DNA of 64,000 bases from Patescibacteria group bacterium. Lineage in GTDB: Bacteria > Patescibacteriota > Patescibacteriia > XYB2-FULL-38-15. Positions within the stretch are counted from its first letter, which is position 1, and every line of letters starts with the position of its first letter. Position numbers and translations under genes: made by a program. Location: positions 1,105 to 65,104 of the forward strand of contig JBAZEY010000004.1 in assembly GCA_041653675.1 (NCBI GenBank). Direction: 5' to 3'. Positions 1 through 64,000 of this stretch are shown one piece after another. The notes below the pieces were generated by a model. That model saw only the letters and a list, made by a program, of their open reading frames with translations. It was not told the origin of the DNA and did not search any database.

Positions 1-3000
1 GATGCAAGCGGCGTCGGCGGAATGGGCAAAGTCAGAGTTATTACAGGCCGCACGACCAAGATGATTTTTGTAACGGGCGTCTCTGCTGCCGCTTCTCACA
101 CCACCCGGTCCTATACCCCAATCAACTTGGACGCTTGTGATTGGGCCCGCGTTCTTATCGGCAGTGCCGAAGAATTGCATAGTCGCAACATACTGTCCGC
201 CGTAGCCGACGACGTTTATGGGTTCGGTGACGCCCGTTCCCGTAAAGCCGAAACCAGAGATACCACCGACCGTGACTCCGTTGATCAACATAGACGCCAC
301 CTCCGTAAGCGGTACGCACTTGTCGCCGGTACAATTTGTAATAGGCCAAACCTGCGGCACTGAGGGCCAATCCGATGTCGGAATACTCGGATCAATTTTA
401 TCGGTAATATTAATTGCGTTTCTTTGATCCGCTGGGTAATCGCTATCTCCGGGCAACCGATATGCACCAAGCGATTGTATTCCCGCATTTGAATCCCAGA
501 CCATGAAGCCATACGATTTAGCAAAAATCTTTTTCAAACGCTCCTTGGCTTTTGTTAGTGCTCCAGCATCTTCAATCGTAACTCTTGGCGGCGGAGCGTG
601 AAGGTCTGCGGCTATACATTCTCCGGGCATTAGGGCACCGCTACAAGTATATGCCCAACAACCATTGTCACTCTGGCATTTTAAACCTAATCTAGCTCCC
701 CCATTACAATCGCCGAGCACTATGCCGGGCGCGGGACTCTTAGAAGTCCTGCAATTATTTACCCAATCAGAGCTTAGGCCAGTAACGGGCACCGCGGTGC
801 TGGCACAGTAGCCGCCCGTGGAGCCACTGATAGCAGTACAAGTCTCTCTACTCGGGCAGGGATTGGCCGTATTGCAAAATTGATAACACTGATAACTTAC
901 GCAATTAATGTTTGTGGGGGGCGACGTCGTCGTATCGACATTGCATTCTTGCGCCGTGAAACAAGACGCAGCCGCGGGTGGGGCGGCTCCTTCCGGCTCC
1001 CCTATCCAAAGATACGGCCGAGATTCATTGCGGATTGTTCTATCCGTTTCTCTTTTTATTTCATAGCCCGAAAGACAAGTGTCCTCAGTCAATGGGTCAG
1101 TCGGGAGATTTATTGCTTTCTGGTCCGTCTTTAAACAAGTGGGAACGCGAAGATTAGTGTCAACTGGTGGGTTAGCTAGGCCAAAGGGCGTTTTCGGCGT
1201 ATTGTACGAATAATTAATTGACGGATAGAGCGCATTGGAGAAAACATAAGGAACGGAAGAAGTACGAGATGGACTGGAAAATTCCCAGACACGATCGGTC
1301 CAGGCCTTGTTTGAATCTAAACTGCTTAGATCTCTCGAAACTTGCGCCGCAACTTTGCAACCAATAAACGAATTTGCGCCGATACTCCGAGAAGGAGACG
1401 CATCCTTTTGGCAGTCGTTAAAATCATTTATACTTCTTCCCCCCGGGTGATCGCTAAGGTCATTCAAAATATAATAATCAATTTTCCCATCAGGGGCCCC
1501 CACAGGAAGTACGTCTTGGCGATTATTGATAAGACTACCAAGCGCCTCAAGATTGCAGGCCTGCCCTACGTTGGGGTTAGAAGGATCAGCATGTTTGGAA
1601 TTTTTTGGCACGCAACGAAAAGGAGCACGATTGTACATGTAACTAGTACACATACCGCCAGATTCGCATGGCGCCAAAACTACCCAATCTGTGTTTGTAT
1701 CGCAGCATTTACCTTCGTCATTGCAGAAATATCTACCATCGAACCCGCAGTCAAAAGCATTACGTGTTTCTTCCCCGGGATCTCCGTCGCATAAATCATC
1801 TGTCCCACACCCCAGCGGCCCCGCTGTGAACGCAAGATGAACTACCGACGGCCCCAGAGAAGCGCAATAATAACCATCGCTGGTTCGCAAAACCGTGTAG
1901 GATTCCGGGGCTAAACAAAAGTTGGCATTGACTATGGAAAAACCTGCTTCGGGGTAGTTATTATAAACATCCGGCGCGCCGGGGATTTGATCGATCGGAT
2001 ACCAGGTAAGACAAGCAAATTTGCTCGGATCACCATTGATGGAGGTAGCTGTGTCGCGTTCAAGACAATACCCTTGCCAGCCGATAACATCATCTTCTCG
2101 CTGATACCTAACGCAATCCGCGCCCGTGCCAAGACAATCCGTGGGAGCGTTGCATATTTGTCCGGGAGTGGAACCACCGACGCAAACATCCGGAATAGGA
2201 AGTGCCGAACTTGAACCCACCTCCGTTGAAAAATATTTAACAACCGACCCACCGCTGTAGGAAATTTTTCTATAAGAACATTCACAGGCGTCAGGATTTG
2301 TACCCGTGCAAGTTCCTCCCGCGCAGCTTCCTGCTGTTCCGTCACAATCACTATCTCCTGCACAACTATTGCCAATTTCTGTTCCTCTGACACAAACTTT
2401 GGCGCTGCAATCTTCGTTTCTCGTACACGCTCTCCCGTCCATTCCTCCGCCTTCACAAATTTTTTCTGTTTCGCAAACATTGGCTCCGGCAAAACCCGAC
2501 TTTTTGCTGGTGACGGTCCAACCGCCGGCAGAATTTCTGGTGGCTATAGTTACAGTATCCGGGAAGGGCGACGATTGCTCAGGATAAGCCCGACAAGAAG
2601 CGGTTTCTGTGTTGGTTGGGTCAAGAGATAAAATCGCGCCCGGAACAAAGGGATCGCCGCGGAAATTTGTCACGCAGAGGTGGTTGTAACACTTACCGCG
2701 ATCGCCGCAACGAGAACCGTTTATGTTACTGTCACAATAACCGAGAGAATCCGCACCACAAGAAATTTTTGTCGTTCCATCGGCGTTGAAACAACGATCT
2801 TCCACAAAAACTAAAGCGAGTTTAGAATTTTCCGGGGTGCCGATATTTATTCCGCGCAGATCGGGCGCTTGATATTGGTTATAGATGGAGTCGCCGGAAT
2901 AATCCATTCCTTTGAAAGTAGTATCGCGAGAAACATATAACTTTTTGCTCAAAATCTGGCGCGACGTTTCCGACGTAAAATTGGAGTCAGTACACTGCGC

Positions 3001-6000
3001 AGTGGCTTGGCCGACTTTGGCGTATTTATGACAAGACGAAACCGTATCGCAAAGAGTCTTTTGTCGTCCGGTTTGCGAATCAAAAGTTGAAGTCGTACCC
3101 GAACAAGTCAGCCACTCGCCGCAGACACGATCGCGACGGACCTGGACAAGACGGTTGGAATCATTGCTATTATTGGCAACAGTAATGGGCGTTCCGTCCT
3201 TTTCCAACAAAATCACATAAGGCGAATTATAACTATAGTTTGCGACATCCTGACAACCGAGAGTGGACGACTCGCCGGGGAATCGCTGCGCGCAATCGCT
3301 GTCCGCGCCGCAGAAATCGCCCCAATAATATTCATGGTTCGGTGGGCGAAGAATTTTTTCCAAGCACCTCTTACAATTTTCCCCGCCTTGGCTACAATCA
3401 ATCGGCGCGACAAGCCCGCCGGGATCACCCACCTTTTTTTCAGAACTTAAATAAGTCGCGTTGGCATTTTTGTTTAATTGCGGATTGCTTGTGTCGTTGA
3501 ACAAAACACAACCGCTTTTTTGCGAAGCCATTCCATTACAATTTCCCGAACTAATTTTGTCGTTGTTAACATAATAATAAGCCGCGCCGTACGGATCGTC
3601 GGAAGTGTCGCCCGGATCGGTAAATTTAGTGCATTGATCAGCCTGCGGAATACATTCACCCGCCCAACCGGAATACGGGCAAGAACGTTTGTTATAAGAG
3701 ACAGTGCAAGTTGTTCCAGCCTTACCCGTAGCTGTCACACCCGCCGTGCCACCGCCAACCGGAACCGGACCGCAACGACAAACACCATCGCCGTCTCCTT
3801 CCGGATCAATGCCGTCTCCCGGTTTATCTTGACAAACATAGGGCAGACTGCAATTGGCATCACCATTTTTCCAAATATTATAATATCCGCCGTTGAAGTT
3901 TGCCGGATCGCAAGGAGTAAGCGGGTCGGATGCTTTTTCTTGTTTTTTAAACCATCCGGAAACATTTTGCCCGCCAAGATTTACATTATCTTTCCATTCA
4001 CAAAGTCTATTTCCCGGATCTTTAAAATATAATTTTCCGCCGTCGGTCGTGGTATACTCTTCGCAACTCAAGAATCCAACTTGGCAGAGAATTCTGCCGG
4101 TCGGAGAATTATATAACGCCGGATCGGCCAGGAGATTTACCGTATTGTAAACCGGCTTGCCGCTATCGTCGATTTTCACATTGCCCGCGGCATCCAAGGT
4201 CGGCGAACCGAATTCAGCGCAACCTTTGTTTTGCGCGGCGCATTTATACGCATCGTTCACCACGATATAGGCAAAAGAGTCGGTTGGAATAGTAACGTTG
4301 TCAGACAATCTTTCCTCGTCCGAGAGAGACGGATCACTATCGTTTTCCGTATTAAACGTCTCCATGCTCGCCGCTATGTTGTTGTTGGTCTTTAATAATT
4401 TAGCGCAACCGGCCGCGTCGGGCGAACAAAGCCGCGAGAATGATTTTAGATAATGAAGTCCGTTCGCGCGATCATAGTAACTCGCGCAACCGAGTTGGGC
4501 TTGCGGCAAAAGCGCGGAAAGAACACATTCGTTTCGTTCACTCCACGATCCCCCGCTCGCGACACAAAAATCCAAACTGGTAATTGATGTGTTAACCGCG
4601 AAAGACCGGTCGCAGGAAGTTGGCGTCACCCAAGAATTTTTAACCACATAAATGTACGACTGAATTTCTCTCAAAATAATATTATCGAGATAAACCGGCG
4701 TCGTTCCGCCCGCCGCGGCAATTCGTAAAGTTTCGCCTCCGCCGACAACATCCCAATCAACATAAACCGGACCAAGTGAAAAATATCGCCAGTCAAAAGA
4801 AAGATTAGTTACGTTTCTTGTCGCTGAACTAAATCCCTTATCAGCGGAAGTGGCGCCCAAAAATTTAATATCCAATCTGCTATTTCCCTTGGCCCAAAAA
4901 GACAAGGTGTAAAAGCCATTTTTCCGGACCGAGGAAGCAAGATTTTTATCTATCGTCCCCGTGGCGCCGAAAGACAAAGATTTTCCGCCGACAACCAATG
5001 ATTCGGAACTTATAGTCGGTATGTCTGCTTCATCCCAACCGGTTGCCGCGCCATCGGCGGCGTCATCAAAAGTATCATTCAAAATTACCGCCGTGTTTGC
5101 TCCGGCATTTCCGCGATAAGCCCGGCATCCGACCGCTTCGTTTCCACATGATCGTGATTCGGGCAAATAAACATTATAAGCACATTCACTCTTTACCGTG
5201 TCCCATCTCCCCCCCGATGAGCCGCAATCACTGGCGCTGGAAATTGTTTTGCGGTATGGGTGGCAATCGTCAGTCGCGACGATTGTTTTGGAATATAGAC
5301 GATAATGTTTTAAACCGGCCGCGTCATAAAATTCTCGGCAGTCAGGATTAGTTAAAGTATCAGCTTTAGTACAAAGGCCAACCAAAGAAAGTCCATCGCA
5401 AGTTAAGCCGTCGGGCATAAGAGCCGTACATGGAGGAACACCGCCGTCCGGAGAAACGCCGTTACCCGGATCGCTGTCCGAAACCGGAGCGCTAACTACG
5501 TTACTCATTTTCAAATTCCAAGTTTTTAACTGATATCCAGTCGTATCAGATCCCTCCCAAGTATAGAAAGACTTCGAAGTCGCGCCTGGTTTTTCGCAAC
5601 GGCGGACATAATTGAAATTTGCCACGGCTTCATTTTCCAAACTCGTGAATTGATCGCAGCCAACATCCGCGGCGCTGCAAGTTCGCCCGGTCGCAGGAAT
5701 AAAATATACCGGAAATTTATCTTGTTCAAAATCAGTTTCAACTTGTTTAAAAGTCTGATAGCCAACGCACTCGGCCGGACAATAATCATCAGGATAATTA
5801 GCTACGCCTGGCACTGACGGATCACCATTTGTCGGTCGGTATTCATCGCAGCCCACGTCTTTTTCTTCGCAAGCCCTGGCAAAATTTCCGCATTGCTCGG
5901 CATCGTTTGTTTTATTCAATGCGCCGGAGGCGGTGTAGTCATAGCAAGAATAGTAATCCGGCGCGGTTTTTAGATAAAGCGCTTCGCCCGTTCTTCCCCA

Positions 6001-8409
6001 ACCTTCGTGATATTGCGAGGAAAAAGTTCCTTCTTCAAGCTGCACTGCGTCAATCAGACATTCGGGAGAGGCATTTCTTATTAAAACTTCGATTGTCGTG
6101 CTCGCGTCGCCCGACGGGAAGGTATGGATCGGGCCGTTAATTCTTCTGTACGATGTTGAATTCTCAAAATTCCCGCCAAGAACCGAAACTCCACCAAAAG
6201 TAAAATAATCCGTTGCCGCTTCTTCTCCGCAATTTTTTGCGTATAAACTTAAAGTAAAAGTCCGGTCGCCCCGCGGCGAATCAAGATTTACCACTTGCCT
6301 TACAGTCCCCGCCAAATTCAACGCCTTTTGTCCAAAATAAGTGTCCGAAGAGGAGGAAGCGGTACCACTCGTGGTTGACCATCCGGAAATAACGGGGGGT
6401 GTCCCGGAAACATTTTCAAAACTGCTGTTATTAACTAAATTTAATTTTGTATCTGAGGTTGTTCGTAAAAACTCATTACAGCCAGGCTCATCGCACTGAG
6501 TAATATTTTTATTAAAGAAAATTCTGTCGCTGCGGCGGGCGGCGGTTCCCGAACCCGTGAGAGTATCCTGCCACTGCCAGATATCCCCCACTTTTAATTG
6601 CCGATCCGAATACCAACGGCAACCGATATCGTCGGCGTTGCAAGGCGGACCATAATCAACAGTGTTCGTAACGTAAGCTACGTTTTGTCCATCGCTTTTT
6701 CTTAAAAGTTTACAAGTATCATATTGCGCGTCGCACTTATCACCGTCCAGCCGCCAAATATTTTTTTCTCTTGTGCAATAACCCCAGCCGCCTTCGCAAT
6801 TTCCCTGATCATCTTCGGCAATACAAGTCGGTGAATCAACGCAGGTTTCCTGGCGGAAACTATTTTCCGTGGTTTGAAGTAATGGACCATAAACCCGCGC
6901 CCGGCATTGTTCGGCCGGCGCTTTCAAAATCCAGTCTGGATCGATTAAATGACAATATTTGTGTTCCGCATCAGCCTCACCCGCGGCATTACAATCGTGA
7001 AAACGATCAACTACTTCTTTTAAACTCACTGGCTCGAGAGATGTCTGACTTTGCGCGGCGATTTCCCAACCAATGGAAATGATTCTCGCTTTTCTAAGTT
7101 TTACCAAATTACTGTAACAATAGCCGTAAGTATAACAATTTGGATCCTGATTTTTTGCCAAATTGGAAGGAGGAAAAAGCGGCCATTTGCCGTTCAAGTA
7201 CTCTTGTTCAATCGCCTCACCCACGGTAAGCGCCGCGCCGGTTTGCGCTTGCCGCACCCCGGCTTCAAATTTTCCATCCATCACGCAATTATTTGTTCCT
7301 TTAAATTTTTCGGGACAAACTATAAAATCCGACAAAATATCATAAGCGCCGCCTTCTTTAATTTGCGGCACGAGTAAATCGGCAAAAGCAAGTTCCGCCG
7401 CGCGACGTCCGCCCCAAGCTGTTCCCTCTGCCGAAGTCGCGTCGTCCCCTTCCGGGAAAAGATCTGCTAGGGAATACATGCCCTTGCTAAAAATATTCTC
7501 CATTGTTTTTGAAAGCAGCGTGCTAACAAAAGTAGAAACCATCATTGAGAGTATTCCTTGCGCTCCGGCAGAAAGCGCTTGACCGGACAAACTCCATTTT
7601 AAATTTTCCGCTTGAACCGGACCTTCTGTTTGTATTTGCGAAGTCTGACGAATAACCTCCGACGGAGTTTTAACTTTTCCACTGATTAATTCTGACGAAG
7701 GGAAAAATCCCTGCCCCTCTTCTCGGGTTAAGGCCGCTGTTTCCGAAGCGCTCTTTTCCACGCCAAATGCCCCAACGTATGCGCTCATGGCCAAATCAAG
7801 ATCTGTGCCCGCGCCATAGCCAATTTGGAATTGCGAAGCCGCTTCTCTTAAAAAATCTTCTGTCTGCACTTCAGCAATAAATGATTCCCAGTTTGAACGA
7901 ATTGATGACCATTCGCAAGTCGGCGGCGGCAATCCATCGGCATAAGTTTGAGCTAGTTGCAGCTGGAGAGCGAGCCCCAATCTCGGGTTTGGCGGGGCGC
8001 AAAAATTAACGCCAACCATATCGCCAAAACTTCCGATAAATTCACCTGCCGCGTCCAGAGCGGCGCTCTCTAAATAATCCCCCCACCCTTCCGTGGAGAA
8101 AAGCGGCATTTGTCCGTTTCCGCCAGAAGCCAAACTCACAGCTAAATCATAAGAAATTTTTTGCATGAAACGCGAAGCAGCATTAATCAAAGCCATCGTT
8201 CCGGCATTAACTACCAAAACTTTCAAAAAATCTTTTATATTTTTAATCGTTGTCTGAGTACTGGTTATTGGATCGGAAACAACCAGCTGCGCTTCGGCCG
8301 GATGGGCATAAAAAAAGACGCCGCTTAAAACCTGCGTCAAAATAAAAAATACTAAAACTGTGCTGACAGTCCATCTTCTCACTTTATGATTTTTTTGGAT
8401 AAGAGACAT
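1..8409 (-). CDS. Giant secreted Cys-rich surface protein, partial (N-terminal >=2803 aa in window; C-terminus beyond window start)
   Basis: ATG at 8407-8409 (minus strand). Hand translation gives MSLIQKNHKVRRWTVSTVLVFFILTQVLSGVFFYAHPAEAQLVV (signal peptide) and stays open for the ~970 nt checked, and again at nt 1-180. No minus-strand ORF in this frame appears in the track across 8.4 kb, as expected for one open frame with no in-window stop. Cys-rich modules read as CxxGxC/DCDG around 2300-2480. Confidence 0.6.
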   Translation of the reverse strand, partial: MSLIQKNHKVRRWTVSTVLVFFILTQVLSGVFFYAHPAEAQLVVSDPITSTQTTIKNIKDFLKVLVVNAGTMALINAASRFMQKISYDLAVSLASGGNGQMPLFSTEGWGDYLESAALDAAGEFIGSFGDMVGVNFCAPPNPRLGLALQLQLAQTYADGLPPPTCEWSSIRSNWESFIAEVQTEDFLREAASQFQIGYGAGTDLDLAMSAYVGAFGVEKSASETAALTREEGQGFFPSSELISGKVKTPSEVIRQTSQIQTEGPVQAENLKWSLSGQALSAGAQGILSMMVSTFVSTLLSKTMENIFSKGMYSLADLFPEGDDATSAEGTAWGGRRAAELAFADLLVPQIKEGGAYDILSDFIVCPEKFKGTNNCVMDGKFEAGVRQAQTGAALTVGEAIEQEYLNGKWPLFPPSNLAKNQDPNCYTYGYCYSNLVKLRKARIISIGWEIAAQSQTSLEPVSLKEVVDRFHDCNAAGEADAEHKYCHLIDPDWILKAPAEQCRARVYGPLLQTTENSFRQETCVDSPTCIAEDDQGNCEGGWGYCTREKNIWRLDGDKCDAQYDTCKLLRKSDGQNVAYVTNTVDYGPPCNADDIGCRWYSDRQLKVGDIWQWQDTLTGSGTAARRSDRIFFNKNITQCDEPGCNEFLRTTSDTKLNLVNNSSFENVSGTPPVISGWSTTSGTASSSSDTYFGQKALNLAGTVRQVVNLDSPRGDRTFTLSLYAKNCGEEAATDYFTFGGVSVLGGNFENSTSYRRINGPIHTFPSGDASTTIEVLIRNASPECLIDAVQLEEGTFSSQYHEGWGRTGEALYLKTAPDYYSCYDYTASGALNKTNDAEQCGNFARACEEKDVGCDEYRPTNGDPSVPGVANYPDDYCPAECVGYQTFKQVETDFEQDKFPVYFIPATGRTCSAADVGCDQFTSLENEAVANFNYVRRCEKPGATSKSFYTWEGSDTTGYQLKTWNLKMSNVVSAPVSDSDPGNGVSPDGGVPPCTALMPDGLTCDGLSLVGLCTKADTLTNPDCREFYDAAGLKHYRLYSKTIVATDDCHPYRKTISSASDCGSSGGRWDTVKSECAYNVYLPESRSCGNEAVGCRAYRGNAGANTAVILNDTFDDAADGAATGWDEADIPTISSESLVVGGKSLSFGATGTIDKNLASSVRKNGFYTLSFWAKGNSRLDIKFLGATSADKGFSSATRNVTNLSFDWRYFSLGPVYVDWDVVGGGETLRIAAAGGTTPVYLDNIILREIQSYIYVVKNSWVTPTSCDRSFAVNTSITSLDFCVASGGSWSERNECVLSALLPQAQLGCASYYDRANGLHYLKSFSRLCSPDAAGCAKLLKTNNNIAASMETFNTENDSDPSLSDEERLSDNVTIPTDSFAYIVVNDAYKCAAQNKGCAEFGSPTLDAAGNVKIDDSGKPVYNTVNLLADPALYNSPTGRILCQVGFLSCEEYTTTDGGKLYFKDPGNRLCEWKDNVNLGGQNVSGWFKKQEKASDPLTPCDPANFNGGYYNIWKNGDANCSLPYVCQDKPGDGIDPEGDGDGVCRCGPVPVGGGTAGVTATGKAGTTCTVSYNKRSCPYSGWAGECIPQADQCTKFTDPGDTSDDPYGAAYYYVNNDKISSGNCNGMASQKSGCVLFNDTSNPQLNKNANATYLSSEKKVGDPGGLVAPIDCSQGGENCKRCLEKILRPPNHEYYWGDFCGADSDCAQRFPGESSTLGCQDVANYSYNSPYVILLEKDGTPITVANNSNDSNRLVQVRRDRVCGEWLTCSGTTSTFDSQTGRQKTLCDTVSSCHKYAKVGQATAQCTDSNFTSETSRQILSKKLYVSRDTTFKGMDYSGDSIYNQYQAPDLRGINIGTPENSKLALVFVEDRCFNADGTTKISCGADSLGYCDSNINGSRCGDRGKCYNHLCVTNFRGDPFVPGAILSLDPTNTETASCRAYPEQSSPFPDTVTIATRNSAGGWTVTSKKSGFAGANVCETEKICEGGGMDGRACTRNEDCSAKVCVRGTEIGNSCAGDSDCDGTAGSCAGGTCTGTNPDACECSYRKISYSGGSVVKYFSTEVGSSSALPIPDVCVGGSTPGQICNAPTDCLGTGADCVRYQREDDVIGWQGYCLERDTATSINGDPSKFACLTWYPIDQIPGAPDVYNNYPEAGFSIVNANFCLAPESYTVLRTSDGYYCASLGPSVVHLAFTAGPLGCGTDDLCDGDPGEETRNAFDCGFDGRYFCNDEGKCCDTNTDWVVLAPCESGGMCTSYMYNRAPFRCVPKNSKHADPSNPNVGQACNLEALGSLINNRQDVLPVGAPDGKIDYYILNDLSDHPGGRSINDFNDCQKDASPSRSIGANSFIGCKVAAQVSRDLSSLDSNKAWTDRVWEFSSPSRTSSVPYVFSNALYPSINYSYNTPKTPFGLANPPVDTNLRVPTCLKTDQKAINLPTDPLTEDTCLSGYEIKRETDRTIRNESRPYLWIGEPEGAAPPAAASCFTAQECNVDTTTSPPTNINCVSYQCYQFCNTANPCPSRETCTAISGSTGGYCASTAVPVTGLSSDWVNNCRTSKSPAPGIVLGDCNGGARLGLKCQSDNGCWAYTCSGALMPGECIAADLHAPPPRVTIEDAGALTKAKERLKKIFAKSYGFMVWDSNAGIQSLGAYRLPGDSDYPADQRNAINITDKIDPSIPTSDWPSVPQVWPITNCTGDKCVPLTEVASMLINGVTVGGISGFGFTGTGVTEPINVVGYGGQYVATMQFFGTADKNAGPITSVQVDWGIGPGGVRSGSRDARYKNHLGRAACNNSDFAHSADAACI

Positions 8410-8420
8410 TTCTTTGAAAA

Positions 8421-9182
8421 TTATTTTTTCACCGTCTCTTCAAAAATTTTCATCAACGTCGCGTCGTCAACGCTATTTAACGTTGATTCGCTAACTCCGG
8501 CTTGGCGTAAAATTTCTCTGAGTTGCGCCGGCGTCATTTCGTTCGCATTAACATTGGTCGGCAAGGAAGAATTTATATTGGCATTAACATTACCGCCTCC
8601 CGCCACCCCGCCGGATTCTTTTAAAGTTTCATTGTAAAGTTCCAGAAGAGTTTCGTCGTCAAGGTTTGCGAGCGTCGCTTCGTCAACTCCGGCGGTTCGA
8701 AGAGCATCCCGGACTTCTTCTGCTGTCGCCGTACCCGTCAAAAATCCCCCAAGCTCTTCTTCTACCGAAACCTCTTCCGGAATTGTCTTGGCTTTTGCCG
8801 CGCCCTCTTCTATTTTTAAACAGGTTTTCCCTGCCGTACAATTTGGATCGTTCCCTGAAGTTACTTCTTCTTTATCGGAAAAACCATCTGAGTCAGAGTC
8901 GGCTAAGTACGCACTTGTACCATAAAGATATGTCTCGTCGTAATCAGTAAACCCATCACCGTCAGTATCGGTTTCCTGCATCGTGGCTAATCTTTCCGCC
9001 TCTTCTTCAAACTGTGTTTTCCACAACCCCTTGTCTTGGCCATATTTTGCAAAAGGAGCGCGCAAATATTTTGGATATTGCCAAATCGTTCCCAAAACTA
9101 TAACCACGCTTAAAATAACCAAAATCGTCACTCCGACTCTGATTCGGCGCTCTTTTCCCGGTTCTTTTTTGATTTCTTCCAT
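8421..9182 (-). CDS. Single-pass membrane protein with thrombospondin type-3-like DxDxDG Ca-binding motifs and a tandem ~36-aa C-terminal repeat
   Basis: N-terminal TM segment VGVTILVILSVVIVLGTIW. Motifs TDTDGDGFTDYDE and DSDSDGFSDKEE. Two repeats of the form AEEVRDALRTAGVDEATLANLDDETLLELYNETLKE. Stop lies 11 nt upstream of the giant ORF start. Confidence 0.7.
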   Translation of the reverse strand: MEEIKKEPGKERRIRVGVTILVILSVVIVLGTIWQYPKYLRAPFAKYGQDKGLWKTQFEEEAERLATMQETDTDGDGFTDYDETYLYGTSAYLADSDSDGFSDKEEVTSGNDPNCTAGKTCLKIEEGAAKAKTIPEEVSVEEELGGFLTGTATAEEVRDALRTAGVDEATLANLDDETLLELYNETLKESGGVAGGGNVNANINSSLPTNVNANEMTPAQLREILRQAGVSESTLNSVDDATLMKIFEETVKK

Positions 9183-9236
9183 ACTTTAATATAGTATAGC
9201 ACATCCAGTCCCATATTTAAATAAATTTTATACACA

Positions 9237-10082
9237 TTATTCATTCAGCCCATTAGCTAGCTTTATCCAGTCGCCTAAAGTCAAGTCCTGAGCTCTAATT
9301 TTCGGATCAAAACCAAATTTTACTAAAATATCCTGTACTTCTTTATTTTTCAGGCGCAGCCCGCCGGATAAATTATTTTGCAGCTGTTTGCGCCTGGCGG
9401 AAAATCCCATTTTGGCTAAGCGAAAAAACTTTTCCGGATCAATTTCTTTTTTATTTTTTTCGTAAATATTTTTAATATCAGAAATCTTTAAAATAGCCGA
9501 ATCCACTTCTGGTTCGGGCCAAAAAGCGCGGCGCGGAACAATGGCTACAATTTCCGGCTCGCCATAAAATTGGACCGAAAGCGAGAGCAAACTCATTTCG
9601 CCGGACTCCGCACAAATTCTCTCTGCTACTTCCTTTTGCACCATTACAGTTATCTCGCTCGGCCGCGGTTCTTCACTCAAAAATTTTCTAAACACCGCCG
9701 AAGTAATTTGATATGGCAGATTAGCGACAAGTTTATAATTATAATTTGATAATCGGTAGTCGGTAATTGGTAATTTTAAAATACTGCCCTCCGCGATTTC
9801 CACGTTTTTAAAATCAGACAAAATTTCTCGCGCCGCCTCCCCCACCGCCCTATCCGCCTCCACTGCCACCACTCGCCCAACCCGCCCGGCAAGCTCCGTT
9901 GTGAGCGTGCCAAACCCCGGACCAATTTCTAAAACTATATCATTCTTTTCTAAGTCAGCTGCCTGAACCATTGTTTCCAAAACCTCGCGGTCTACTAAAA
10001 AATTTTGTCCAAATTCCTTAGATGGACGAATTCCGTATTTTTTACAAAAATTTTTTATAACATTTAAATCAGTTAAATCCAC
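9237..10082 (-). CDS. rsmA: 16S rRNA (adenine1518/1519-N6)-dimethyltransferase RsmA/KsgA
   Basis: FGQNFL motif, SAM-binding GPGFGTLT, length 281 aa. Confidence 0.93.
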   Translation of the reverse strand: MDLTDLNVIKNFCKKYGIRPSKEFGQNFLVDREVLETMVQAADLEKNDIVLEIGPGFGTLTTELAGRVGRVVAVEADRAVGEAAREILSDFKNVEIAEGSILKLPITDYRLSNYNYKLVANLPYQITSAVFRKFLSEEPRPSEITVMVQKEVAERICAESGEMSLLSLSVQFYGEPEIVAIVPRRAFWPEPEVDSAILKISDIKNIYEKNKKEIDPEKFFRLAKMGFSARRKQLQNNLSGGLRLKNKEVQDILVKFGFDPKIRAQDLTLGDWIKLANGLNE

Positions 10083-10084
10083 AG

Positions 10085-10530
10085 AAATAAATTAAAAATT
10101 AAAAATGTAAAATTAAAAATTACAATTAAAAGTTCAAAATTACTTCCTGCCCTTGGTACTCATAATAATAGCGGCTAGTATACGCGACAGTTCATCAGTT
10201 TCTTTTAAAAGTTTGTCAATGTTTAATTTCTGGCCGTCGCGAAATAGACCGAGCCAGTATTTTGTTTCGTTGGCTGATTTAAGGGCAATAGTTAAAAAAT
10301 TTATAAAATCTCTTCGTGAACCGGCGGCCTGAGCTTCAATAATATTCGCACCGATACTCGTGGCGCAGCGCAGAAGTTGTTTGGCCATTATTTCAACAAT
10401 CCAATCTTTTCTATCTAACTTCTTAAGAAAACACAAAATTTCTAAACTAAAAATATAGGCGCGTTTTTTAATGTCAATTTTTAATTTTTCATTGTAATTT
10501 TGCATTTTTAATTTTGAATTTTGAATTAAA
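10085..10530. repeat. Inverted-repeat-bounded cassette carrying the four-helix-bundle (IVS-protein/Avd-like) gene
   Basis: Left arm near 10097-10127 is aaaattaaaaatgtaaaattaaaaattacaat. The reverse complement of the right arm near 10487-10517 is aaaattaaaaatgcaaaattacaatg. Confidence 0.5.
10140..10505 (-). CDS. Four-helix-bundle protein (23S rRNA intervening-sequence protein family, TIGR02436/PF05635; same family as DGR Avd)
   Basis: ATSIGANIIEAQAAGSRRDFINFLTIALKSANETKYWLGL matches the family core. The likely start is the internal MQNYNEK, not the upstream extension that overlaps the MFS gene. Confidence 0.8.
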   Translation of the reverse strand: MQNYNEKLKIDIKKRAYIFSLEILCFLKKLDRKDWIVEIMAKQLLRCATSIGANIIEAQAAGSRRDFINFLTIALKSANETKYWLGLFRDGQKLNIDKLLKETDELSRILAAIIMSTKGRK

Positions 10531-11680
10531 TTAACGCGTACAACGCCGTCATTGCCGCGGCTAAAATAAAAAGCGCGATCCAACTATCCGGAAAAAAGAA
10601 AAGAGTGACAAGGGCAAGCGCGCTCACAATAAGTTTTCCCAAAACTAGAGCCATCTGAAGAAAAATAACGCAATTCATCACGCTGGTTTTTTTCGCTTCT
10701 TCGTAAGTAATAGACGCGAGCGGAACGCCGACGGTTCTTCTTGAAATTCTGTATAATGAGTCGGTCATAAAAACGCCAACTCCGGAAATTACTAAAACTC
10801 TCATAAGCCAAGTAAAGGCCGTAAAAATAACTCCGATTTTTAAAACTTCGTGTCTTGACTCTTCATCCGTAATTCTTCCAATATATAAGGTTAAAATTGT
10901 TGCCACAAAGACGGAGGCAGAAATTAAAAATCCGATGGAAGCATAGGCCGGAATCATTAAAAAAATAAAAATTGGCCAAAGATAACCGGCCAAATGTTCT
11001 TCGCCAAAACCAAAATAAGAAAAAAGTTTTCGTCGATTCTCGGGCGCGACTAGCCGCTTCATTGAATCCCGATAAGAAAAAGGTACTGGCTCAAATTTTT
11101 CCGGAGTGGTGAGAAGAGGGATATTGGAAACTAGAATCAAAAAGGCAACAATAATAAACAAAACTTTAAATCCGACGGTCGCAATGACGACGCCGCCGAA
11201 AGCCGGTCCCAAAATCATTACGATAGAATCAAGCACCACTAAATTGGAAATCTCCCTGCCGCGCGATCCATCTTTACCGAAACGAGCAAAATCGGCGTGG
11301 TAACCCGGCCAATAAAGCGTTTTTTGGATGGCTAAAGAAATGACCGCGCTTACAATAAAAAAAGGATGGTAGGGAATGGCAAACAACGACAAGTAAAAGA
11401 GAATTAAAAAGGGCGTGGAAAAAAGTATGGCGTGTTCGTAGCCGCGACTACGGGCAAATTTTCCGCCAAGCGGTACTAATAAAAAGTACAGGGCGTAAAC
11501 GGCAATATAAAAAATCAAAATTTTGGATAAAGAAAATCCCAGGGTGTAAAGATAGATAGGCTCAAAAACGCCAACCGCCGAAACGGCAAAATCTAAAATC
11601 GCCGTCGACCAAAAAAGCTCCTTTAATTCCCGCGACATGCCATCCGCGAAATAACGATGATAAAAATTACGTAAAAACAT
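10526..11680 (-). CDS. Polytopic membrane transporter, MFS-like
   Basis: About 12 predicted TM helices across 384 aa with Gly/Pro-rich loops; no specific substrate motif recognised. Confidence 0.6.
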   Translation of the reverse strand: MFLRNFYHRYFADGMSRELKELFWSTAILDFAVSAVGVFEPIYLYTLGFSLSKILIFYIAVYALYFLLVPLGGKFARSRGYEHAILFSTPFLILFYLSLFAIPYHPFFIVSAVISLAIQKTLYWPGYHADFARFGKDGSRGREISNLVVLDSIVMILGPAFGGVVIATVGFKVLFIIVAFLILVSNIPLLTTPEKFEPVPFSYRDSMKRLVAPENRRKLFSYFGFGEEHLAGYLWPIFIFLMIPAYASIGFLISASVFVATILTLYIGRITDEESRHEVLKIGVIFTAFTWLMRVLVISGVGVFMTDSLYRISRRTVGVPLASITYEEAKKTSVMNCVIFLQMALVLGKLIVSALALVTLFFFPDSWIALFILAAAMTALYALI

Positions 11681-11724
11681 TTGTTTACGCCTCGAATATC
11701 AATTTAATTTTCAATGAATATTTT

Positions 11725-12675
11725 TTAACTTTTTTTTCTGAACCATTCCACTGTTTTTTCTAAACCTTCATCTAATTTTACTTTTGGTTCCCACCCGAGC
11801 TCACGTCTAATTTTTGAATAATCAAGAACGCTCCGCATTTGCTCGCCGGCGACTTTATTTTTGGCTGTCCCCTGCCCGATCGGCGCGCCGTGTATTTCGG
11901 AAGCGCGGGAACCCGTTAACTTTTTTAAAGTTTTAAAAAGTTTAAGAACATCTATTTCCCGGCTTGTTCCAACATTAAAAGATCCAACCTTTTTAGATTT
12001 TAACGCCAAGAGATTTGCCCGGACAACGTCGCCAATGTAAATATAGTCTCTCGTTTGTTTGCCGCTTCCGAAAATAACCGGCTGTTTTCCGTGGAGCATT
12101 TTATCAGTAAAAATAGCGATTACTCCCGCCTCACCCTCGGGACTCTGCCGCGGACCATAAACATTAGCCAACCGAAGAGCCGCGTAGGGTAATCCATGCG
12201 TCTTCCAAAAATAATGCAAATACATTTCGGCAGAAATTTTTGCCGCGCCGTATGGTGAAACAGGCAGGGCAAATTTATTTTCCGGCGTTGGCAGAACCGT
12301 CGCCTCTGAAGAAAGGGCGCCGCCGGTTGCCGCGAAAATAATTTTTTTCACTCCGTATTTCGCCGCATTTTGTAAAATATTAATTGTTCCTAAAACATTT
12401 ATCTCCGCGTCAAAGATCGGATCGCGCACCGAGGTCCGCGTGTCTATCTGAGCGGCGTAATGGAAAACAAACGCTGGTTTTTCTTTTTTAAAAATTCCCT
12501 GAATTTTTTTATCGCGAACGTCAATTTTATAAAATTTCGCCCGAGGATTAATATTTTGTTTTTTTCCTCTATACAAATTATCAATCACAACAACTCTGTG
12601 ACCGCGCTCGATTAACGCGTCAACAATATGAGAACCAATAAAGCCGGCGCCGCCAGTGACAATAATTTTTGCCAT
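11725..12675 (-). CDS. NAD-dependent epimerase/dehydratase (UDP-glucose 4-epimerase-like)
   Basis: N-terminal TGGAGFIGSH Rossmann motif and YxxxK catalytic region (SPYGAAK). Confidence 0.88.
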   Translation of the reverse strand: MAKIIVTGGAGFIGSHIVDALIERGHRVVVIDNLYRGKKQNINPRAKFYKIDVRDKKIQGIFKKEKPAFVFHYAAQIDTRTSVRDPIFDAEINVLGTINILQNAAKYGVKKIIFAATGGALSSEATVLPTPENKFALPVSPYGAAKISAEMYLHYFWKTHGLPYAALRLANVYGPRQSPEGEAGVIAIFTDKMLHGKQPVIFGSGKQTRDYIYIGDVVRANLLALKSKKVGSFNVGTSREIDVLKLFKTLKKLTGSRASEIHGAPIGQGTAKNKVAGEQMRSVLDYSKIRRELGWEPKVKLDEGLEKTVEWFRKKS

Positions 12676-12708
12676 AGATATAAATTTACAATTTTTAAAT
12701 TATATAAT

Positions 12709-13818
12709 TTATTTTTTTCCCGTTTCTTTTTTCCATTTTAAGTATGCTTCCATAAATGGCTCTAAATCTCCATCGAGCACTGTTTCCGCGTCCGCCGTTT
12801 CAAACTTTGTCCGATGGTCTTTAACCATTTTATATGGTTGTAAAACATACGATCGAATCTGGTTTCCCCACGCCGCCAAAACCCCCGCCCGTAATTTATC
12901 TATTTCTTTAGTTCTTGTTTCTTCTTGCAAATACAAAATTTTTGCTTTCAAAATTTTCAAAGCGGTTTCTTTATTTTGCGCCTGCGAACGCTCGCGCTGA
13001 CAACTAACTGTAAGGCCAGTTGGAATATGGACAGCTCTTACGGCCGAATAAGTTGTTTGCACACTTTGTCCGCCATGGCCGCTCGAAAGGAATGTATCAA
13101 TCCGTAAATCTTTTGGATCAATTTTTACTTCTGAAACATCTTCAATTTCCGGTAAAATTTCAACCAAAGCGAATGAAGTATGGCGCATTTTTTCCGCATC
13201 ATATGGAGAAATACGAACTAAGCGGTGAACACCAGATTCACTCCGAAGCCACCCATAAGCCATTCTGCCGGTAACCTTTATTGTAATACTTTTTATGCCC
13301 GCTTCCCCGCCGCGCGTCTCGTCAATAATTTCTGTCCGCCAACCCTTCTTTTCACAAAATCTAAGATACATTCGAAGAAGCATTTCCGCCCAATCCTGCG
13401 CTTCAGTACCGCCCGTTCCGGCATGAATCCCCAAAATGGCGTTCGCCCGATCGTGGGATTCAGAAAATAAAACAAAAAATTCTAATTTTTTAAACTTGGC
13501 AAGAAGCTCATTATATTTTTTTTCTATCTCTTCGCGGAGAGTTACTTCTTTATCTTTTTCATCAAGCCGAGCTAAATCCAAAACATCATCAACTTCTTTT
13601 TTCAGTTTTTCCCAAATTTCAACTTCCTCTTTTAAATCATTTAATCTTTGGCTCATTTCCCGCGCCGCTTCTTGGTCTTTCCAGAAGTCTGGCTCCGAAG
13701 TTATCTTTTCCAGATTAATAATTTCTTTTTTATTATTCTCTAATTTTAAAAGTTCAAAGGCCTTGGCTATCCTCTGTTTCAGGTCTTCTATATTTTTAAC
13801 CAACTCATCCATTTTCAT
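12709..13818 (-). CDS. prfB: Peptide chain release factor 2
   Basis: GGQ motif (GHGGQSVQTT), SPY/SPF-type tripeptide region, 369 aa. The frame is continuous with no programmed +1 frameshift. Confidence 0.9.
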   Translation of the reverse strand: MKMDELVKNIEDLKQRIAKAFELLKLENNKKEIINLEKITSEPDFWKDQEAAREMSQRLNDLKEEVEIWEKLKKEVDDVLDLARLDEKDKEVTLREEIEKKYNELLAKFKKLEFFVLFSESHDRANAILGIHAGTGGTEAQDWAEMLLRMYLRFCEKKGWRTEIIDETRGGEAGIKSITIKVTGRMAYGWLRSESGVHRLVRISPYDAEKMRHTSFALVEILPEIEDVSEVKIDPKDLRIDTFLSSGHGGQSVQTTYSAVRAVHIPTGLTVSCQRERSQAQNKETALKILKAKILYLQEETRTKEIDKLRAGVLAAWGNQIRSYVLQPYKMVKDHRTKFETADAETVLDGDLEPFMEAYLKWKKETGKK

Positions 13819-13845
13819 AAACTTCTCGTCCGCCTTTTTTCTAAA

Positions 13846-15087
13846 TTAATTATTATACTCTCCGAGCGTCACTTTGATGTTTTTTTCTTCGCCCTTACGT
13901 AAAATTTTTAGATTAATTTCATTGCCAGGATGAAATTTAGCTATTTCCCTGGACAACGGGTGCTCTTCGTCTATTTTTTGACTATTCAATTCCAAAATTA
14001 TGTCATTTTCTAAAAGGCCTGCTTTGTCTGCCGGAGATCCTGGTACTACAGCAAAATCTGTTTCTTTCTGCCCGCGCGCCACAAGCGCCCCATAATCCTT
14101 TTCCAGCTGATTTTCTTTGGCAATTTCTTTATTGATTAAAACATAGCGGACGCCAAGCCATGGCCGAACTATCTTTCCGTTTGCCTTAACACTTTCTATA
14201 TCTTGTTTGGCCGTATTAATCGGAATGGAAAAACCTATCAGCTGCCCTTGCTGGCTCATAGCTGTGTTAATGCCGATTACCTGGCCAGCCAAATTCACGA
14301 GCGGCCCGCCGGAATTTCCCGGATTAATCGCTGCGTCAGTTTGGATTGCCTCTTCGATTACTTCCGATCCGCCGCGATTGTCTCCGGCCTCTATCCGCCG
14401 ACCAATGCCAGAAATTACACCCTTAGTCACGGTATTTTTATATTCTCCCAATGAATTTCCAATCGCAATCACTGTTTGACCCAATTCGAGTTTATCTGAG
14501 TCGCCGAGCTCCACAATCGGAAGATCAGTGGCTTCAATTTTTAAAACTGCGATGTCTAAAAATGGATCTGTTGCTAAAATTTTCGCGTCATATTTTTTAT
14601 CATCATTTGTGATAACTGTATATTCCGCTTCCTCGTCGGACACTACGTGTTTATTTGTCAAAATCAAACCGTCCGAAGAAATGATAAATCCCGTCCCGCC
14701 GCCAATTTCCGTTTTGCCAGAAGTGCCGCTCGTATCTCCGGCACTGGGCGACCCGAAATTAAAAGGGAAACCAAAAATCTGCGAAAAATTATTGGAATTA
14801 TTAATTTTACTAATATCTTTAGAAACAACAATTGAAACTACGGCTGGAGCTACCTTTTTAACCGCACTAACTGTCGCCGATTCTTCAATCACCGCCTGAG
14901 TAATGGCTCGCTCGCTTAAAGTTCCTTCTCCTATCTGCACATCTTCACCTAAAAAAAATTTTTGAAACCACGGGATAATATGGCTCTTCCCATAAATTCC
15001 ACCAAGCATGCCGCCGATTCCGCCAAAAATTAAACTGACGAGCACCGCGGCAATTAAAACTTTTTGAAATTGTTTGTCTAGCTGCAT
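13846..15087 (-). CDS. htrA: HtrA/DegP-family serine protease with PDZ domain
   Basis: Catalytic triad context TNKHVV and GNSGGPL; N-terminal TM segment; C-terminal PDZ. Confidence 0.9.
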   Translation of the reverse strand: MQLDKQFQKVLIAAVLVSLIFGGIGGMLGGIYGKSHIIPWFQKFFLGEDVQIGEGTLSERAITQAVIEESATVSAVKKVAPAVVSIVVSKDISKINNSNNFSQIFGFPFNFGSPSAGDTSGTSGKTEIGGGTGFIISSDGLILTNKHVVSDEEAEYTVITNDDKKYDAKILATDPFLDIAVLKIEATDLPIVELGDSDKLELGQTVIAIGNSLGEYKNTVTKGVISGIGRRIEAGDNRGGSEVIEEAIQTDAAINPGNSGGPLVNLAGQVIGINTAMSQQGQLIGFSIPINTAKQDIESVKANGKIVRPWLGVRYVLINKEIAKENQLEKDYGALVARGQKETDFAVVPGSPADKAGLLENDIILELNSQKIDEEHPLSREIAKFHPGNEINLKILRKGEEKNIKVTLGEYNN

Positions 15088-15159
15088 ATCGTTTAGAATC
15101 AGTTAGTAACGGTATAAATTATTTTTTTAATTTATAACCTACACTCCTGATTCAAAAAA

Positions 15160-15462
15160 TTATTTTTTTAATTTCATCAAATAATGATTAAAATTAACTA
15201 CTCTGCCGTTTTCTATTTTTATCCCCTCTTTTTTTAACAGGGTAATTTTTTTCTTAACTCCACCTGAATAACCGCCCAAACTTCCGTCCGATTTCACCAC
15301 GCGATGGCAAGGAGTTTTTATGGGATGCGGATTTTTATGTAATGCCCCGCCAACCGCCCGCGGACCAGTTTTTAAAATCCTCGCGATTTCGCCATAGGTC
15401 GTCACTCTTCCTCGAGGAATTTTCTTCGTCAAAAATAAAACCTTCTCCTCAAATAGGCTCAT
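15160..15462 (-). CDS. MGMT-family protein (methylated-DNA-protein-cysteine methyltransferase DNA-binding domain)
   Basis: PCHRVV active-site motif; 100 aa stand-alone domain. Confidence 0.75.
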   Translation of the reverse strand: MSLFEEKVLFLTKKIPRGRVTTYGEIARILKTGPRAVGGALHKNPHPIKTPCHRVVKSDGSLGGYSGGVKKKITLLKKEGIKIENGRVVNFNHYLMKLKK

Positions 15463-15507
15463 ATATTAATTATAACAAAAAACTAGATAAAAGTAACCGG
15501 CGCCGAC

Positions 15508-16215
15508 CTACTCTCTTACCTCACAAATTTCAAAATTATATTTTATTTTCTCGCGTAATTCTTGCAAAAATTCGGCCGGATACGCCTTTGTTCCACGAAA
15601 TTCCGGCGCAAGAATTTTCTCCCCCGCCCGAAATTGCTGTAAATAATATTTTTTCGCCCCCTTAATAAATTCCGCGATCTTTAAAATGTCTTCCTTAACA
15701 TGAAGTCCCGGAACAATTGTGGTGCGAAATTCATATTCTAAACCGCTCCGCATTACAATACCAATACTCTCTTTAATATTATCAAGGCTCACCGCGCCTC
15801 CAACAACTTTTTCGTACGATTCTTTTTGTAATAATGTTTTTATATCCATCGCAATATAATCAATTAATTTCTCCTCAAGGAGCGCCTTAAGCATTTCTGA
15901 ATTAGTTCCATTAGTATCTAACTTTACTAAAAATCTAAGCGCTTTAATTTTTTTTATAAATTCTGGCAAATCGGGATAAAGTGTCGGCTCTCCTCCGGTA
16001 ATACAGACGCCGTCCAGGAGTCCGCGCCGTGAATTCAAAAAATCAAAAAAAAATTTTTCTTCAATAATCTCCGATAATTTAACTTTTTTCGGATCAATCA
16101 ACTCTGGATTATGACAAAAATGACAGCGAAAATTACAGCCAACAGTAAAAACCGTGCAAGCAATTTTGCCGGGATAATCGATTAAAGTTAATTTTTGTAA
16201 TCCACCAATAAGCAT
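15508..16215 (-). CDS. nrdG: Anaerobic ribonucleoside-triphosphate reductase activating protein (radical SAM)
   Basis: CNFRCHFC radical-SAM cluster motif; sits next to nrdD. Confidence 0.9.
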   Translation of the reverse strand: MLIGGLQKLTLIDYPGKIACTVFTVGCNFRCHFCHNPELIDPKKVKLSEIIEEKFFFDFLNSRRGLLDGVCITGGEPTLYPDLPEFIKKIKALRFLVKLDTNGTNSEMLKALLEEKLIDYIAMDIKTLLQKESYEKVVGGAVSLDNIKESIGIVMRSGLEYEFRTTIVPGLHVKEDILKIAEFIKGAKKYYLQQFRAGEKILAPEFRGTKAYPAEFLQELREKIKYNFEICEVRE

Positions 16216-16283
16216 AGGAGCATTTTATCACAAAACACGACCTCCATCAAAGGGCCGTGTTTTATAAAACTCATTTCTATCAT

Positions 16284-16433
16284 CTAAACTTCCTCTATCT
16301 GTTTATCGTAAGTCTTTCTTTCTCCAAATTCTGCTTGTTTCCCATCATTCCATTGGCTTACCGGGCGAAGATAGCCGACAACGCGGGAATAAATTTCACA
16401 CGCCTGCCGCTTTGTTTGTTTTTCCTCCGTCAT
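16284..16433 (-). CDS. Stand-alone glycyl-radical domain of class III RNR (49 aa), split from nrdD
   Basis: Hand translation MTEEKQTKRQACEIYSRVVGYLRPVSQWNDGKQAEFGERKTYDKQIEEV. The RVxGY...NxGKQxE segment matches the NrdD C-terminal glycyl-radical motif. It is below the 60-aa cutoff of the ORF track. Confidence 0.55.
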   Translation of the reverse strand: MTEEKQTKRQACEIYSRVVGYLRPVSQWNDGKQAEFGERKTYDKQIEEV

Positions 16434-16464
16434 ATATTTATTGTTAATTTATTAATTTTATTAA

Positions 16465-18495
16465 TTAACCCTTATACCCAATTTCTTCATCGCACTTCGG
16501 GCAGAAAGGATGCTCACCTGAGAGATAACCATGTTTTGGGCAAACACTAAAGGTTGGCGTCAGAGAAAAATACGGCAAGTGAAATTGGCCAGCAATTTTT
16601 TTAACAAGCAATTTTGCCGCATCGCCGTTAGGCAACCTTTCCCCGATAAAGCCATGCAGCACCGTACCTCCAGTATACCGCGTTTGCAGATCATCTTGCA
16701 AGCGCAAGGCTTCAAAATAATCGTTGGTAAATCCGACCGGTAAATGAGTAGAGTTTGTATAATAAGGAACAGCTCCTTTTTCTCGGTGAGCTTTTTCATT
16801 AGCAACAATAATTTCCGGATATTTTGCTTTGTCTTTTTTCACCAAGCTATAACTCGTGCCTTCGCCCGGAGTTGCTTCAAGATTATAAAGATTGTTTGTC
16901 TCAAGTTGATAATCCATTAGTCTCTCCCGCATAAAATCCAGAACCGACTTGGCAAAATCTTGTCCTTCTTCTGTCGCGATATTCCTTCCTAAGAAATTGA
17001 GGCAGGCTTCATTCATTCCAATCAAACCGATGGTATTAAAATGATTTCTCCAATATTCATTAAATCTTTCTTTAATTGGTGCAAGGTAATGGCGGCAGTA
17101 AGGATAAAGGCCCTTGCCGGTTAAGGTTTCTACAACCTCCCTCTTCATTTCAAGGCTCTTTTTGGCCAAATCCATAAGCCGTGCTAGGCGATCAAAAAAT
17201 TCTTTTCTGGTTTTTGAAAGATAACCAATGCGCGGCATATTGATGGTTACAACGCCAATTGAACCAGTCAAAGGATTGGCCGCGAAAAGTCCGCCACCTC
17301 GTTTTCTAAGTTCACGATTATCAAGACGCAGCCTACAGCACATTGACCGCGCGTCCTCGGCCTTCATATCGGAATTTACAAAATTAGCAAAATAAGGAAT
17401 GCCATATTTAGCCGTCATTTCCCAAATCGGATCAAATTCTTTCTTTTCCCAGTTAAAATCTGGCGTAATATTGTATGTTGGGATAGGAAAAGAAAAAACT
17501 CTGCCTTTCGCATCTCCGGAAATCATCACTTCGGCAAAAGCCTGATTAAACATATCCATTTCTACCTGAAATTCTCCATACTTTTCTTTTTGCGGCACTC
17601 CGCCAATAATTACTGCTTCATCCGCCATATTTTTAGGCGGAATAAGGTCCATAGTGATGTTGGTAAATGGCGTCTGAAAGCCAACGCGAGTAGGAACATT
17701 AACATTAAAAACAAATTCCTGCATGGCCTGCCGGACATCCTTGTAGGTCAAGTTGTCATAACGAATAAACGGAGCAAGAAGCGTGTCAAAATTAGCAAAA
17801 GCTTGGGCGCCGGCTACTTCACCTTGAAGAGTATAAAAGAAATTAACAATTTGTCCCAGGGCACTCCTCAAATGTTTCGCTGGTTTTGATTCTATTTTGC
17901 CCATCACTCCCCCAAATCCCCGCGTCAACAAATCGTGAAGATCCCAACCACAGCAATAAGCCGCCAAAATTTGTAAATCGTGAATATGGAAATCACCGTC
18001 CATATACGCATCTCTAATTTCTGGCGGATAAACTTTATTCAACCAATAATGAGAACTTATTGCCGAACTAATATGATTGTTCAAGCCTTGCAAAGAAAAA
18101 GCCATGTTACTATTTTCCCGGACTAACCAATCCAATTTATCTAAATAATTGCCCATCAGCTGATTTGAATCAACGAGAGCATTTAATTCGCGAATTTTAG
18201 CGTGCTGATCGCGATAGAGAATGTAAGCCTTGGCCACCCTCATTTGTCTCGCCCTAATCAAAACTTCTTCTACGATATCCTGAATTTCTTCAACAGCCGG
18301 TATTGACCGAGGATGAAATTTTTTATTTAAAACTTTCATCACTTGATCTGAAAGCCGGTTCGCTAACTTCTCATCCTTTTCCCCAGTAGCCTCTATTGCT
18401 TTCCCGACCGCCACCGCAACTTTTCCTTGATCAAAATCAACAATACGGCCATCTCTTTTTCTTATTTGGGTGATTTTATTCTGACTATATATCAT
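16465..18495 (-). CDS. nrdD: Anaerobic ribonucleoside-triphosphate reductase (class III) large protein, lacking the glycyl-radical tail
   Basis: N-terminal ATP-cone; C-terminal Zn-ribbon CPKHG...CPKCDEE; the ORF then stops (GYKG*) before the glycyl-radical motif. Confidence 0.9.
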   Translation of the reverse strand: MIYSQNKITQIRKRDGRIVDFDQGKVAVAVGKAIEATGEKDEKLANRLSDQVMKVLNKKFHPRSIPAVEEIQDIVEEVLIRARQMRVAKAYILYRDQHAKIRELNALVDSNQLMGNYLDKLDWLVRENSNMAFSLQGLNNHISSAISSHYWLNKVYPPEIRDAYMDGDFHIHDLQILAAYCCGWDLHDLLTRGFGGVMGKIESKPAKHLRSALGQIVNFFYTLQGEVAGAQAFANFDTLLAPFIRYDNLTYKDVRQAMQEFVFNVNVPTRVGFQTPFTNITMDLIPPKNMADEAVIIGGVPQKEKYGEFQVEMDMFNQAFAEVMISGDAKGRVFSFPIPTYNITPDFNWEKKEFDPIWEMTAKYGIPYFANFVNSDMKAEDARSMCCRLRLDNRELRKRGGGLFAANPLTGSIGVVTINMPRIGYLSKTRKEFFDRLARLMDLAKKSLEMKREVVETLTGKGLYPYCRHYLAPIKERFNEYWRNHFNTIGLIGMNEACLNFLGRNIATEEGQDFAKSVLDFMRERLMDYQLETNNLYNLEATPGEGTSYSLVKKDKAKYPEIIVANEKAHREKGAVPYYTNSTHLPVGFTNDYFEALRLQDDLQTRYTGGTVLHGFIGERLPNGDAAKLLVKKIAGQFHLPYFSLTPTFSVCPKHGYLSGEHPFCPKCDEEIGYKG

Positions 18496-18642
18496 AAATT
18501 GAGCGAATAAAATAACAAGATAACCTTGAAGAACATAAATTCGAGAAATCGGCGATAAATTTTCAAAACCCTATCTGATCCTCCTTCTCAAATCTGCTCC
18601 CGCTATCTTGCTATCGTATTATCTTATGAAATGAAATTTAAA

Positions 18643-19854
18643 TTACATTATTTTCTTTCGAAGAAACGCAGGAATGTCTAAATCCTCCGCCTCTCCTCCG
18701 TCGACTTTCTTGGCGGAAAAATTTTTGCCAGCGGCGTCTTTTTCTTCAGTCCCTTCAATGTCTCCAAATTCAGTAATTTTCTTTACTGGCCTTTTTTGAA
18801 ACTGACCAACGGACGGTTTTTCCGCTTCTTTCATTTTTCCAATTGTTGGGACGGAAAAAGTGCGGGCCGTTGGCAATTCCGCATCGTATGACGCCTTTCT
18901 TCTTTCAGTAAAGCCTGTGGCAATAACAGTAATCTTAATATTATCCTTCATGTTTTCATTAATTACCGCGCCAAAAATAACTTTCGCGTCAGGATCGGCC
19001 GATGCCGTAATAATTTTAGCCGCTTCAGCAACTTCATGCATACCCAAATTCTGACCACCCGTAACTGTAAAGAGTATTCCTCGCGCGCCATCAATAGACA
19101 TTTCTAAAAGCGGTGAAGAAATAGCCGCTTTTGCCGCCTCCTCCGCTCTTCCTTCTCCGCTCGCTTCTCCAATTCCCATCATTGCTGAACCCGCGTCTTT
19201 CATTATCGCCCGCACATCGGCAAAATCAACGTTAATCAAACCGGGTATTGTGATTAATTCGGAAATTCCTTGAACGCCATTTTTTAAAACTTCATCACAA
19301 GTCGTGAATGCATCCAAGAGAGAAGTTTTTTTATCAATAATTTGTAAAAGTCTGTCGTTCGGAATAGTTATCAAGGTATCAACCTTGTCTTCCAATTCCT
19401 CCATGGCTCGCTCGGCGATCGTCCGTCTCTGTGCTCCTTCAAAAGAAAAAGGCTTTGTCACAACCGCCACCGTGAGCGCTCCCTGATCGCGTGCGAGCTG
19501 AGCAACAATCGGCGACGCGCCTGATCCTGTCCCGCCGCCCAAGCCGCAAGTCACAAAAACCATGTCCGCGCCCTTCAAGGCATCTCTAATTTCATTTTGG
19601 CTCTCTTCGGCCGCGCGTCTTCCGACCTCCGCGTCCATTCCCGCCCCTAAGCCGCGAGTAATGGTTTTTCCAATGTGCAATCTCACTGGCGCTTCGGAAT
19701 AATGAAGAGCTTGCACGTCGGTATTGGCGGCAATAAATTCAACGCCTCTTATCTTGGCTTTGACCATGCGATTCACCGCCGAGCCGCCCGATCCCCCAAC
19801 GCCAACAACCTTGATCTTGGCAAAGGTTTCAATTTCTGGTTTTATTTCTGGCAT
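18643..19854 (-). CDS. ftsZ: Cell division protein FtsZ
   Basis: Tubulin signature [14 protein letters not shown]7 loop, 403 aa. Confidence 0.95.
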
Positions 19855-19857
19855 AAT

Positions 19858-19932
19858 TATAGCTTTTAGATTAAAGGTTTCAAATTTAAGATTTTGTTCT
19901 AACCTTAAATCTTAAATCCTCAATCTATTATG
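19858..19932. repeat. Imperfect palindromic element of the AGATTTAAGATT family in the ftsA-ftsZ intergenic region
   Basis: Left arm tagattaaaggtttcaaatttaagatttt. The reverse complement of the right arm is tagattgaggatttaagatttaaggtt. Confidence 0.5.
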
Positions 19933-21163
19933 GCATTAAAGATTTAAACCATTTTTTAACTTGGCTTGTCACTTTATCAATACTCTTGAAACGAGAGGCA
20001 AAACCGCTATTTCCCTCGTCGTAAACAGCGTTACCCCAAAGAACCAGCCCCAGGGCCGGGACAAAAGAAACATCGTTAACTTTATCAACTACGCTCGTAA
20101 CATTTTGAGGGCAACCCAAGGAAACCGGCAGGCGCAATTTTCTTTTTGCGATGTCTAAAATGCCTGGAAGTTTGGCTGTTGATCCAATAAGCACTACTCC
20201 GGAAGGCAGGAGCCCGCTCCGTCCTATTTTTTTTAATTCGCCGTCAATTTTTTCAAAAATTTCTTCAACTCTAGCCTCAATAATTTCGGCGATATATTTT
20301 TTAGAAACTAGCGTATCCTCCCCCGCCTCATAATCTCCAAGATTAATCTCGTCGCGCTTGCCAACATCTTTTGGTATGGCTGTCCCATGTTCTAATTTTA
20401 TTTTTTCAGCGGCATCGAGAGATGTGCGCAGACCAATCGCGACATCAGAAGTAATATGATCGCCGCCGATCGGCAAAAAGGCCGTATGCATAACATCTCC
20501 ACCCTCAAACACGGCAAGTTCAGTAGAAGTTCGGCCAATATTCGCCACGGCCACACCCAATTCTTTCTGGCGCGGGCTTGTCACTGCTTCTGAGGCGGCA
20601 AGAATAGAAAATACAACATCCTCAATATCAACACCTGTGCGATAAATGCACTTGGTCAAATTTTTTATATGCGAACTGAGCCCCTGAATAATCTGCGTTT
20701 CCACTTCAAGCCTTACTCCGCTCATGCCCAACGGATCGCGGATATTAACTTGGTTATCAATTGAAAAAGTTCTCGGAATAACATGTAAAATTTCAAAATT
20801 TGGCGGAGTAGCAACAGCGCGCGAGGCCTCAATTGATCTTTCCACGTCACCATCATCAATTTCGCCGTTTGGTTTAGCTATGGCAATAACGCCTTTACTT
20901 TTTTGAAAAATGATATGATCACCGGAAATGCCAACCCAAACCCGGTCAACGGGAACGCCCGTAACCCGCTCGGCTGCCTCAAAAGCCGCCGCGATACTCG
21001 AGGTGGCGTTTTCTACACTCTGAACCGTCCCGCGGCACACGCCTTCTGACGGCACTTCTATTGCCGCCAAAATTTTGGGTGCCCCGTTCTCGTCTCTCTG
21101 CCCCACAACTACTCGCGCGGCGGTTGAGCCCAGATCTAAGCCGGTGATGATTTCACTCCTCAT
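19928..21163 (-). CDS. ftsA: Cell division protein FtsA
   Basis: Actin-fold N-terminus GLDLGSTAARVVVG; adjacent to ftsZ. Confidence 0.9.
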   Translation of the reverse strand: MRSEIITGLDLGSTAARVVVGQRDENGAPKILAAIEVPSEGVCRGTVQSVENATSSIAAAFEAAERVTGVPVDRVWVGISGDHIIFQKSKGVIAIAKPNGEIDDGDVERSIEASRAVATPPNFEILHVIPRTFSIDNQVNIRDPLGMSGVRLEVETQIIQGLSSHIKNLTKCIYRTGVDIEDVVFSILAASEAVTSPRQKELGVAVANIGRTSTELAVFEGGDVMHTAFLPIGGDHITSDVAIGLRTSLDAAEKIKLEHGTAIPKDVGKRDEINLGDYEAGEDTLVSKKYIAEIIEARVEEIFEKIDGELKKIGRSGLLPSGVVLIGSTAKLPGILDIAKRKLRLPVSLGCPQNVTSVVDKVNDVSFVPALGLVLWGNAVYDEGNSGFASRFKSIDKVTSQVKKWFKSLMP

Positions 21164-21277
21164 AAATTAATCCTATATATTCTCGGTAAGTCTTATATTA
21201 TAAATAATCTAAAAACTTTTTGCAACAAGACTAAAATCCCTAATTTTATTTTGTCAAATTTTTAAAAATTTATTCCC

Positions 21278-21649
21278 CTAGCCTCTCAGCAAATCCACGA
21301 AATACGGCCCCAAAATCAGAACACCAACCACAATCGCTCCAACCGAAGAAAGTAAAACTACCGCGGCCATAATATCTTTGACCGTTTCAACATAAGGATG
21401 CATTCTTGGTTTTAAAACATCAATTACTCTTTCGAAAACACTGTTAATTAACTCTAACACTAAAACCATCATAATGACAAGCAAAAGAGCTATTGCTTCC
21501 CAAACTTTAACACGAAAAACTAAGGCTAAAATTAAAACTAAAAAACCCGCTACCACTTGAATTCTAAAACTTTGTTCTTCTTTAAAAACTCTAAATAATC
21601 CCCTGCTGGCGTAATGGAAACTTCTGATTAAGCGGCTTAAGCTAAACAT
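21278..21649 (-). CDS. dgkA: Diacylglycerol/undecaprenol kinase, DgkA family
   Basis: Three TM segments; conserved ELINSVFERVIDV motif. Confidence 0.8.
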   Translation of the reverse strand: MFSLSRLIRSFHYASRGLFRVFKEEQSFRIQVVAGFLVLILALVFRVKVWEAIALLLVIMMVLVLELINSVFERVIDVLKPRMHPYVETVKDIMAAVVLLSSVGAIVVGVLILGPYFVDLLRG

Positions 21650-21660
21650 AATTTAAATTT

Positions 21661-22086
21661 CTAAATTTTTTCCAAAATAACTTGCTCCATTTTTTTCATC
21701 TTCCTGGCCTCTCGCTCGCCCTTCTCGTGGTCAAAACCGCAAAGATGCAATAGGCCATGGACTAATAATTCCTTAATTTCTTGTTTCGTACTCCATCCGT
21801 ACTCCCTCGCCTGGCGCGCTGCTTGGGGAAAAGAAATTATTATCTCTCCAAAAAGTTTTATTCCCCCGCTCTTTTTTTCTTCGTAGATAAAACTTAATAC
21901 ATCTGTTGTTTTGTTTTTCCCGCGATAAAAACTATTTAATTTTTTCATTTCTGAATCGCCAACAAAAGCAACCGAAATTTCCGCATTTTTTATATTAACT
22001 TTTTTAAAAACCATTTTTACAATATTGGCGACCCACTTCTTCTCTATTTTTTTACCAACGCGCTGATTTATTTCAATCTTAATCAT
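21661..22086 (-). CDS. ybeY: rRNA maturation endoribonuclease YbeY
   Basis: HGLLHLCGFDHE zinc-binding motif. Confidence 0.9.
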   Translation of the reverse strand: MIKIEINQRVGKKIEKKWVANIVKMVFKKVNIKNAEISVAFVGDSEMKKLNSFYRGKNKTTDVLSFIYEEKKSGGIKLFGEIIISFPQAARQAREYGWSTKQEIKELLVHGLLHLCGFDHEKGEREARKMKKMEQVILEKI

Positions 22087-22104
22087 TTTTACATCATTAA
22101 AACC

Positions 22105-23094
22105 CTACAAACTCAATTTAAAACTCTTTATCATCATTTCAAAAGTGCTTTTATAATTCAATTCTGTTTTGCCCCCGAGACTATACGTAATGGCATAAAT
22201 TTTATCCCCCGAAGCGAAATAAGCTGTAAGCCCGTCAGGACTCTTTTTTCCGAGAAGGCCACTCTTAGTCATAACATCACTAAGTTCAGATGGACTAGTT
22301 CCGGGTGACTCAGCTAAATACCAATCCAAAAGCGGCAAACGATTCTGATTATCATCAATAACTACTTCTATAAGCTCTCCCGTGGCCGAAGTGAAAAGAA
22401 CTTCTCTCCCCGTTTCATCAAGAGCTCTCGCGATCCAAAGTGATGGATAAAAAACAGAATATTTAAAAGCTTGGCTATTATAAATTTTTACTAAATTTGT
22501 TTCTTCAATTTTCTGCGGAGCGAGGCCTGTCGGGTTATATAAATTTAAAATTTCCAGCGCGTCAGAATAAGAATCACCGTCGGTATCCGCGGTATTTTGA
22601 TCTGTACTAAACAAAGTTTCTTCAATGTCTGTTAACCCATCTCGGTCAGTATCAGCCGACGACGGTAGTTCAGCTGACGGCTCTGGCAATGGCGCGGGAC
22701 AATCGGCAAGGCATGTGATAGTACTCTCCCCTGATTCGCATGTGCCATTTCCACAAACTGGCGCCGGAGGAACATTAACAGGAACATTTACCGGAGTATT
22801 AACTGGCGGTACGTTCGCATTCACGGGCACGTTTGCCACCGTGTTGGTGTTAGCTGACGGCGTGGTGCTAGTCTTTGGTTTGCTGGTCAAACTTTGAGTA
22901 AAAAGATAGGCCGCAACGGCAACTAAAATTATAACAATAACAGCCATCGCAATAATTAATGTTGATTTTGACCCGCCGCTCTTCCCTTCCTTCGGAACTT
23001 TTACTTTCTTAAAATAAAATTGCTCCGGCATGGCCTTAATCTCGACCGGCGGTTCTTCGGCAATATTAATTGGTTTTGGCTCTCCGTTTGGCAT
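22105..23094 (-). CDS. Single-pass membrane protein with Pro/Val/Asn-rich linker, one CGNG Cys module, TSP3-like DxDxDG repeats and a C-terminal globular domain
   Basis: TM segment LIIAMAVIVIILVAVAAYLF; NVPVNANVPPVNTPVNVPVNVPP linker; CGNGTCESGE module; DTDRDGLTDIEE and DTDGDSYSD motifs. Confidence 0.65.
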   Translation of the reverse strand: MPNGEPKPINIAEEPPVEIKAMPEQFYFKKVKVPKEGKSGGSKSTLIIAMAVIVIILVAVAAYLFTQSLTSKPKTSTTPSANTNTVANVPVNANVPPVNTPVNVPVNVPPAPVCGNGTCESGESTITCLADCPAPLPEPSAELPSSADTDRDGLTDIEETLFSTDQNTADTDGDSYSDALEILNLYNPTGLAPQKIEETNLVKIYNSQAFKYSVFYPSLWIARALDETGREVLFTSATGELIEVVIDDNQNRLPLLDWYLAESPGTSPSELSDVMTKSGLLGKKSPDGLTAYFASGDKIYAITYSLGGKTELNYKSTFEMMIKSFKLSL

Positions 23095-23100
23095 AATATA

Positions 23101-23352
23101 AGATTTAAGATTGCAGATTTAAGATTTAAGATTTTGTAGTGAATGTTCTAAACCATAAAGCATTTTTGAGCATTCCTCATAATCTCTAATAAAATATTCT
23201 ATTTTTTCTTCCGATAAATACTTCTTTTCAAAAGCCATTTTCAAATGATGTTTTGTTTCTCTAATTTCTCCTTGAGCGCGACTAATACATTCTGTATAAA
23301 TGTTAATCTTCAACTCGCACGCCTTTAATCTTTAATCTTAAATCTTTAATCT
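23101..23352. repeat. AGATTTAAGATT-family inverted-repeat cassette enclosing a truncated four-helix-bundle gene
   Basis: Left arm agatttaagattgcagatttaagatttaagatttt (23101-23140). The reverse complement of the right arm (23320-23352) is ccatagattaaagatttaagattaaagattaaagg. Confidence 0.55.
23119..23313 (-). pseudogene. C-terminal half of a four-helix-bundle (IVS-protein/Avd-like) gene; N-terminal half absent
   Basis: ISRAQGEIRETKHHLKMAFEKKYLSEEKIEYFIRDYEECSKMLYGLEHSLQN aligns to the C-terminal two helices of the family. The upstream in-frame stop lies inside the flanking repeat. The annotated start is TTG. Confidence 0.6.
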
Positions 23353-23356
23353 ATGG

Positions 23357-24007
23357 TTATGGCTGCTCCAATAATCTTCCCGGCCCTTTCGGATTATATC
23401 CGGCTGTCACTTCCGCTCCATCCAAATATCCGTCACCATCTGTATCGGGATTTAAAGGATTAGTGAAATAAAGATTGACCTCGTCGCCATCTGTAAGCAC
23501 GTCGCCATCTGTATCGGGGTTTGTCGTATCAGTCCCGAGAGCTATTTCTTCTGTATTAGTTAAACCGTCACCATCTAAATCAACTTCTCCTGGGGCGGGA
23601 ATAACCGGCGCAGTTTCCAGAACTTCCGGTGGAACCTCTGCCGGCGTTTCATTAATATTGGATGGAATTTCAGCTGGAATATTTACTAGCGGCAAATTGG
23701 TATTTTGATTAGAAACGGTCGGAGTTTGTGTTCCAGTTTCTTCGGGCGCACTAGAAAATTGTCTCCAAACAAAATATCCGCCGCCGCCAAGAATTACAAC
23801 TAAAATCACGGCCGCTAAAACCAAAAACATTTTCTTTTTCCCCGGACCCCCAGCTTCCTCGCCGACTTCTTCCGGAGTTGCACCAACAGAAGCGGCTCCC
23901 CCGGGCATGCCGGGCACGGTCGGCGAAAGCGCGCCGGCCGGTCTTAATGGTTCTTGTTTCGTCGGCTCCACGCCGGCAAACATGTCTTCTGGTTCTTTGT
24001 CAAACAT
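23357..24007 (-). CDS. Single-pass membrane protein with TSP3/dockerin-like DxDxDG Ca-binding repeats
   Basis: TM segment FLVLAAVILVVILGGGGYFVW; motifs VDLDGDGLTNTEE, NPDTDGDVLTDGDE and NPDTDGDGYLDGAE. Confidence 0.7.
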   Translation of the reverse strand: MFDKEPEDMFAGVEPTKQEPLRPAGALSPTVPGMPGGAASVGATPEEVGEEAGGPGKKKMFLVLAAVILVVILGGGGYFVWRQFSSAPEETGTQTPTVSNQNTNLPLVNIPAEIPSNINETPAEVPPEVLETAPVIPAPGEVDLDGDGLTNTEEIALGTDTTNPDTDGDVLTDGDEVNLYFTNPLNPDTDGDGYLDGAEVTAGYNPKGPGRLLEQP

Positions 24008-24062
24008 AAATGTAGATAATTATTTTTAATTTACAATGAATGTTTAAATTTTTTAATTTTTT

Positions 24063-27000
24063 CTATCTCACGGTAAACTCACCGCTTCGCTCTTGACCCA
24101 CAGTAGTCATATCACTGCCTCTAAATAACTCTCCTTCACTGGCAGAAAGACTCCAGACAAGAGCAGATCCAGTTCCAGTGCTAAGATTGTATCTCCCCGC
24201 GCCAGTTGTGCCATTGTAAACAATCCGGAAATTGTGCAAACCTCTTGATAAAGTACTGATCACTAGATCTCTTCTGCAATCCGGTGTAAGTCCTCCGCCG
24301 GGAGCAGCACATATACTGGCATTAGTTATACCAACCTTATGGCCATCAATATAAACTTCAAAAACATCAGCCGCATTATTACTGCTCACATGCAGACTTA
24401 TCGTCGCACAGTCCGTCGCGTCATCCATACAGCCGTCGGTTCCACTATCATCATTCGGATCGCAAGCGTCAATTATTTCATCACTGTCAGTATCTGGGCT
24501 ATATCTTAGCCTGCAGGTTTCGCCAGCTGGACAATCACCAGTAACTCTACAAATCCGAGAAGCAGTAGCGCTACAGGTTCCCGTAGATTCATATTTTCTA
24601 TTATCACAAGCCCGACCCGTGGCGCAAGTAATCGCGCAAGACGAAGGACTGCAACCCGGCGAAGTCGGTGTGGTGAGATCTTGTGGCTTGCCCCAAGGAT
24701 TTGAAGTATCAACACAAATCCAACTCGCGGGATATGCCGGCAGACGGCTATCGCATTGTTCCGCGCCGCTCACTGTCCCATCGCCGCAAGTCGGACCGCT
24801 CGCCGTTCTTAACGTGCATTCACGGCTGCAATAATTACAAGTTGATCCATATGGCGCCGTACAAGGCGTACCGTTTACATCTTCGCCGGAATCGCACGTT
24901 TCTATTCCCGCTCTCGTAAATCCATCACCACAACTAGAATTCTGGCAATCTACACAAGCGTCTGTATCTACATCATTTGCGTCATCGCATTGTTCACCAC
25001 CTTCAACCGTGCCATTGCCGCATTCGCCGGTTACTGTGCAAACACCCCAACCTTCATCTCGCCACTGGCATTGTCTTACATCTCCCGATACCTCGCATTC
25101 CAAGGTTCTAACGCGCGGATATCCCGTCCCGGCTTCCGGAGAACACAATAAACATTCTTCTTCTGGTTCCGCGCAGTCCGAGTTGCTCTCACAAACTACA
25201 TTAAAATCATCTGAAAGAATGGGGCTGGCCGGACTCAAGTGTTCATCAACCGGAACACAAACTCCTCTCCCGGACAATAAATTTCTATCACATTCTTCTC
25301 GACCATCGGTCACGGTATTTCCGCAAAATGGCGCCGACCCGACACAACCCGCCGCGCAAATCGGTCGACAAGTGCTGCCCGGACAATCGCTGTCCACACG
25401 ACACGACGATCTATCATTATCACAAATTTTTCCATAATTTCCATTAAGACCTTCATCGTCGCACCGCTCGCCAAATCCGCTTTGCAAAATTCCATCTCCA
25501 CAATAACCGCCACTCATTCGGCAGACAGTAGAACATTGATATTCATTCGTCGGCAATGTCCCGCCTCCCGGAATTCTTCCTCCGCCCGGACCGCGATCGC
25601 AAGCTTCACCCGTATCAATAATCCCATTTCCGCAAGTAGGAAGACACGACCCCCAATCATTCCATCGACAAGTAGCTAAATTACAAGTTCGGCTTTGCCG
25701 ACCCGTTCCACTGCCGCAAGATTGTTCGCTCGTGCGGCACGTTCCGCCCGTAGCAACGCAATCCAAATCACTGCGGCAAAAACTTGTCGGATCCGAAGAA
25801 CATGTATTTAATAAACTCGGTTCGCATTCTTCGGCTTCGTTTTCCGGCGTCGCCGGATTATCAACATTTAGTATTCCATCACCACAAACTCCACCCACAC
25901 TGAAAGTTGTACCATCGCAAACATTTTCATATTTAATGTAGGCTGGAATAGCGTCTCTAAACCAACTCCAACTCGGAAGAATTATCGCGCCCGATGAATT
26001 AGTAAGCTTGTGTTCCAAATCACCGCCAATATTATAAAATCCCGTAGCTGATTCGTAACGATATTGGTAAATATGAGACAAATCGGGACAGTGGTAAGAT
26101 TCTGCGCTCGTGTTCCAACAAGTGTCAGGATTATAAGGATCTACGCAACCCTGAAATTTATTTACCGGATCTTGTGGTAATCCTCCGCCGAGTTCCTGCC
26201 CAAGCACGGCCCATGAATCCCACTTGCTCGTGGAAATCCCTCGAACATACGAACCGGCTTCCAGTTTTGGCGGATAACCTCGCGTCATCATATATCTTTC
26301 CACCTCGGCTTTGATTTTATCTAAATCAGATAAACGTTTAACATCACGGGCCAATTTATCTTTTGGCGCATCACACAAAGATTGTGTCGGAGTTTGTGGA
26401 CAATCCAAATCAGCCGAACAAGGAATCGCTTGATCATCTTCGTCCGTGACAGTTGCCGCGCCGCGCTTACAAACTTTATTATTTTCCAAATTAATATTAA
26501 AATTCCAATTTTCTACCAATTGATTATAAATATCAATTGTGTCCTGGCTGGCATCTTCATTATATGAAATCAAATAAACGTTTGTATAAATGTCTGGCCC
26601 GGAACTAGAGCCGCCAATAAGCGCCGGCTGGTTTGCCGCGGAAACATAAATTGTCCGACCATCTTCCACGGCTTGATATTGATCAACCGTTTTCCCACTC
26701 GGAGACGCCGGTCTGAATCCTTGGGCCGTGTACCAATCGGATAAAGCAAGGTGGTTTTCATTTGTATAAATTCTAATACCGATCGCGTCGGGCGAAGATT
26801 GGCAAGATCCGCCTTCCGGGGCGCACGGATTTTCCGTGTTACAAGGCAATTTGGAAAGGGTACAATAACTCCCCTGAACAAATAAGAAATATTCTCTGAG
26901 TAAAAAGTCAGATGATCCCGGCGGCTCCGGCGGATTATTTACAATCGGCGGATCGCTAACCGTCGGTAAATCATCGCTAAAACCAAGCTCTCCTCTGTCC

Positions 27001-30000
27001 TGGCAATAATATGTTTCAAAATTATATGTTTCATCAGCTAACCCTTCGCCCGTCACGCCAAATCTATCTGGCCATGGATTTTCACAAAGAAAAACTATCG
27101 CGTCGGCCCCGCTACCCAACACTCGTCCCACGGTTCGGGGAGATAAAATTGTATCGGCAGTAATTCTCGCTGAAACTAAAATTCTTGCTTCTCCGTTTTT
27201 ATTTTCCGCTTTCGCCTCTTGGCTAGCATTAAGTTCGCAAACTCCGCCGTCTCTACAATCGCTCGCGCTGTGACAAATTGCAGTCGATTCATTGGAACAA
27301 GCGCCTTCGGGATTTAAGCTAACTACTGTTGGATCGTTAGACACCCAATCTTCCCATTGCCAAGCGTACACCCCGGGCAAGGAAGAAATCGCTCTCCCCC
27401 GCGTGTCTCTCGGTATGGCGGAAAAATTGTGTGTTTCACCACTCTGCGTAAAAACATGAACCTCCGGCGTAAATGTCACTTGGCTCAAAGCACAAATGTC
27501 ACCGCCCGTCTTAAACGACCATTCATAAATTTCCCTGCCGCTGTAGGCCGCGGGGTATTCACCGGATAAGCTACCTCCACCCAACGCCACGCCTTTTGAA
27601 TTTCTAATCCCCTCAATCTCGGGCGTTGTAGAATTGTCACCTAAAATCAAAACTCTATAGTCATTATCACTATCAAAAGCTTTAGTTGGACTAAAGCTTA
27701 CTTCCGTCACCAAATTTCCACCTTTATTTACAACAACAGACGACGCTGTTCCCGGCCAGACGCACCACGGACTTCCCGGCGCGGCGCTCGCCGGCTCGCC
27801 GAGCAATGATTGCCCAAATTTATTGACGAAATCTTTTACTTGGCTAAAAATCTTTAAATCATTCTCAATTTTATTAATCGGCTTAACCAATATTCTCGCA
27901 ATCGGCGGAGGCAGCCACTTCTTTATTTTTTCAAAAAATTGCCAACCGGATTTTCCTTCGCCGGTCCATAGAGCTAATTGTACCGTTCCGTCAGGACACG
28001 TCCCGCCGTAATTGCCGACGACTAAAATATTACCCGTGACGCTCGCTGTTTCCATTACATCGTCAAATGTCACAGAAATTCTGGCATTGCGGCAAACTTC
28101 AACCGCTCCTGAATCACAACCAACCGCGCCATCCCGAGTGGGATCGCAGTTTGTCACTTTTGGTTTAAAGTAGCAACATGTGTTGCGGCCAACTCCCAAT
28201 TCGCAATCAGCGTCAGTTGTGCAAGATTGTGAAGTTGTTCCTGAACATATATTAGAAGTTGAAATACACGACAAACGAATTGCACTGCAATCCTGACCGC
28301 CGCAGCGCAAAGTCAAATCGCCGCTGTCGGATTTTCCCTCTGTCGCGGCTGAAATTTCCGTGGTGCTGGAATTTACTCCGGCCGCCACGTCCTCCGTGGC
28401 AAGATCAATTGCTTCGGCCGTTTGGTATGGATCAATTCTCGCGTCCGTGACTGTTCCTTCATTTAAGCAAGTATCACTGCAACCCGGCCCTGGAGCGTTC
28501 CCATCGTCGCAATCTTCACCGCGTTCTTTCGCCCGATTTCCACAAACTCCCCCGCCAGCCACAGATCCTTCGTGTTGGCAAATATTATTACATCCATCCC
28601 CCGAACGAGTATTTCCGTCATCACAATCTTCGCCAATTTGAATTATGCCATTACCACAAGTTGAATCATAACGCGCGTTTGATCCTTCGTTCAAACAAGT
28701 CGCATTACAACCATCAAGCGTTGCCGTATTGCCATCGTCACAGTCTTCGCCAAATTCTTTTACGCCATTTCCGCAAGATGGATAATTATTATCATTGGTA
28801 ATTGTTGCCACTCCTGGATCAGCCGATGCCCAGCCCCAATTATAATCCATAGCACCAAGCTGCTGGCCGTTCGGGCTACAGAGATCTGGCTCGCTGAAAG
28901 GCGTGGAAGAATAATTTTGCGTCGCGCCGATAAAATTCAAAATCGCGTTTTGCGGATCAACTGCCACGCGATCCACGGCGCAAGGACTGGCATCATCTTT
29001 AGTTTTGAAAGTCCAAGAGTAAGCAGAAAAAGCCGCCGGGTCGCCGGCCGGATAATTTAAATCAGTCAAATGGACGCCGCTCGTTGAAGTAACACGATCA
29101 GAAATAACGGCGCGATAATAAGTATTCGGCGTAAAGAGCACTAAAGGCTCAATAACCATTTTTTTTGCGACCGAATCGTAAGAAGTTCCTGCCAGAGAAA
29201 CTTCCTCCAGAGCTCTCGTTCCTTCATTTAAACAAGTTGTCGCGTTGCAGTTGGCCGGGAATGGAGATCCGTCACAATCTTCACCTTCTTCAACCAGGCC
29301 ATTACCGCAAACCGCGGCGGCGCCATCGCTGCCGATATTTAAACATGTGGTGCGATTACAACGCTCCGGAAATGGCACACCGTCGCAATCTTCACCGGTT
29401 TCGCGGCGATCATTGCCACAGTACGAACCATAAAGCGCGTTTGACCCTTCATTCAAACAAGTCGCGCTGCAACCGTCGCCTGCCGTCGCATTGCCGTCAT
29501 CACAATCTTCACCGGGCTCAATCACGCCATTGCCGCATTTCCAAATATAAAGATTAACATTTGCCGCGCTCTCCACGCTCGCCTGATTCATGTTTGTATT
29601 AAATTCCGCGCCGACTTCCGCGTTAGCGCAAGCATCACTGCAGTTCGGCCACGCATTTTCTACTCTTGGGTCTGTAAAATTAATTGTCAAATTTCCTGAG
29701 CCAAATTTACTTTCACTTGGAATTCCGCCGGTAATTCGAACCGGCAAACCAACTTCTGTTTCCGCCCGAGCCGTGGCAACTTCACTCGGAGTAATACTAC
29801 CAGCCACAGTGGCTTTTGAAATATCTGACGAAGTCCAGCGCCAAGGACTATAAGCGCTGCAATCAATTGTTATGCAAACATCGCCGGCCGCATAACACAA
29901 ACTATCATAATTCTGTGTCGCCCCAATACTTACTAAAGTCCGTTCATACGGAGAAACCCCAACTAAACCGATATCACACGTCTCGTCGCTGTCGCGGGTT

Positions 30001-32975
30001 TTAAATTGCCAAATATAATCGCCACCTTCCACTCCATCTCGGTCGCCATCCAAGAAAAATCCCCCATCCGGACAACCGGCGCCTCCAAGACAGCTTTCTA
30101 TTCCTGTGCCGGCAACCGCGTCACTTTTCAAAGTCACCTGATACCAAGTATTTTGCGTCCACTTTCTTCCTACCGGCAACAACTTAAGTTCAAAACCATC
30201 TTGATGGTCATCAATGTCACTAAATCTAACACTGCTGCCAGTAACCTCTGCTTTCGTCGTACAGGTTTGATCAGAACAGCTTTCAACTAAAATATTTGAT
30301 GTATTTACTGATGCTGGATTTATTTTTGTCGTGAAGCGCGCCGTTATTGTGGCGTTAACACAAACTCTCTCTCCTCCATCTCTGCCAGACCATGGTGAAG
30401 GTGAAGCCGGCCCCGGCGGTGGGGGATTGCTGCAGCTTTCTACCACTTGCGGATAAATCGGAAGTTGGCCAGTGGAAAATTGCCAGAAATAATACCCTTT
30501 ACCCGCGGCCGCAGCGCACGCTACGGCGCAACTGCCATCACGGCAACATTGCTGGCCGGAAGAACAAGTGGCGCCCGTGCGACAATCTTGAACTATAAAA
30601 TTAACACTATTTCCCGTTGCTCCCCCAGAAGTAACATTAACCGGACCGGTTTGGGTTCCGGTCGGAACAGGCGTAGAAATTTGTATGCCGTCAGTTGGAG
30701 TAACAGTCGCAGGAGTTGACCGATAAAAATTAACTAAAGCCGACGCGCCAAAGCGCTCGCCATCAATTCTCACCGGCAAATCAATCGGTCCATTGTCCGG
30801 AGTAATTTTACAAATTCCCGGACCGGCCGTTCCAGAATCAACCGTAAAATCCGATGTTGTTAAATCGCTTGTATCATCAGACTGGCCACCCGCGGTTCCA
30901 GCAGTCGTAATTTTTATAACATCTGTAACCGCGCCGGTCGGAACTTTTACAATAATTTGATCGTTTTTCCACCAATCAGCTCCGCAAGCCGCAGGAAAAT
31001 CTGTCGCGGCCAAAAGATCCGCGCCGCCGATATCTTTAAAAAATACTTGGCCGGTTTCATTGAGAAAATTGGCGCCAAAAATTGTCACGTACTCGCCTAT
31101 TGGCCCATGCGTCGGAGAAAAACTTAAAATTCTTGGCGCTTCGGCCGTGGCGACAACTTGGAAATTAATTGGATTGCTGTTTTCACCGCCAACCACGACT
31201 TGTACTGGAACCGTAGCCGGAGCGATTAAAGGTACAACCGCGCCAATGCTCGTGGGAGTCCAGAGACTAACTCGTTCTGCTCGTGTTCCGCCAAAAATTA
31301 TTTCACTTGTTCCTTGTGTCGCGCCAAATTGAGTGCCAGCAACAACTACTTCAATTCTCGGCTCGCCATTATCCGGCGTAATTGAACAAATTCCCGGCCG
31401 GCTTGTATCATTTATATCAAAATTTGGCAAAACCGGACCGCGCTCATCATCAGTTTGATCGGTATAGTCAGCTGCGGTCGCGCCGGTTGGCGGAGGCACC
31501 ACAACTTTTACCGGACCATCAGTCGCGCCAGCAGGAACAACCGCGATAATCTGATTATTTTGCCAAGTAGCTGAAGCAGGACAAGCCGGCGTTCCAGATA
31601 AAACATTATTAAAATAAACTTGGCCGGAAATATCTCCAAATCCTTGGCCAAAAATTGTCACGTAATTTCCTACTGCTCCATCGTTTGGCGAAACGGCAGT
31701 AATTTCTGGTAGAGTTCGGCAAACTCCGCCAATACATGATCCTCCGCGGCAATCTGTTCCGCTCGTGCAAGATCCTCCGTCGCAAGTTCCGCAATCCGCG
31801 CCACCACAATCAATATCTGTTTCATCCGCGTCCTGTCGCCCGTTAAAACAATGCGCCGCCCGGACAATTACGTCCACGCCGCCAGAAGTAGTATTATTGG
31901 AATCAATATCAAAAGCTTTCGTCGTCAAAGTATGTCTTGATCCAGCCGTAACGCCAGTTGTATCCCAATCAAAAATTGATGAATAGTCACGCGGCGTTGG
32001 ACCAGAGGGTGCATCAGTTCCAAGCGTTCCGCCATTTGAAAAATATTCCAAATAAGAAATTCCCGCGTCGTCTGTCGCGTGCGCCTCAATCGAAACTATC
32101 GCGTCAGCCGAAACAGAAGCGCCCGGATTGGGAGAAGTGATTCTTACTTCCGGCCCGGTCACGTCAACTAAATTTCCTGTTGTAAAATTGGCCGTACAAT
32201 TTGGCGCGAGTCCGCCACAAACTAAAAATTTTCCATCAGTACTTCGGAGACCGGTTGCCGCTTCCACCGTAAATTCCGTGTCCGCGTCAAAACATTTTCT
32301 GTCAACGTTCGGTGCCGGACAATTGGCACTCGGAACGAATTCCACGACCGTTCCGGAAGCGCTCGCTGTTCCGTCCACTAAACTTCCGTCAGCCGTCACG
32401 GTTAAATTTCCCGCTAAAGTTGTCGCGTCAACATTTTTGTTAAAAACAACGCGCACGACAACATTTCGAATTGGTATAGCGCCATTCGGCTGAATTCCGC
32501 GGACAACAAATGAATCAGACGGCAAACCACCGCCACCGCCTCCTCCACCACCGCCACCGCCTCCTCCACCACCGCCACCGCCTCCTCCACCACCGGTAAT
32601 GCCCGTCGCTTCCATTAATCTATTCATAACATACTGGGTGATGCCAAAAGAGAAAATAATAATAATCAAACCTATCAAAGCATTAACCAGAATTTTTTTG
32701 GCCTGCGATATCCGCTCCTCATTGCCGCCAGCCGTCATCCAAACAAAACCGCCGTAAATTACAATGGCTACGGCGACAATCCCCAAAAATCCGAGCGCTA
32801 CACGAATAATTTGCGCCGCGACCACTCGCGGATCTTCCGTCGGTAGAGCAATTTCATTTCCCACTTCATTCACCCCAAAATCCTGGGCGAAAATAGTTGT
32901 AGCAAACAAAAACGCACCCGTAATCAAAAACAGGGAAAAAAGAAATTTTAAAATTTTCTTCTCGTGTGGTTTCAT
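24063..32975 (-). CDS. Giant (2970 aa) Cys-rich cell-surface protein with N-terminal VirB2/TrbC-pilin-like double-TM domain and poly-Gly linker
   Basis: After the signal peptide (cleavage ...TIFAQ-D), LGFLGIVAVAIVIYGGFVWMTAGGNEE ... LIGLIIIIFSFGITQYVMNRL ... TGGGG parallels Ti VirB2 and RP4 TrbC. A run of about 24 Gly follows. Several CGNGxxExGEDCDDGNxxxGDGC repeats; beta-rich extracellular modules. Confidence 0.85.
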   Translation of the reverse strand: MKPHEKKILKFLFSLFLITGAFLFATTIFAQDFGVNEVGNEIALPTEDPRVVAAQIIRVALGFLGIVAVAIVIYGGFVWMTAGGNEERISQAKKILVNALIGLIIIIFSFGITQYVMNRLMEATGITGGGGGGGGGGGGGGGGGGGGGGGLPSDSFVVRGIQPNGAIPIRNVVVRVVFNKNVDATTLAGNLTVTADGSLVDGTASASGTVVEFVPSANCPAPNVDRKCFDADTEFTVEAATGLRSTDGKFLVCGGLAPNCTANFTTGNLVDVTGPEVRITSPNPGASVSADAIVSIEAHATDDAGISYLEYFSNGGTLGTDAPSGPTPRDYSSIFDWDTTGVTAGSRHTLTTKAFDIDSNNTTSGGVDVIVRAAHCFNGRQDADETDIDCGGADCGTCDGGSCTSGTDCRGGSCIGGVCRTLPEITAVSPNDGAVGNYVTIFGQGFGDISGQVYFNNVLSGTPACPASATWQNNQIIAVVPAGATDGPVKVVVPPPTGATAADYTDQTDDERGPVLPNFDINDTSRPGICSITPDNGEPRIEVVVAGTQFGATQGTSEIIFGGTRAERVSLWTPTSIGAVVPLIAPATVPVQVVVGGENSNPINFQVVATAEAPRILSFSPTHGPIGEYVTIFGANFLNETGQVFFKDIGGADLLAATDFPAACGADWWKNDQIIVKVPTGAVTDVIKITTAGTAGGQSDDTSDLTTSDFTVDSGTAGPGICKITPDNGPIDLPVRIDGERFGASALVNFYRSTPATVTPTDGIQISTPVPTGTQTGPVNVTSGGATGNSVNFIVQDCRTGATCSSGQQCCRDGSCAVACAAAAGKGYYFWQFSTGQLPIYPQVVESCSNPPPPGPASPSPWSGRDGGERVCVNATITARFTTKINPASVNTSNILVESCSDQTCTTKAEVTGSSVRFSDIDDHQDGFELKLLPVGRKWTQNTWYQVTLKSDAVAGTGIESCLGGAGCPDGGFFLDGDRDGVEGGDYIWQFKTRDSDETCDIGLVGVSPYERTLVSIGATQNYDSLCYAAGDVCITIDCSAYSPWRWTSSDISKATVAGSITPSEVATARAETEVGLPVRITGGIPSESKFGSGNLTINFTDPRVENAWPNCSDACANAEVGAEFNTNMNQASVESAANVNLYIWKCGNGVIEPGEDCDDGNATAGDGCSATCLNEGSNALYGSYCGNDRRETGEDCDGVPFPERCNRTTCLNIGSDGAAAVCGNGLVEEGEDCDGSPFPANCNATTCLNEGTRALEEVSLAGTSYDSVAKKMVIEPLVLFTPNTYYRAVISDRVTSTSGVHLTDLNYPAGDPAAFSAYSWTFKTKDDASPCAVDRVAVDPQNAILNFIGATQNYSSTPFSEPDLCSPNGQQLGAMDYNWGWASADPGVATITNDNNYPSCGNGVKEFGEDCDDGNTATLDGCNATCLNEGSNARYDSTCGNGIIQIGEDCDDGNTRSGDGCNNICQHEGSVAGGGVCGNRAKERGEDCDDGNAPGPGCSDTCLNEGTVTDARIDPYQTAEAIDLATEDVAAGVNSSTTEISAATEGKSDSGDLTLRCGGQDCSAIRLSCISTSNICSGTTSQSCTTDADCELGVGRNTCCYFKPKVTNCDPTRDGAVGCDSGAVEVCRNARISVTFDDVMETASVTGNILVVGNYGGTCPDGTVQLALWTGEGKSGWQFFEKIKKWLPPPIARILVKPINKIENDLKIFSQVKDFVNKFGQSLLGEPASAAPGSPWCVWPGTASSVVVNKGGNLVTEVSFSPTKAFDSDNDYRVLILGDNSTTPEIEGIRNSKGVALGGGSLSGEYPAAYSGREIYEWSFKTGGDICALSQVTFTPEVHVFTQSGETHNFSAIPRDTRGRAISSLPGVYAWQWEDWVSNDPTVVSLNPEGACSNESTAICHSASDCRDGGVCELNASQEAKAENKNGEARILVSARITADTILSPRTVGRVLGSGADAIVFLCENPWPDRFGVTGEGLADETYNFETYYCQDRGELGFSDDLPTVSDPPIVNNPPEPPGSSDFLLREYFLFVQGSYCTLSKLPCNTENPCAPEGGSCQSSPDAIGIRIYTNENHLALSDWYTAQGFRPASPSGKTVDQYQAVEDGRTIYVSAANQPALIGGSSSGPDIYTNVYLISYNEDASQDTIDIYNQLVENWNFNINLENNKVCKRGAATVTDEDDQAIPCSADLDCPQTPTQSLCDAPKDKLARDVKRLSDLDKIKAEVERYMMTRGYPPKLEAGSYVRGISTSKWDSWAVLGQELGGGLPQDPVNKFQGCVDPYNPDTCWNTSAESYHCPDLSHIYQYRYESATGFYNIGGDLEHKLTNSSGAIILPSWSWFRDAIPAYIKYENVCDGTTFSVGGVCGDGILNVDNPATPENEAEECEPSLLNTCSSDPTSFCRSDLDCVATGGTCRTSEQSCGSGTGRQSRTCNLATCRWNDWGSCLPTCGNGIIDTGEACDRGPGGGRIPGGGTLPTNEYQCSTVCRMSGGYCGDGILQSGFGERCDDEGLNGNYGKICDNDRSSCRVDSDCPGSTCRPICAAGCVGSAPFCGNTVTDGREECDRNLLSGRGVCVPVDEHLSPASPILSDDFNVVCESNSDCAEPEEECLLCSPEAGTGYPRVRTLECEVSGDVRQCQWRDEGWGVCTVTGECGNGTVEGGEQCDDANDVDTDACVDCQNSSCGDGFTRAGIETCDSGEDVNGTPCTAPYGSTCNYCSRECTLRTASGPTCGDGTVSGAEQCDSRLPAYPASWICVDTSNPWGKPQDLTTPTSPGCSPSSCAITCATGRACDNRKYESTGTCSATASRICRVTGDCPAGETCRLRYSPDTDSDEIIDACDPNDDSGTDGCMDDATDCATISLHVSSNNAADVFEVYIDGHKVGITNASICAAPGGGLTPDCRRDLVISTLSRGLHNFRIVYNGTTGAGRYNLSTGTGSALVWSLSASEGELFRGSDMTTVGQERSGEFTVR
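32528..32596. repeat. Perfect 3x tandem 21-nt repeat encoding the poly-Gly linker
   Basis: The unit gccaccgcctcctccaccacc occurs three times on the plus strand, in frame (7 Gly per unit). Confidence 0.7.
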
Positions 32976-33034
32976 AATCCGGCCACACTAATATTTATTG
33001 CGAACTTAAAACGTTTTTGTCTTTTACTCTAATT

Positions 33035-34075
33035 CTATTTTAACGTGAATGTCTGAATAATCTGTCTCGCTTCATTTAAAATATCTTCATATTTCTGATC
33101 CTCCAAACCGGGCCTGCCAGCATAATCACCACCGCTTGTGTAATAAAAGGCCCACAGGTTGCTGTCTTTAATAAAAGTCTGCGGATAATCCACAACATAT
33201 GGATCATTTTTATCTTCAATTCTTACAATATTTATTTGCACGTAACGTCCATTGTCATTTTCTGAGGTTAGACGGAATGCTCTTATCTTAGAGTACCCAG
33301 GATCTGCCACCTGCTCTGCTTTTATTTTCCCCCAAGAAGCTGGAAATGTCAGAGAAAAACCATATGCACTATTTGTATAGGTCGTAGGGGCCGCAGGTGT
33401 TGAAAAATACAAAGCTACATCTGTCAATGTATCTTCGCACAAATTTAACGCGGCCACTTTTGCTGTGTAATCCGGTTCTTCCGGTTCCGGCGCGGCGCCA
33501 CCGCCACACCCGCCTTCCCAAAGTAATTTATCAGAATATGCGTGCAACGGACCAAACCCACCGACGTTACAGAAAGCAGTATTGTCATTACTAAAACCAA
33601 CAAATTTTTCGTTGGTCCAATTGTTGTAATTAGGGGTGACGACTAAAGTTAGGCCGTTTAAATTTAAAGTTTTTCGACTGCCGGTATTTGCTTGATCGAT
33701 AAAACTATTAAACTCCTGATTACTGCACTTTACTCCAACCAGCACGCTTGTATTTTCTTTATAAAGAGACCAATTTTCAACCTGGTCTACAATGGGAGCA
33801 ACACATTTTCCTTTATCGCAAACAAAATCCCCCAAACATGGCTCCGCCACGCTGCACTCCGGAGATTCTAACCGCGCTGTTAAATCGTCTATCTGCTGTT
33901 GCAGTGATTGCTTCGCGTTCGTTAAATTTTCCTGTGCAGTTTGCAATTGCATTGCCTGCCAAAAGTAAACTCCACCACCGACAATAAGGGCTGTGAGAAC
34001 CACGGAAATTAAAACCGTAGCAATGGTGGGAAATTTTTTAGGACTTACTGGCTGCGTGATTGGTTGGTTTTCCAT
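33035..34075 (-). CDS. Membrane-anchored hypothetical protein (N-terminal TM, coiled coil, Cys-containing ectodomain)
   Basis: TM segment IATVLISVVLTALIVGGGVYFW; coiled coil QENLTNAKQSLQQQIDDLTARL; CxxxxC pairs follow. Confidence 0.6.
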   Translation of the reverse strand: MENQPITQPVSPKKFPTIATVLISVVLTALIVGGGVYFWQAMQLQTAQENLTNAKQSLQQQIDDLTARLESPECSVAEPCLGDFVCDKGKCVAPIVDQVENWSLYKENTSVLVGVKCSNQEFNSFIDQANTGSRKTLNLNGLTLVVTPNYNNWTNEKFVGFSNDNTAFCNVGGFGPLHAYSDKLLWEGGCGGGAAPEPEEPDYTAKVAALNLCEDTLTDVALYFSTPAAPTTYTNSAYGFSLTFPASWGKIKAEQVADPGYSKIRAFRLTSENDNGRYVQINIVRIEDKNDPYVVDYPQTFIKDSNLWAFYYTSGGDYAGRPGLEDQKYEDILNEARQIIQTFTLK

Positions 34076-34103
34076 AAAGTTTTTAAATTACTAAATTTTA
34101 AAT

Positions 34104-35963
34104 TTATTCTATCGGCCACGTGCAACCCGCGCCGACGGGATCAGTGCAACTTGTTCCAGCAGCTGGCCCAACTGGTTCATAAAAACAATTTTGATAAATA
34201 TCTTTAATTCTATGCGTCGCCCGCGGAAAATATCTTACGAGATTCTCGTCAACCGCCGCGCCATCAGCGCAAGTCGGCGCCGGAGCAGGCGCTTCAGTGC
34301 TCTCAATAAACTCCCCATGATAAATTATTGCTTTATGTTTTACCGGCGTTCCTCCGCGCGGTGTGGGCACGCCAAGGGCGTCTGTCCCCTCCCCTCCCAA
34401 AGTAAACCAAACGGCGCAAGCGTCGCGTTCGTTATCATCTAAAATTATATTTTCTGAAGAAAAACTAGTCACACTCATTGGTTTACTAAATCTAAATTCA
34501 ACCGGCGCGTCGAGCGCTACATCACTTCCACTCGCCGCTGGTAGGAGAGTTTCAATTCTCGGCGGAATTAAATCAATTGTATTATTGGTAGCAAAATCCC
34601 AAGCATAATTATCGGTTGGCGGACCTTCGGCCACGTCATCTCCGTCTCCGTCTAAAGAATTTCCTACCACGTCAGTCGCACCAGTGTAAGGCATTTCTGC
34701 TTCTGGCGGAGTTGTACCTAGACGCGCGGCTTTTACATTCACGGAAATATCAGCATCAGCGGGCAAACAAAAAACATCACCGCCGCAGGAATTTGTCCCA
34801 CATCGAAAATCGGTTGTAAATTCTATAGTTTTATATTGATTGCCAATCGCCCAAGTTCCAGCAACGGGTCCGGGAACCGGCACACCGTCGGCCAAAACTT
34901 CAATTTTATCAAAACCTTCCGCCGTTTTGCCGGCCACGGTTGTCGGATCCATGGCTTCGTCAAAATTTACTTGAACTAAAATATTTCTGGCGTTTGTCGT
35001 TGCGTCTCCCGGAATTACGCTTTCCACTTCTGGCGGCGTAACATCAACAAAAGTGCTCACTTCAAAATCCCAGGCATAACCATCACTAAACGCGCCAGTA
35101 AAGGCGTCTCCTCCGTCGGCCTTTTTCAAACCAGGCTTTAACGCCACCGTATACCAAATATTTTCCGATGGACTCCCTAAAAGTTCCGCCGGATCAAAGG
35201 TGAAATTTTTTAAATCAGTCGTGAAACCAACCCTTGCCTCGCCCGGCTCCAAATAATTGATCACGCCACCCGCACCGGTTTCTCCCTGGAGGGATTGATA
35301 AATTCTAATATTTTCGCTCTTTATCGGTAAAACCGTTGCCGGAGTGACGGCCACGCCTCCGAGTGTATCATCTCCAGGATTGGCCGGATCGTTAATCTCA
35401 TAACCTTCAATAATTGTATCCAGCGCCATTGGCTCTTTGAAAGTGATAATAACTTTTGTATTTCGGGCAATGCCCGTGCCGCCGCGTGGTGGATAATGGC
35501 TTTCAATAATACTATTGCCAAGTGCGCCGGAGTAGCGGCCAACCGCCGGCGGTCCGCCTCCTCCGCCGCCCGCGCCTCCTCCGCCGCCCAAGGCGCTAAT
35601 CAACGTATTTAATACATATTGTGTAATTCCAAACGCCATCAAAATAATCACTAAACCAATCAAGCCATTTGTTAAAATTTTCTTGGCGGTGGCAATTTTT
35701 TCTTCATTCCCGGCTGAAGTCATCCAAACAAAACCGCCGTAGAGCACAATGCCCAGCGCGACAACTCCCAAAAATCCGAGTACAACTCGGATGATTCTCG
35801 CGGCAATCACGCGCGGGTCGCCATCAACCAGAGCAATCTCATTTCCCACTTCGTTTAATCCAAAATTCTGAGCCAAAGCAATTTGGACAAACAAAAGACT
35901 GGCCGTGATAACGGTCAACCCCATTAAAATCTTTAACGCCCTTTTAACTTGCATGTGCGGCAA
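34104..35963 (-). CDS. 619-aa paralog with VirB2/TrbC-pilin-like N-terminal domain, poly-Gly linker and extracellular beta-rich region
   Basis: AQNFGLNEVGNEIALVDGDPRVIAARIIRVVLGFLGVVALGIVLYGGFVWMTSAGNEEKIATAKKILTNGLIGLVIILMAFGITQYVLN is nearly colinear with the N-terminus of the 2970-aa protein; GGGGGAGGGGGGPP linker follows. Confidence 0.8.
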   Translation of the reverse strand: MPHMQVKRALKILMGLTVITASLLFVQIALAQNFGLNEVGNEIALVDGDPRVIAARIIRVVLGFLGVVALGIVLYGGFVWMTSAGNEEKIATAKKILTNGLIGLVIILMAFGITQYVLNTLISALGGGGGAGGGGGGPPAVGRYSGALGNSIIESHYPPRGGTGIARNTKVIITFKEPMALDTIIEGYEINDPANPGDDTLGGVAVTPATVLPIKSENIRIYQSLQGETGAGGVINYLEPGEARVGFTTDLKNFTFDPAELLGSPSENIWYTVALKPGLKKADGGDAFTGAFSDGYAWDFEVSTFVDVTPPEVESVIPGDATTNARNILVQVNFDEAMDPTTVAGKTAEGFDKIEVLADGVPVPGPVAGTWAIGNQYKTIEFTTDFRCGTNSCGGDVFCLPADADISVNVKAARLGTTPPEAEMPYTGATDVVGNSLDGDGDDVAEGPPTDNYAWDFATNNTIDLIPPRIETLLPAASGSDVALDAPVEFRFSKPMSVTSFSSENIILDDNERDACAVWFTLGGEGTDALGVPTPRGGTPVKHKAIIYHGEFIESTEAPAPAPTCADGAAVDENLVRYFPRATHRIKDIYQNCFYEPVGPAAGTSCTDPVGAGCTWPIE

Positions 35964-35997
35964 AGTTAAATTTCTAATTTTGCGTTTTTGTTTTTGA

Positions 35998-36462
35998 CTA
36001 TTTTTTATCTAAAAATTCTTTCACCATTTTACTAACCGCGTCTCCCCCGGCCCGACCCCCGGCTGCTTTCATCACAGCGCCCATCACTTTGCCAAAATCT
36101 CCCGGACCGGAAGCGGCAGTTTCTTTAATCTTTTCTTCCACGATTTTTCTTAATTCTGCTTCCGGGAGTTCTGCTGGTAAATATTTGGCCAAAATATCCA
36201 ATTCAGCTTTTTCTTTAGAAACCAAATCAGCTCGGCCGCCTTTTTCATATTCAGAAATCGAGTCTTTATGCTTTTTAACTTCGGAATTAATTACCTTTAT
36301 CACGTCCTCATCGGAAAATTCTTTTCTCCCGCCAGCAATTTCCGCGTTCAAGACCGCGGCCCGAAGCATGGACAAAACCGAAACTACGGCCTCGCTTTTG
36401 CTTTTACGCGCCTCTATAAAATCTTTTTCAATTTGCTCTTTTAAGGTCATGATGGAGAACAA
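35998..36462 (-). CDS. GatB/YqeY domain protein
   Basis: YqeY-family sequence; conserved rpsU-yqeY adjacency. Confidence 0.8.
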   Translation of the reverse strand: MFSIMTLKEQIEKDFIEARKSKSEAVVSVLSMLRAAVLNAEIAGGRKEFSDEDVIKVINSEVKKHKDSISEYEKGGRADLVSKEKAELDILAKYLPAELPEAELRKIVEEKIKETAASGPGDFGKVMGAVMKAAGGRAGGDAVSKMVKEFLDKK

Positions 36463-36464
36463 AT

Positions 36465-36716
36465 TTATCTTCTAAATTTATTTCTCGGTTCAAATTCATC
36501 TTTGAGCTTGCCGATTTTTTTCAAGTATTCGCGCTTTTTCTTAATTTCCTCACGGCGCAATGCCGATGCTTTTTGCAAATTGCGGCTTTTTTCTGATGTA
36601 TGAAATCTGATTTTCTTTGCCTGCAACAATTTTCCGCTTTGCTGAACGCGGCGGCTAAATCTTCTCATCATGCTTTCAAAGGTTTCTCCCCTTTTTCTTT
36701 TTACTTCTTGACCCAT
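36465..36716 (-). CDS. rpsU: 30S ribosomal protein S21
   Basis: ETFESMMRRFSRRVQQSGKLLQAKKIRFHTSEKSR matches the S21 core; basic C-terminal extension. Confidence 0.8.
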   Translation of the reverse strand: MGQEVKRKRGETFESMMRRFSRRVQQSGKLLQAKKIRFHTSEKSRNLQKASALRREEIKKKREYLKKIGKLKDEFEPRNKFRR

Positions 36717-36764
36717 TCTTTCACCTCACTTTCTTAAGATTATATTATTATATGATAAATTATG

Positions 36765-38147
36765 TTATTTGGCTATGCCATTTGTTAATTTCTTTTTCAT
36801 CTCCTGAATAATCTTCACAAAATCCACAATTTCTTGGGAACCGCCCTCCATATCTCGAATAATAATTGTGCCATCGAGCACTTCTTTCTGTCCCAAAATC
36901 AAAGCATATCTTGCGCCAAGTTTATTGGCTATTTCAAGTTGTTTTTTCAAACCTTCCTTTGTTAAACCGTGCGTAATGAAGAATCCGGCTCGACGCAAAT
37001 CTTCAATTAAGGCAAAACTTTTTTTTCTAGCTTGTTCGCCAAGCTGGGCCAAGAAGATATCTGGAACGGTAATCGGCGGAACTTCAATATTATTCTCTTT
37101 TATTTTAACAATTAAACGTTCTGCGCCCAAAGCAACGCCACAAGCAGGAGTCGGCCGCCCACCCAAAACTTCAACTAAATTATCATAGCGCCCTCCCCCG
37201 CCTAAAGCTTCCGGTTTTTGACCAGTTATTTGATTTTCTTCGGAAAAAAATTCAAAAACGGTTTTAGTGTAATAATCCAAACCGCGCACAAGATATGGAT
37301 TTAGATTATATGGAACAGCCGCGTCGTCAAGATATTCTAAAACTCTTACAAAATGATTTTTACAGTCCTCGCAAAGATAATCGACAATTTGCGGCGCTCC
37401 TTCTTTTAATGGCTCGCAGCCCGCTTCCTTACAATCTAAAATGCGAAGAGGATTTTTAACTAACCTTTTTTTGCATTCCTCACAAAGAGAGCTTCGGCGA
37501 TCGCGATAGTAATTTACCAATTTATTTTTATAAGATTCGCGGCACTTAGAACAGCCAATACTGTTTATTTGAACGTTTATTTTTAACCCAAGAGATTGAA
37601 TTAGATTATAAGTTAAAAAAATTATTTCTGCGTCAATGACCGCGTTGCCGTCACCCAGCGCTTCAAAACCAAACTGGTGGAAAGCTCTCTGCCGGCCGGC
37701 TTGCGGGCGTTCATGACGAAACATCGGACCAAAATAAAAAAACTTTACCGGTTGAGGAAGATTTATCATGCCGTGCTGAACATAAGCTCTCGCGATTGAA
37801 GCTGTCGCTTCGGGACGTAAACATACATTTTCTCCGCCGCGATCGATAAACGTAAACATTTCCTTGCCAACAATATCCGTTTCTCCGCCCACCGCTCTGT
37901 TAAACAACGCTGTTTCTTCTAAAATCGGCGTTTCAATAAATTCATAACCATAATTAGCGGAAAAATTTTCCGCTTGTCTTTTAACAAAATGCCAATATTT
38001 ATATTCTCCCGGCAAAAGATCCTTCATCCCGCGGAGTGTTTGAAAAACTCTCGCTTTCTGCGGACCAGCGGCTTTGACTTTTTTCTGCTTTTTGACAATC
38101 ACTCGCGGCTTTTTTGCCTTTTTTTGAATTTTTGCTTTTTTAGGCAT
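36765..38147 (-). CDS. hisS: Histidyl-tRNA synthetase with Lys-rich N-terminal extension
   Basis: Class II motifs and the HisRS-specific GGRYD signature (LGGGGRYDNL). Confidence 0.92.
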   Translation of the reverse strand: MPKKAKIQKKAKKPRVIVKKQKKVKAAGPQKARVFQTLRGMKDLLPGEYKYWHFVKRQAENFSANYGYEFIETPILEETALFNRAVGGETDIVGKEMFTFIDRGGENVCLRPEATASIARAYVQHGMINLPQPVKFFYFGPMFRHERPQAGRQRAFHQFGFEALGDGNAVIDAEIIFLTYNLIQSLGLKINVQINSIGCSKCRESYKNKLVNYYRDRRSSLCEECKKRLVKNPLRILDCKEAGCEPLKEGAPQIVDYLCEDCKNHFVRVLEYLDDAAVPYNLNPYLVRGLDYYTKTVFEFFSEENQITGQKPEALGGGGRYDNLVEVLGGRPTPACGVALGAERLIVKIKENNIEVPPITVPDIFLAQLGEQARKKSFALIEDLRRAGFFITHGLTKEGLKKQLEIANKLGARYALILGQKEVLDGTIIIRDMEGGSQEIVDFVKIIQEMKKKLTNGIAK

Positions 38148-38153
38148 ACTTAA

Positions 38154-38804
38154 TTACTGGTTATATTCGGGTGTTTCAAAAATTTTTAATTTATCGAATG
38201 GCCATCCTCTAAACCACACCTTGCCAACAATGCTTTCTCTTTTGATTGGGCCAAAGCTTCGCGAATCAAAACTCGCTAAACGATTATCACCCATAATAAA
38301 ATATTCTTCCACGCCAAGAGAAATTGTCCGATCGCCAAAGGTTTTAATCTCTTCTTCCAAATAATTCTCTTTTAGAAGCAAACCTTCTCGATTGTCACCA
38401 TTGAAAACCGTTATTTTCCCGTTTTTTATTTCTAATGTTTCATTGGGCAAACCAATAATTCTTTTTATAAAATATTGGCTCGGATCTCTTGGATATTTAA
38501 AAACCACAATATCTCCCCTCTCTGGCGAATTGAAACGATAACCTATTTCATTAATAATCAAATATTCATGATCAAAAAAATTCGGCTCCATAGACGCGCC
38601 CTTAACATAAAAGGGCTGAATTAAAAAATAACGCACGGGCACAATAATGGCCAGCGAAATTAAAATTACTTTGATAATTTCCAAAGTGTATTCGGTAAAG
38701 CGTTTTATGGCCGCTTCTTTTTTAACTTCACTTTTGGGTTCCGCGGCTGGCTCTACTAGTCCCAACTCATCTTTATTTTTTAATATGGGCATAATATTTT
38801 TCAC
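38154..38804 (-). CDS. lepB: Signal peptidase I
   Basis: GASMEPNF Ser box, N-terminal TM, box E GDNR. Confidence 0.9.
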   Translation of the reverse strand: MKNIMPILKNKDELGLVEPAAEPKSEVKKEAAIKRFTEYTLEIIKVILISLAIIVPVRYFLIQPFYVKGASMEPNFFDHEYLIINEIGYRFNSPERGDIVVFKYPRDPSQYFIKRIIGLPNETLEIKNGKITVFNGDNREGLLLKENYLEEEIKTFGDRTISLGVEEYFIMGDNRLASFDSRSFGPIKRESIVGKVWFRGWPFDKLKIFETPEYNQ

Positions 38805-38828
38805 AATTATAACTTATTAAACCAACAA

Positions 38829-38902
38829 TGGACGATGGAGGATTCGAACCTCCGACCTTTCGAATGTGAATCGAACGCTCTAACCAACTGAGCTAATCGT
38901 CC
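38829..38902 (-). tRNA. tRNA-Val (anticodon CAC)
   Basis: Cloverleaf GGACGAT/ATCGTCC acceptor, anticodon loop TTCACAT, T-loop GGTTCGAATCC; no encoded CCA. Confidence 0.85.
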
Positions 38903-39074
38903 ACAAAGGACGGCGTAACAAAATTTAAGCAAGAGATTCTTGCCTTTCTTAAATTTATACCTTAAAGTATTCATATTATAACACGTGAACTTTAGAAAAG
39001 CAAGTCGTTTTTATAAGTCGCGGCGGGCCTTATTTTAACTAGAAAAATGCTCAAATTTCGCCTTTTACAAAATT

Positions 39075-39085
39075 TGTTATATAAT
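39075..39085 (+). promoter_or_regulatory. Putative extended -10 promoter (TGtTATATAAT) for the LCP gene
   Basis: ttTGtTATATAATggg lies about 35 nt upstream of the ATG; TTTACA upstream at non-optimal spacing. Confidence 0.3.
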
Positions 39086-39121
39086 GGGAAAATAACAAAG
39101 AATCATTGACCCCTGAAATTA

Positions 39122-40570
39122 ATGAAAATTAATCTGCTAGAAAAAAATCCAATACAAAATCCGAAAAAGGGCTTGTCTATTTTCTGGAAATCAGCAATCG
39201 CCTGTGGAATCATCGCCCCTCTTTTTTTAGTCCAGACTACTTTTTTTAAGGGAAACTTTAATCCCTTTCTGAAAATTGGCGCAGCGCTCCAAACTTTTGA
39301 ATTTAGTAATATTACCGAATGGGTGAGCCAGATTGGGAAATTAATCCGGAGCGAAGATAAAATTCTAAAAGGAGAAAAAGATAATCGCGTGAATTTTTTA
39401 CTCCTGGGCATGGGCGGCGCGGGCCATGATGGCGCGTATCTTACTGACACAATGATTCTCGCGAGTTTTGATCCCAAGGAAAATAAAGTCGCGATGGTTT
39501 CTATCCCCCGCGATTTGGCTGTTCCCGTGCCCGGATATGGGCAGAGGAAAATAAATAGTATTAATGCTTATGCTGAAGCTAAAGAAGATGGCAGTGGCGG
39601 CGAAGAAACAAGTCAAGTCGTGGGCCAAGTCCTTGATATCCCTATACATTATTACGTGAGGGCTGATTTCCAAGGTTTTGAAACTTTAATAGACAAACTA
39701 GGTGGAATTTCTATATATGTTGAAAAATCTTTTGTTGATAACCAATATCCGACCAACGATGAAAAATATCAAACCCTGACTTTCGAAGAGGGCTGGCAGA
39801 CAATGGATGGTGACACGGCTCTGAAATTTGTCCGCTCCCGCCATGGTACAAATGGAGAAGCCTCTGATTTCGCGCGAAGCCGGCGGCAGCAAAAAGTTTT
39901 AGTGTCCTTAAAGGAAAAAATTCTTTCTTTCAGCACCCTCTTAAATCCGGTTAAAATTCAGGGTGTGTATGACGCGGTAAAAAATTCTATCGACACAAAC
40001 ATGGAAATGTGGGAAATTGTGAGAATGAGCCACTTGGCGCGGGATGTTGATACGGAAAAAATTATTCATCAAGTTTTGAGCGCCGACGAAGGAGGGCTCT
40101 TGGTCGCCGCGAATATTGACGGCGCCTATGTTCTAGAACCCCGAACGGGAAATTTTAGCGAGATACAATTTTTAGTAAAAAATATTTTTAATACGGCCTC
40201 AGAAATAAATTTTGAAGATAAGCCCGAACCGACCCGCATTGAAATTCAAAATGGCACAAAGATAACGGGTTTGGCTTCGCGAACCGCCGAAATGCTTGAT
40301 AAATTTGATTATAAAGTAACTAGGGTAAGTAATGCCGAGGAACAAAATTACGAAAACACAATTATTTATGATCTAACTGAGGGAGCAAAAAATGACGATC
40401 TCACCTTTTTAAAAACGAAATTAAATGCTGACGTCTCGCTCTCTCTCCCCTCTTGGCTTACAAATTCATCCGCCTCCGCGGAAGTTAATCTCTTTAATCA
40501 ACCTCCAGTTATCGCAAAAAATAATTCAACAGATTTTCTGATTATCCTTGGCAAAAACGCCACTTTTTAA
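39122..40570 (+). CDS. LytR-CpsA-Psr (LCP) family cell-envelope phosphotransferase
   Basis: N-terminal TM, LCP core LLLGMGGAGHDGAYLTDTMILASFDP...VSIPRD. Confidence 0.88.
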   Translation: MKINLLEKNPIQNPKKGLSIFWKSAIACGIIAPLFLVQTTFFKGNFNPFLKIGAALQTFEFSNITEWVSQIGKLIRSEDKILKGEKDNRVNFLLLGMGGAGHDGAYLTDTMILASFDPKENKVAMVSIPRDLAVPVPGYGQRKINSINAYAEAKEDGSGGEETSQVVGQVLDIPIHYYVRADFQGFETLIDKLGGISIYVEKSFVDNQYPTNDEKYQTLTFEEGWQTMDGDTALKFVRSRHGTNGEASDFARSRRQQKVLVSLKEKILSFSTLLNPVKIQGVYDAVKNSIDTNMEMWEIVRMSHLARDVDTEKIIHQVLSADEGGLLVAANIDGAYVLEPRTGNFSEIQFLVKNIFNTASEINFEDKPEPTRIEIQNGTKITGLASRTAEMLDKFDYKVTRVSNAEEQNYENTIIYDLTEGAKNDDLTFLKTKLNADVSLSLPSWLTNSSASAEVNLFNQPPVIAKNNSTDFLIILGKNATF

Positions 40571-40572
40571 CT

Positions 40573-41931
40573 ATGTTATTCACTATTGCTATTGTTGGCC
40601 GAGCCAACGTCGGCAAATCAACTCTTTTCAATCGCCTGCTTGAACGACCTAAGGCAATTGTCTCGAGCGTAGCCGGCACAACCCGCGATCGAAATTACGG
40701 CCAAGCTCGGTGGCGCGGCCGTGATTTTGTGGTAGTTGATACTGGTGGCCTTGAAGACGCGGCCTTGTATTCAGAAGATATTAAAAAGCAAGTAGATATT
40801 GCCATTGCCAAAGCCGACTTAGTAGTTTTTTTAGTTGACTTAAAAGAAGGCCTCATGCCGCAGGATCGCGCTATTTCCAAGCTCTTAAAAAAACTGAAGA
40901 AGCCCGTAATTCTCGTCGGCAATAAAGCAGACATGCCAAGGATTTTTGCCGAAGCGGAAAATAAAGAATGGCTAAAACTCGCGTTTGGCAAACCCCTGCC
41001 GCTTTCCGCCGCAAATGGCGCGGGAACCGGAGACTTGCTTGATAAAATTTTTGAATTTTTTAAAAAAGAAACGGCCGAAGAAGATTCGGAAAAAATTTCC
41101 GCCGTGCCTCCTATTAAAGTTGCAATTTTGGGAAAACCAAATGCTGGAAAGTCATCGCTCTTAAATTCCCTTCTGGGAGAAGAACGGGTTTTGGTAAGTG
41201 AGGTTCCGTTTACTACCCGCGAACCGCAGGACATGATTCTGCTTTATCGCGATCAGCCATTTTTACTGATTGACACCGTGGGTATGCGGAAAAAAGCCCA
41301 TGTTGCTCCGGGATTAGAAAAAGTCGGCGTGAAACGGAGCATCGCCGCCATGGAGCGGGCTGACGTTGTCCTTTTTGTGACCGAAGCCTCGGAACAAATG
41401 ACCTCTCAGGACAAACATCTTTCTGAATTAATTTTAGAAAAAAATATTGGCCTCATTATCGTCGCCAACAAATGGGATCTAGTAAAAAAAGAGGGGTCGC
41501 AAACCATGAATCTCTTTGTTAATTATTACAATCAATTCTTCCCCTATCTCGACTGGGCTCCCATTCTCTTTATCTCGGCCAAAACCGGAGAAAAAGTTCA
41601 TAAAATATTAGATCTTGTTTTAGAAATAAAAAATAAAAGAGAGAAATTTATCAAAGCCGAGGAATTGAAAAGTTTTTTAAGAGAAACGCTAGCCAAACAT
41701 TGGGCTGTTATCCATCACCGAAAAAAATCAGGCTTCGGCGCGCGGCCGAAAATTATTAGCCTTGTCCAGACTGGCGTAAATCCCCCGACTTTTCACCTCA
41801 TCACCACTTCCCGGGAAAAACTTCCTGATGCCTTTATAAAATTTATTGAAAATAAATTCCGCGAGCGTTTTGATTTTGTTGGCACGCCAATAAGACTTGA
41901 GGTAAGACAAATTAAGAAAAAAAATGCCTAA
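40573..41931 (+). CDS. der: Ribosome-associated GTPase Der/EngA
   Basis: Two tandem GTPase domains (GRANVGKSTLFN and GKPNAGKSSLLN) plus C-terminal KH-like domain. Confidence 0.93.
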   Translation: MLFTIAIVGRANVGKSTLFNRLLERPKAIVSSVAGTTRDRNYGQARWRGRDFVVVDTGGLEDAALYSEDIKKQVDIAIAKADLVVFLVDLKEGLMPQDRAISKLLKKLKKPVILVGNKADMPRIFAEAENKEWLKLAFGKPLPLSAANGAGTGDLLDKIFEFFKKETAEEDSEKISAVPPIKVAILGKPNAGKSSLLNSLLGEERVLVSEVPFTTREPQDMILLYRDQPFLLIDTVGMRKKAHVAPGLEKVGVKRSIAAMERADVVLFVTEASEQMTSQDKHLSELILEKNIGLIIVANKWDLVKKEGSQTMNLFVNYYNQFFPYLDWAPILFISAKTGEKVHKILDLVLEIKNKREKFIKAEELKSFLRETLAKHWAVIHHRKKSGFGARPKIISLVQTGVNPPTFHLITTSREKLPDAFIKFIENKFRERFDFVGTPIRLEVRQIKKKNA

Positions 41932-41951
41932 ACGCCGCTACCACCAACAAT

Positions 41952-42524
41952 ATGAAACTCATTGTCGGCCTGGGTAATCCAGGCAAAGAGTATAAAAACA
42001 CAAGACACAACGCCGGCTTTGTTGTAATTTCGGATTTCGGGCTCCAGGTTTCAGATTTTTCCGATTGGAAAATAAACAAAAAATTTAACGCGGAAATTTC
42101 CGAAGGAAAAATCGGCGGCAAAAAAATAGTTTTACTCCGGCCACAAACTTTTATGAATAACTCCGGCCAAGCAGTCGCCGCGGCAGCTGGATTTTATAAA
42201 ATAAAACCGGCTGATATTTTAGTAATTCACGACGACATTGATTTGCCTCTTGGAAAACTTAGAATTAAAAAAGATGGATCTTCGGGAGGGCATCGCGGGG
42301 TAGAATCAATTATTACGACTCTTAACTCAAAAAATTTCACCAGATTAAAAATCGGTGTCGCGCCCGAGGCCAGACCGAAAAATTTTGACGCGGCTGATTT
42401 TGTTTTGAAAAAATTTATCAAGGCGGAAACAAAAAAAGTTTCTGAAATAACTAAAAAAGCAACCGAAGCGGTTGCCGTGATTTTGGCCGAAGGAACCGAC
42501 GAGGCCATGAACCAATTCAATTAA
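41952..42524 (+). CDS. pth: Peptidyl-tRNA hydrolase
   Basis: LIVGLGNPG...TRHNAGF signature. Confidence 0.93.
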   Translation: MKLIVGLGNPGKEYKNTRHNAGFVVISDFGLQVSDFSDWKINKKFNAEISEGKIGGKKIVLLRPQTFMNNSGQAVAAAAGFYKIKPADILVIHDDIDLPLGKLRIKKDGSSGGHRGVESIITTLNSKNFTRLKIGVAPEARPKNFDAADFVLKKFIKAETKKVSEITKKATEAVAVILAEGTDEAMNQFN

Positions 42525-42539
42525 ATTTTACTCATAACA

Positions 42540-42641
42540 CTGCCTGCCAGCGTAAAATTCGTTCCAAAAAGGAAAAAACCTTAACTTACGGCTACTTGTT
42601 AGATCAGGAGGGGTGATCATCGCTTTCGCCGCTGGCAGACA
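42540..42641 (+). other. Structured intergenic element (13-bp long-range helix enclosing two hairpins); candidate small RNA or complex terminator
   Basis: ctgcctgccagcg pairs with cgctggcagacag at 12 of 13 positions; internal hairpins uucc-aaaaa-ggaa and gauca-ggaggg-ugauc. Confidence 0.3.
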
Positions 42642-42758
42642 GAGGTACAAACACAATTTAAATATCTTGATATCTTAACAGAAATTGCACCTTTTTGTCA
42701 AGATCCTCACACTGAAATTTTAACGGCAATTTTTGACTTTAACCTAAAATATTTTCGC

Positions 42759-43859
42759 ATGATCCCCCAGGATGATTTAAAATATTGGGTCGCTATCTCC
42801 AGATATCCGAAAATTGGCGCGACTCGCCTTGTAAAACTTTTTAATTTTTTCCACTCTATGAAAGAAGCCTGGCAGGCTTCTTTTTCCGAACTGCGCCAAG
42901 CTGGATTGGACGAAAATATTGTCCACGATTTTTTGGCTCAAAAAATGACGGTGAATCCTGATACTGAATGGGAAAGATTAGAGAAAGAAGATATTAGTAT
43001 CATAACTATTAACGCTGAAAAATATCCAAAATTACTAAAAGAAATTTGGAACCCTCCCGCGATTTTATATGTTAAAGGCAGTCTTCCGCCTGACGATGAA
43101 TTTAATTTAGCCGTAGTTGGCACGAGAAAAATCAGCACTTACGGCCGGCAACTAACTTCTCTTTTAACCGGCGAATTAGTACAAAATGGTTTTAATATTA
43201 TAAGTGGCTTGGCTTTGGGAGTCGACGCGCTTGCTCATCAGACCACTGTGCGGCTCGGAGGAAAAACCGTAGCAGTGCTCGGCGGAGGCATAGACAATGA
43301 AAGTATTTATCCGGCAGGAAATCGATTTTTAGCTTCGGAAATCGTAAAAACCGGCGGAGCCGTAATTTCGGAGTATCCTTTGGGGGCAATCTCTATGCCT
43401 GGAAATTTTCCCCATCGAAACCGTATCGTTTCCGGCCTCTCTCTCGGTACGCTCGTTATTGAAGCAGCCGAGGAGTCTGGTGCCCTGATCACGGCTCGCT
43501 GCGCCTTAGAACAAAATCGCGAAGTTTTTGCCGTGCCGGGCAGTATTTTTAATCCCACTTCCGCTGGTCCTAATAAATTGATAAAAATGGGAGCCAAAGC
43601 CGTGACTGAAGTTAATGATATTCTAGAAACCCTTAATTTGGATCAAGCTGCTGATTTTACAAAAAACAAAAAACTCCTCCCCACCTCGCCGGAAGAAGCA
43701 AAAATTATCGAAAGTCTCTCTCCTGAACCAACACATATTGATAAGGTTATTTTGACCTCCGGACTTGACGCAGCCAAAGTTGGTGCTATACTAACGCTTA
43801 TGGAAATGAAGGGAATGGTAAGAAACTTGGGCGGAATGAATTATGTTATTGGAAAATAA
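42759..43859 (+). CDS. dprA: DNA processing protein DprA/Smf
   Basis: Rossmann-like DprA core GLALGVDALAHQ...GSIFNPTSAGPNKLI; adjacent to topA. Confidence 0.9.
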   Translation: MIPQDDLKYWVAISRYPKIGATRLVKLFNFFHSMKEAWQASFSELRQAGLDENIVHDFLAQKMTVNPDTEWERLEKEDISIITINAEKYPKLLKEIWNPPAILYVKGSLPPDDEFNLAVVGTRKISTYGRQLTSLLTGELVQNGFNIISGLALGVDALAHQTTVRLGGKTVAVLGGGIDNESIYPAGNRFLASEIVKTGGAVISEYPLGAISMPGNFPHRNRIVSGLSLGTLVIEAAEESGALITARCALEQNREVFAVPGSIFNPTSAGPNKLIKMGAKAVTEVNDILETLNLDQAADFTKNKKLLPTSPEEAKIIESLSPEPTHIDKVILTSGLDAAKVGAILTLMEMKGMVRNLGGMNYVIGK

Positions 43860-43883
43860 ACAAAAAATTATAAATTATTATTT

Positions 43884-46094
43884 ATGAATTTAGTAATCGT
43901 CGAATCTCCGACGAAGGCAAAAACTATTTCAAAATTTTTAGGCAAAGACTTCCAAATAAAGTCTTCTTTTGGGCACCTGCGCGATTTGCCACAAAAAGAA
44001 ATGGGCATTGATATTGAACATAATTTTCTGCCCCATTATGTTGTCCCGCGCAAAAATCAAAAGACGGTGACTGATTTAAAAAAATCAGCCGCCAAAGCTA
44101 AATTCATTTACTTCGCATCTGACGAAGACCGCGAAGGAGAAGCCATCTCTTGGCACTTAACACAAATATTAAAGCCAAAAGCCGGACAAGCTCGCCGGAT
44201 TGCTTTTCATGAAATTACAAAAGATGCGATTTTGAAAGCGCTAGAAAATCCCCGCGACCTTGATCTTAATATGGTTGACGCCCAACAGGCTCGCCGAGTT
44301 TTGGATCGCCTTGTTGGTTATGAACTCTCCCCGTTTCTCTGGCGAAAAGTTGCCAAGGGTTTATCGGCCGGCCGCGTCCAATCCGTCGCCGTCCGCTTGA
44401 TCGTTGAACGCGAGCGGGAAATCCAAAAATTTGTGCCGGAAGAGTATTGGAATATTGAAGGAGATTTCCAAAAAGAAAATGCCGGTGAAAAATTTTCCGC
44501 GAAATTGAATAAAATCAATGACAAAGTTTTAGATAAATTTGCCATAAAATCAAAAACTGAAGCTGATAAAATCCTGAAGGATCTTGACGGCCGAAATTAT
44601 CGCGTTGCCGATATTGAAGAAAAAGAAACCAAGCGCACTCCCCCGCCGCCATTCATCACTTCAACCCTGCAGCAGGACGCCAACCGCCGCCTGGGATTTT
44701 CGGCAAAACAAACAATGCTTATCGCTCAGCAATTATACGAAGGTGCGGATTTAGGTAATGAGGGTTCAGTTGGTTTAATTACCTACATGAGAACCGACTC
44801 GGTAAATCTCGCGGAAAAATTTTTGTCTGAGGCGCGGTCATATCTTAAAAAATCTTTCGGCGAAAAATATTTAGCTCCAAGTTCGCGCCGTTTTACCACT
44901 AAATCAAAATTGGCGCAAGAAGCGCATGAAGCCATCCGTCCGACCGAAGCGGCGCGCGATCCGGAGTCCGTCCGCCCGTATTTAGATGATCATCAATATA
45001 AACTTTATAATTTAATCTGGCGGCGGGCTGTGGCTAGCCAAATGGCTGACGCGGCGTTAATCGGCACGGCCATAGACATTGAAGCGGAAAAATCCGATGC
45101 CAAAAATCAATATAGTTTCCGCGCGAATGGTTTGACTATAAAATTTGACGGCTTTTTAAAAGTTTACGGCACGAGTCAGGAAACAATTCTGCCGGTTTTC
45201 AAACTAAAAGAACTTTTGGAATTATTAAAATTAAATCCAAACCAACATTTTACCGAACCGCCGGCGAGATTCTCCGACGCCTCGCTTGTCAAAACGCTTG
45301 AAGAATACGGCATCGGCCGTCCGTCAACTTATGCCCCGACTATTTCCACGATTATTGATCGCGGTTATGTAGAAAAAATTGAAGGACGAAGATTAAAGCC
45401 CACGGAAATCGCTTTTACGGTGAATGATTTATTAGTGGAACATTTTCCCAACATTGTTGATTTTAAATTTACTGCTCGAATGGAAGATGATTTGGATGAA
45501 ATTGCCGAAGGAAAAAAGAAATGGGTCCCGGTAATTAAAGAATTTTATATGCCATTTAAAGAAAATCTTGATCAAAAGTATAAAGAAGTGAGCAAAGCCG
45601 AAGAGCCAACAAATGAAATTTGTGAAAAATGCGGATCGCCCATGGTTATTAAAACCGGACGCTACGGAAAATTTTTAGCCTGCAGCGGATTTCCCAAATG
45701 CCGGAATATTAAATCGTTGGGAAAAGAAGGCGGCGGCGAGCTTGAACCGGAAACGACAAATGAAATTTGCGATAAGTGCGGCGCGCCAATGATAATAAAG
45801 CACGGCCGTTTCGGAAAATTTTTATCGTGCTCAAAATATCCTGAATGTAAAAATATGAAGCCGCTCGTGAAATCGACCGGCGTCGCCTGCTCCGAATGTG
45901 GCAAGGGAGAAATCGTTGAGCGGCGTTCCAAGCGCGGCCGGACATTTTATTCTTGCAACCAATATCCAAATTGTAAATTTGCTCTTTGGTCAAAACCGAC
46001 CGGGGAAAAATGCCCGAAATGTGGAAGCCTAGTGGTTTATGGAAAAAACGATACGGTTGCTTGCTCCAATAAAGAATGCGATTATAAAAAGTAA
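43884..46094 (+). CDS. topA: DNA topoisomerase I with three C-terminal C4 zinc ribbons
   Basis: Toprim N-terminus; repeats CEKCGSPM...CSGFPKC, CDKCGAPM...CSKYPEC and CSECGKG...CNQYPNC. Confidence 0.95.
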   Translation: MNLVIVESPTKAKTISKFLGKDFQIKSSFGHLRDLPQKEMGIDIEHNFLPHYVVPRKNQKTVTDLKKSAAKAKFIYFASDEDREGEAISWHLTQILKPKAGQARRIAFHEITKDAILKALENPRDLDLNMVDAQQARRVLDRLVGYELSPFLWRKVAKGLSAGRVQSVAVRLIVEREREIQKFVPEEYWNIEGDFQKENAGEKFSAKLNKINDKVLDKFAIKSKTEADKILKDLDGRNYRVADIEEKETKRTPPPPFITSTLQQDANRRLGFSAKQTMLIAQQLYEGADLGNEGSVGLITYMRTDSVNLAEKFLSEARSYLKKSFGEKYLAPSSRRFTTKSKLAQEAHEAIRPTEAARDPESVRPYLDDHQYKLYNLIWRRAVASQMADAALIGTAIDIEAEKSDAKNQYSFRANGLTIKFDGFLKVYGTSQETILPVFKLKELLELLKLNPNQHFTEPPARFSDASLVKTLEEYGIGRPSTYAPTISTIIDRGYVEKIEGRRLKPTEIAFTVNDLLVEHFPNIVDFKFTARMEDDLDEIAEGKKKWVPVIKEFYMPFKENLDQKYKEVSKAEEPTNEICEKCGSPMVIKTGRYGKFLACSGFPKCRNIKSLGKEGGGELEPETTNEICDKCGAPMIIKHGRFGKFLSCSKYPECKNMKPLVKSTGVACSECGKGEIVERRSKRGRTFYSCNQYPNCKFALWSKPTGEKCPKCGSLVVYGKNDTVACSNKECDYKK

Positions 46095-46107
46095 ATAATA
46101 TCATAAA

Positions 46108-46139
46108 ACACCCCGCCACAAGCCGGGGTGTTTTGATTT
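46108..46139 (+). terminator. Intrinsic terminator of topA
   Basis: 8-bp stem acaccccg/cggggtgt, loop ccacaagc, followed by tttgattt. Confidence 0.7.
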
Positions 46140-46149
46140 AATTATTATT

Positions 46150-46186
46150 GAAAATAAAAAAAGCCGTTCACGCGAACGCGAACGGC
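46150..46186 (-). terminator. Intrinsic terminator of the 46200..46943 gene
   Basis: Stem gccgttc/gaacggc followed on the minus strand by tttttttatttt. Confidence 0.7.
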
Positions 46187-46199
46187 ACTCCCTCACTCC

Positions 46200-46943
46200 T
46201 TACGGAAAGATGCGGTGGAAAAGTCGGTGAAACCGCCAGGCGACAACGAGGAACGGCCAGCGGAGCCATTGCCATCTCGTAACCGGAATGTAGAAATTCC
46301 AAAGGATGAAACTCGCCTGACACTCTTGCGAGCAAAACCCTAGCCGAGACAGCACTCCGTTCCACATAAGAGGACTCGCGTCGACCTCATGTCTTCTTCT
46401 TTCTTCCCTGGTTAGCCACCGACGAGCAAAAAGGTTATACCTTCTGAGCCGCCGGTAAACCAAAGGAGAACTCACGAACGGATAAAAGTCCGTCCCCGCT
46501 ACGGGCTTCCCACACATGCACGCGGTTTGCGCTTCCTCCACGGATTGAGGCGACGAACCCAGCGGTGGAAGGCGAATGTGCCACTTCTCGCACAGCGCGA
46601 CAGCATTCGGAAGCCTGCGCCGTTTGCCCTTGAACGGTGCGTCCATTCCTCTGGCAGTGTAGTTGACGATTCTCCGCGCAAGTTCCTTTGCGGTATGTTT
46701 TCTGGCAAGCCAAACTGCCACGAAGAAGATCACCACTACGGCGAGAACAAACAAGAACCCCTTGCCCTTGCCAAACCGTAGGACAAGAAAGATGCCCGCC
46801 AAACACCCGATGAGTCCCTCGACTAAGTGGGTGAACAACTTTTTCCAGTTAACTTTCTCTCCCTTGGCCCGATATCGTAGCACGTCGGACAGCGTGACTA
46901 TTACCACGTATACGATAGGAGCCATCAACCATTCAAACCACAT
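46200..46943 (-). CDS. GC-rich hypothetical protein: two N-terminal TM helices, then Cys/Arg/Trp-rich C-terminal region; likely horizontally acquired
   Basis: About 55-58% GC versus roughly 40% locally. Strong SD AAGGAGGG 5 nt upstream of the ATG, with a TTGACA -35 further up. GC3-rich codons throughout. Stop sits right before the strong terminator. Confidence 0.5.
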   Translation of the reverse strand: MWFEWLMAPIVYVVIVTLSDVLRYRAKGEKVNWKKLFTHLVEGLIGCLAGIFLVLRFGKGKGFLFVLAVVVIFFVAVWLARKHTAKELARRIVNYTARGMDAPFKGKRRRLPNAVALCEKWHIRLPPLGSSPQSVEEAQTACMCGKPVAGTDFYPFVSSPLVYRRLRRYNLFARRWLTREERRRHEVDASPLMWNGVLSRLGFCSQECQASFILWNFYIPVTRWQWLRWPFLVVAWRFHRLFHRIFP

Positions 46944-47049
46944 GACACCCTCCTTGTTGCTAAAAGACGGTCTTAAAGTAAAACTCTTTATAACAAAATT
47001 GTCAAGGGTTATTTACAAATTCTTTATTTTAATCTAAAATTAATTTGCT

Positions 47050-48531
47050 ATGATAACGATTGATGATTTAATACAAAAAATAAAATTTTACGCACCAAAT
47101 GCCGACCTGGATTTGGTGCGTTTAGCTTTTGATTACGCCAAAAAGGCGCACAACGGCCAGAAGCGGCTTTCAGGTGAACCGTATATTAATCACCCGCTTG
47201 CTACGGCTATGAATTTGGCGGAAATGAAATTGCATCAAGATATTATCATCGCCGGCCTTTTACACGACGTCCCAGAAGAAACTCGTCCAGAAAATCCTGA
47301 AATCGCCCTTCGTGAAATAAAACATAATTTTGGCGAAGAAGTTGCTTTCATGGTTCGCGGCATTACCAAACTCGGAAAAATAAAATACCGCGGCATGGAA
47401 CGGTATTTGGAAAACTTAAGAAAAATGTTTGTAGCCATGGCCGAAGATGTCCGGGTAATTTTTATAAAATTCGCCGACCGATTGCATAACTTGGAAACGC
47501 TTAACGCCCAACCCCCGGCAAAACAAAAGCGTATTGCCATGGAGACAATGGAAATTTACGCTCCGATTGCGAACCGCCTTGGCATGGGAGAAATTAAGGG
47601 TCGACTTGAAGACTCTGCTTTTCCATATCTTTATCCTAAAGATTACGATAAATTAAAAAAAGAAGTTGCTCCCCGCTATAGAGCAAAAGAAGAATATTTA
47701 AAAAAGATAAGAGTAAAACTATTAAAAACTATAGCTAGCTTTTCCCTCGGCGCGCCAGGAGAAGGGTCTGAAATGCAGCGAGTTAAGGTTTACTCCATCC
47801 ACGGCCGAACCAAGCGTCTCTGGAGTATCTACAAAAAATTACAACAGAAGGGCTATGACGACCTTTCAAAAATTTATGATATCGTAGCGCTTCGCGTAAT
47901 CGTGGAAACCGTAGCTGAGTGTTATACAGTTTTAGGAATTATCCATCAATTGTGGAAACCCCTAAAAGGCCGCATTAAAGATTATATCGCCCAGCCAAAA
48001 CCAAACGGCTATCAGTCTCTCCATACCACTGTTTTCTGCGACGACGGAGAAATTGTAGAATTTCAAATCAGAACCAAAAAGATGCACGAGGAGGCTGAAT
48101 ACGGCATTGCCTCACACTGGTATTACGACGAGCAGGGTTCGATGCCTGTCGCGAAAGACTTGAAGTGGGTCAAAGAATTAACAAAATGGAAAAGGGAATT
48201 TGAAGAAAACCAAAAATATCTTGAATCATTAAAAATTGATGTTTTCCAAAATAGAATTTTTGTTTTCACGCCTAAGGGCGACGTTATTGATTTGCCGGAG
48301 AATTCTACTCCAGTTGATTTTGCTTACACCCTGCACTCCGACCTTGGAGATAAATGCACTGGCGCAAAAATTAATGAACAAATTGCGAAACTTGATACGA
48401 AGTTACAAAGCGGCGATGTTATAGAAATTATCACTGATAAAAATAGGAAAACTCCTTCCGCCGACTGGCTGAAATTTGTTAAAACCAATGCCGCCCGTCA
48501 TAAAATTAAAAGCCGCCTGAAGACGAAATAA
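47050..48531 (+). CDS. Short bifunctional RelA/SpoT-family (p)ppGpp synthetase/hydrolase (HD + synthetase + TGS, no ACT)
   Basis: HD motif HDVPEET; synthetase domain and TGS-like C-terminus; 493 aa. Confidence 0.88.
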   Translation: MITIDDLIQKIKFYAPNADLDLVRLAFDYAKKAHNGQKRLSGEPYINHPLATAMNLAEMKLHQDIIIAGLLHDVPEETRPENPEIALREIKHNFGEEVAFMVRGITKLGKIKYRGMERYLENLRKMFVAMAEDVRVIFIKFADRLHNLETLNAQPPAKQKRIAMETMEIYAPIANRLGMGEIKGRLEDSAFPYLYPKDYDKLKKEVAPRYRAKEEYLKKIRVKLLKTIASFSLGAPGEGSEMQRVKVYSIHGRTKRLWSIYKKLQQKGYDDLSKIYDIVALRVIVETVAECYTVLGIIHQLWKPLKGRIKDYIAQPKPNGYQSLHTTVFCDDGEIVEFQIRTKKMHEEAEYGIASHWYYDEQGSMPVAKDLKWVKELTKWKREFEENQKYLESLKIDVFQNRIFVFTPKGDVIDLPENSTPVDFAYTLHSDLGDKCTGAKINEQIAKLDTKLQSGDVIEIITDKNRKTPSADWLKFVKTNAARHKIKSRLKTK

Positions 48532-48532
48532 A

Positions 48533-48567
48533 AAATCACCCCACGGTAATCGCAGGGTGATTTTTTT
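48533..48567. terminator. Bidirectional intrinsic terminator between the rel homolog (+) and parB (-)
   Basis: aaaaaatcaccc-cacggtaatcgca-gggtgattttttt: a stem flanked by an A-run and a T-run. Confidence 0.7.
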
Positions 48568-48570
48568 ATA

Positions 48571-49431
48571 TTATCTTTTGGAAATCTTTTTGATTATATC
48601 ACTGTATTCTTCGTCGCTGTAGAAATGAATGATTATGTGCCCCTTGCTTCCTCTTTTTTTAATTTCCACTTTCGTTCCAAAAACGCCACGTAATAATTCT
48701 TCTTTTGCCGCGAGCGCCGGATCGACTTTTCTTTGTCTCACTCCCTTTACTTTTCTGACAGCTCCTTCCACGTCGCGGACGGTCATTTCATTTTTTAAAA
48801 TTTTGGAAAAATATTTTAACTGCGATCTCTCATCGGGTAAAGACAAAAGTGTTCTGCCGTGGCTTTCTTTTATTTTCCCGCTTCGCAATGCTTGCAAAAT
48901 TTCTTCTGGCAAACTTAGCAGGCGTAAAGTGTTAGCGATGACCGGCCGGCTTTTCCCGACTCGCACGGCCACTTCCTCCTGCGTCAAACTAAATTCATCC
49001 ATTAATCTTTGAAATGCCCTGCCTTCTTCAATCGGATTTAAATTTTTTCTTTGGATATTTTCAATTAAAGCCAACTCTAGTTTTTCTTGATCCTTTGCCG
49101 TTCTGACAATTGCCGGCACGGTTCGAAGATTCAAAAATTTAGCGGCACGGAAACGGCGTTCGCCGGCGATTAATTCGTAATTTTCTCCATCAATTTTTGT
49201 GACAACAAGCGGCTGCAAAATTCCATGTTCTTTGATGGAATTTATTAAATCCTCTAAATCCTGATAACCAAAATCTTCGCGCGGCTGTTTGGGATTTGGC
49301 CTAATGTTCTTTACTGGCGCATCAATAAGGCGGACGCCTTGGGGCGCCGCTTCAGCTCCGGAAGAAAATGCTTGAATAATTTTTTTTGGTGGAATTAAAG
49401 AGTTTAGTCCCCTGCCCAAACCGTATGACAT
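48571..49431 (-). CDS. parB: Chromosome partitioning protein ParB/Spo0J
   Basis: ParB box GERRFRAA plus HTH. Confidence 0.92.
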   Translation of the reverse strand: MSYGLGRGLNSLIPPKKIIQAFSSGAEAAPQGVRLIDAPVKNIRPNPKQPREDFGYQDLEDLINSIKEHGILQPLVVTKIDGENYELIAGERRFRAAKFLNLRTVPAIVRTAKDQEKLELALIENIQRKNLNPIEEGRAFQRLMDEFSLTQEEVAVRVGKSRPVIANTLRLLSLPEEILQALRSGKIKESHGRTLLSLPDERSQLKYFSKILKNEMTVRDVEGAVRKVKGVRQRKVDPALAAKEELLRGVFGTKVEIKKRGSKGHIIIHFYSDEEYSDIIKKISKR

Positions 49432-49458
49432 ATCTTAAAAAAAATTAATTTCTAATTT

Positions 49459-50223
49459 TTAAAATCTGAATTCCAAAATTTCTCGCGCCAGTCTTTCGTA
49501 TGCTTTTGCTCCCTTGCTTTTTTCGTCGTAGTGCAAAATTGTTAAACCATGCGATGGAGCCTCGGCTAATCTGACGTTTCTCGGAATAACCGACCGAAAA
49601 ATTTTATTTGGAAAATATTGGTATAATTCTTTCAAAATCGCATCTGATAATCCAACACGGCTGTCAAACATTGTAATGACCGCGCCCAAAATTTTTAAAT
49701 CAGGCTTTAAATTGTCTTGAACAAGCTTAATTGTTTCCAATAATTGGCCAAGTCCTTCCAAGGCATAATATTCCGCTTGGACGGGAATAAAAACATGATC
49801 AGCCGCAGTCAGACTATTTATTGTAAGAAGTCCAAGCGACGGCGGACAATCAATAATGATGTAATCAAAATCATTTCGCGCTTCAAGAAGAGCATCATGC
49901 AGACGAAATTCTCGCCGGTCAGCCCCAACAAGTTCTACGTTTGCTCCGGCTAAAGAAACCGTGGCTGGAGCGACTTTATAACCCTGAATGGGGGTATTAA
50001 CAACAATATCGCGAAACGCGGCTCCTCCGGTAATGGCTTCGTAAATTCCTTTTTCTAAATTACGATGATCAATGCCAAGGCCAGAGGTAGCATTGGCTTG
50101 AGGATCCATATCAACAAGCAAAACAAATTTTCCGAGATGAGCTAAATAAGCGCCCAAATTCACGGCAGTCGTTGTTTTCCCGACTCCTCCTTTTTGGTTG
50201 ACAATAGAAATAATTTGAGCCAT
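49459..50223 (-). CDS. parA: Chromosome partitioning ATPase ParA/Soj
   Basis: Deviant Walker A NQKGGVGKTTTAVNLG. Confidence 0.93.
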   Translation of the reverse strand: MAQIISIVNQKGGVGKTTTAVNLGAYLAHLGKFVLLVDMDPQANATSGLGIDHRNLEKGIYEAITGGAAFRDIVVNTPIQGYKVAPATVSLAGANVELVGADRREFRLHDALLEARNDFDYIIIDCPPSLGLLTINSLTAADHVFIPVQAEYYALEGLGQLLETIKLVQDNLKPDLKILGAVITMFDSRVGLSDAILKELYQYFPNKIFRSVIPRNVRLAEAPSHGLTILHYDEKSKGAKAYERLAREILEFRF

Positions 50224-50309
50224 AATGAATTATCTGCCCCTTAATATTAAATTATTATACCCGAATATTGCTTTTTTGACAACTTTGGAGTAAAATAAGA
50301 CTAAACTGA

Positions 50310-50393
50310 CGCCGATGTGGCGGAACTGGCATACGCGTGCGACTCAAAATCGCATTCCCTTACGGGATTGTGGGTTCAACTCCCACCATCGGC
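50310..50393 (+). tRNA. tRNA-Leu (anticodon CAA), type II with long variable arm
   Basis: GCCGATG/CATCGGC acceptor, anticodon loop CTCAAAA, variable arm TCCCTTACGGGA, T-arm GTGGGTTCAACTCCCAC. Confidence 0.85.
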
Positions 50394-50439
50394 ACTTTGA
50401 CAAATTCTTAAAAACCTGTTATCCTATTAGATCAATTAT

Positions 50440-50514
50440 AGCGGGGTGGAGAAGTAGCATCTCGCCTGGCCCATAACCAGGAGACCGCCGGTGCAAATCC
50501 GGCCCCCGCAACCA
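50440..50514 (+). tRNA. Initiator tRNA-fMet (anticodon CAU) with encoded CCA
   Basis: 3' half GGTGCAAATCCGGCCCCCGCAACCA is almost identical to E. coli tRNA-fMet. Unpaired 1:72 (A/A) and A11:U24 are initiator hallmarks. Anticodon loop CCCATAA has an unusual C33. Confidence 0.8.
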
Positions 50515-50606
50515 AAATTGTTATTTAGATTATATAAGTCAGGGACGGATTTTTAGGAAAGGGGTCGGGAAAACGTAGTTTTCCCGATTTGCGGAAATAT
50601 TAAAAC

Positions 50607-50652
50607 CGCGGGGTTTTAAGGAGCGAAGCGACAAATCCGGCCCCCGCAACCA
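50607..50652 (+). pseudogene. Internally deleted partial copy of tRNA-fMet (acceptor 5' strand + T-loop remnant + acceptor 3' strand + CCA)
   Basis: CGCGGGG...AAATCCGGCCCCCGCAACCA repeats the termini of the upstream tRNA-fMet and lacks the D and anticodon arms. A hairpin tcgggaaaac/gttttcccga followed by ttt lies just upstream. Confidence 0.55.
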
Positions 50653-50689
50653 AACTTTTTGTCTTTTTAAATAAACCCAACAGTAGCAA

Positions 50690-50765
50690 GGCTGGGTAGC
50701 TCAATTGGTAGAGCGTGGGACTCATAAGCCCGAGGTAGTGGGTTCGAAACCCACCCCAGCCACCA
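50690..50765 (+). tRNA. Elongator tRNA-Met (CAU); a lysidine-modified tRNA-Ile2 cannot be excluded
   Basis: Standard 76 nt. GGCTGGG/CCCAGCC acceptor paired at 1:72. Anticodon loop CTCATAA. T-arm GTGGGTTCGAAACCCAC. CCA encoded. Confidence 0.8.
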
Positions 50766-50772
50766 AAGTTAT

Positions 50773-51237
50773 ATGCTCTTAACAGTTCATGCTGCGGCCG
50801 GTGCTATAATCGGCCAACAAATCAATAACCCTATTCTGGCTTTTGTTTTAGCTTTTGTCTCCCACTTTATTTTAGACATGGTTCCTCATGGGGATCAAGA
50901 CTGGATTGACGAATATAAGGGCGACCAAAAGTCTAAAGTAAAAAAAATCATTAGTATTGTAGTGATTGATGCTGTGATTTTACTTGGTCTTTTAATCTCC
51001 AGATATTTTTATATAGATTCATTCATGCCAAGTTTAAACATCGCCGTGGGAATTTTGGGCGGAATTTTACCCGATCTTCTTGTCGCTTGTCATGAATTAT
51101 CGGACAAACTTTTCAAAAATATCTATAAGTTTCATTTTATAATGCACGATCTAATAAAAGTAAAGCAACCTACGATCGTTCAGAGTGTCGTATTTCAGGC
51201 GGTTATTTTGGGTGTCCTGCTTATTTATTTTATTTAG
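50773..51237 (+). CDS. Small polytopic membrane protein, possibly YdjM/DUF457-like membrane-bound metal-dependent hydrolase
   Basis: N-terminal MLLTVHAAAGA...HFILDMVPHG His/Asp-rich segment in TM context. Confidence 0.4.
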   Translation: MLLTVHAAAGAIIGQQINNPILAFVLAFVSHFILDMVPHGDQDWIDEYKGDQKSKVKKIISIVVIDAVILLGLLISRYFYIDSFMPSLNIAVGILGGILPDLLVACHELSDKLFKNIYKFHFIMHDLIKVKQPTIVQSVVFQAVILGVLLIYFI

Positions 51238-51248
51238 ATAAGATTAAA

Positions 51249-51277
51249 CCGCCCCGTAATTATACGGGGCGGTTTTT
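51249..51277. terminator. Bidirectional intrinsic terminator
   Basis: accgccccgta-attat-acggggcggt followed by tttttt and preceded by an A-rich stretch. Confidence 0.7.
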
Positions 51278-51293
51278 TGATATTTAATTTTCT

Positions 51294-52502
51294 CTATTTT
51301 GCAACTTCTTTATAAATCTCCAGCGTCTCGCGCGCGCATTTTTCCCAATTAAATTTTTGGGCCTGGACCACTCCCCTTTTTTTAAGATCCTCTTCGAAAA
51401 TTTTATCCGTCAAGATTTTTTCTAACGCCGCGGAAATTTCTTCGGGCCTGCCGGGGTCGACAAGTACCGCGGCCTGACCGGCAATTTCCGGCAAAGATGA
51501 TTTATCTGATGTAATAGTTGGCACACCAAGTGATAATGCCTCAAGAACCGGTAAGCCAAAACCCTCGTAAAAAGACGGGAAAACAAAACACGTGGCGCCT
51601 TTTATTAAAGTAAATTTTTCCCGGCCAGGCACATAGCCAATATATTTTATTTCTCCGCTCCCCCCTATTTTTTTTCTACACACTTCAATCTCTTTAAAAA
51701 TATTTTCATATTTCCATCCCCTAGCCCCAGCTAAAATCAACTGATATTTTTTGCCAAACTTATCGTCTTTCCAAACTAGCTTACAAAACGCTTTAACTAA
51801 ACCAACAATATTTTTTCTAGGTTCAATTGTTCCCAAAAACAAAATGTAATTATCTTTCAAGCCGTACTTTATTTTTAAATCTTCAAAACAAACCTCTGAT
51901 TTAACCCCGCAAACAGTATCCTTTTTTGACGGCAAATTTCTAAATTCCACCCCTTCGTAAATTACTTTTATCCTCTCCGGTTTTATTTTAAAAATTTCCG
52001 TAATATCTTTTTTAGTATGGTTTGAAACGGCAATTATTTTTGTTGCCTTTTTAAAACTCTTAGGAACTACTGTTTTCGTTGAAAATCTTTGGCCGATTAA
52101 AAATTTTCCCGGAAACCATTTTGGATTTTTATAGATAGCGAGATCATGAACCGTTATGATTGATTTTCCCTTATAGGCCAAAGGTAAAGTATAAGCTGGG
52201 GAATGGAAAACATCTAATTTTTCTTTTTCAATGGCGCTCGCCGTTAAGAGATGAGAAAAGGCAAAGGGCAAATAATGTTTGTATTGGTGAAATGGAAAAA
52301 ATTTTATTTTTACGTTCGGCGCGCCGGCAATCATCTCTTCTGCGGCGTCTTTGGAAAGTAAATTATCAAAAAAAAGAACATACTCGTTCTTTTTGTCTAT
52401 TTTTAATAGATTACTTACTAAAAAAAATGTGTAATGTCCAACGCCAGCGGCCTCTCCGTAACCAGGATTTAAGATAGTTCTGCAATCAATCCCAACGCGC
52501 AT
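51294..52502 (-). CDS. Glycosyltransferase family 4 (GT-B)
   Basis: EGFGLPVLEALSLGVPTITS signature. Confidence 0.88.
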   Translation of the reverse strand: MRVGIDCRTILNPGYGEAAGVGHYTFFLVSNLLKIDKKNEYVLFFDNLLSKDAAEEMIAGAPNVKIKFFPFHQYKHYLPFAFSHLLTASAIEKEKLDVFHSPAYTLPLAYKGKSIITVHDLAIYKNPKWFPGKFLIGQRFSTKTVVPKSFKKATKIIAVSNHTKKDITEIFKIKPERIKVIYEGVEFRNLPSKKDTVCGVKSEVCFEDLKIKYGLKDNYILFLGTIEPRKNIVGLVKAFCKLVWKDDKFGKKYQLILAGARGWKYENIFKEIEVCRKKIGGSGEIKYIGYVPGREKFTLIKGATCFVFPSFYEGFGLPVLEALSLGVPTITSDKSSLPEIAGQAAVLVDPGRPEEISAALEKILTDKIFEEDLKKRGVVQAQKFNWEKCARETLEIYKEVAK

Positions 52503-52511
52503 AATCTTTAT

Positions 52512-53480
52512 TTACCATTGATAATTTATAAAAGCCCAGTCAACCAATCCTTTAATCTCCTTAAATCTATCCTCTGTAGTCGCGCTGCCTAAAACTACGG
52601 CTACTATTTTATGCCCGCCGCGCATAACTTCCACCGCCAAATTATATCCGGATTCTTCAATATATCCGGTTTTACCTCCGATAAAATTATACGGATCATC
52701 ATTTAAAAAACTCCATAATAATTCATCTGTACTTTTTACATAATAAGTTTTCTCGCTATTGATCGGGCTAAAAACATACCTTCTTTGTAATGTCGCCGAT
52801 TTTATTTCTTCTCTTTCCATGGCCGCAGCAATAAGGCGAGCTATATCACGAGCCGTTCCTTGATTTTCCGGCAAAAGACCCGTGGGATCAACAAAAGTGG
52901 TATCTTTTAAACCAAGCTCTTCTGCTTTTTTATTCATTTCCACAACAAAATCTTTTTGTTCCATTCCCGTGGAACGTGCCAAAGCAATCGCGGCATTATT
53001 GACCGATCCAACCAAAGCCATATTAAATAAATCCTTAACCGTCACTTCTTCTGGCGAACGAGCATAAACTATCCCACCCTCACGATCGTCTGCCCTTGTT
53101 AAACGTACTTTTTTATTCCAATCCGGTTCGTTATCCAAAAAAACTAAAACTGTCATAAGCTTAGTTAAACTGGCCAGGGGTCTTTTTTCTTGAGAATTTT
53201 TTGCAAACAAAACCGTACCCGTTCCCTCATCAAAAACTAATGCCGATTTTGCCGTCGTTAAAATCCCAAGGCTCTTGCTGTCTCCTCTTTTCTGCGGCGC
53301 GCGAGGTTCGGCTCTCGGCAAACTAAATTGCTGGCTATCGCCTTCACTTTGTTGGTCAAATGTTTCTTCAAGATAATTTTCATTTGTCAAACCAGAAACA
53401 GCCGTCTCAGTGCTCTCCGGAGAATAAGCAGCGAACGGAGTAAAAATTAAAATTATGCTTAAGATGATAGAAAACATCAT
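52512..53480 (-). CDS. Serine-type D-Ala-D-Ala carboxypeptidase (peptidase S11, PBP5-like)
   Basis: SxxK (ASLTKLMT), SxN (SVNNAA), KTG (GKTG); signal peptide. Confidence 0.85.
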   Translation of the reverse strand: MMFSIILSIILIFTPFAAYSPESTETAVSGLTNENYLEETFDQQSEGDSQQFSLPRAEPRAPQKRGDSKSLGILTTAKSALVFDEGTGTVLFAKNSQEKRPLASLTKLMTVLVFLDNEPDWNKKVRLTRADDREGGIVYARSPEEVTVKDLFNMALVGSVNNAAIALARSTGMEQKDFVVEMNKKAEELGLKDTTFVDPTGLLPENQGTARDIARLIAAAMEREEIKSATLQRRYVFSPINSEKTYYVKSTDELLWSFLNDDPYNFIGGKTGYIEESGYNLAVEVMRGGHKIVAVVLGSATTEDRFKEIKGLVDWAFINYQW

Positions 53481-54049
53481 ACAGTTACTTTATCTTGTGG
53501 CGGTACGTCGGTTGATAAATTTAAAATTTTATCTAAAATTTCACTCTTGGATAATTTGTCATAATCGGGCAAATCGCTCGCCTTAGTAATTCCGAGATAA
53601 CGCAAAAAATCAAAGGTGATGTTGAAAAGTGGCTCGCCTCCCTTATCGGAACTTTTTGATTCCACTAAACCCTTGATCATTAAATTTCTTAAAATCAAAC
53701 TACAATTAACTCCGCGAATTTGTTCAAGGTCTGATTTTACTATTGGTCCGCGATAAGCAACGATCGTTAACGTCTCAAGCGCCGGGCGAGTAAGTTCACC
53801 CGTCATTTCATCTTTCAAAAAATCTTTCACCATTTTTGACGAATCTCCACAGGTGGACATTTGATATTCCCCGTCAATTTCCATTATCTTAATCCCTCTT
53901 TTATTTGTTTCACAATCTTCCGATAAATCTTTCAATAACTTTTTTACTTCCTCCTTTTCGCCGCCAACCTGCTCACATATTTTTTTCAAACTAAGCGGCC
54001 GACTTGCCACAAAAAGTAAACTTTCTATTTTTGATTTTAAATTAGCCAT
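53477..54049 (-). CDS. scpB: Segregation and condensation protein B
   Basis: Tandem winged-helix ScpB pattern; overlaps scpA by gene order. Confidence 0.85.
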   Translation of the reverse strand: MANLKSKIESLLFVASRPLSLKKICEQVGGEKEEVKKLLKDLSEDCETNKRGIKIMEIDGEYQMSTCGDSSKMVKDFLKDEMTGELTRPALETLTIVAYRGPIVKSDLEQIRGVNCSLILRNLMIKGLVESKSSDKGGEPLFNITFDFLRYLGITKASDLPDYDKLSKSEILDKILNLSTDVPPQDKVTV

Positions 54050-54059
54050 AAATTATATT

Positions 54060-54764
54060 TTATATACTGTCTCCCTTTTTAATATTGATCTCACCAAACA
54101 TTTCTTCTTGCCGTACAATAATGTGTCTATGTTTTAAAAGTTCTAGCACGGCTAAAAAATGAACGATAATTTCCACTTTATTTTTCGCTTTTGAAACTAT
54201 CGTGTGAAATTTAATTTCAATATTTTGCCGGATCAGATCTCTGATGTGCTGTATTTTCTCTTGGATAGAAATTGCACTTTTAACTACGCCGCGAGGTAAA
54301 CGAACAATCGGTTCGAGGTCATCTATAATTTCGCGCATCACCTGAATCAATCTTTCCTTCGTGAGCCAGGTTGGTGGGTTAAATAAAATATCTCCTACTC
54401 CAAGCGGCGGACGTTCCCGGACAAAAGTAAAGCGTTTCCCCAAAATCATTTTATGAATTACAAGGGACGCATCGCGGTATTCTTTATAAATCTTAAGCTG
54501 CGCGGCTAAATCTGAACCATCATCTCCTTCAAGTTCAATTGAAGGCAAAAGAGCCTTAGATTTAATCCAAAGAAGTTTGGCGGCTACCACCAAAAAATCA
54601 GCCATCTCTGCTGGATTAAGATTGTCCATTCGCTCAATATACTCGACAAACTGATCAGCAATATGAGAGAGAGAAATATCCGTGATATTCATCTCCTCTT
54701 TCTCGATCATCTGTAGAAGGAGATCAAACGGACCCTCAAATTTTTCGATTTTTACTTGATACAT
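54060..54764 (-). CDS. scpA: Segregation and condensation protein A
   Basis: ScpA kleisin N-terminus LLLQMIEKEEMNITDISLSHIADQF. Confidence 0.85.
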   Translation of the reverse strand: MYQVKIEKFEGPFDLLLQMIEKEEMNITDISLSHIADQFVEYIERMDNLNPAEMADFLVVAAKLLWIKSKALLPSIELEGDDGSDLAAQLKIYKEYRDASLVIHKMILGKRFTFVRERPPLGVGDILFNPPTWLTKERLIQVMREIIDDLEPIVRLPRGVVKSAISIQEKIQHIRDLIRQNIEIKFHTIVSKAKNKVEIIVHFLAVLELLKHRHIIVRQEEMFGEINIKKGDSI

Positions 54765-54770
54765 CTTATA

Positions 54771-54855
54771 ATTCCTAGCGAGCCCACAAGCAAAAACGAA
54801 GTTTTTATTTGGGGCGAGCGACGGAATTTCAAGCGCCGCAGCGCTTATTTTTTCT
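54771..54855. repeat. Copy 1 of an ~85-bp direct repeat (leader of scpA)
   Basis: ataattcctagcgagcc...ggggcgagcgacggaatttcaagcgccgcagcgcttat, about 80% identical to copy 2. Confidence 0.6.
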
Positions 54856-55312
54856 TTCCAAAAATACCGAGAGTCCCGCCTGTCGCTTTAATAAAATTTT
54901 TCGCCGTCATTACTACCGACTCTTCAAATGTCCCTGCCCCCGCAATAACCTGTTTTGCTTTCAAAATTCCCTTATCTATATAAACTGGAACTTTGTAAAT
55001 TTGGCCGAAGGGTGAAAGGGCGCCGGGTTTAATTTTAAATACTTTTTTCATTATCCCTTCTTTTGGAATCTCAATTTTTTTCGCCTTAACTAATTTCTTT
55101 AATTTTCCCAGATCTAGCTTGTGAGAAGCCGGCAAGACGGCTAAAAGATAAACTTTATCCGCCTTTATTACCAAAGTTTTAGCAATATCGCCAAGTTTCG
55201 CGCCAAGTGTCTGAGCCACGTCGTAGGCTGTATAAACGGTTTTGTGTCTAACTATTTTATACTTAATTTTGGCTTTGTCAAGGTAGCTTAAAAGTTTTTT
55301 GGGGATAGCCAT
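54845..55312 (-). CDS. YbaK/ProX-like aminoacyl-tRNA deacylase domain protein
   Basis: PGALSPFG motif typical of YbaK/ProX editing domains. Confidence 0.7.
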   Translation of the reverse strand: MAIPKKLLSYLDKAKIKYKIVRHKTVYTAYDVAQTLGAKLGDIAKTLVIKADKVYLLAVLPASHKLDLGKLKKLVKAKKIEIPKEGIMKKVFKIKPGALSPFGQIYKVPVYIDKGILKAKQVIAGAGTFEESVVMTAKNFIKATGGTLGIFGKKK

Positions 55313-55317
55313 ATTTA

Positions 55318-55400
55318 TAATTCCTAGCGAGCCGCAAGCGAAAGTTTACTTTCATTTAGGGCGAGCGACGGAATTTAAAGCGCCGCAACGGCGCTTATGT
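55318..55400. repeat. Copy 2 of the ~85-bp direct repeat (leader of the ybaK-like gene)
   Basis: ataattcctagcgagccgcaagcgaaag...tagggcgagcgacggaatttaaagcgccgcaacggcgcttat, including a perfect hairpin aagcgccg-caa-cggcgctt. Confidence 0.6.
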
Positions 55401-56825
55401 TTTTTTATTTTTTCTTAATCGTAAAACCTGCCAAACCATAACTGCAACCATCGAAGCTGCAAAAATTATCCAAGCAACTAAAACGGCGACCAGGGCGGCG
55501 CCTTCGTAACTATATGTCCAATATCCAAAACCGTAACTTGACCGAGCCAATAATACGAGCGCGCCAAACGTTACCGTAACTAAAAGGACCAAGCTCTGAA
55601 AAATCCAGGCAAGAGCTTTTATAACATTATTTTTTACAAAAATATGCAGGAGAGTACAAACTACAAAAATCAAGCCTGGGGGAGAAAGAATTCCAATCAC
55701 TAGAGAAATGCTAAGCATTACCAAAAAAACTAAAATTCCAACCAGAACATTTTCCCAATCCGCTTCGGGCACCCCAACTTCGTCATTATCCGAGGCGTCG
55801 CGAAGATATAGGTCATAGGTCATTTCCGACGGCTGCATATACCGCGATAGCTTTGTCAGATAATATTTTTTCTCTTCGGGCGCAATCCAATAATCTCCGT
55901 TCGATTCAATTGCTAATTTTTCAATATCTTTCGATTTCACCCAATCGGCGTAATTAGTAGTGAACCCAGGCAAATCTTTTTTATGATCGGCAAAAACATA
56001 AAGAAGAATATTCACGCCCGGCTGCCAGGGATAATAGTAATCTGAAATTGGCGCGGCCTCAATTGCAGAAGGGGCACTAACGGTCGCTCCCGCACTTCCG
56101 CCAACCGCCTGTCCACTTTTTATCCCGCCGCTCTCCATCATAAGAGGAACCGGTTCGGGATTAGGATATTTAAAATATTCGGCAATTCCGGAAATCTTCA
56201 ACGGAAAAACAATTTTCGAAGAAGAAAAAATAAATTTTAATGGCACGGCATGTCCTTGTCTCAATTGCGCCTCAACTCCCCCGCTCAATGATTTGGCATC
56301 AAGTTTGATGGCAGTAAAATACCATTTATTATTAATATAATCATCAAACAAATATTTTCCTTCTTCCGGAAATTGATATTTATTTTCCTTCAACCATTTC
56401 GTCAGAGCCTCTGGATCGTCGGCTTCAAGGACAGTAATGTCGTAATACTCATCCTTTTTTGTTTCAAGAACCGTTACGCCGCTCTCTTCCGCTGCCATGT
56501 CCCGCGACGCGCCGCTATACATTGGCATTACCCCATAATCATATTCTGGCGCAGTTAATTTGTTCAGGGCGGTAAAAAGTTCGTCAGTTGATTTTGAAAC
56601 CTCTGGGCGGGAAGGGGTTGGCACAATCCAACTAAAATTTTCCGCGTCACCCTGAAAAGTTACGGAAAGAATCATCGTTTCCGTACTTCCATTATGAAAA
56701 ATCACGGCTTTTTGATCAGTCTCCTGCATCCAATAATCTGGCGGTGGAAAAATCGCGCCATCAGCCTTCACAATTGCCGGCATCGCGAGAGCAATAATAC
56801 TAAGCGCAAAGATAATTTTTTTCAT
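55395..56825 (-). CDS. Hypothetical secreted/membrane protein (signal peptide, large ectodomain, C-terminal cluster of TM helices)
   Basis: Signal peptide MKKIIFALSIIALAMPAIVKA; four or five C-terminal TM helices. Confidence 0.6.
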   Translation of the reverse strand: MKKIIFALSIIALAMPAIVKADGAIFPPPDYWMQETDQKAVIFHNGSTETMILSVTFQGDAENFSWIVPTPSRPEVSKSTDELFTALNKLTAPEYDYGVMPMYSGASRDMAAEESGVTVLETKKDEYYDITVLEADDPEALTKWLKENKYQFPEEGKYLFDDYINNKWYFTAIKLDAKSLSGGVEAQLRQGHAVPLKFIFSSSKIVFPLKISGIAEYFKYPNPEPVPLMMESGGIKSGQAVGGSAGATVSAPSAIEAAPISDYYYPWQPGVNILLYVFADHKKDLPGFTTNYADWVKSKDIEKLAIESNGDYWIAPEEKKYYLTKLSRYMQPSEMTYDLYLRDASDNDEVGVPEADWENVLVGILVFLVMLSISLVIGILSPPGLIFVVCTLLHIFVKNNVIKALAWIFQSLVLLVTVTFGALVLLARSSYGFGYWTYSYEGAALVAVLVAWIIFAASMVAVMVWQVLRLRKNKKT

Positions 56826-56848
56826 AAACTAAACGAGTTAATATTTAA

Positions 56849-59215
56849 TTATTCTTTGTTAAGTGCCAGGTGTTTAGTCAAAGCTCCTCGCAAAACGTCA
56901 TCTACGTCTTTAGCAAAAATAAATTTTAAATCTTTTCTGACATTAGCCGGAATTTCTTCCAAGTCTTTTTCATTATCCTTGGGTAAAATTATTGTTTTTA
57001 CGTCGGCCCGGTGAGCGGCTAAAACTTTTTCTTTAACTCCACCAATTTCTAAAGCGCGGCCGCGGAGCGTCACTTCGCCGGTCATCCCAACATCTTTTTT
57101 AATAGGCGTTCCTGTTAAAACTGATATAATCGCCGTCGCCATGGCTACGCCAGCTGACGGACCGTCCTTCGGAATCGCTCCGGCCGGAACATGAATATGA
57201 ATGTCTGAATCTTTATAAAATTTGTCTTTAATACCAAAAGATTTGGCGCGTGATCGGGCATAAGAATATGCCGCTTGCGCCGATTCCTGCATAACTTTGC
57301 CGAGTTGTCCGGTTAAAATCAACTGTCCCTTTCCCGGCATTTTAGTCGCCTCAATTAAAAGTATTTCGCCGCCCGCCTGTGTCCAAGCTAGGCCAGTTGA
57401 AACCCCAACTTCATCTTTTTTCTCAGCCATTGTTGTATGATATTTTTCTGGTCCTAAAAATTGGTGAAGATCGGAAATGCCAACTTTATAATTTTTCTCG
57501 TCGCCCTCAGCAATTTTTCGCGCCACCTTTCGACAGATAGCGGAAATATTTCTTTCAAGCTCGCGGACGCCGGCTTCGCGCGTATATTCCCTTATAACAG
57601 CCCTAACTGCCGGTTCGGTAATGATAAGCCTCTCGCCATCATGCAAGCCGTTCTCTTTTAATTGTTTGGGAATGAGAAAATTTTTCGCAATATGAAATTT
57701 TTCTTCCTCAATGTATCCGGGAAATTCGATCATCTCCATGCGGTCGCGAAGCGCCGGCGGAATGGTATCTAAAACATTGGCCGTGGTAATAAACATCACA
57801 TCCGACAAATCAAACGGGATTTCAAGATAATGATCTGAAAAAGCGTAATTTTGTTCTGGATCCAGTGCTTCAAGCAACGCGGCTGACGGATCGCCGCGAA
57901 AATCGGCTCCAACTTTATCAATTTCATCAAGCATAAAAACGGGATTTTTCATGCCAGCTGTATTTACTCCCTGGATGATTCTGCCTGGCAGAGCGCCGAC
58001 ATAAGTTCGTCGATGGCCGCGAATTTCTGCCTCATCGCGAATGCCGCCGAGTGACATTCTAAAAAATTTTCGGCCAAGAGCTTTGGCGATAGATTTTCCA
58101 ATAGAAGTTTTGCCCGTTCCTGGCGGCCCGGAAAAACAAAGGATTGGACCCTTAATTTTCCCAACTAGCTTTTGCACGGCCAAATATTCCAAAATTCTTT
58201 CTTTAACTTTATCTAAACCATAATGATCTTCATCAAGAACTTTTTGAGCTTTTTTAATATCAACCTTACTTTCGGTCTTTTTCGACCACGGCAACATAAT
58301 TAACCAATCAAGATAGGTTCTAATATAAGAAATTTCCGGACTAAAAGACGGCATTTTTTCAAGACGCGCCAACTCTTTTAGGGCCTGCTCCTTTGCTTCG
58401 GGAGCCATCCCGGCCTTTTCTATTTTTTCTTTTAATTCCTCTACCTCACTCCGACCGCCGGCCATACCCAATTCTTTTTCAATCGTTTTCATCTGCTCGC
58501 GCAAAAACATTTCTTTTTCCATTTTTCCCAACTCCTTGCCGGTTTCCGCCTGAATTTTTTGAGCCATGCGTAAAACTTTCAATTGCCTCCCGATCGATTC
58601 CCCAAGTTTCCCCAATTTATTTTCAATATTGTCGGCTTCAAGAATCGCCTGCTTCTCATCAACTTTAAAATCCAAATTTATTGTCATCAAGTCAGCCAAT
58701 TCCCATGGGTCAGTAATATTTAAAATTACCAAAAGCACGTCGAAAGGAACAGTCGCACCAAGCGAAACACATTCCTTAAATTGATTAATCAAACTATACA
58801 TCAAGGCTTCAATCCGTTCTGTCTTTTTAACCATCGGCTCCGGGGCTGGCTCAACTTTAACTCTGATAAAAGGATCAAATGATAAAAATTCTGTAATTTT
58901 TGCACGAATCATTCCCTCAACTACGATTCGCACAGACCCATCGGGCTGTTTTGTAATTTCCCTAATTTTAGCGAGTGTGCCGACAGAATAAAGATCATCC
59001 TTGGTAATTTTATCTCCCACGTCTTTTTTTTCTGCGACACAAACTGCCATCTGATCGTGCTGCATCGCATAATCTAAAGCTTTCAAAGTTTTTTCTTTTT
59101 TAACTATTAAAGTCAAAGCAACTCTCGGAAAAACAACAACGTCAACCAGCGGAATTATAGCTAGTTCTTTTTTAGCCTTACTGTCCAGCGTGCTTAAATT
59201 TTTTTCTGCCTCCAT
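56849..59215 (-). CDS. lon: ATP-dependent Lon protease
   Basis: Walker A GPPGTGKTS; catalytic Ser context PKDGPSAGVAMATAI; Lon N-terminal domain. Confidence 0.95.
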   Translation of the reverse strand: MEAEKNLSTLDSKAKKELAIIPLVDVVVFPRVALTLIVKKEKTLKALDYAMQHDQMAVCVAEKKDVGDKITKDDLYSVGTLAKIREITKQPDGSVRIVVEGMIRAKITEFLSFDPFIRVKVEPAPEPMVKKTERIEALMYSLINQFKECVSLGATVPFDVLLVILNITDPWELADLMTINLDFKVDEKQAILEADNIENKLGKLGESIGRQLKVLRMAQKIQAETGKELGKMEKEMFLREQMKTIEKELGMAGGRSEVEELKEKIEKAGMAPEAKEQALKELARLEKMPSFSPEISYIRTYLDWLIMLPWSKKTESKVDIKKAQKVLDEDHYGLDKVKERILEYLAVQKLVGKIKGPILCFSGPPGTGKTSIGKSIAKALGRKFFRMSLGGIRDEAEIRGHRRTYVGALPGRIIQGVNTAGMKNPVFMLDEIDKVGADFRGDPSAALLEALDPEQNYAFSDHYLEIPFDLSDVMFITTANVLDTIPPALRDRMEMIEFPGYIEEEKFHIAKNFLIPKQLKENGLHDGERLIITEPAVRAVIREYTREAGVRELERNISAICRKVARKIAEGDEKNYKVGISDLHQFLGPEKYHTTMAEKKDEVGVSTGLAWTQAGGEILLIEATKMPGKGQLILTGQLGKVMQESAQAAYSYARSRAKSFGIKDKFYKDSDIHIHVPAGAIPKDGPSAGVAMATAIISVLTGTPIKKDVGMTGEVTLRGRALEIGGVKEKVLAAHRADVKTIILPKDNEKDLEEIPANVRKDLKFIFAKDVDDVLRGALTKHLALNKE

Positions 59216-59220
59216 AAATA

Positions 59221-59300
59221 TTAGATTATAGATTTAAGGTTACAGATTTAAGAAATTTTTCGCCACCATCTCACTTTAATCTTAAATCTTTAATCTGAAA
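59221..59300. repeat. Palindromic element of the AGATTTAAGATT family
   Basis: Left arm tagattatagatttaaggttacagatttaagaaa. The reverse complement of the right arm is tagatttcagattaaagatttaagattaaag. About 18-nt loop. Confidence 0.55.
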
Positions 59301-59301
59301 T

Positions 59302-59598
59302 CTATTTGAAAGGTAACGATGCTTGTTTGCCCTGCAAACTTTTCGCCACTTTTCGTCCTATCGCCGTCAATTTTATTTCTTTAATAAACCATTTTTTCGG
59401 CGTCCGGACACCGTAGCCAATAAGAAAACCCTTGTCAATTAATCTTTCCAGGGATTTTGTGACAATATTTACTCTATCCTCCATCTTGGGCGGCCGCTTT
59501 TGCTTATCATAAAACCGCAAAATTTTTCCACGGCCAAACTTGTTCTTTTCTGCGTAGCCCAAGCCCAAAATATACTTTTGGAGAAGGGATATTTTCAT
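59302..59598 (-). CDS. Small basic hypothetical protein (98 aa)
   Basis: ORF only; no recognisable motif. Confidence 0.4.
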   Translation of the reverse strand: MKISLLQKYILGLGYAEKNKFGRGKILRFYDKQKRPPKMEDRVNIVTKSLERLIDKGFLIGYGVRTPKKWFIKEIKLTAIGRKVAKSLQGKQASLPFK

Positions 59599-59633
59599 AA
59601 TCTAATGATAGCAAAAAAATGGCTTATTGTAAA

Positions 59634-59657
59634 TTAAAAAAGCGGCCATAAAGCCGC
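59634..59657 (-). terminator. Intrinsic terminator after the HD-domain gene
   Basis: gcggc-cataaa-gccgc followed on the minus strand by tttttt. Confidence 0.5.
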
Positions 59658-59677
59658 AATATTTCTTTTGTTATTTT

Positions 59678-60322
59678 TCATTCTTTTCCAGCAATTTCCT
59701 TATCTATTCTTTTGAAAAAATCAACCATAAACTTATGGCGCTCCTTCGCAATTCTTCTGCCCTCCGCAGTTAACATCCGGTCTTTTATTCCGGATAACTT
59801 AAGCGCGAACTCGCGGTAAGCCGTATCTTCCCGGCTGAAAGCCTTAGTTTTTTTAATATCAACATCACTGTTATGCAGCCTTGCCCCGATTTCCCCAGCA
59901 AAGAGAAACGCCCGGCCGATTCCGACCGCGCCGATTGCGTCCAGTTTATCGGCATCAAATAAAATTTTTGCTTCTTTTGACTTCGGGATATTTTTCCCTC
60001 TGAAACGATGACATCTGATACAATGAACAACCTGCTCTATTTTTTTCTCCGGAAAGTTAATTTTTTTAAGAATCGCTCGCGCTCTTTCCGCCCCATGCTC
60101 CGCATGGCAGACGGCACCATTTCTCTTATCAGCATAATCTCTTGAAATATCATGCAGTATGGCGGCTAATTTCAAAATATCAAGATCTGCCTTTTCCTCT
60201 TTTCCGATGCGGAGGGCAAGATTATAAACTCTTTCCGTGTGATCCCATCCATGGCTACCCCGAGCGCTTTGGAAAAATTTTTTCGCCTCTTTTTCTATTT
60301 TTTCCAAAAATTTATTATCCAT
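59678..60322 (-). CDS. HD-domain phosphohydrolase
   Basis: H...HD motif (LHDISR) and downstream His/Asp. Confidence 0.8.
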   Translation of the reverse strand: MDNKFLEKIEKEAKKFFQSARGSHGWDHTERVYNLALRIGKEEKADLDILKLAAILHDISRDYADKRNGAVCHAEHGAERARAILKKINFPEKKIEQVVHCIRCHRFRGKNIPKSKEAKILFDADKLDAIGAVGIGRAFLFAGEIGARLHNSDVDIKKTKAFSREDTAYREFALKLSGIKDRMLTAEGRRIAKERHKFMVDFFKRIDKEIAGKE

Positions 60323-60740
60323 TTATTTTAGAAAAATCACCATCTAAAATTATTGGCTGCATGGCGATGATTTCATCTTTATAGCCCATTTCTGGAATTG
60401 GGTTTAAAAGAAAAATTTTCTTGTTTAAAACATGAGCAAAACCCATTTCCATCAAGGTATTGCCGCCAATATAATTTGAGATTCCATTTTTATCAAAATT
60501 ACAAATGAGTACGGCATCGCCACTTTTAATACAATCATACCACCATTTGATAAAGTTATGTTCCCTCTTTATTTCAGCATGATTCGCAGATATTCCATTA
60601 ATTAATTCTTTGGCGGTACCATCGGCGATACCAAACATATCTTCGTGCATCATGGGTTCATGTCTCATTTCTTTCAACTTATGGTAAATTTCAACAAGTT
60701 TTTCCGCAAATTTTACACTTCCACAAATTGTGATTTTCAT
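60315..60740 (-). CDS. Nucleoside 2-deoxyribosyltransferase-like (flavodoxin-fold) protein
   Basis: ICGS...YIGGNTLMEMGFAHVLNKKIFLL resembles the NDT/LOG-like GxxxExGxAxxxxK core. Confidence 0.5.
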   Translation of the reverse strand: MKITICGSVKFAEKLVEIYHKLKEMRHEPMMHEDMFGIADGTAKELINGISANHAEIKREHNFIKWWYDCIKSGDAVLICNFDKNGISNYIGGNTLMEMGFAHVLNKKIFLLNPIPEMGYKDEIIAMQPIILDGDFSKING

Positions 60741-60741
60741 G

Positions 60742-62133
60742 TTATTTTTCCGCTATTTTAATGTGCGCTTCTTTCAATTGCTGTTCCGGCAGTTCCGACG
60801 GCGCGCCCATCATTAAATCCCTGGCATCTGAAGTTTTTGGAAAAGCCATCACTTCGCGAATGTTCGGTTCGCCGGCGAAAAGCATGGCCAATCTATCAAG
60901 CCCGGGCGCGATACCACCGTGCGGCGGCGCCCCGTAAGTAAAAGCCTCAAACATATGGCCAAAGCGTAATTCCGCATCGTCTTTACCAACGCCAAGCAAC
61001 CGAAAAATTTTTGACTGTAAATTTCGATCATGAATTCTAATACTTCCGCCGCCAACTTCATAACCATTTAACACTAAATCATAAGCATACGCTCGAACAT
61101 CAAGCGGATGTTCTTCCAAATCCTCCAAATCCTCTTTGTGTGGCATAGTAAATGGGTGATGTTCGGAAACTAATTTTTTCTCACTATCTGACCATTTAAA
61201 AAGCGGGAAATCGATTACCCAACAAAACGCTAATTCGTTTTTGTCATTTTTATTTTCACGCAAATCCGGCTTGTCGCTTTTATATTTTTTTATTGCTTCG
61301 TCATAGGTCAGAACCGGGAAAGGTATTTTTTGAATTTTTTTATCGGGTGCCACGGCTCCTGCCAAATGAATCATCAACTCTTCCGTGAGTTTCATTACAT
61401 CCTCTTGATCAACAAAAGACATTTCCATATCAAGCTGAGTAAATTCCGGCTGGCGATCGCCGCGCTGATCCTCGTCGCGAAAACATCGAGCAATCTGAAA
61501 ATATTTTTCAAAACCAGCTACCATTAACAATTGTTTAAACTGCTGTGGCGACTGCGGCAAGACATAAAATTCCCCAGTATGTAAGCGCGACGGAACAATA
61601 TATTCGCGCGCGCCTTCCGGCGTACCTTTCGTAATGTAGGGCGTTTCAATTTCTGCAAAATCACGCTCATGTAAAAATTTCTTTATTTCATCAAGCATTT
61701 TGCTTCGAAGCATTATATTCTTTTTCATCCGTTCACTCCGCAAATCAAGGTATCTGTATTTCATGCGCAATTCTTCACTAACAGGCGTTGTGTCTTTATC
61801 AATTTCAAAAGGCAAAGTTTTTGATTCATTTAAAATTTCTAACTTCTGGGCCTCCATTTCTACCGTGCCGGTTAACATTTTTGGGTTAACCATTTTCTCT
61901 GGCCGCTTGTTTACTTTTCCGGTAATGGCCACAACAAACTCCGAACGCAGTTTATCGGCCAATGCCATGAATTCTTTATCTTTGGAGGCAAAAATAACCT
62001 GGATCAAACCAGTCGCGTCGCGAAGATCAATAAAAATAATTTTCCCCATGTCGCGGCGGACATTAACCCAACCTTTAAGCAAAACTTCTTCTCCGACCTT
62101 ATTAACCGTATCTTTGATTAGTGTGCGTGTCAT
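60742..62133 (-). CDS. aspS: Aspartyl-tRNA synthetase, short archaeal/eukaryal type
   Basis: N-terminal OB fold; motif 2 FRDEDQRGDRQPEFTQLD; AspRS-specific GGGSIRIHD; motif 3 GLDRLAML. Confidence 0.9.
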   Translation of the reverse strand: MTRTLIKDTVNKVGEEVLLKGWVNVRRDMGKIIFIDLRDATGLIQVIFASKDKEFMALADKLRSEFVVAITGKVNKRPEKMVNPKMLTGTVEMEAQKLEILNESKTLPFEIDKDTTPVSEELRMKYRYLDLRSERMKKNIMLRSKMLDEIKKFLHERDFAEIETPYITKGTPEGAREYIVPSRLHTGEFYVLPQSPQQFKQLLMVAGFEKYFQIARCFRDEDQRGDRQPEFTQLDMEMSFVDQEDVMKLTEELMIHLAGAVAPDKKIQKIPFPVLTYDEAIKKYKSDKPDLRENKNDKNELAFCWVIDFPLFKWSDSEKKLVSEHHPFTMPHKEDLEDLEEHPLDVRAYAYDLVLNGYEVGGGSIRIHDRNLQSKIFRLLGVGKDDAELRFGHMFEAFTYGAPPHGGIAPGLDRLAMLFAGEPNIREVMAFPKTSDARDLMMGAPSELPEQQLKEAHIKIAEK

Positions 62134-62142
62134 AAAAAATAT

Positions 62143-63435
62143 TTATGGTCTTAATCTATTAATCATTCTTGGAAAAGGAATTGTCTCGCGGATATGATGA
62201 ATCCCACACATCCAGCCAGTAATGCGCTCTAAGCCATAACCAAAACCAGAATGCGGCACTGAACCGTATTTTCTTAAATCCAGATACCATTCAAAATCCG
62301 CAAGCGGCATTTTTTCTTCTTTCATTCGCGAAAGCAATAAATCATAATTATCCTCGCGCTCTGAGCCGCCGATAATTTCTCCATGGCCTTCCGGAGCAAT
62401 TAAATCTGATCCCAAAACAAATTCCGGATTTTCTGGATCGCGTTTCATATAAAATGCTTTGATTTGCCGCGGCCACTTCTCCACAAAAATCGGCACGTCA
62501 GAATCTTGCGTTAATAAAGTTTCATCGTCTGCGCCAAGATCTTCACCGTCTTTAATGTCCGAACCCAACGCCTGAACTTTTTTAATTGCCTCTGTATAAG
62601 TTATTCTGCCAAACGGCGCTTTTACTTTTTCCAATTTTGAAATATCCCGTTCTAAAATTTCTAGTTCTTTTCTGTTTTTTTCCAAAACTTTTTCCACGAT
62701 ATAGCAAATTAATTCTTCCTGAATCTTCATATTGCCTTCGTGGTTTACAAAAGCCGCTTCGGCGTCCATCATCCAAAATTCAGTAAGGTGCCGGCGGGTT
62801 TTTGATTTTTCCGCCCGGAAAGTCGGACCGAAATCAAAACATCGGCCAAAACTCATAACCGCGGCTTCAAGATAAAGCTGGCCTGACTGCGCTAAGTACG
62901 CTTTTCCTAAATCAAAATATGGAACTTCAAACAAGGTCGTTGTTCCCTCGCAAGCCGTCGGCGTCAAAATCGGCGTGTCAATTTTTATAAAACCATTTTG
63001 ATTAAAATATTCGTACGTCGCGTTGATCACTGTATTTCTGACGCGGAGCGTTGCCCACTGTTTTGACGAACGAAGCCAAAGATGGCGGAGATCAAGCAAA
63101 AATTCTGGGCCGTGTTCTTTTTTACCAATTGGGTATTCTTCGGCGATCTGAACAATTTTTAAGTCTTTAACTTGTAATTCGTACTCTTCTTTTTTCGGAT
63201 GTTTGCTGACCGTGCCAGAAATTTCCACTGACGTTTCCATGGTAATTTTTTCACAAACTTCCCAAATTTCCGCGGCTACTTCTTTTTTAGAAACAATCGC
63301 CTGAATGAAACCGGAGCCGTCCCGGACTTGTAAAAAGAAAATGCTGCCCGACGAGCGGAAATTATAAATCCAGCCGCGGACTGCGACTTCCTGGCCTAAA
63401 TATTGACTAATATCCTTAAGTAAAATCGTCTGCAT
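62143..63435 (-). CDS. asnS: Asparaginyl-tRNA synthetase
   Basis: FRAEKSKTRRHLTEFWMMDAEAAF (AsnRS motif 2 region); class IIb OB-fold N-terminus; 430 aa. Confidence 0.88.
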   Translation of the reverse strand: MQTILLKDISQYLGQEVAVRGWIYNFRSSGSIFFLQVRDGSGFIQAIVSKKEVAAEIWEVCEKITMETSVEISGTVSKHPKKEEYELQVKDLKIVQIAEEYPIGKKEHGPEFLLDLRHLWLRSSKQWATLRVRNTVINATYEYFNQNGFIKIDTPILTPTACEGTTTLFEVPYFDLGKAYLAQSGQLYLEAAVMSFGRCFDFGPTFRAEKSKTRRHLTEFWMMDAEAAFVNHEGNMKIQEELICYIVEKVLEKNRKELEILERDISKLEKVKAPFGRITYTEAIKKVQALGSDIKDGEDLGADDETLLTQDSDVPIFVEKWPRQIKAFYMKRDPENPEFVLGSDLIAPEGHGEIIGGSEREDNYDLLLSRMKEEKMPLADFEWYLDLRKYGSVPHSGFGYGLERITGWMCGIHHIRETIPFPRMINRLRP

Positions 63436-63446
63436 ATAATTGTTTA

Positions 63447-63475
63447 ATTATAGAGAATATATTGATTTTGAGCAA
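63447..63475 (-). promoter_or_regulatory. Sigma70-type promoter of asnS (TTGCTC-17-TATAAT) giving an essentially leaderless mRNA
   Basis: Minus-strand reading ttgctc-aaaatcaatatattctc-tataat-taaacaattatATG; the -10 ends about 11 nt before the ATG and there is no SD. Confidence 0.5.
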
Positions 63476-63539
63476 GATTGACGACAATCTAATAATTTGG
63501 TAAGGTTAGAAACCCCGAAATGGGGTAAGGAGGAGTATT

Positions 63540-64000
63540 TTGGAAAAGCAGATTCAGACGGCTTATGGAGAGGTCAACCTTGAGGTTCGCGAACTCAACG
63601 GTTCGCGAATTCTCGTAACCCAGGAATCCTTCGACTTTCTGGCAGGCACGAAGAGCCGTGGCGGATCCTTGAAGGAAAGGCTCGCAGCCCCCCGCGGCAC
63701 CGTGCTCATTCCGTCATGGTACGACTTCGGAGGACGGGGTAAGGAACGCCTACACCACATCGTCCCTGCCGGCATCTACGAGGCTCTGCGGCGCGCCGCT
63801 CATACCCTTCGGAAATACGGGCTAAAGAAAACGCCTGGCGAACTTCAGAACCTTCGCTCCATCTCCGACCGACTAAGCCGCGATCTCGCCATCCTCATGG
63901 AGGGGAAGTCTGCGTCGAGTCGCGATTTGGTGGAGGTCCGATATGACCTCACACGGATCGCTCAAGTGCTCGGCGGATCCAGAAACAAGCTCAAGTTGGA
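63540..64000 (+). CDS. GC-rich hypothetical protein, partial (runs off window end), TTG start with strong SD
   Basis: Hand translation from TTG at 63540 gives LEKQIQTAYGEVNLEVRELNGSRILVTQESFDFLAGTK... and stays open for 153 codons to the window end. SD TAAGGAGGAG lies 7 nt upstream. Roughly 58% GC, unlike the neighbourhood. Confidence 0.4.
   Translation, partial: MEKQIQTAYGEVNLEVRELNGSRILVTQESFDFLAGTKSRGGSLKERLAAPRGTVLIPSWYDFGGRGKERLHHIVPAGIYEALRRAAHTLRKYGLKKTPGELQNLRSISDRLSRDLAILMEGKSASSRDLVEVRYDLTRIAQVLGGSRNKLKL

Follow-up and report, generated by a model that had tools for sequence, protein, structure and literature searches.

The cysteine-rich receptor TraA of Myxococcus xanthus works 1:1 with TraB, an operon partner that bears thrombospondin type 3 (TSP3) repeats and is required for retention of the receptor complex in the envelope (PMC12045341). 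The TSP3 repeats of TraB are a periplasmic linker rather than its predicted contact with TraA (PMC12045341). In OmpA, TSP3 repeats bind calcium in a disulfide-dependent manner, according to the work of Dai et al. (2017) as it is cited in PMC12045341. Large cysteine-rich extracellular proteins have been proposed to function in attachment in Peregrinibacteria of the CPR (PMC4736985), as have giant proteins of Omnitrophota, which carry TSP3 and dockerin repeats inside the giant (bioRxiv 10.1101/2023.11.21.568195). A separate small membrane partner with TSP3 repeats is not described in either of these two reports, and a search of open-access text found no literature on such partners of giant proteins in CPR bacteria.

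We analyzed a 64-kb stretch of DNA (the window) from the genome of a Falkowbacteria-like Patescibacterium, which we take to be a monoderm, as for Patescibacteria. The window encodes, all on the minus strand, three small proteins (P1, P2, and P3) and the giant proteins A and B (Table 1). Like the Peregrinibacteria and Omnitrophota proteins, the giants are large, cysteine-rich, and carry putative signal peptides. The closest analogue of the P1-giant B pair is TraA/TraB, a functional resemblance only: in both, a cysteine-rich surface protein adjoins a membrane partner with TSP3 repeats. The TraA stalk also resembles giant A in its TIGR02232 (myxo_disulf_rpt) repeats (E=3.9e-37 for giant A), and a PA14 domain, found in 1 of the 16 giant-B homologues scanned, is a further shared element. 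TraB forms a beta-barrel in the outer membrane and binds the wall through an OmpA domain, whereas P1–P3 are predicted single-helix proteins of the cytoplasmic membrane. TraA has ~700 aa and a MYXO-CTERM tag, whereas the giants reach ~3,000 aa, have signal-peptide or pilin-hairpin N-termini, and lack a C-terminal hydrophobic tag. Beyond the repeats, there is no sequence homology between TraAB and the proteins of this locus.

Table 1. Position and basis of the annotated features (window coordinates; aa numbering within each protein).
Feature	Position	Strand	Basis
Giant B, N-terminal 2803 aa, secreted Cys-rich giant, runs off window	1..8409	-	ORF
Giant B signal peptide, aa 1-40, ...FFYAHPAEA/QLVV (slash, predicted signal peptidase I site)	8290..8409	-	sequence pattern
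P1, 253-aa bitopic TSP3 protein, upstream partner of giant B	8421..9182	-	ORF, TSP3_bac, family alignment
P1 TM helix, aa 16-34, signal-anchor type without AXA cleavage site	9081..9137	-	hydropathy
P1 double TSP3 repeat and NDPNC..C disulfide loop, aa 72-121	8820..8969	-	alignment, motif scan, hhalign
P1 C-terminal helical motif copy 1, aa 153-189	8616..8726	-	internal duplication in sequence
P1 C-terminal helical motif copy 2, aa 217-253	8424..8534	-	invariant R222, G229
P2, 329-aa bitopic protein	22105..23094	-	ORF, family alignment, AF2
P2 conserved cytoplasmic motif (E)IKAMPEQF	23017..23043	-	consensus IxxMPExF, P23 near-invariant
P2 double TSP3 repeat, aa 148-190	22525..22653	-	alignment, sub-threshold TSP3_bac, hhalign to P3
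P2 C-terminal PsbP/Mog1-fold domain (predicted), aa ~196-329	22108..22509	-	Foldseek
23S_rRNA_IVP / four-helix-bundle gene remnant, 64 aa, between P3 and P2	23119..23313	-	profile positions 60-106 only
P3, 216-aa bitopic protein: TM helix, linker, three TSP3 repeats	23357..24007	-	ORF, TSP3_bac in 3 stretches, family alignment
P3 conserved cytoplasmic N-terminal motif MFD..EPEDMF	23978..24007	-	M1 F2 D8 invariant, F10 near-invariant
P3 TSP3 repeats and GYNPxGPGxL cap, aa 143-212	23372..23581	-	TSP3_bac, motif scan, alignment, PDB match
Giant A, 2970-aa surface protein	24063..32975	-	Pfam T4SS_pilin, Big_7, TIG, Big_5, DUF4215
619-aa second pilin-hairpin and Big_5 surface protein, upstream of giant A	34104..35963	-	Pfam T4SS_pilin, Big_5

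The initial annotation assigned one transmembrane (TM) helix and DxDxDG motifs to each of the small proteins, and both hydropathy and a motif scan agree. The three ORFs also lie at the coordinates that it gave. P1, P2, and P3 each have one strongly hydrophobic segment of 19–23 aa (aa 44–66 in P2 and 60–81 in P3), which is helical in the AlphaFold2 (AF2) models of P1, where residues 8–47 form one helix, and P2. A charged region precedes the helix in all three proteins, indicating an N-in/C-out orientation. A six-frame translation of the window contains five occurrences of the pattern D.D.D[GSNDE]..D..E, 5/5 within the three small proteins, and the DxDxDGxxDxxE motif is absent elsewhere in the window. 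The acidic positions of this calcium-ligand pattern are invariant in the P1, P2, and P3 family alignments.

The loops had been described as TSP3-, dockerin-, or EF-hand-like, and profile searches retain only the TSP3 assignment. With the Pfam profile TSP3_bac (PF18884), whose gathering cut-off is a whole-protein score of 25 bits, P3 (55.2 bits) and P1 (30.9 bits) score above the threshold, and P2 is sub-threshold in a scan restricted to its repeat segment (15.2 bits, E=0.02). The P2-family repeat pair aligns with that of the P3 family at an hhalign probability of 98.8% (E=8.7e-17, 54 columns), the P1-family and P3-family repeats align at 99.1%, and several P2 orthologues have precomputed PF18884 matches. 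These alignments indicate that one homologous double-TSP3 unit is common to the three families. NCBI already names the relatives of P1 and P3 'thrombospondin type 3 repeat-containing protein'. The EF-hand_1, EF-hand_5, and EF-hand_6 profiles scored sub-threshold (~10–12 bits, E=0.24–0.78, for cut-offs of ~25), and we rejected EF-hand membership. Dockerin_1 (PF00404) had no match in the three proteins even at E<=1, and a Pfam search of P1–P3 had no OmpA match.

P1–P3 share the DxDxDGxxDxxE calcium-loop repeat with other TSP3_bac proteins, such as the OmpA-TSP3 proteins of Bacteroidota. Furthermore, the NDPNCP..C loop of P1 recalls the disulfide-dependent calcium binding that the cited account attributes to OmpA repeats. 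Unlike other TSP3_bac proteins, P1–P3 have an N-terminal TM anchor, exactly 2–3 repeats, C-terminal modules that differ by family (helical motifs or a PsbP fold), and genes in a fixed partnership with giant genes. Among solved structures, the repeats (DYDKDGLLDRYE...DTDGDGKNDGDE) match best in sequence to the calcium-binding segment of Staphylococcus aureus Bap (7c7r/7c7u, E=0.0097–0.074; E=0.0097 for the P3 repeats against 7c7r). Foldseek aligns Bap with the P1 model over 37 residues (0.7 A rmsd, 40% identity), and all of these matches are weak and short. Unlike P1–P3, Bap is a large surface protein that contains the calcium loops within its own chain.

The core of the P1 family is the segment of aa 72–121, with invariant D72, D74, D76, D80, E83, D95–D99, D103, E106, C115, and C121. 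The C-terminal motif of P1 is conserved as LRxxLxxxGxDxxxLxxxDDxxL. AF2 models the first copy as helices at residues 154–189 (pLDDT 81–92) and the second, which is found in every family member, as helices at residues 218–252. A Foldseek search of the PDB with the P1 model returned nothing significant and no dockerin among the matches. In a PDB search with the P1-family profile, most matches were helical repeat proteins designed de novo and arose through the C-terminal motif, which is uninformative.

With the end of the P1 stop codon at 8421 and the ATG of giant B at 8409, the gap is exactly 11 nt, as reported in the initial annotation. A giant-B homologue lies directly 3' of P1 in 67/68 informative species-level genomes (those with enough downstream DNA), which span Komeili-, Uhr-, Magasanik-, Falkow-, Buchanan-, and Kerfeldbacteria. 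The gap between the P1 stop and the first giant B ATG has a median of 9 nt and falls within -20 to +30 nt in 45 of 63 cases, a spacing that suggests coupled expression. Scans for promoters and terminators performed near chance, with weak promoter-like sites in the intergenic gaps that precede P1 and P3. The pair is kept where the upstream context differs, as in loci with Hsp20/VanW (L036 and L081) or five inserted genes (L006). Furthermore, the MFS, epimerase, and RF1 genes located 1–4.5 kb upstream of P1 in the window are found in only 10–20 of 80 loci; thus, local gene order is not generally frozen. KsgA adjoins P1 in 66/71 loci, an adjacency nearly as conserved as that of P1 and giant B, so adjacency alone is no proof of function. 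With KsgA partialled out, the divergence of P1 tracks that of giant B (partial r = 0.40 at a permutation p = 5e-4; 0.11 for P1 with KsgA given giant B), although the control is one short gene and the signal may merely reflect rates shared by surface proteins.

The window copy of giant B has no Pfam or NCBIfam match. Its homologues (30–42% identity over ~2000 aa) contain ~3.9% cysteine, with dozens of invariant cysteine positions, and 10 of the 16 scanned carry CBM_4_9. A single N-terminal hydrophobic segment is present in all 44 full-length homologues and is followed by an AXA-like site in 42; a P..A.A pattern is also visible by eye in many of the N-termini. A C-terminal TM helix or LPXTG motif was found in 0/44. 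Thus, the signal peptide of the giant-B homologues looks cleaved, as judged solely by sequence pattern, and the proteins appear to have no other membrane or wall anchor. The anchoring role proposed for the small proteins in the initial annotation is plausible, on these sequence features, for P1, whose partners look anchorless. The observations that the initial annotation named as refuting its proposal, repeats scoring on no calcium-binding profile and homologues that do not co-localize with giant genes elsewhere, were not borne out.

Giant A combines a signal peptide and a T4SS_pilin hairpin of the VirB2 type with Ig-like domains and Cys-rich repeats of the myxo type, and hydropathy shows three N-terminal hydrophobic segments. 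Having its own membrane hairpin, giant A needs no tether. P3 starts 55 nt after the giant A stop codon. All three small proteins had been placed next to a giant gene, and P1 and P3 indeed lie there; P2, however, is set apart by P3 and the 23S_rRNA_IVP remnant. The remnant does not belong to the P3/P2 system, and in one locus (L001) an intact 126-aa gene occupies its position. In each of the long contigs analyzed, homologues of P3 and P2 are located 3' of a giant with a pilin anchor. The order of giant A, one or two small TSP3 genes, and a P2-like gene is conserved in all of the 13+ contexts, with gaps of 2–55 nt, and holds down to ~30% identity; a metagenome scan with a trimmed P2 alignment recovered only 17 loci. 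The P2/P3 neighborhood is conserved equally toward giant A and toward ybeY-dagK-ftsA-ftsZ, and a giant A-P3-P2 block apart from ybeY-ftsA was sought in the 13+ contexts and not found. Because the block runs unbroken into the ybeY-dagK-ftsA-ftsZ genes, P2 and P3 are not assignable to giant A over cell division.

P2 is composed of a cytoplasmic motif, the TM helix, an N/P-rich linker, a Cys module, the double TSP3 repeat (invariant D148, D150, D152, E158, E159, D172, D174, D178, and E181), and a PsbP-fold domain. The AF2 model has pLDDT above 90 across aa 141–329 and gave 17 Foldseek matches in the PDB at E<=1e-3. The best of these are PsbP/CyanoP (E=9e-6 to 5e-5, target-normalized TM-score 0.44–0.54). 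In Pfam, both PsbP (20.9 bits, cut-off 23.5) and PsbP_2 (20.4 bits, cut-off 27) fall below threshold. The modeled C-terminal domain of P2 therefore appears to resemble PsbP at the fold level only, as an alpha-beta-alpha sandwich.

We favor, with a probability we would put near even, a reading in which P1–P3 are bitopic, calcium-binding TSP3 tethers or scaffolds and operon partners of giant adhesins, with P1 tethering giant B. As paralogous N-in/C-out envelope proteins, they would carry the double TSP3 unit on a stalk, flexible or helical, that projects it from the membrane to the exterior, where it would bind calcium. P1 and giant B would be a co-transcribed two-gene cassette. Giant B, a disulfide-rich protein of ~3,000 aa with carbohydrate-binding modules, would leave the cell via Sec and lose its sole hydrophobic segment to signal peptidase. 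P1, translated just upstream, would remain in the membrane and hold or organize giant B at the surface, through a physical interaction involving the calcium-loaded TSP3 core and/or the C-terminal helical motifs. P3, with its repeats alone, and P2, which adds the PsbP-fold binding domain, would form an accessory scaffold beside giant A, itself anchored through the pilin hairpin.

P1–P3 could instead be general envelope proteins that hitch-hike in conserved gene order independently of the giants, for example as wall or membrane spacers or as divisome-associated bitopic proteins; we consider this rather unlikely. The intact giant A-P3-P2-ybeY-dagK-ftsA-ftsZ block in all contexts seen and the KsgA-P1 adjacency are consistent with such a role, as is the use of TSP3 repeats as linkers in OmpA-type wall-binding proteins, many of which (OmpA plus TSP3) are among the database matches. 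The tails of FtsN and PilN bind FtsA and PilM, and the conserved N-terminal cytoplasmic motifs of P2 and P3 (I..MPE.F and MFD..EPEDIF) could similarly dock a cytoplasmic partner such as FtsA, encoded 2–3 genes downstream. However, docking on FtsA is suggested only by analogy with the FtsN and PilN tails, and the P1 family alignment has no conserved cytoplasmic motif. The P1-giant B pair also outlives changes in upstream context among nearby genes that are not syntenic, and its close spacing suggests coupled expression.

The gene order and tight spacing would also suit a dedicated accessory factor, and P1–P3 might act at the Sec exit as transient calcium-dependent chaperones or holdases of the long disulfide-rich giants, whose dozens of invariant cysteines must pair correctly, rather than as permanent tethers. 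The P2 C-terminal domain, predicted to have the PsbP/Mog1/Tsi3/SciW fold, would then be a client-binding module of the PsbP/DUF1795 type, and SciW-type DUF1795 proteins are described in the structure matches as chaperones of the TM regions of Rhs effectors. Yet this fold superfamily is broad, with many functions, SciW is matched weakly (E>0.02), neither P1 nor P3 has a recognizable chaperone domain, and giant B would still be left with no anchor; we regard a chaperone role as improbable. The initial annotation had suggested a cohesin-dockerin-like or calcium-dependent assembly or anchoring role. In a true cohesin-dockerin system, the DxDxDG pairs would be dockerins and the giants would supply the cohesin modules that receive them, like those of cellulosomes. 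The paired calcium loops are loosely like the duplicated F-hand of dockerins, and 1/16 giant-B homologues carries Dockerin_1. The repeats of P1–P3 fit the TSP3_bac profile instead, and profile searches found no cohesin domain in giant A, giant B, or the 16 giant-B homologues. We therefore rejected this assignment, which the domain searches largely refute and to which we give very little credence. What P1–P3 would share with the cellulosomal system is the concept only, a small paired calcium-loop module attaching large extracellular proteins to a cell-bound anchor, and even then the polarity would be reversed because the calcium-loop module sits on the anchor here.

Patescibacteria are ultra-small and for the most part uncultured, and their presumed way of life is attachment to host cells; the small TSP3 proteins are conserved neighbors of the two giants throughout a whole class of these bacteria. 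Under the tether reading, Falkow-, Uhr-, Magasanik-, and Komeilibacteria may share a two-component attachment organelle, in which an anchorless glycan-binding giant is held by a translationally coupled, Ca2+-dependent P1 tether as a monoderm counterpart of TraAB, and in which the P3 and P2 tails would couple the pilin-anchored giant to a cytoplasmic partner. We advance this wider model only tentatively, as a possibility on the doubtful side. P1 and giant B are a concrete, testable candidate tether-adhesin pair common to many species-level genomes and offer targets for antibodies, cryo-ET, and heterologous expression. Ca2+ chelation is suggested as a simple handle to detach or perturb the giant surface proteins. 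The pairing of a TSP3 partner with a Cys-rich receptor, known in myxobacteria from TraAB, would extend through this pair to a distant, presumably monoderm phylum.

P1, P2 and P3 each contain exactly one strongly hydrophobic segment (amino acids 16–34, 44–66 and 60–81, respectively), which AlphaFold2 modeled as a long helix in P1 and P2. A charged or long N-terminal region precedes each segment and the three proteins are, therefore, predicted N-in/C-out signal anchors. Across all six translated frames of the 64-kb window, the pattern D.D.D[GSNDE]..D..E has five occurrences, all of them within the P1, P2 or P3 reading frames, and the full motif is absent from giant A and giant B. Hydropathy and motif scans thus confirmed the calcium-loop motifs and single transmembrane (TM) helix that the initial annotation had read in all three small proteins. 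Its expectation of matches to a thrombospondin type 3 (TSP3) profile held for P3 and P1 (55.2 and 30.9 bits against Pfam TSP3_bac; cut-off, 25 bits) but not for P2, which reached only 15.2 bits with its repeat segment scanned alone. Profile-profile comparison nonetheless identified a homologous unit common to the three families (DTDGDGLxDxEE..Y.T.P...DTDGDGY.DG.EV..GYNP.G), aligning P2 with P3 at 98.8% probability and P1 with P3 at 99.1%. The shared unit makes P1, P2 and P3 paralogues that differ in the part after the repeats; all three are bitopic proteins displaying pairs of TSP3-type acidic repeats outside the membrane. The domain itself is already known (relatives appear in NCBI under the name 'thrombospondin type 3 repeat-containing protein'), and its closest sequence match among solved structures is a weak one to the calcium-binding segment of S. 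aureus Bap.

Family alignments revealed distinct architectures around the repeats. P1 proteins (alignment A2) start with a variable basic N-terminus, after which the TM helix leads into a short stalk, also helical. Next comes a near-invariant core (DTDGDGLxDYDE-LYxYxTSPYLxDSDSDGFxDKxE-IxSGNDPNCPxGxxC) that includes two invariant cysteines; a variable linker connects it to a three-helix motif of 37 aa (LRxxLxxxGxDxxxLxxxDDxxL), present once or twice. The window copy has two and some relatives one; the only database matches to the motif are weak, to de novo designed helical repeats and SAP/RecX-like three-helix motifs (E>0.01). P3 proteins (A4) open with an invariant MFD...EPEDIF, continue through the TM helix and a P/T/N-rich linker, and carry three repeats before closing with GYNPxGPGKL. 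P2 proteins (A1) have a conserved cytoplasmic motif (I..MPE.F), the TM helix, an N/P-rich linker of ~80 residues, optional CGDGxCE cysteine modules, two repeats and a 135-aa globular domain. This domain was modeled at pLDDT >90 and best matched PsbP/CyanoP in the PDB (E ~1e-5), then Mog1, Tsi3 and SciW; as modeled, it is a PsbP/Mog1/DUF1795 fold.

Features of the window in order of transcription
Feature	Position	Strand	Length	Remark
Signal peptidase I, HisRS, YqeY		-		start of the order
T4SS_pilin+Big_5 protein	34104-35963	-	619 aa	after YqeY
Unknown protein		-	346 aa	between 619-aa protein and giant A
Giant A	24063-32975	-	2970 aa	
P3	23357-24007	-	216 aa	next after giant A
P3 motif MFD..EPEDIF	23978-24007	-		ahead of TM
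Probable 23S_rRNA_IVP remnant	23119-23313	-	64 aa	between P3 and P2
P2	22105-23094	-	329 aa	
P2 motif I..MPE.F	23017-23043	-		aa 18-26, ahead of TM
YbeY, diacylglycerol kinase (DAGK), FtsA, FtsZ, NrdD ... RF1, epimerase, MFS		-		after P2
23S_rRNA_IVP, full length	10140-10583	-		between MFS transporter and KsgA
KsgA		-		
P1	8421-9182	-	253 aa	after KsgA
P1 37-aa motifs, two copies	8424-8726	-		aa 153-253, C-terminus
Giant B	1-8409	-		after P1; starts at 8409, leaves window after 2803 codons

The genes lie in a stretch of Patescibacteria (CPR) chromosome rich in housekeeping genes. P2 shares 100% identity with a protein listed by NCBI under 'Patescibacteria group bacterium', and close P2 relatives carry the NCBI label Candidatus Falkowbacteria. 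The initial annotation placed every small gene immediately beside a giant. Its 11-nt spacing between the P1 stop and giant B is exact, and P3 follows giant A after 55 nt, but P2 sits one gene further from giant A. Similarity of the 64-aa reading frame separating P3 from P2 is confined to the C-terminal half of the 23S_rRNA_IVP/four-helix-bundle family (profile positions 60–106). The related genome L001 has an intact 126-aa copy in the same position, so the 64-aa frame probably arose by gene decay.

The pairing of P1 with giant B is widely conserved. Scanning one genome per GTDB species recovered 384 P1 relatives, and the best 80 of these 384 loci came from Komeili-, Uhr-, Magasanik-, Falkow-, Buchanan- and Kerfeldbacteria and unnamed Patescibacteria. 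Among these best 80, 68 loci extend 1.5 kb or more beyond P1, and in 67 of them a giant-B homologue directly follows P1 on the same strand; in L082, the remaining locus, homology to giant B does not begin until 3.2 kb downstream. Between the P1 stop codon and the giant's first ATG, the median gap is 9 nt (45 of 63 gaps within -20 to +30 nt). Thus, the co-localization of homologues with giant genes anticipated by the initial annotation is, for P1, far beyond chance. KsgA lies just upstream of P1 in 66 of 71 loci, and the P1-giant pair is kept where KsgA is absent or displaced. For example, five genes separate KsgA from P1 in L006, and SMC, VanW-like and Hsp20 genes replace KsgA in Uhrbacteria L036 and L081. 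The gene directly upstream of P1 in these two loci (9334-9467 region and 9334-9720, respectively) encodes a small heat-shock protein (Hsp20/alpha-crystallin-like), preceded by the VanW-like protein and SMC, all identified by eye from translations. The next upstream genes in the window (MFS, epimerase and RF1) are present in only 10–20 of the 80 loci, so gene order here is not generally frozen. Furthermore, mirror-tree analysis of 55 genomes correlated P1 with giant B (r = 0.51; partial r = 0.40 given KsgA, permutation p = 5e-4), whereas partial r for P1 and KsgA given giant B was 0.11. This lends modest support to the partnership, with the usual caveats of the method. Dozens of GTDB species-representative records with the KsgA-P1-giant B cassette (L013, L015, L018, L019, L023–L025 and others) are titled 'uncultured Gammaproteobacteria bacterium', probably a labeling error in the deposited MAGs, because their gene content matches Patescibacteria.

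Giant A and giant B belong to different families without cross-matches. The window copy of giant B matched nothing in Pfam or NCBIfam; among 16 homologues, CBM_4_9 was found in 10, PA14 in one and Dockerin_1 in one. All 44 full-length homologues have a single hydrophobic segment at the N-terminus and, in 42, an AXA-like site comes after it (...HPAEA↓QLVV in the window copy), a pattern that predicts signal-peptide cleavage. None of the 44 has a C-terminal TM helix or LPXTG motif, and cysteine (~3.9%) occupies dozens of invariant positions. Giant B looks like a secreted, disulfide-rich, glycan-binding protein and seems anchorless once cleaved by signal peptidase, because the N-terminal segment is its only one and both C-terminal TM helix and LPXTG are absent. 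Family members (window and loci L006–L088) share a conserved C-terminal end (W..Y/F.G.I.V.P) and a cysteine motif, '..GC.E(Y/F)..', that recurs many times; the N-terminal ~1,500 aa are best conserved and most of the protein has no known domain. In L007 (10817-20810), a shorter giant B (2053 aa) precedes a second large secreted protein (>1,500 aa; Pur_ac_phosph_N, Big_7 and a faint fn3 match), an arrangement that may have arisen by splitting of the giant or by modular exchange.

Giant A begins with a signal peptide and a VirB2-like T4SS_pilin hairpin and is, therefore, self-anchored in the membrane. The remaining ~2,850 aa comprise Ig-like domains (Big_7, TIG and Big_5) and myxo-type cysteine-rich repeats (DUF4215; TIGR02232 at E=3.9e-37). 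The 619-aa protein likewise fuses the hairpin to Ig-like surface domains. Both resemble adhesins anchored by a pilin hairpin, not components of secretion machinery, because no VirB4 or other T4SS gene turned up among those reading frames of the window that were scanned with Pfam. Every long contig examined keeps the order YqeY, pilin-anchored giant (1,835–3,443 aa, sometimes split), one or two small TSP3 genes, P2-like gene, YbeY, DAGK, FtsA and FtsZ, with P2 homologues down to ~30% identity and gaps of 2–55 nt. The small TSP3 proteins are thus paired class-wide, and tightly spaced, with two giant surface proteins. Comparison of L109 with window positions 8421-36462 showed unusually long synteny, with gene order kept over ~28–35 kb in genomes sharing only 40–50% protein identity. 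The conserved stretch opens with YqeY and giant A, takes in FtsA/FtsZ, NrdD/NrdR, HtrA, RF1 and the epimerase, and reaches KsgA; P1 and giant B come next in the window.

With moderate confidence, we propose that the small proteins are calcium-binding bitopic partners of the giants. By homology to TSP3 repeats, P1–P3 would bind Ca2+; P1 would be produced together with giant B and retain or organize this otherwise anchorless protein at the surface, making contact via its calcium-loaded core and/or C-terminal helical motifs. P3 and P2 would be accessory scaffolds beside self-anchored giant A, with the PsbP-fold domain of P2 as a likely binding module. We are far more certain of the protein identities and of the pairing between P1 and giant B than of the tethering mechanism; anchoring is reasonable but unproven. 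The cohesin-dockerin-like role in the initial annotation must be abandoned: with the threshold relaxed to E<=1, P1–P3 still matched no dockerin profile, and the search for cohesin in the giants was negative, making a true system of this kind highly improbable.

The small proteins could also be hitch-hiking or divisome-linked envelope proteins, a reading that we consider unlikely overall and that is strongest for P2 and P3. No long contig examined breaks the giant A-P3-P2-YbeY-FtsA block, so neither protein can be assigned to the giant over the cell-division side. Both have conserved cytoplasmic tails, and their genes sit close to ftsA (two to three genes upstream of ftsA-ftsZ). The conserved pre-TM motifs, together with this neighborhood, suggest a cytoplasmic binding partner for P2 and P3. 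The layout recalls FtsN and PilN, whose tails bind FtsA and PilM. That the small proteins are transient export or folding helpers appears improbable.

The closest functional analogue of the proposed calcium-binding partners is myxobacterial TraA/TraB. TraA is a cysteine-rich receptor whose operon partner, TraB, bears TSP3 repeats, forms a 1:1 complex with it and anchors the complex in the envelope (PMC12045341). The repeat family of TraA also occurs in giant A. However, P1–P3 lack an OmpA match, the giants lack a C-terminal tag and homology does not extend beyond the repeats; P1–P3 and the giants are not members of the TraA/TraB family. Previous reports describe large cysteine-rich extracellular proteins in CPR bacteria (PMC4736985) and Omnitrophota giants with internal dockerin and TSP3 repeats (bioRxiv 10.1101/2023.11.21.568195). 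We found no paper in open-access text on small TSP3 membrane partners of Patescibacteria giant genes. The association of P1–P3 with the giants offers a specific, testable entry point to the display of giant adhesins by these uncultured bacteria.

What the first reader, a model, noticed from the sequence alone, without database searches (positions are those of the whole stretch)
23101..23352. Second, truncated four-helix-bundle cassette flanked by AGATTTAAGATT-type inverted repeats
A 64-codon ORF (TTG start) encodes only the C-terminal two helices of the same family (ISRAQGEIRETKHHLKMAFEKKYLSEEKIEYFIRDYEECSKMLYGL). An in-frame stop inside the flanking repeat shows the N-terminal half was deleted. 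Both ends carry arms built from agatttaagatt units in inverted orientation. This is a decayed copy of the element type at 10.1-10.5 kb, inserted between two surface-protein genes.
Basis: seen in the sequence. Interest (0 to 1): 0.55.

Follow-up and report, generated by a model that had tools for sequence, protein, structure and literature searches.

The report
Dead four-helix-bundle cassette in heptamer-repeat hairpin
The spacer between two genes of a Patescibacteria operon holds a dead copy of a small, apparently mobile cassette (a four-helix-bundle gene between inverted runs of 7-base repeats), built like the intervening sequences known from 23S rRNA but sitting in an mRNA spacer.

Summary
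Window 23095-23356 is a 262-nt spacer. It holds a 64-codon ORF that matches only the C-terminal half of the four-helix-bundle family (PF05635/TIGR02436), set between inverted tandem arrays of AGATTWA heptamers.

An intact 119-aa ortholog lies at the same site in a relative (L005). Against it, the window copy has lost 158 nt, which shifts the frame. The original GTG start survives and reads VRVED-stop.

In 13 related lineages the same spacer is in one of these states:
- empty
- a bare heptamer hairpin
- this cassette, intact, deleted or MITE-disrupted
- an unrelated four-helix-bundle cassette with different heptamers
- a radical-SAM/SPASM gene

The cassette is 91-95% identical between lineages whose ftsA/ftsZ are 82-83% identical, so it moves horizontally.

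Inverted heptamer arrays flank most of the 33 homologous genes tested, far above control ORFs. I also saw them by eye on six of eight plasmid copies from Cyanobacteria and Azospirillum.

The closest known thing is the 23S rRNA intervening sequence of Coxiella: an S23p ORF, heptameric repeats and a stem cut by RNase III. Here the insert lies in an mRNA spacer.

RNase III processing and the way the cassette moves are inferred, not shown. Verdict: a real feature, and a new variant of a known kind.

The parts
23095..23356 (-). Whole intergenic spacer (262 nt), equal to the decayed cassette. It lies between the stop of the 216-aa TSP3-repeat gene and the ATG of the 329-aa gene.
   Evidence: It is identical in three other metagenome contigs.
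23323..23352 (-). 5' arm in the gene's sense: a tandem heptamer array of AGATTAA/AGATTTA, 4.3 copies.
   Evidence: The same arm is present in L005 and L043.
23303..23320 (-). Stub of the original reading frame: GTG CGA GTT GAA GAT TAA (V R V E D stop). The deletion junction lies between 23306 and 23305.
   Evidence: by comparison with L005:3617-3976.
23119..23313 (-). The 64-codon TTG ORF. Positions 23119-23305 are the retained 3' 187 nt of the gene (helices 3-4 plus the stop codon). This part is 91-94% identical in nucleotides to the L005 and L043 copies.
23099..23134 (-). 3' arm: a heptamer array (AATCTTA/AAATCTT in the gene's sense, 5.1 copies). It overlaps the stop codon and ends about 5 nt before the ATG of the next gene.
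   Evidence: The predicted RNA fold pairs it with the 5' arm.
10085..10532 (-). Full-length cassette of a different four-helix-bundle subfamily. The gene is 10140-10505 (121 aa from the ATG). The arms are AAATTAA-type heptamers, 57 nt at 81% complementarity.
19855..19927 (-). Bare ('solo') hairpin of AGATTTA-type heptamers filling the ftsA-ftsZ spacer.
   Evidence: Heptamer-array hairpins at the same spacer in five relatives, other palindromes in two, none in two.
59214..59305 (-). Second bare hairpin of AGATTTA-type heptamers. The arms are 32 nt at 81% complementarity, 28 nt apart, between a 788-aa ORF and a 98-aa ORF.
   Evidence: (I7, I11).

Best explanation
This is a dead copy of a small selfish cassette. 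The cassette is a roughly 120-codon gene for a four-helix-bundle protein (the S23p / 23S-rRNA-IVS-protein / Avd-like family) set between two inverted arrays of 7-nt repeats. It is inserted exactly between the stop codon of one operon gene and the start codon of the next, and it points the same way as those genes.

Shown:
- The gene was killed by a 158-nt internal frameshifting deletion.
- The arms are intact.
- The cassette is an insert, because some relatives have an empty site.
- It is more similar between lineages than the host genes are.
- The gene-plus-heptamer-arms layout recurs through most of the family.

Inferred:
- The cassette has no room for its own promoter, so it is transcribed as part of the host operon.
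- In that transcript the arms pair into a long imperfect stem. The stem loops the insert out and brings the flanking cistrons together.
- As in the Coxiella and Leptospira 23S rRNA intervening sequences, the stem is cut by RNase III, which releases the cassette RNA.
- The purine-rich 5' arm may also serve as the ribosome-binding region of the cargo gene.

How the cassette moves between sites and genomes is not known.
For: Identity and decay:
- HMM matches cover only the C-terminal half of the family.
- The retained part is 93% identical in protein to residues 59-119 of the intact L005 ortholog.
- The deletion of 158 nt (remainder 2 on division by 3) was mapped against that ortholog.
- The L005 protein is full-length PF05635 at 99.6 bits, and its nearest solved structure is 2GSC (XCC0516).

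Insertion and turnover. The same spacer is in different states in relatives:
- empty in L007, L045 and L048;
- a bare heptamer hairpin or array in L046, L047, L049 and L050;
- the same cassette, intact, in L005/L006;
- the same cassette, disrupted by MITE-like inserts, in L043;
- a four-helix-bundle gene 26% identical (over the aligned 108 residues), with AGAAACT arms, in L004;
- a SPASM-domain gene in L044.

Horizontal movement:
- The cassette is 91-95% identical in nucleotides among the window, L005 and L043.
- ftsA and ftsZ are 82-83% identical and the flanking genes 71-75%.
- Protein homologs are 66-78% identical in bins labelled as many different candidate phyla.

Generality of the arms:
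- Flank complementarity has a median score of 30 for four-helix-bundle genes against 14 for 212 control ORFs. 24 of 33 exceed the control 95th percentile (Mann-Whitney p = 1e-13).
- A period-7 signal on both flanks exceeds the control 95th percentile in 26 of 33.
- By eye, six of eight plasmid copies from Cyanobacteria and Azospirillum also have inverted heptamer arrays.

Co-transcription:
- The upstream neighbour is on the same strand in 35 of 36 loci, with gaps of tens of nucleotides.
- No promoter-like site lies on the gene's strand inside the cassette.

Stem:
- The minimum-energy RNA fold pairs the two arms (-52.4 kcal/mol, z = -2.4).

Precedent:
- The Coxiella IVS has an S23p ORF, tandem GACAGAT heptamers before the start codon and a 28-bp terminal stem. 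RNase III cleaves it in vitro, and its ORF is decaying (PMC4990558).
- The heptamer repeats sit at the start codon of XCC0516 as well (PMC4692102, supplement file 2).
Against: - There is no direct evidence for transcription, stem formation or RNase III cleavage here.
- The arms show no excess of G-U-compatible mismatches on the sense strand (18 G:T against 19 A:C). Most mismatches are A.A or U.U, recurring about once per 7-nt unit. Selection for RNA pairing specifically is therefore not demonstrated. A DNA-level role or a protein-binding role for the heptamers fits equally well.
- The z-score of the fold is modest.
- Some family members break the pattern. A Pseudanabaena plasmid copy has direct, not inverted, arrays. 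L021 and L025 lack a clear partner arm.
- No recombinase, target-site duplication or other mobility mark was found.
Confidence: 0.6

Rival explanations
1. The heptamer arrays act at the DNA level. They would be recombination or insertion sites (like REP/BIME elements, integron attC sites or MITE ends) or binding sites for the pentameric cargo protein. On this view the RNA stem is incidental, and the cassette moves by recombination at such arrays.
For: - There is no G-U bias in the stems, and a mismatch recurs about once per heptamer. Both fit motif arrays better than a stem kept by selection.
- Bare arrays and hairpins occupy the same spacers in relatives and turn over quickly.
- Within one genome, each four-helix-bundle subfamily carries its own heptamer.
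- The same spacer has been occupied by unrelated cassettes.
Against: - No recombinase or target-site duplication was seen.
- Cassettes at one site carry different heptamers from each other and from the bare hairpins there, so simple homologous exchange between arms does not explain re-occupation.
- The one experimentally studied relative, the Coxiella IVS, acts as an RNA substrate (PMC4990558).
Confidence: 0.25
2. The heptamer hairpin is a host regulatory element of operon spacers, such as an mRNA processing, stability or translational-coupling signal. The four-helix-bundle gene would be a passenger that happens to land in hairpin loops.
For: - Bare heptamer-array hairpins sit in the ftsA-ftsZ spacer of the window and five of nine relatives, and two more carry other palindromes.
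- Another lies at 59214-59305.
- Hairpins also separate ATP synthase genes in other Patescibacteria.
Against: - The hairpins are absent from the same spacers in other relatives (L045, L050 for ftsA-ftsZ; L007, L045, L048 for the focal site), so they are dispensable.
- Their heptamer sequence changes between close relatives.
- Arms and gene travel together across hosts.
Confidence: 0.1
3. It is the remnant of an Avd accessory gene of a diversity-generating retroelement.
For: The family is homologous to Avd (PMC10053308). The fragment gives a weak Avd HMM hit of 15.7 bits.
Against: - The Avd model cut-off is 80 bits.
- No reverse transcriptase stands out among the window's ORFs. The two RT-motif hits are in a 460-aa and a 736-aa ORF, and neither was run against Pfam. 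The called genes from the giant gene (about 9 kb upstream) to about 6 kb downstream carry no RT domain.
- No template/variable repeat pair was found. The only direct repeats are internal repeats of the giant protein and the heptamer arms.
Confidence: 0.03
4. The 64-aa ORF is a functional half-size protein, not a pseudogene.
For: The retained half has no further stops or frameshifts. Codon differences from L005 are 10 synonymous against 4 non-synonymous. An independent disruption in L043 also leaves the same half intact.
Against: - The ORF is out of frame with the preserved GTG start and begins at a TTG created by the new context.
- The cassette is young (91-95% identity), so the lack of extra damage is expected.
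- The synonymous excess probably predates the deletion.
- Two helices cannot form the four-helix bundle of the family.
Confidence: 0.03

Closest known systems
23S rRNA intervening sequence (IVS) with an S23p ORF, as in Coxiella burnetii and Leptospira (PMC4990558)
   Same: The cargo family is the same (PF05635/TIGR02436). Both have terminal inverted repeats that close a long stem, tandem heptameric repeats directly before the ORF start, no mobility gene, sporadic horizontal distribution, and a cargo ORF that decays while the arms persist.
   Different: The host site differs. This cassette sits in a spacer between protein-coding genes of an operon, not in helix 9, 25 or 45 of 23S rRNA, and no rRNA gene is in the window. 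RNase III cleavage is untested here. The heptamer arrays are longer and present on both sides.
Intergenic heptamer repeats: cyanobacterial STRR, Xanthomonas GGGAATC arrays (PMC4692102), Beggiatoaceae TAACTGA repeats (PMC4679880)
   Same: These are tandem 7-nt units in intergenic spacers, often as convergent (inverted) pairs between co-oriented genes, with fast turnover between relatives. One Xanthomonas array overlaps the start codon of XCC0516, the four-helix-bundle protein of PDB 2GSC.
   Different: Neither paper contains the terms 'four helix'/'four-helix' or 'S23', so neither links the repeats to this gene family. One proposes G-quadruplexes and the other translational regulation. The AT-rich AGATTWA units here cannot form G-quadruplexes.
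Avd, the accessory protein of diversity-generating retroelements
   Same: It is a homologous four-helix-bundle fold and a pentameric, nucleic-acid-associated protein.
   Different: There is no RT, no template/variable repeats, and the score is far below the Avd model cut-off.
MITEs and REP/BIME-type intergenic palindromes
   Same: They are small, intergenic, bounded by inverted repeats, present or absent between relatives, and decay to non-coding hairpins.
   Different: The arms here are tandem arrays of a short unit rather than unique terminal repeats. No target-site duplication or cognate transposase was found. By contrast, true MITE-like inserts with a 5-bp duplication are seen inside the L043 copy.

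Membership tests
Four-helix-bundle protein family (PF05635 23S_rRNA_IVP / TIGR02436) | Significant match to the family profile | tested here: met
   TIGR02436 gives 32.0 bits against a cut-off of 24. PF05635 gives 33.7 bits against a cut-off of 33.8, so the fragment is marginal there. The intact ortholog L005 scores 99.6 bits.
Four-helix-bundle protein family (PF05635 23S_rRNA_IVP / TIGR02436) | Full-length domain of about 105-110 residues forming four helices | tested here: not met
   Only profile positions 58-108 of 109 are present. 158 nt are deleted and the frame is shifted. It is a gene remnant, not a member protein.
23S rRNA intervening sequence (IVS) element | Inserted in a helix of the 23S (or 16S) rRNA gene | tested here: not met
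   It lies between two protein-coding genes. Rfam finds no rRNA in the window.
23S rRNA intervening sequence (IVS) element | Terminal inverted repeats that form a closing stem | tested here: met
   The arms are 26 nt at 88% complementarity, and the minimum-energy fold pairs them.
23S rRNA intervening sequence (IVS) element | ORF of the S23p family inside the loop, with heptameric repeats before its start | tested here: met
   compared with the Coxiella description (PMC4990558).
23S rRNA intervening sequence (IVS) element | Excision from the precursor RNA by RNase III | not testable with these tools
   This needs RNA end mapping or an in vitro cleavage assay.
Diversity-generating retroelement (Avd component) | Linked reverse transcriptase and a template/variable repeat pair | tested here: not met
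   No RT domain among the called neighbours from the giant gene (about 9 kb upstream) to about 6 kb downstream, and no RT stands out among the window's ORFs. No TR/VR-like direct repeats. The Avd HMM gives 15.7 bits against a cut-off of 80.
Transposable element (IS or MITE) | Target-site duplication and a cognate transposase | tested here: not met
   Comparing occupied and empty sites shows no duplication. The cassette encodes no transposase.
Intergenic tandem heptamer repeats (STRR-like) | Tandem 7-nt units in an intergenic spacer, often as convergent pairs | tested here: met
   TRF finds period 7 with 5.1 and 4.3 copies. The arrays are in inverted orientation.

The most novel reading that the evidence does not exclude
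Four-helix-bundle genes plus their inverted heptamer arrays would form one widespread, unrecognised class of mobile cassette, found in Patescibacteria, Cyanobacteria, Planctomycetota, Bacteroidota and Proteobacteria. The classic 23S rRNA IVS would be just one landing site of this class. The pentameric cargo protein would recognise its own heptamer arrays and drive or regulate cassette spread, for example by recruiting a reverse transcriptase as Avd does. The many puzzling intergenic heptamer repeats of bacteria (STRR, GGGAATC, TAACTGA) would be the footprints these cassettes leave behind.
Probability: 0.2. Interest if true: 0.8.

Novelty: new variant of a known kind. Interest (0 to 1): 0.55.

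Why it matters
The PF05635 proteins are very common, yet outside DGR Avd they have no known function. Intergenic heptamer repeats have been reported several times without an explanation. The 23S rRNA IVS has been an oddity for 30 years.

This locus and its relatives tie the three together. The same gene-in-a-heptamer-hairpin unit sits in mRNA spacers and turns over at one site. It is exchanged between lineages and decays to a hairpin with a dead gene.

That gives a concrete, testable model system:
- defined empty and occupied alleles
- a defined stem
- a small protein whose binding to its own repeats can be assayed

For annotation, it explains short 'four helix bundle' ORFs and assembly breaks in Patescibacteria genomes.

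Tried and rejected
- G-U wobble asymmetry, tested as a signature of RNA-level selection on the stems: no signal (18 against 19).
- Rfam search of the region and of the whole window: no RNA family other than tRNAs.
- Viral contigs scanned for the cassette protein: no match.
- Two metagenome pattern scans for the downstream gene's start. Both found nothing. The first pattern was mis-specified by one N.
- A possible third cassette at 56915-57229, suggested by an inverted-repeat pair: rejected, because it lies inside the 788-aa ORF.
- AT-rich spots at 34081 and 43865: ordinary short spacers.
- Apparent lack of ORFs in 1-8.4 kb: explained by a giant minus-strand ORF that runs off the window.
- The best promoter-like match, in the ftsA-ftsZ hairpin: its -10 box abuts the ftsZ ATG, so it is probably a chance AT-rich match.
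- DGR reading: rejected.
- Chance low-complexity reading: rejected.
- Literature searches for a described link between four-helix-bundle genes and heptamer arrays: only the Coxiella IVS paper turned up.

Full report
**1. What is in the sequence**

Window 23095-23356 is the 262-nt spacer between two minus-strand genes. The upstream gene encodes a 216-aa protein with bacterial TSP3 repeats (23357-24007). The downstream gene encodes a 329-aa protein with no Pfam hit (22105-23094).

The spacer holds the 64-codon ORF 23119-23313 (TTG start). This ORF matches only the C-terminal half of the four-helix-bundle family:
- PF05635, positions 60-106 of 106, E 4.5e-8.
- TIGR02436, positions 58-108 of 109, 32 bits against a cut-off of 24.

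Both ends of the spacer are tandem heptamer arrays:
- TAAGATT x5.1 at 23099-23134.
- The inverse, CTTTAAT x4.3, at 23323-23352.
- Together they form an inverted repeat of 26 nt at 88% complementarity.

The 12-mer AGATTTAAGATT with up to 1 mismatch occurs 14 times in the window against 0.96 expected. The other matches fall in two places. One is the ftsA-ftsZ spacer (19855-19927). The other is 59214-59305. At both, the same heptamers form hairpins with no gene inside.

**2. Organism and orthologous sites**

The 329-aa neighbour is named 'Patescibacteria group bacterium' in public records. Some of its homologs (72% and 47% identity) are named Candidatus Falkowbacteria. Three metagenome contigs carry the identical spacer.

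In more distant relatives, whose neighbour protein is 57-77% identical, gene order is kept: giant protein, TSP3 protein, 329-aa protein, ybeY, dagK, ftsA, ftsZ, nrdD. The spacer itself varies:

| State of the spacer | Loci |
|---|---|
| Intact 119-aa gene with the same AGATTWA arms | L005, L006 |
| Same cassette, with a 126-nt MITE-like insert (5-bp duplication CAGAA) in the gene and an ~80-nt palindromic insert in the 5' arm | L043 |
| A different four-helix-bundle gene (26% identity over the aligned 108 residues) with AGAAACT-type arms | L004 |
| A SPASM-domain (radical-SAM-type) gene, apparently frameshifted, between AGAAAC-like arrays | L044 |
| Bare heptamer arrays or hairpins of other unit sequences | L046, L047, L049, L050 |
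| Empty spacer of 14-23 nt | L007, L045, L048 |

**3. The decay event**

Against L005, the window copy lacks nt 16-173 of the 360-nt gene. That is 158 nt, which is not a multiple of three. The original GTG start is kept at 23320 and now reads V-R-V-E-D-stop. The junction lies between 23306 and 23305. The 64-aa TTG ORF is therefore the old C-terminal half read from a chance start in the shifted context. It is 93% identical to L005 residues 59-119.

**4. Evidence for mobility**

The retained 173-187 nt are 91-95% identical among the window, L005 and L043. For the window against L005, ftsA and ftsZ are 82-83% identical in nucleotides (93% in protein). The two flanking genes are 71-75% identical across the three lineages. 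A pseudogene cannot be held at that level by selection, so the cassette is younger than the split of its hosts.

The subfamily has more than 1000 database homologs. Among representative genomes they are 66-78% identical in bins labelled Saccharibacteria, Peribacteria, Doudnabacteria, Taylorbacteria, Kerfeldbacteria, Paceibacterota, Nomurabacteria and Peregrinibacteria. Unrelated cassettes have also occupied one spacer at different times. Together this argues for horizontal spread with a preference for stop-start junctions.

**5. The architecture is a rule of the family**

I examined 33 homologous genes in representative genomes.
- Complementarity between the upstream and downstream flanks has a median score of 30, against 14 for 212 control ORFs.
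- 24 of 33 exceed the control 95th percentile (Mann-Whitney p = 1e-13).
- Both flanks show a period-7 signal above the control 95th percentile in 26 of 33.

The unit sequence varies between loci and hosts:
- AGATTWA or AGTTGWA in AT-rich Patescibacteria.
- CCGATTW in L014.
- GGGTTCA in Planctomycetota.
- GGTCATT in a Bacteroidales bin.

Other four-helix-bundle subfamilies in the same genomes carry their own units:
- AAATTAA at window 10.1 kb.
- AGAAACT in L004.
- GTAATTT in L011.
- TTCGAAA in L028.

So arms and gene behave as one unit.

An independent sample of eight plasmid copies gives the same picture. Inverted heptamer arrays are seen in five of the seven cyanobacterial copies and in the Azospirillum copy. 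A Pseudanabaena copy has direct arrays, and a Nostoc 7120 copy has only the downstream array.

The upstream neighbour is co-oriented in 35 of 36 loci, with gaps of tens of nucleotides. In 29 of 46 cassettes the upstream arm is G-rich and the downstream arm C-rich. Only 3 show the reverse.

**6. How it probably works**

The closest studied system is the Coxiella burnetii 23S rRNA intervening sequence (PMC4990558). Its features are:
- An S23p ORF of this same family.
- Tandem GACAGAT heptamers just before the start codon, with copy number varying between strains.
- A 28-bp terminal stem.
- Excision by RNase III in vitro.
- An ORF undergoing reductive evolution, while the RNA element is kept.

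Patescibacteria rRNA insertions are also known to carry 23S_rRNA_IVP ORFs (PMC11270868).

By analogy, I infer three things for the window cassette:
- It is transcribed with its operon, because there is no promoter-like site on its strand.
- Its arms pair. The minimum-energy fold closes the whole insert (-52.4 kcal/mol, z = -2.4).
- The stem is an RNase III substrate.

The purine-rich 5' arm next to the start codon could also supply the ribosome-binding region. That would explain the polarity bias.

These steps are inferred. The shown parts are the anatomy, the deletion, the site polymorphism, the excess similarity and the family-wide pattern.

**7. What argues against the RNA model**

The stems show no excess of G-U-compatible mismatches (18 G:T against 19 A:C). 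Most mismatches are A.A or U.U, about once per 7-nt unit. This fits arrays of a motif as well as it fits a selected stem. A DNA-level role or a protein-binding role for the heptamers therefore remains a serious rival.

No recombinase or target-site duplication was found. No reverse transcriptase stands out among the window's ORFs, although the two RT-motif hits were not checked against Pfam. The mechanism of movement is open.

**8. Comparison with the literature**

Intergenic heptamer repeats have been described in several groups:
- Xanthomonas: GGGAATC, often as convergent pairs (PMC4692102).
- Cyanobacteria: STRR.
- Beggiatoaceae: TAACTGA (PMC4679880).

In the texts searched, none of these is linked to four-helix-bundle genes. 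Yet the Xanthomonas supplement lists a 4-unit GGGAATC array overlapping the start codon of XCC0516. That protein is the structural representative of the family (PDB 2GSC) and the best solved match to the L005 protein.

The library does not hold most subscription-journal papers, so an earlier description cannot be excluded.

**9. Verdict**

By itself the object is a pseudogene remnant. Its value is the context: an IVS-type cassette outside rRNA, with empty, occupied, replaced and decayed alleles at one site, and an architecture shared across phyla. I rate it a new variant of a known kind, with interest 0.55.

Noticed in passing
window 19855-19927: The ftsA-ftsZ spacer is filled by a bare hairpin of AGATTTA-type heptamers. 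Five relatives have a heptamer-array hairpin in the same spacer (AGATTTA-type or ATTAACA/ATTGACA-type units), and two more (L046, L049) have other palindromes. Two relatives (L045, L050) have none. The stems show a mismatch about every 7 nt.
   Followed up: partly
window 59214-59305: A second bare AGATTTA-type heptamer hairpin (arms 32 nt at 81% complementarity, 28 nt between them) lies between a 788-aa ORF and a 98-aa ORF.
   Followed up: partly
window 10085-10532: A full-length four-helix-bundle cassette of another subfamily (121 aa, 24% identical to the type at 23.1 kb over an 80-residue local alignment) has AAATTAA-type arms of 57 nt. It lies between a 281-aa and a 384-aa ORF on the same strand. 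Synteny in relatives was not checked.
   Followed up: partly
L043 3866-3950 and 4173-4299: The orthologous cassette in this relative carries two small palindromic inserts. One of about 80 nt is in the 5' arm. One of 126 nt is inside the gene, with inverted ends and a 5-bp duplication CAGAA. Both look like MITEs.
   Followed up: partly
L044 624-1813: At the same spacer, a relative carries a SPASM-domain (radical-SAM-type) gene, apparently frameshifted, between AGAAAC-like heptamer arrays. The hairpin loops may therefore hold cargo other than four-helix-bundle genes.
   Followed up: partly
L053 (Pseudanabaena galeata plasmid pPg_01, 45880-47018): A four-helix-bundle gene sits between cas6 and cas4. 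It is flanked by long direct, not inverted, heptamer arrays: (GCTAAAA) about 14 times upstream and (GCCAAAA)n downstream.
   Followed up: no
L034 2108-2410: A 100-aa ORF that looks like a small GIY-YIG nuclease (judged by eye, not run against Pfam) is flanked by a near-perfect inverted repeat of about 19 nt (CCAGGTAGTAAAAATTCGAT / ATCGAATTTTACTACCTGG). It appears to be a different kind of small cassette.
   Followed up: no
46 cassettes in L004-L058 and the window: The upstream arm is G-rich and the downstream arm C-rich in 29 cassettes, against 3 with the reverse. An inverted repeat reads the same on both strands, so this is a property of the repeat itself. It may reflect a need for a purine-rich ribosome-binding region before the cargo gene.
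   Followed up: partly
window 1-8440 and 24063-32975: Two giant minus-strand ORFs are present. One of more than 2813 aa runs off the window start. The other, of 2970 aa, has internal Cys-rich repeats and lies just upstream of the TSP3 gene.
   Followed up: no
L023, L024, L027, L029, L038: In five Patescibacteria bins the same cassette subfamily lies directly upstream of a gene starting M-x-G-x-I-x-x-I-I-G-P-V-V-D, apparently between the ATP synthase gamma and beta genes (read by eye, not run against Pfam). This may be a second recurrent landing site.
   Followed up: no

Follow-up and report, generated by a model that had tools for sequence, protein, structure and literature searches.

Patescibacteria account for a large share of bacterial diversity and most live attached to other cells, while to our knowledge the means by which the large groups outside the Saccharibacteria hold their hosts have not been established. 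Their T4SS are set apart from every other monoderm system by VirB2-like pilins, which make up the family PF18895 and are essential in the sole genetically tested strain; we know of no adhesin found for these systems and of no experimentally observed pilus built of PF18895 proteins. According to published reports, such pilins are widespread in the phylum, indispensable to Southlakia and strongly expressed in Paceibacterales, and no PrgB-type adhesin was found in the phylum (PMC12102498, PMC10633639, PMC10936435). They are described as small, ~110-160 aa, and often encoded near virB4 (PMC12102498; Wang et al. 2023, PMC10633639), with PF18895 genes adjoining virB4 in 1135 assemblies and lying inside the essential Southlakia T4SS cluster (PMC12102498, PMC10633639). 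In their survey, Quinonero-Coronel et al. (2025) counted any PF18895 match as VirB2 and left fusions unmentioned (PMC12102498), and our literature search found no published description of the fusions reported here.

We analysed a 64,000-nucleotide stretch of the genome of an ultrasmall bacterium of the Patescibacteria (the window) in which two genes encode proteins of 616 and 2970 aa (the latter called the giant) that share with these small pilins the signal peptide, the A/Q cleavage site (slash, predicted cut), the DPR motif, the two helices and the loop motif, but that carry 490 or 2840 extra residues, predicted to be extracellular, and as a pair occupy a constant place among housekeeping genes, with no T4SS genes there. 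With the classical conjugative pilins VirB2 (Ti), TrbC (RP4) and TraA (F) they share predicted Sec export and cleavage before Q and a predicted helical hairpin with both termini outside, as well as a basic loop and a DP...WM...TM2...GGG pattern; they differ in that PF04956 stays sub-threshold, the loop is 8 residues longer, a huge C-terminal ectodomain replaces the short cleaved or cyclised tail, and the organism is a monoderm with no VirB5 or outer-membrane complex known. The concept is that of the Gram-positive modular type IV pilins (Streptococcus sanguinis PilB/PilC), minor subunits that join a polymerisation module to a functional or adhesive domain, but neither the pilin superfamily nor the machinery is related: type IV pilins carry a class III signal peptide and depend on a prepilin peptidase, whereas our proteins lack the class III signal peptide and single N-terminal helix and have a type I signal peptide, A/Q and a two-helix hairpin. 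Like the giant Ig-repeat adhesins (SiiE, Bap/RTX, LPXTG fibrils such as SasG), they are very long, repetitive and beta-rich; unlike them, they would be anchored by an N-terminal pilin hairpin, and the giant is orthologous across the phylum instead of strain-variable and is Cys-rich, as an earlier, preliminary description of this DNA had said (150 Cys by our count). No LPXTG sorting signal, RTX, T1SS signal or SLH was found in either protein by sequence inspection and Pfam/NCBIfam scans, and their C-termini read ...GQERSGEFTVR and ...GAGCTWPIE. Unexplained, beta-rich, adhesin-like proteins of >1500 aa were noted in Parcubacteria by Nelson & Stegen 2015 (PMC4508563).

Organisation and conservation of the locus

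ORF translation of the window placed the 2970-aa, 346-aa and 616-aa genes in that order on the minus strand, at the coordinates given in the preliminary description. The 619-aa reading of the 616-aa gene opens at a TTG (35963); an ATG stands three codons further in, at 35954, and yields a 616-aa product that matches P0121 / MFA5413286.1 exactly, a protein entered at NCBI as 'Ig-like domain-containing protein [Patescibacteria group bacterium]'. The features are as follows.

22105..23094, minus strand: 329-aa protein crossing the membrane once, with TSP3-like acidic repeats; second of the conserved downstream neighbours
23357..24007, minus strand: 216-aa membrane protein with TSP3 (Ca-binding) repeats (PF18884 at 6.1e-15)
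24063..32975, minus strand: gene of the giant putative modular pilin, 2970 aa (ORF, Pfam/NCBIfam)
24066..24728, minus strand: giant, lineage-specific distal C-terminus, aa 2750-2970 (poor orthologue coverage)
24729..32525, minus strand: giant, conserved ectodomain, aa 151-2749 (Pfam, NCBIfam, coverage by 185 orthologues)
32526..32594, minus strand: giant, linker of 23 Gly (coding DNA a 21-nt tandem repeat)
32601..32885, minus strand: giant, VirB2-like pilin hairpin, aa 31-125 (PF18895, AF2, hhalign)
32886..32975, minus strand: giant, predicted Sec signal peptide, aa 1-30, I-F-A/Q (from sequence)
33035..34075, minus strand: 346-aa single-pass membrane protein, lineage-specific insert between both pilin genes
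34104..35954, minus strand: gene of the 616-aa putative modular pilin (ORF reaches the upstream TTG at 35963)
34107..35534, minus strand: 616-aa protein, ectodomain of ~four tandem Ig-like (Big_5) domains (AF2, Foldseek)
35586..35870, minus strand: 616-aa protein, hairpin, aa 29-123 (PF18895 33.1 bits, AF2)

The pair was found in at least 553 species-representative genomes, including Falkowbacteria, Uhrbacteria, Komeilibacteria and Paceibacter-type genomes, almost always side by side and among the same housekeeping genes (lepB-hisS-rpsU-yqeY-[pair]-TSP3-ybeY-dgkA-ftsA). The architecture is thus deeply conserved and no rarity of one genome, and it is already annotated automatically (Pfam, NCBI). 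The two genes adjoin in almost every one of 80 species loci; in four loci a small free pilin gene is intercalated between them, and in 65 a gene for an S26 signal peptidase stands four genes upstream. The 216-aa TSP3 gene, directly downstream of the giant, keeps its place in 21 loci and the 329-aa neighbour in 14. Besides conservation and synteny, the data show that both pilin modules co-vary within genomes: the pilin cores of the 616-aa protein and the giant had an identity of 0.55 when taken from one genome, compared with 0.465 across genomes, and the own genome's giant ranked top of 68 in 24/68 loci. The two genes are best explained as an ancient core-genome module passed down vertically, not as mobile T4SS cargo. 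Among the scanned ORFs of the window none matched VirB4, VirD4 or another T4SS family, in agreement with the preliminary description, and in 80 genomes the 10 kb around the pair likewise held no T4SS gene, virB4 included. The closest free pilins stand in arrays likewise without a nearby VirB4, the proteins beside those arrays include no recognisable assembly machinery, and our pair matches the published array definition only as two pilin-domain genes one gene apart.

The 346-aa gene is outside this conserved module. Its product, earlier called a smaller membrane protein, does have one hydrophobic segment, N-terminal in the translation, and gave nothing above threshold in a Pfam scan; among 86 loci the gene recurs only in the near-identical locus L004, which rules it out as a conserved partner, and paralogy with the downstream 329-aa gene was rejected on comparison. 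A scan for consensus promoters and terminators yielded nothing usable, the terminator count equalling the shuffled expectation. Elsewhere in the window, positions 1..8400 (few ORFs, higher GC) had been considered as an rRNA operon; Rfam found no rRNA there, and what occupies the segment is another giant ORF, which continues past the window's edge.

The shared N-terminal module

The N-termini of the giant and the 616-aa protein have 80 identical residues over ~125 aligned positions (64% identity), bearing out the common N-terminus of ~130 aa that had been reported, and weaker similarity runs on to about residue 335 (38% identity, E 6e-46). Both proteins also have a Sec-type signal peptide, two hydrophobic helices and an ensuing Gly-rich tract, whereas the A-x-A-Q cleavage motif described earlier for both is literal in the 616-aa protein only (A-L-A/Q, ending a 28-aa signal peptide before the hairpin), because the giant's predicted site is I-F-A/Q; the giant's signal peptide and A/Q site line up with those of stand-alone pilins. 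Its hairpin comprises the DPR motif, TM1 LGFLGIVAVAIVIYGGFVWM, the loop TAGGNEERISQAKK and TM2 ILVNALIGLIIIIFSFGITQYVMN, with AF2 helices at 49-81 and 86-123 (pLDDT >90), compared with 47-78 and 84-123 in the 616-aa protein. In the giant the linker that follows is an unbroken run of 23 Gly whose coding DNA repeats a 21-nt unit three times, and a Gly-rich linker is kept at the same position in orthologues.

PF18895 (T4SS_pilin) scored 35.1 bits on the 140-aa N-terminus of the giant and 33.1 bits on that of the 616-aa protein, and 29.0 and 28.4 bits on the full-length proteins, all four above the Pfam gathering cut-off of 26.6 bits, with the match in the giant spanning aa 56-116; the case of a generic signal peptide plus TM helix therefore fails for both. 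A profile of stand-alone pilins matched just these two ORFs within the window, at 160 and 149 bits, far beyond chance. The N-termini align end to end with 43 stand-alone pilins (120-140 aa) at 41-63% identity, 12 invariant and 13 near-invariant columns being common to the fusions and the free pilins, and the free pilins stop ~10 residues past TM2, exactly where the Gly linker of the fusions starts. The family trait of a small stand-alone protein is absent, the proteins being 616 and 2970 aa. These alignments establish both the homology and the fused architecture, and judged by sequence both N-termini belong specifically to a conserved pilin family.

On profile evidence, kinship to classical TrbC/VirB2 appears weaker than kinship to the PF18895 pilins. 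The Pfam check suggested earlier turned out differently for the two families, in that PF18895 passed in both proteins while PF04956 (TrbC/VirB2) was sub-threshold in the giant N-terminus (18.4 bits vs a cut-off of 27.9) and without a match in the 616-aa protein; among aligned family members PF04956 matched 14/45 at E<=0.01 (best E 2.2e-7). An hhalign comparison with 4 plasmid VirB2/TrbC sequences covered 56 columns at 32% identity (E 5.8e-5) and was colinear with Ti VirB2 across the DP motif, TM1, WM and TM2, reproducing the motif-for-motif match to Ti VirB2 claimed before, though at 65.6% probability only. Fold comparison with solved pilins returned generic hairpins alone, and for a domain that is just a helical hairpin such searches have no power to discriminate; the pilin-family profile recovered no pilin among PDB sequences.

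The two ectodomains

The AF2 model of the 616-aa protein (pLDDT 87.4, pTM 0.76) has the hairpin, then a disordered linker, then Ig-like domains, residues 145-600 being all-beta, and Foldseek matched the ectodomain to the LdtMt2 BIg domains at 1e-7 and also to titin, cadherins and CopC. This ectodomain is strongly conserved across the phylum (invariant columns), with conserved Cys motifs CGTNSCGG..FCLP and YQNCF, and of the protein's best 120 homologues most have 540-665 aa and nearly all combine PF18895 with PF13205. Because of this phylum-wide conservation, a structural role would fit it better than that of a host-specific adhesin.

Past its Gly-rich linker the giant continues for ~2800 residues of Ig/TIG/Cys-rich modules, in which Pfam recognised Big_5, Big_7, 3 TIG and DUF4215, and NCBIfam the Cys-rich repeats TIGR02232; the Cys-rich repeats are acidic, and conserved blocks at 1300-1650 and 1800-2330 are without family assignment. 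Residues 1-1200 have 1176 relatives at E<=1e-30, and the best 150 of these are nearly all 1000-4700 aa, most matching from their own N-terminus. The stalk is conserved, in contrast to the variable distal 220 aa, across which no more than 0-22% of 185 orthologues could be aligned (22% at aa 2751-2800, 0-3% beyond 2851) and where the nearest relative scores 59 bits. Pfam on 300-aa slices and NCBIfam gave no enzymatic or known binding domain, just Ig/TIG/Cys-rich repeats, and PDB sequence searches with aa 1801-2400 and 2751-2970 likewise gave none, the latter segment having no PDB sequence match. A pilin-like 'LPQDP' motif near aa 2290 was supported by none of the searches.

Proposed modular pilins and alternative explanations

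We tentatively propose that the pair are modular VirB2-like pilins displaying surface fibres, a reading we regard as the likeliest one, though somewhat short of probable. Each protein would be exported by Sec and cut at A/Q, and its two helices, homologous to the entire body of the small PF18895 pilins, would insert as a hairpin with both ends outside the cell and the short basic loop inside. A flexible Gly-rich linker would tether the extracellular part, presumably retained, which would be a rod of ~four Ig-like domains in the 616-aa protein and, in the giant, a disulphide-rich fibre of ~2800 residues whose stalk is conserved and whose distal end varies. These ectodomains may be presented at the membrane, or may belong to minor (first-assembled, tip) subunits within a VirB2-type filament, and may serve cell-to-cell contact, the adhesin or host-attachment role suggested in the preliminary description being a candidate. 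In the T-pilus, the VirB2 termini are on the filament's outer side and the loop faces the lumen (bioRxiv 10.1101/2022.09.25.509369), so a C-terminal extension would point outwards; because a 2800-residue appendage is impossible on every filament subunit, incorporation could be sub-stoichiometric only. From the retained free-pilin invariants and the within-genome co-variation we infer pilin-type contacts, with small pilins or an assembly platform. Against this reading stand the lack of T4SS genes in the window and within 10 kb in 80 genomes, and nearest free-pilin arrays that are also without a nearby VirB4, as does the phylum-wide conservation of the 616-aa ectodomain.

That lack, along with the core housekeeping locus, would suit a hairpin co-opted purely as a two-helix anchor with no T4SS or pilus link, the proteins being constitutive envelope parts (spacer, S-layer-like coat, wall-spanning fibre), as would the very strong conservation of the 616-aa ectodomain, the generic hairpin fold, and the Big_5 (SbsA-type) Ig domains and TSP3 Ca-binding neighbours, which are typical for envelope proteins. 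For mere anchoring, however, hydrophobicity would suffice, yet the DPR motif, the GGFxWMTAGGNE loop and other free-pilin invariants are kept, the pilin modules co-vary within genomes and small free pilin genes stand between the pair genes in four loci; we consider this explanation somewhat unlikely, but one to be reckoned with. It is also conceivable, though quite improbable in our view, that the 'pilin' name of PF18895 is itself a misleading inference, the VirB2/TrbC likeness a convergent hydrophobic similarity and the fusions ordinary surface proteins with an unusual anchor. The PF04956 score below cut-off, the empty PDB search with the family profile, the generic hairpins from fold searches, the hhalign probability of only 65.6% and the examined pilin arrays that do not adjoin VirB4 all point that way; they are to be set against the 14/45 family members matched by TrbC down to E 2.2e-7, the colinear hhalign alignment across the DP motif, TM1, WM and TM2, and the PF18895 genes that published work places beside virB4 in 1135 assemblies and in the Southlakia T4SS cluster (PMC12102498, PMC10633639).

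Very improbable, finally, is a pro-pilin whose ectodomain is cut off near the Gly linker, like the TrbC/TrhA C-terminal extensions before cyclisation, leaving the hairpin as an export/insertion leader or ordinary pilin and the large part released or non-covalently held. Free pilins naturally end at the fusion point, and the gene four genes upstream encodes an S26 signal peptidase, to which RP4 TraF is homologous, but that gene resembles housekeeping lepB and belongs to a housekeeping cluster. C-terminal processing is established for RP4 TrbC, which loses 27+4 C-terminal residues (TraF), and for R27 TrhA (PMC13434634); known cleaved extensions, however, are tens of residues long, vs 500-2800 here, and the variable Gly-rich linkers have no visible conserved cleavage motif.

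Returning to the modular pilins, a more specific and distinctly unlikely version would make the pair the missing adhesin/tip complex of the T4SS-type pilus in Patescibacteria; both proteins would use their VirB2-like modules to nucleate or cap a small-pilin filament, with an Ig-rod and a Cys-rich fibre of roughly 100 nm standing at its end. More generally, its pilin-like hairpins joined to large ectodomains and its conservation in hundreds of related species make the gene pair a strong candidate for a cell-contact structure, and this conserved core-genome pair of pilin-fused proteins provides two concrete experimental targets. If the pilin modules co-assemble with small pilins, the 'modular pilin' principle would extend from type IV to conjugative-type pili, and if the pair does form the tip complex, these would be the first modular conjugative-type (VirB2) pilins and part of a phylum-wide, vertically inherited host-contact organelle.

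A pilin-type N-terminus shared by two fusion proteins

The locus comprises three genes in one orientation, with a repeat-encoded linker in the largest of them:

24063..32975, minus strand: ORF of 2970 aa, the giant pilin-domain protein ("the giant")
32526..32594, minus strand: 23-Gly linker of the giant, encoded by three copies of a 21-nt unit (GGTGGTGGAGGAGGCGGTGGC) plus 6 nt
33035..34075, minus strand: ORF of 346 aa, the middle gene
34104..35963, minus strand: ORF of 619 aa from a TTG start, or 616 aa from the ATG at 35954

The ATG-started 616-aa product is identical to NCBI MFA5413286.1, titled 'Ig-like domain-containing protein [Patescibacteria group bacterium]' and encoded on an 87.9-kb MAG contig, which places the window in a Patescibacteria (CPR) genome. 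The exact 2970-aa sequence of the giant was absent from a collection of 15 billion proteins that does include its two upstream neighbours on this contig, and its source record may use a different start or annotate a split gene or a pseudogene.

Alignment of the giant with the 616-aa protein revealed 80 identities across the first ~125 positions, with a weaker similarity that reaches as far as the first of the Ig-like domains (335 residues, 38% identity, E 6e-46). In both proteins the shared N-terminus consists of a Sec-type signal peptide (predicted cleavage before the Q of A-L-A-Q in the 616-aa protein and of I-F-A-Q in the giant), an acidic stretch that includes a DPR motif, a pair of hydrophobic helices connected by a short loop (TAGGNEERISQAKK) and a Gly-rich tract. 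The overall architecture is hairpin, linker and ectodomain. AlphaFold modeled the N-terminus of the giant as a helical hairpin (helices 49-81 and 86-123, pLDDT >90). The Gly-rich linker also occurs in orthologues of the giant, where its length and composition vary, and in the giant its length could shift by slippage of the in-frame 21-nt tandem repeat.

Both N-termini scored above the Pfam cut-off of 26.6 bits for PF18895 (T4SS_pilin), a family of VirB2-like Patescibacteria pilins, with 35.1 bits for the giant and 33.1 bits for the 616-aa protein. Residues 1-129 of the giant matched 499 proteins, and the best 120 of these were almost all stand-alone Patescibacteria proteins of 112-223 aa carrying PF18895 (free pilins; 42-64% identity), the exceptions being two closer, truncated fragments (85-88% identity). 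Alignment with 43 free pilins showed 12 invariant columns and homology that begins at the signal peptide and extends through helix 2. The free pilins end ~10 residues past this helix, at the very point where the window proteins pass into the Gly linker. Because the PF18895 threshold was passed, the best matches were almost all free pilins and the alignment ran end to end, the N-terminus is a specific conserved domain and not a generic signal peptide plus transmembrane helix. The pilin assignment made for both proteins in a preliminary description holds.

Evidence tying PF18895 to classical VirB2/TrbC is less strong than that for the PF18895 assignment itself. Against PF04956 the giant reached 18.4 bits (cut-off 27.9), a Pfam scan of the 616-aa protein returned no match to this family, and 14 of 45 aligned family members matched it at E<=0.01 (best E 2.2e-7). 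NCBIfam gave a sub-threshold match to a Mycoplasma ICE 'pilin-like conjugal transfer protein'. Comparison by hhalign of the pilin alignment with VirB2/TrbC from Ti, Ri, Sinorhizobium and Acetobacter plasmids (65.6% probability, E 5.8e-5, 32% identity, 56 columns) paired the DP motif, helix 1, the WM dipeptide and helix 2, the loop being 8 residues longer in the Patescibacteria family. The motif-for-motif match to VirB2 described earlier was thereby reproduced, but with moderate confidence only.

The pilin modules of the two proteins also co-vary. Pilin-core identity among fused and free proteins was 0.48-0.53 within classes and 0.43-0.47 between classes, with fused cores as conserved as free ones. 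Identity between giant and 616-type modules was 0.55 in the same genome and 0.465 in different genomes, and in 24 of 68 loci the 616-type module matched the giant of its own genome best. This higher within-genome identity indicates gene conversion or co-evolution, either of which would imply functional coupling of the two modules.

Distribution and gene order

Relatives of both proteins are conserved on the scale of the phylum. Homologues of the 616-aa protein formed at least 433 clusters at 90% identity, and the best 120 of these were mostly 540-665 aa and nearly all PF18895 plus PF13205, with identity down to 37%. A search among 50%-identity representatives with residues 1-1200 of the giant recovered 1176 relatives at E<=1e-30; of the best 150, nearly all were 1000-4700 aa and the majority aligned from their own N-terminus. 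When one genome per GTDB species was scanned, at least 553 species proved to have a relative, with Falkowbacteria, Uhrbacteria, Komeilibacteria, Paceibacter and Parcubacteria among the names in the record titles.

A ~600-aa gene directly precedes a giant pilin-domain gene in nearly all of the 80 best loci, within the shared housekeeping order lytR(-), lepB, hisS, rpsU, yqeY, 616-type gene, giant, TSP3-protein, 329-aa-protein, ybeY, dgkA, ftsA. Complete giants in these loci measure 1668-3606 aa and the remainder are cut by contig ends, with the giant absent in two loci. The architecture, for which the preliminary description knew of no counterpart, is thus not unique. The 346-aa middle gene, otherwise found in only one near-identical relative among 86 loci, is a lineage-specific insert. 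The Patescibacteria-type locus lepB-hisS-rpsU-yqeY-pilin pair also occurs in many species-representative records under the title 'uncultured Gammaproteobacteria bacterium' and in one under 'Candidatus Kapaibacterium' (loci L007, L011, L015, L018 and many others), and these titles look like mislabels.

In four of the 80 best loci the ~600-aa and giant genes are separated by a small free pilin gene (123-165 aa), its core being 51-54% identical to the giant's module in L059, L061 and L076, where the giant could be scored:

L046, 11926..12742: intercalated small pilin gene
L059, 11734..12123: intercalated small pilin gene
L061, 8753..9250: intercalated small pilin gene
L076, 7071..7442: intercalated small pilin gene

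ORF scans of the window bore out the reported absence of T4SS genes, and none were present in the flanks of the 80 best loci. Genes for the closest free pilins are arranged in tandem, 6-9 to an array, and these arrays too have no VirB4 nearby. Two such arrays are independent of one another, each following genes for a GT2 glycosyltransferase and a ~530-aa protein that had no Pfam match and is a candidate for a conserved array partner:

L087, 7513..9868: free-pilin array
L089, 7590..9834: free-pilin array

Ectodomains and other window features

The giant carries Big_5, Big_7, three TIG and Cys-rich acidic repeat (DUF4215/TIGR02232) modules (Pfam, NCBIfam), along with 150 cysteines and long blocks without family assignment; no catalytic domain was found by Pfam on 300-aa slices or by PDB sequence searches with aa 1801-2400 and 2751-2970. 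Across 185 orthologues, residues 1-1150, 1300-1650 and 1800-2330 are conserved, the Cys-rich repeats (2330-2750) show about 60% conservation, and the last ~220 residues are lineage-specific, with orthologue coverage dropping from 22% to zero and a nearest relative at 59 bits. In this pattern a conserved stalk ends in a variable distal part.

Other features of the window were as follows:

1..8409, minus strand: second giant ORF, at least 2803 aa, running off the left window end, with a Sec-like signal peptide (MSLIQKNHKVRRWTVSTVLVFFILTQVLSGVFFYAHPAEAQ)
8421..9182: gene for a 253-aa TSP3-repeat protein, directly upstream of the second giant ORF
10140..10583, minus strand: '23S rRNA intervening-sequence protein' gene (PF05635, 74 bits)
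22105..23094, minus strand: single-pass membrane protein, 329 aa, TSP3 acidic repeats, kept downstream of the giant in 14 related loci
23357..24007, minus strand: single-pass membrane protein, TSP3 (Ca-binding) acidic repeats, kept downstream of the giant in 21 related loci
38154..38804, minus strand: gene for signal peptidase I (S26), which in 65 related loci is the fourth gene upstream of the pilin pair

The second giant ORF had no Pfam match at E<=0.01 and none to the pilin profile. The two TSP3-repeat membrane proteins may share a surface module with the pilin pair. TraF, the pilin maturase of RP4, is an S26 homologue; the position of the S26 gene here is probably housekeeping synteny and is notable beside the A-Q processing site. 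Rfam detected no rRNA anywhere in the window, despite the PF05635 gene.

Possible function and relation to known systems

The PF18895 family and its tie to Patescibacteria T4SS are already published (PMC12102498), and that survey scores every PF18895 match, of any size, as 'VirB2' and leaves fusions unmentioned. A T4SS nomenclature review likewise treats small pilins only (PMC12857230), and large beta-rich Parcubacteria proteins were called adhesin-like in 2015 with no anchor identified (PMC4508563). Full-text searches (PF18895/T4SS_pilin, and Patescibacteria with VirB2, pilin, giant and Ig-like) turned up no account of giant proteins fused to a pilin; the combination of PF18895 with an Ig-like domain is already visible in automatic annotation.

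We propose that the fusions would be exported by Sec and lose their signal peptide, leaving the hairpin in the membrane with both ends outside, which would make the C-terminal ectodomain extracellular. In the T-pilus, VirB2 is U-shaped, with its termini on the filament outside and its loop in the lumen (bioRxiv 10.1101/2022.09.25.509369). Since every pilin-specific residue is retained in the fused module, continued contact with small pilins or with the platform that assembles them is probable, and steric limits would confine proteins with a 500-2800-residue appendage to minor subunits (e.g. a first-assembled tip layer) or membrane-resident molecules. The Ig rod and disulphide-rich fibre with its variable end suggest cell-to-cell contact. 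VirB2-like pilins are essential within the Southlakia T4SS cluster (PMC10633639; PMC12857230) and are among the top-expressed genes of unknown function in methanogen-parasitising Paceibacterales (PMC10936435), and the survey detected no PrgB-type adhesin in the phylum (PMC12102498). Taken as a whole, the model is plausible but tentative.

The housekeeping locus and the strong conservation of the 616-aa ectodomain speak for an envelope scaffold in which the pilin module acts as an anchor only, a reading we hold to be somewhat unlikely. Cleavage of the ectodomain from a pro-pilin has a precedent in the C-terminal processing of TrbC and TrhA (PMC13434634) and seems improbable here, and it is likewise improbable that PF18895 is not truly pilin-related.

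In concept the fusions come closest to the modular type IV pilins known from Gram-positive bacteria. The window proteins differ in having a type I signal peptide and a two-helix hairpin and therefore fall outside that family; they are modular versions of VirB2-like pilins.
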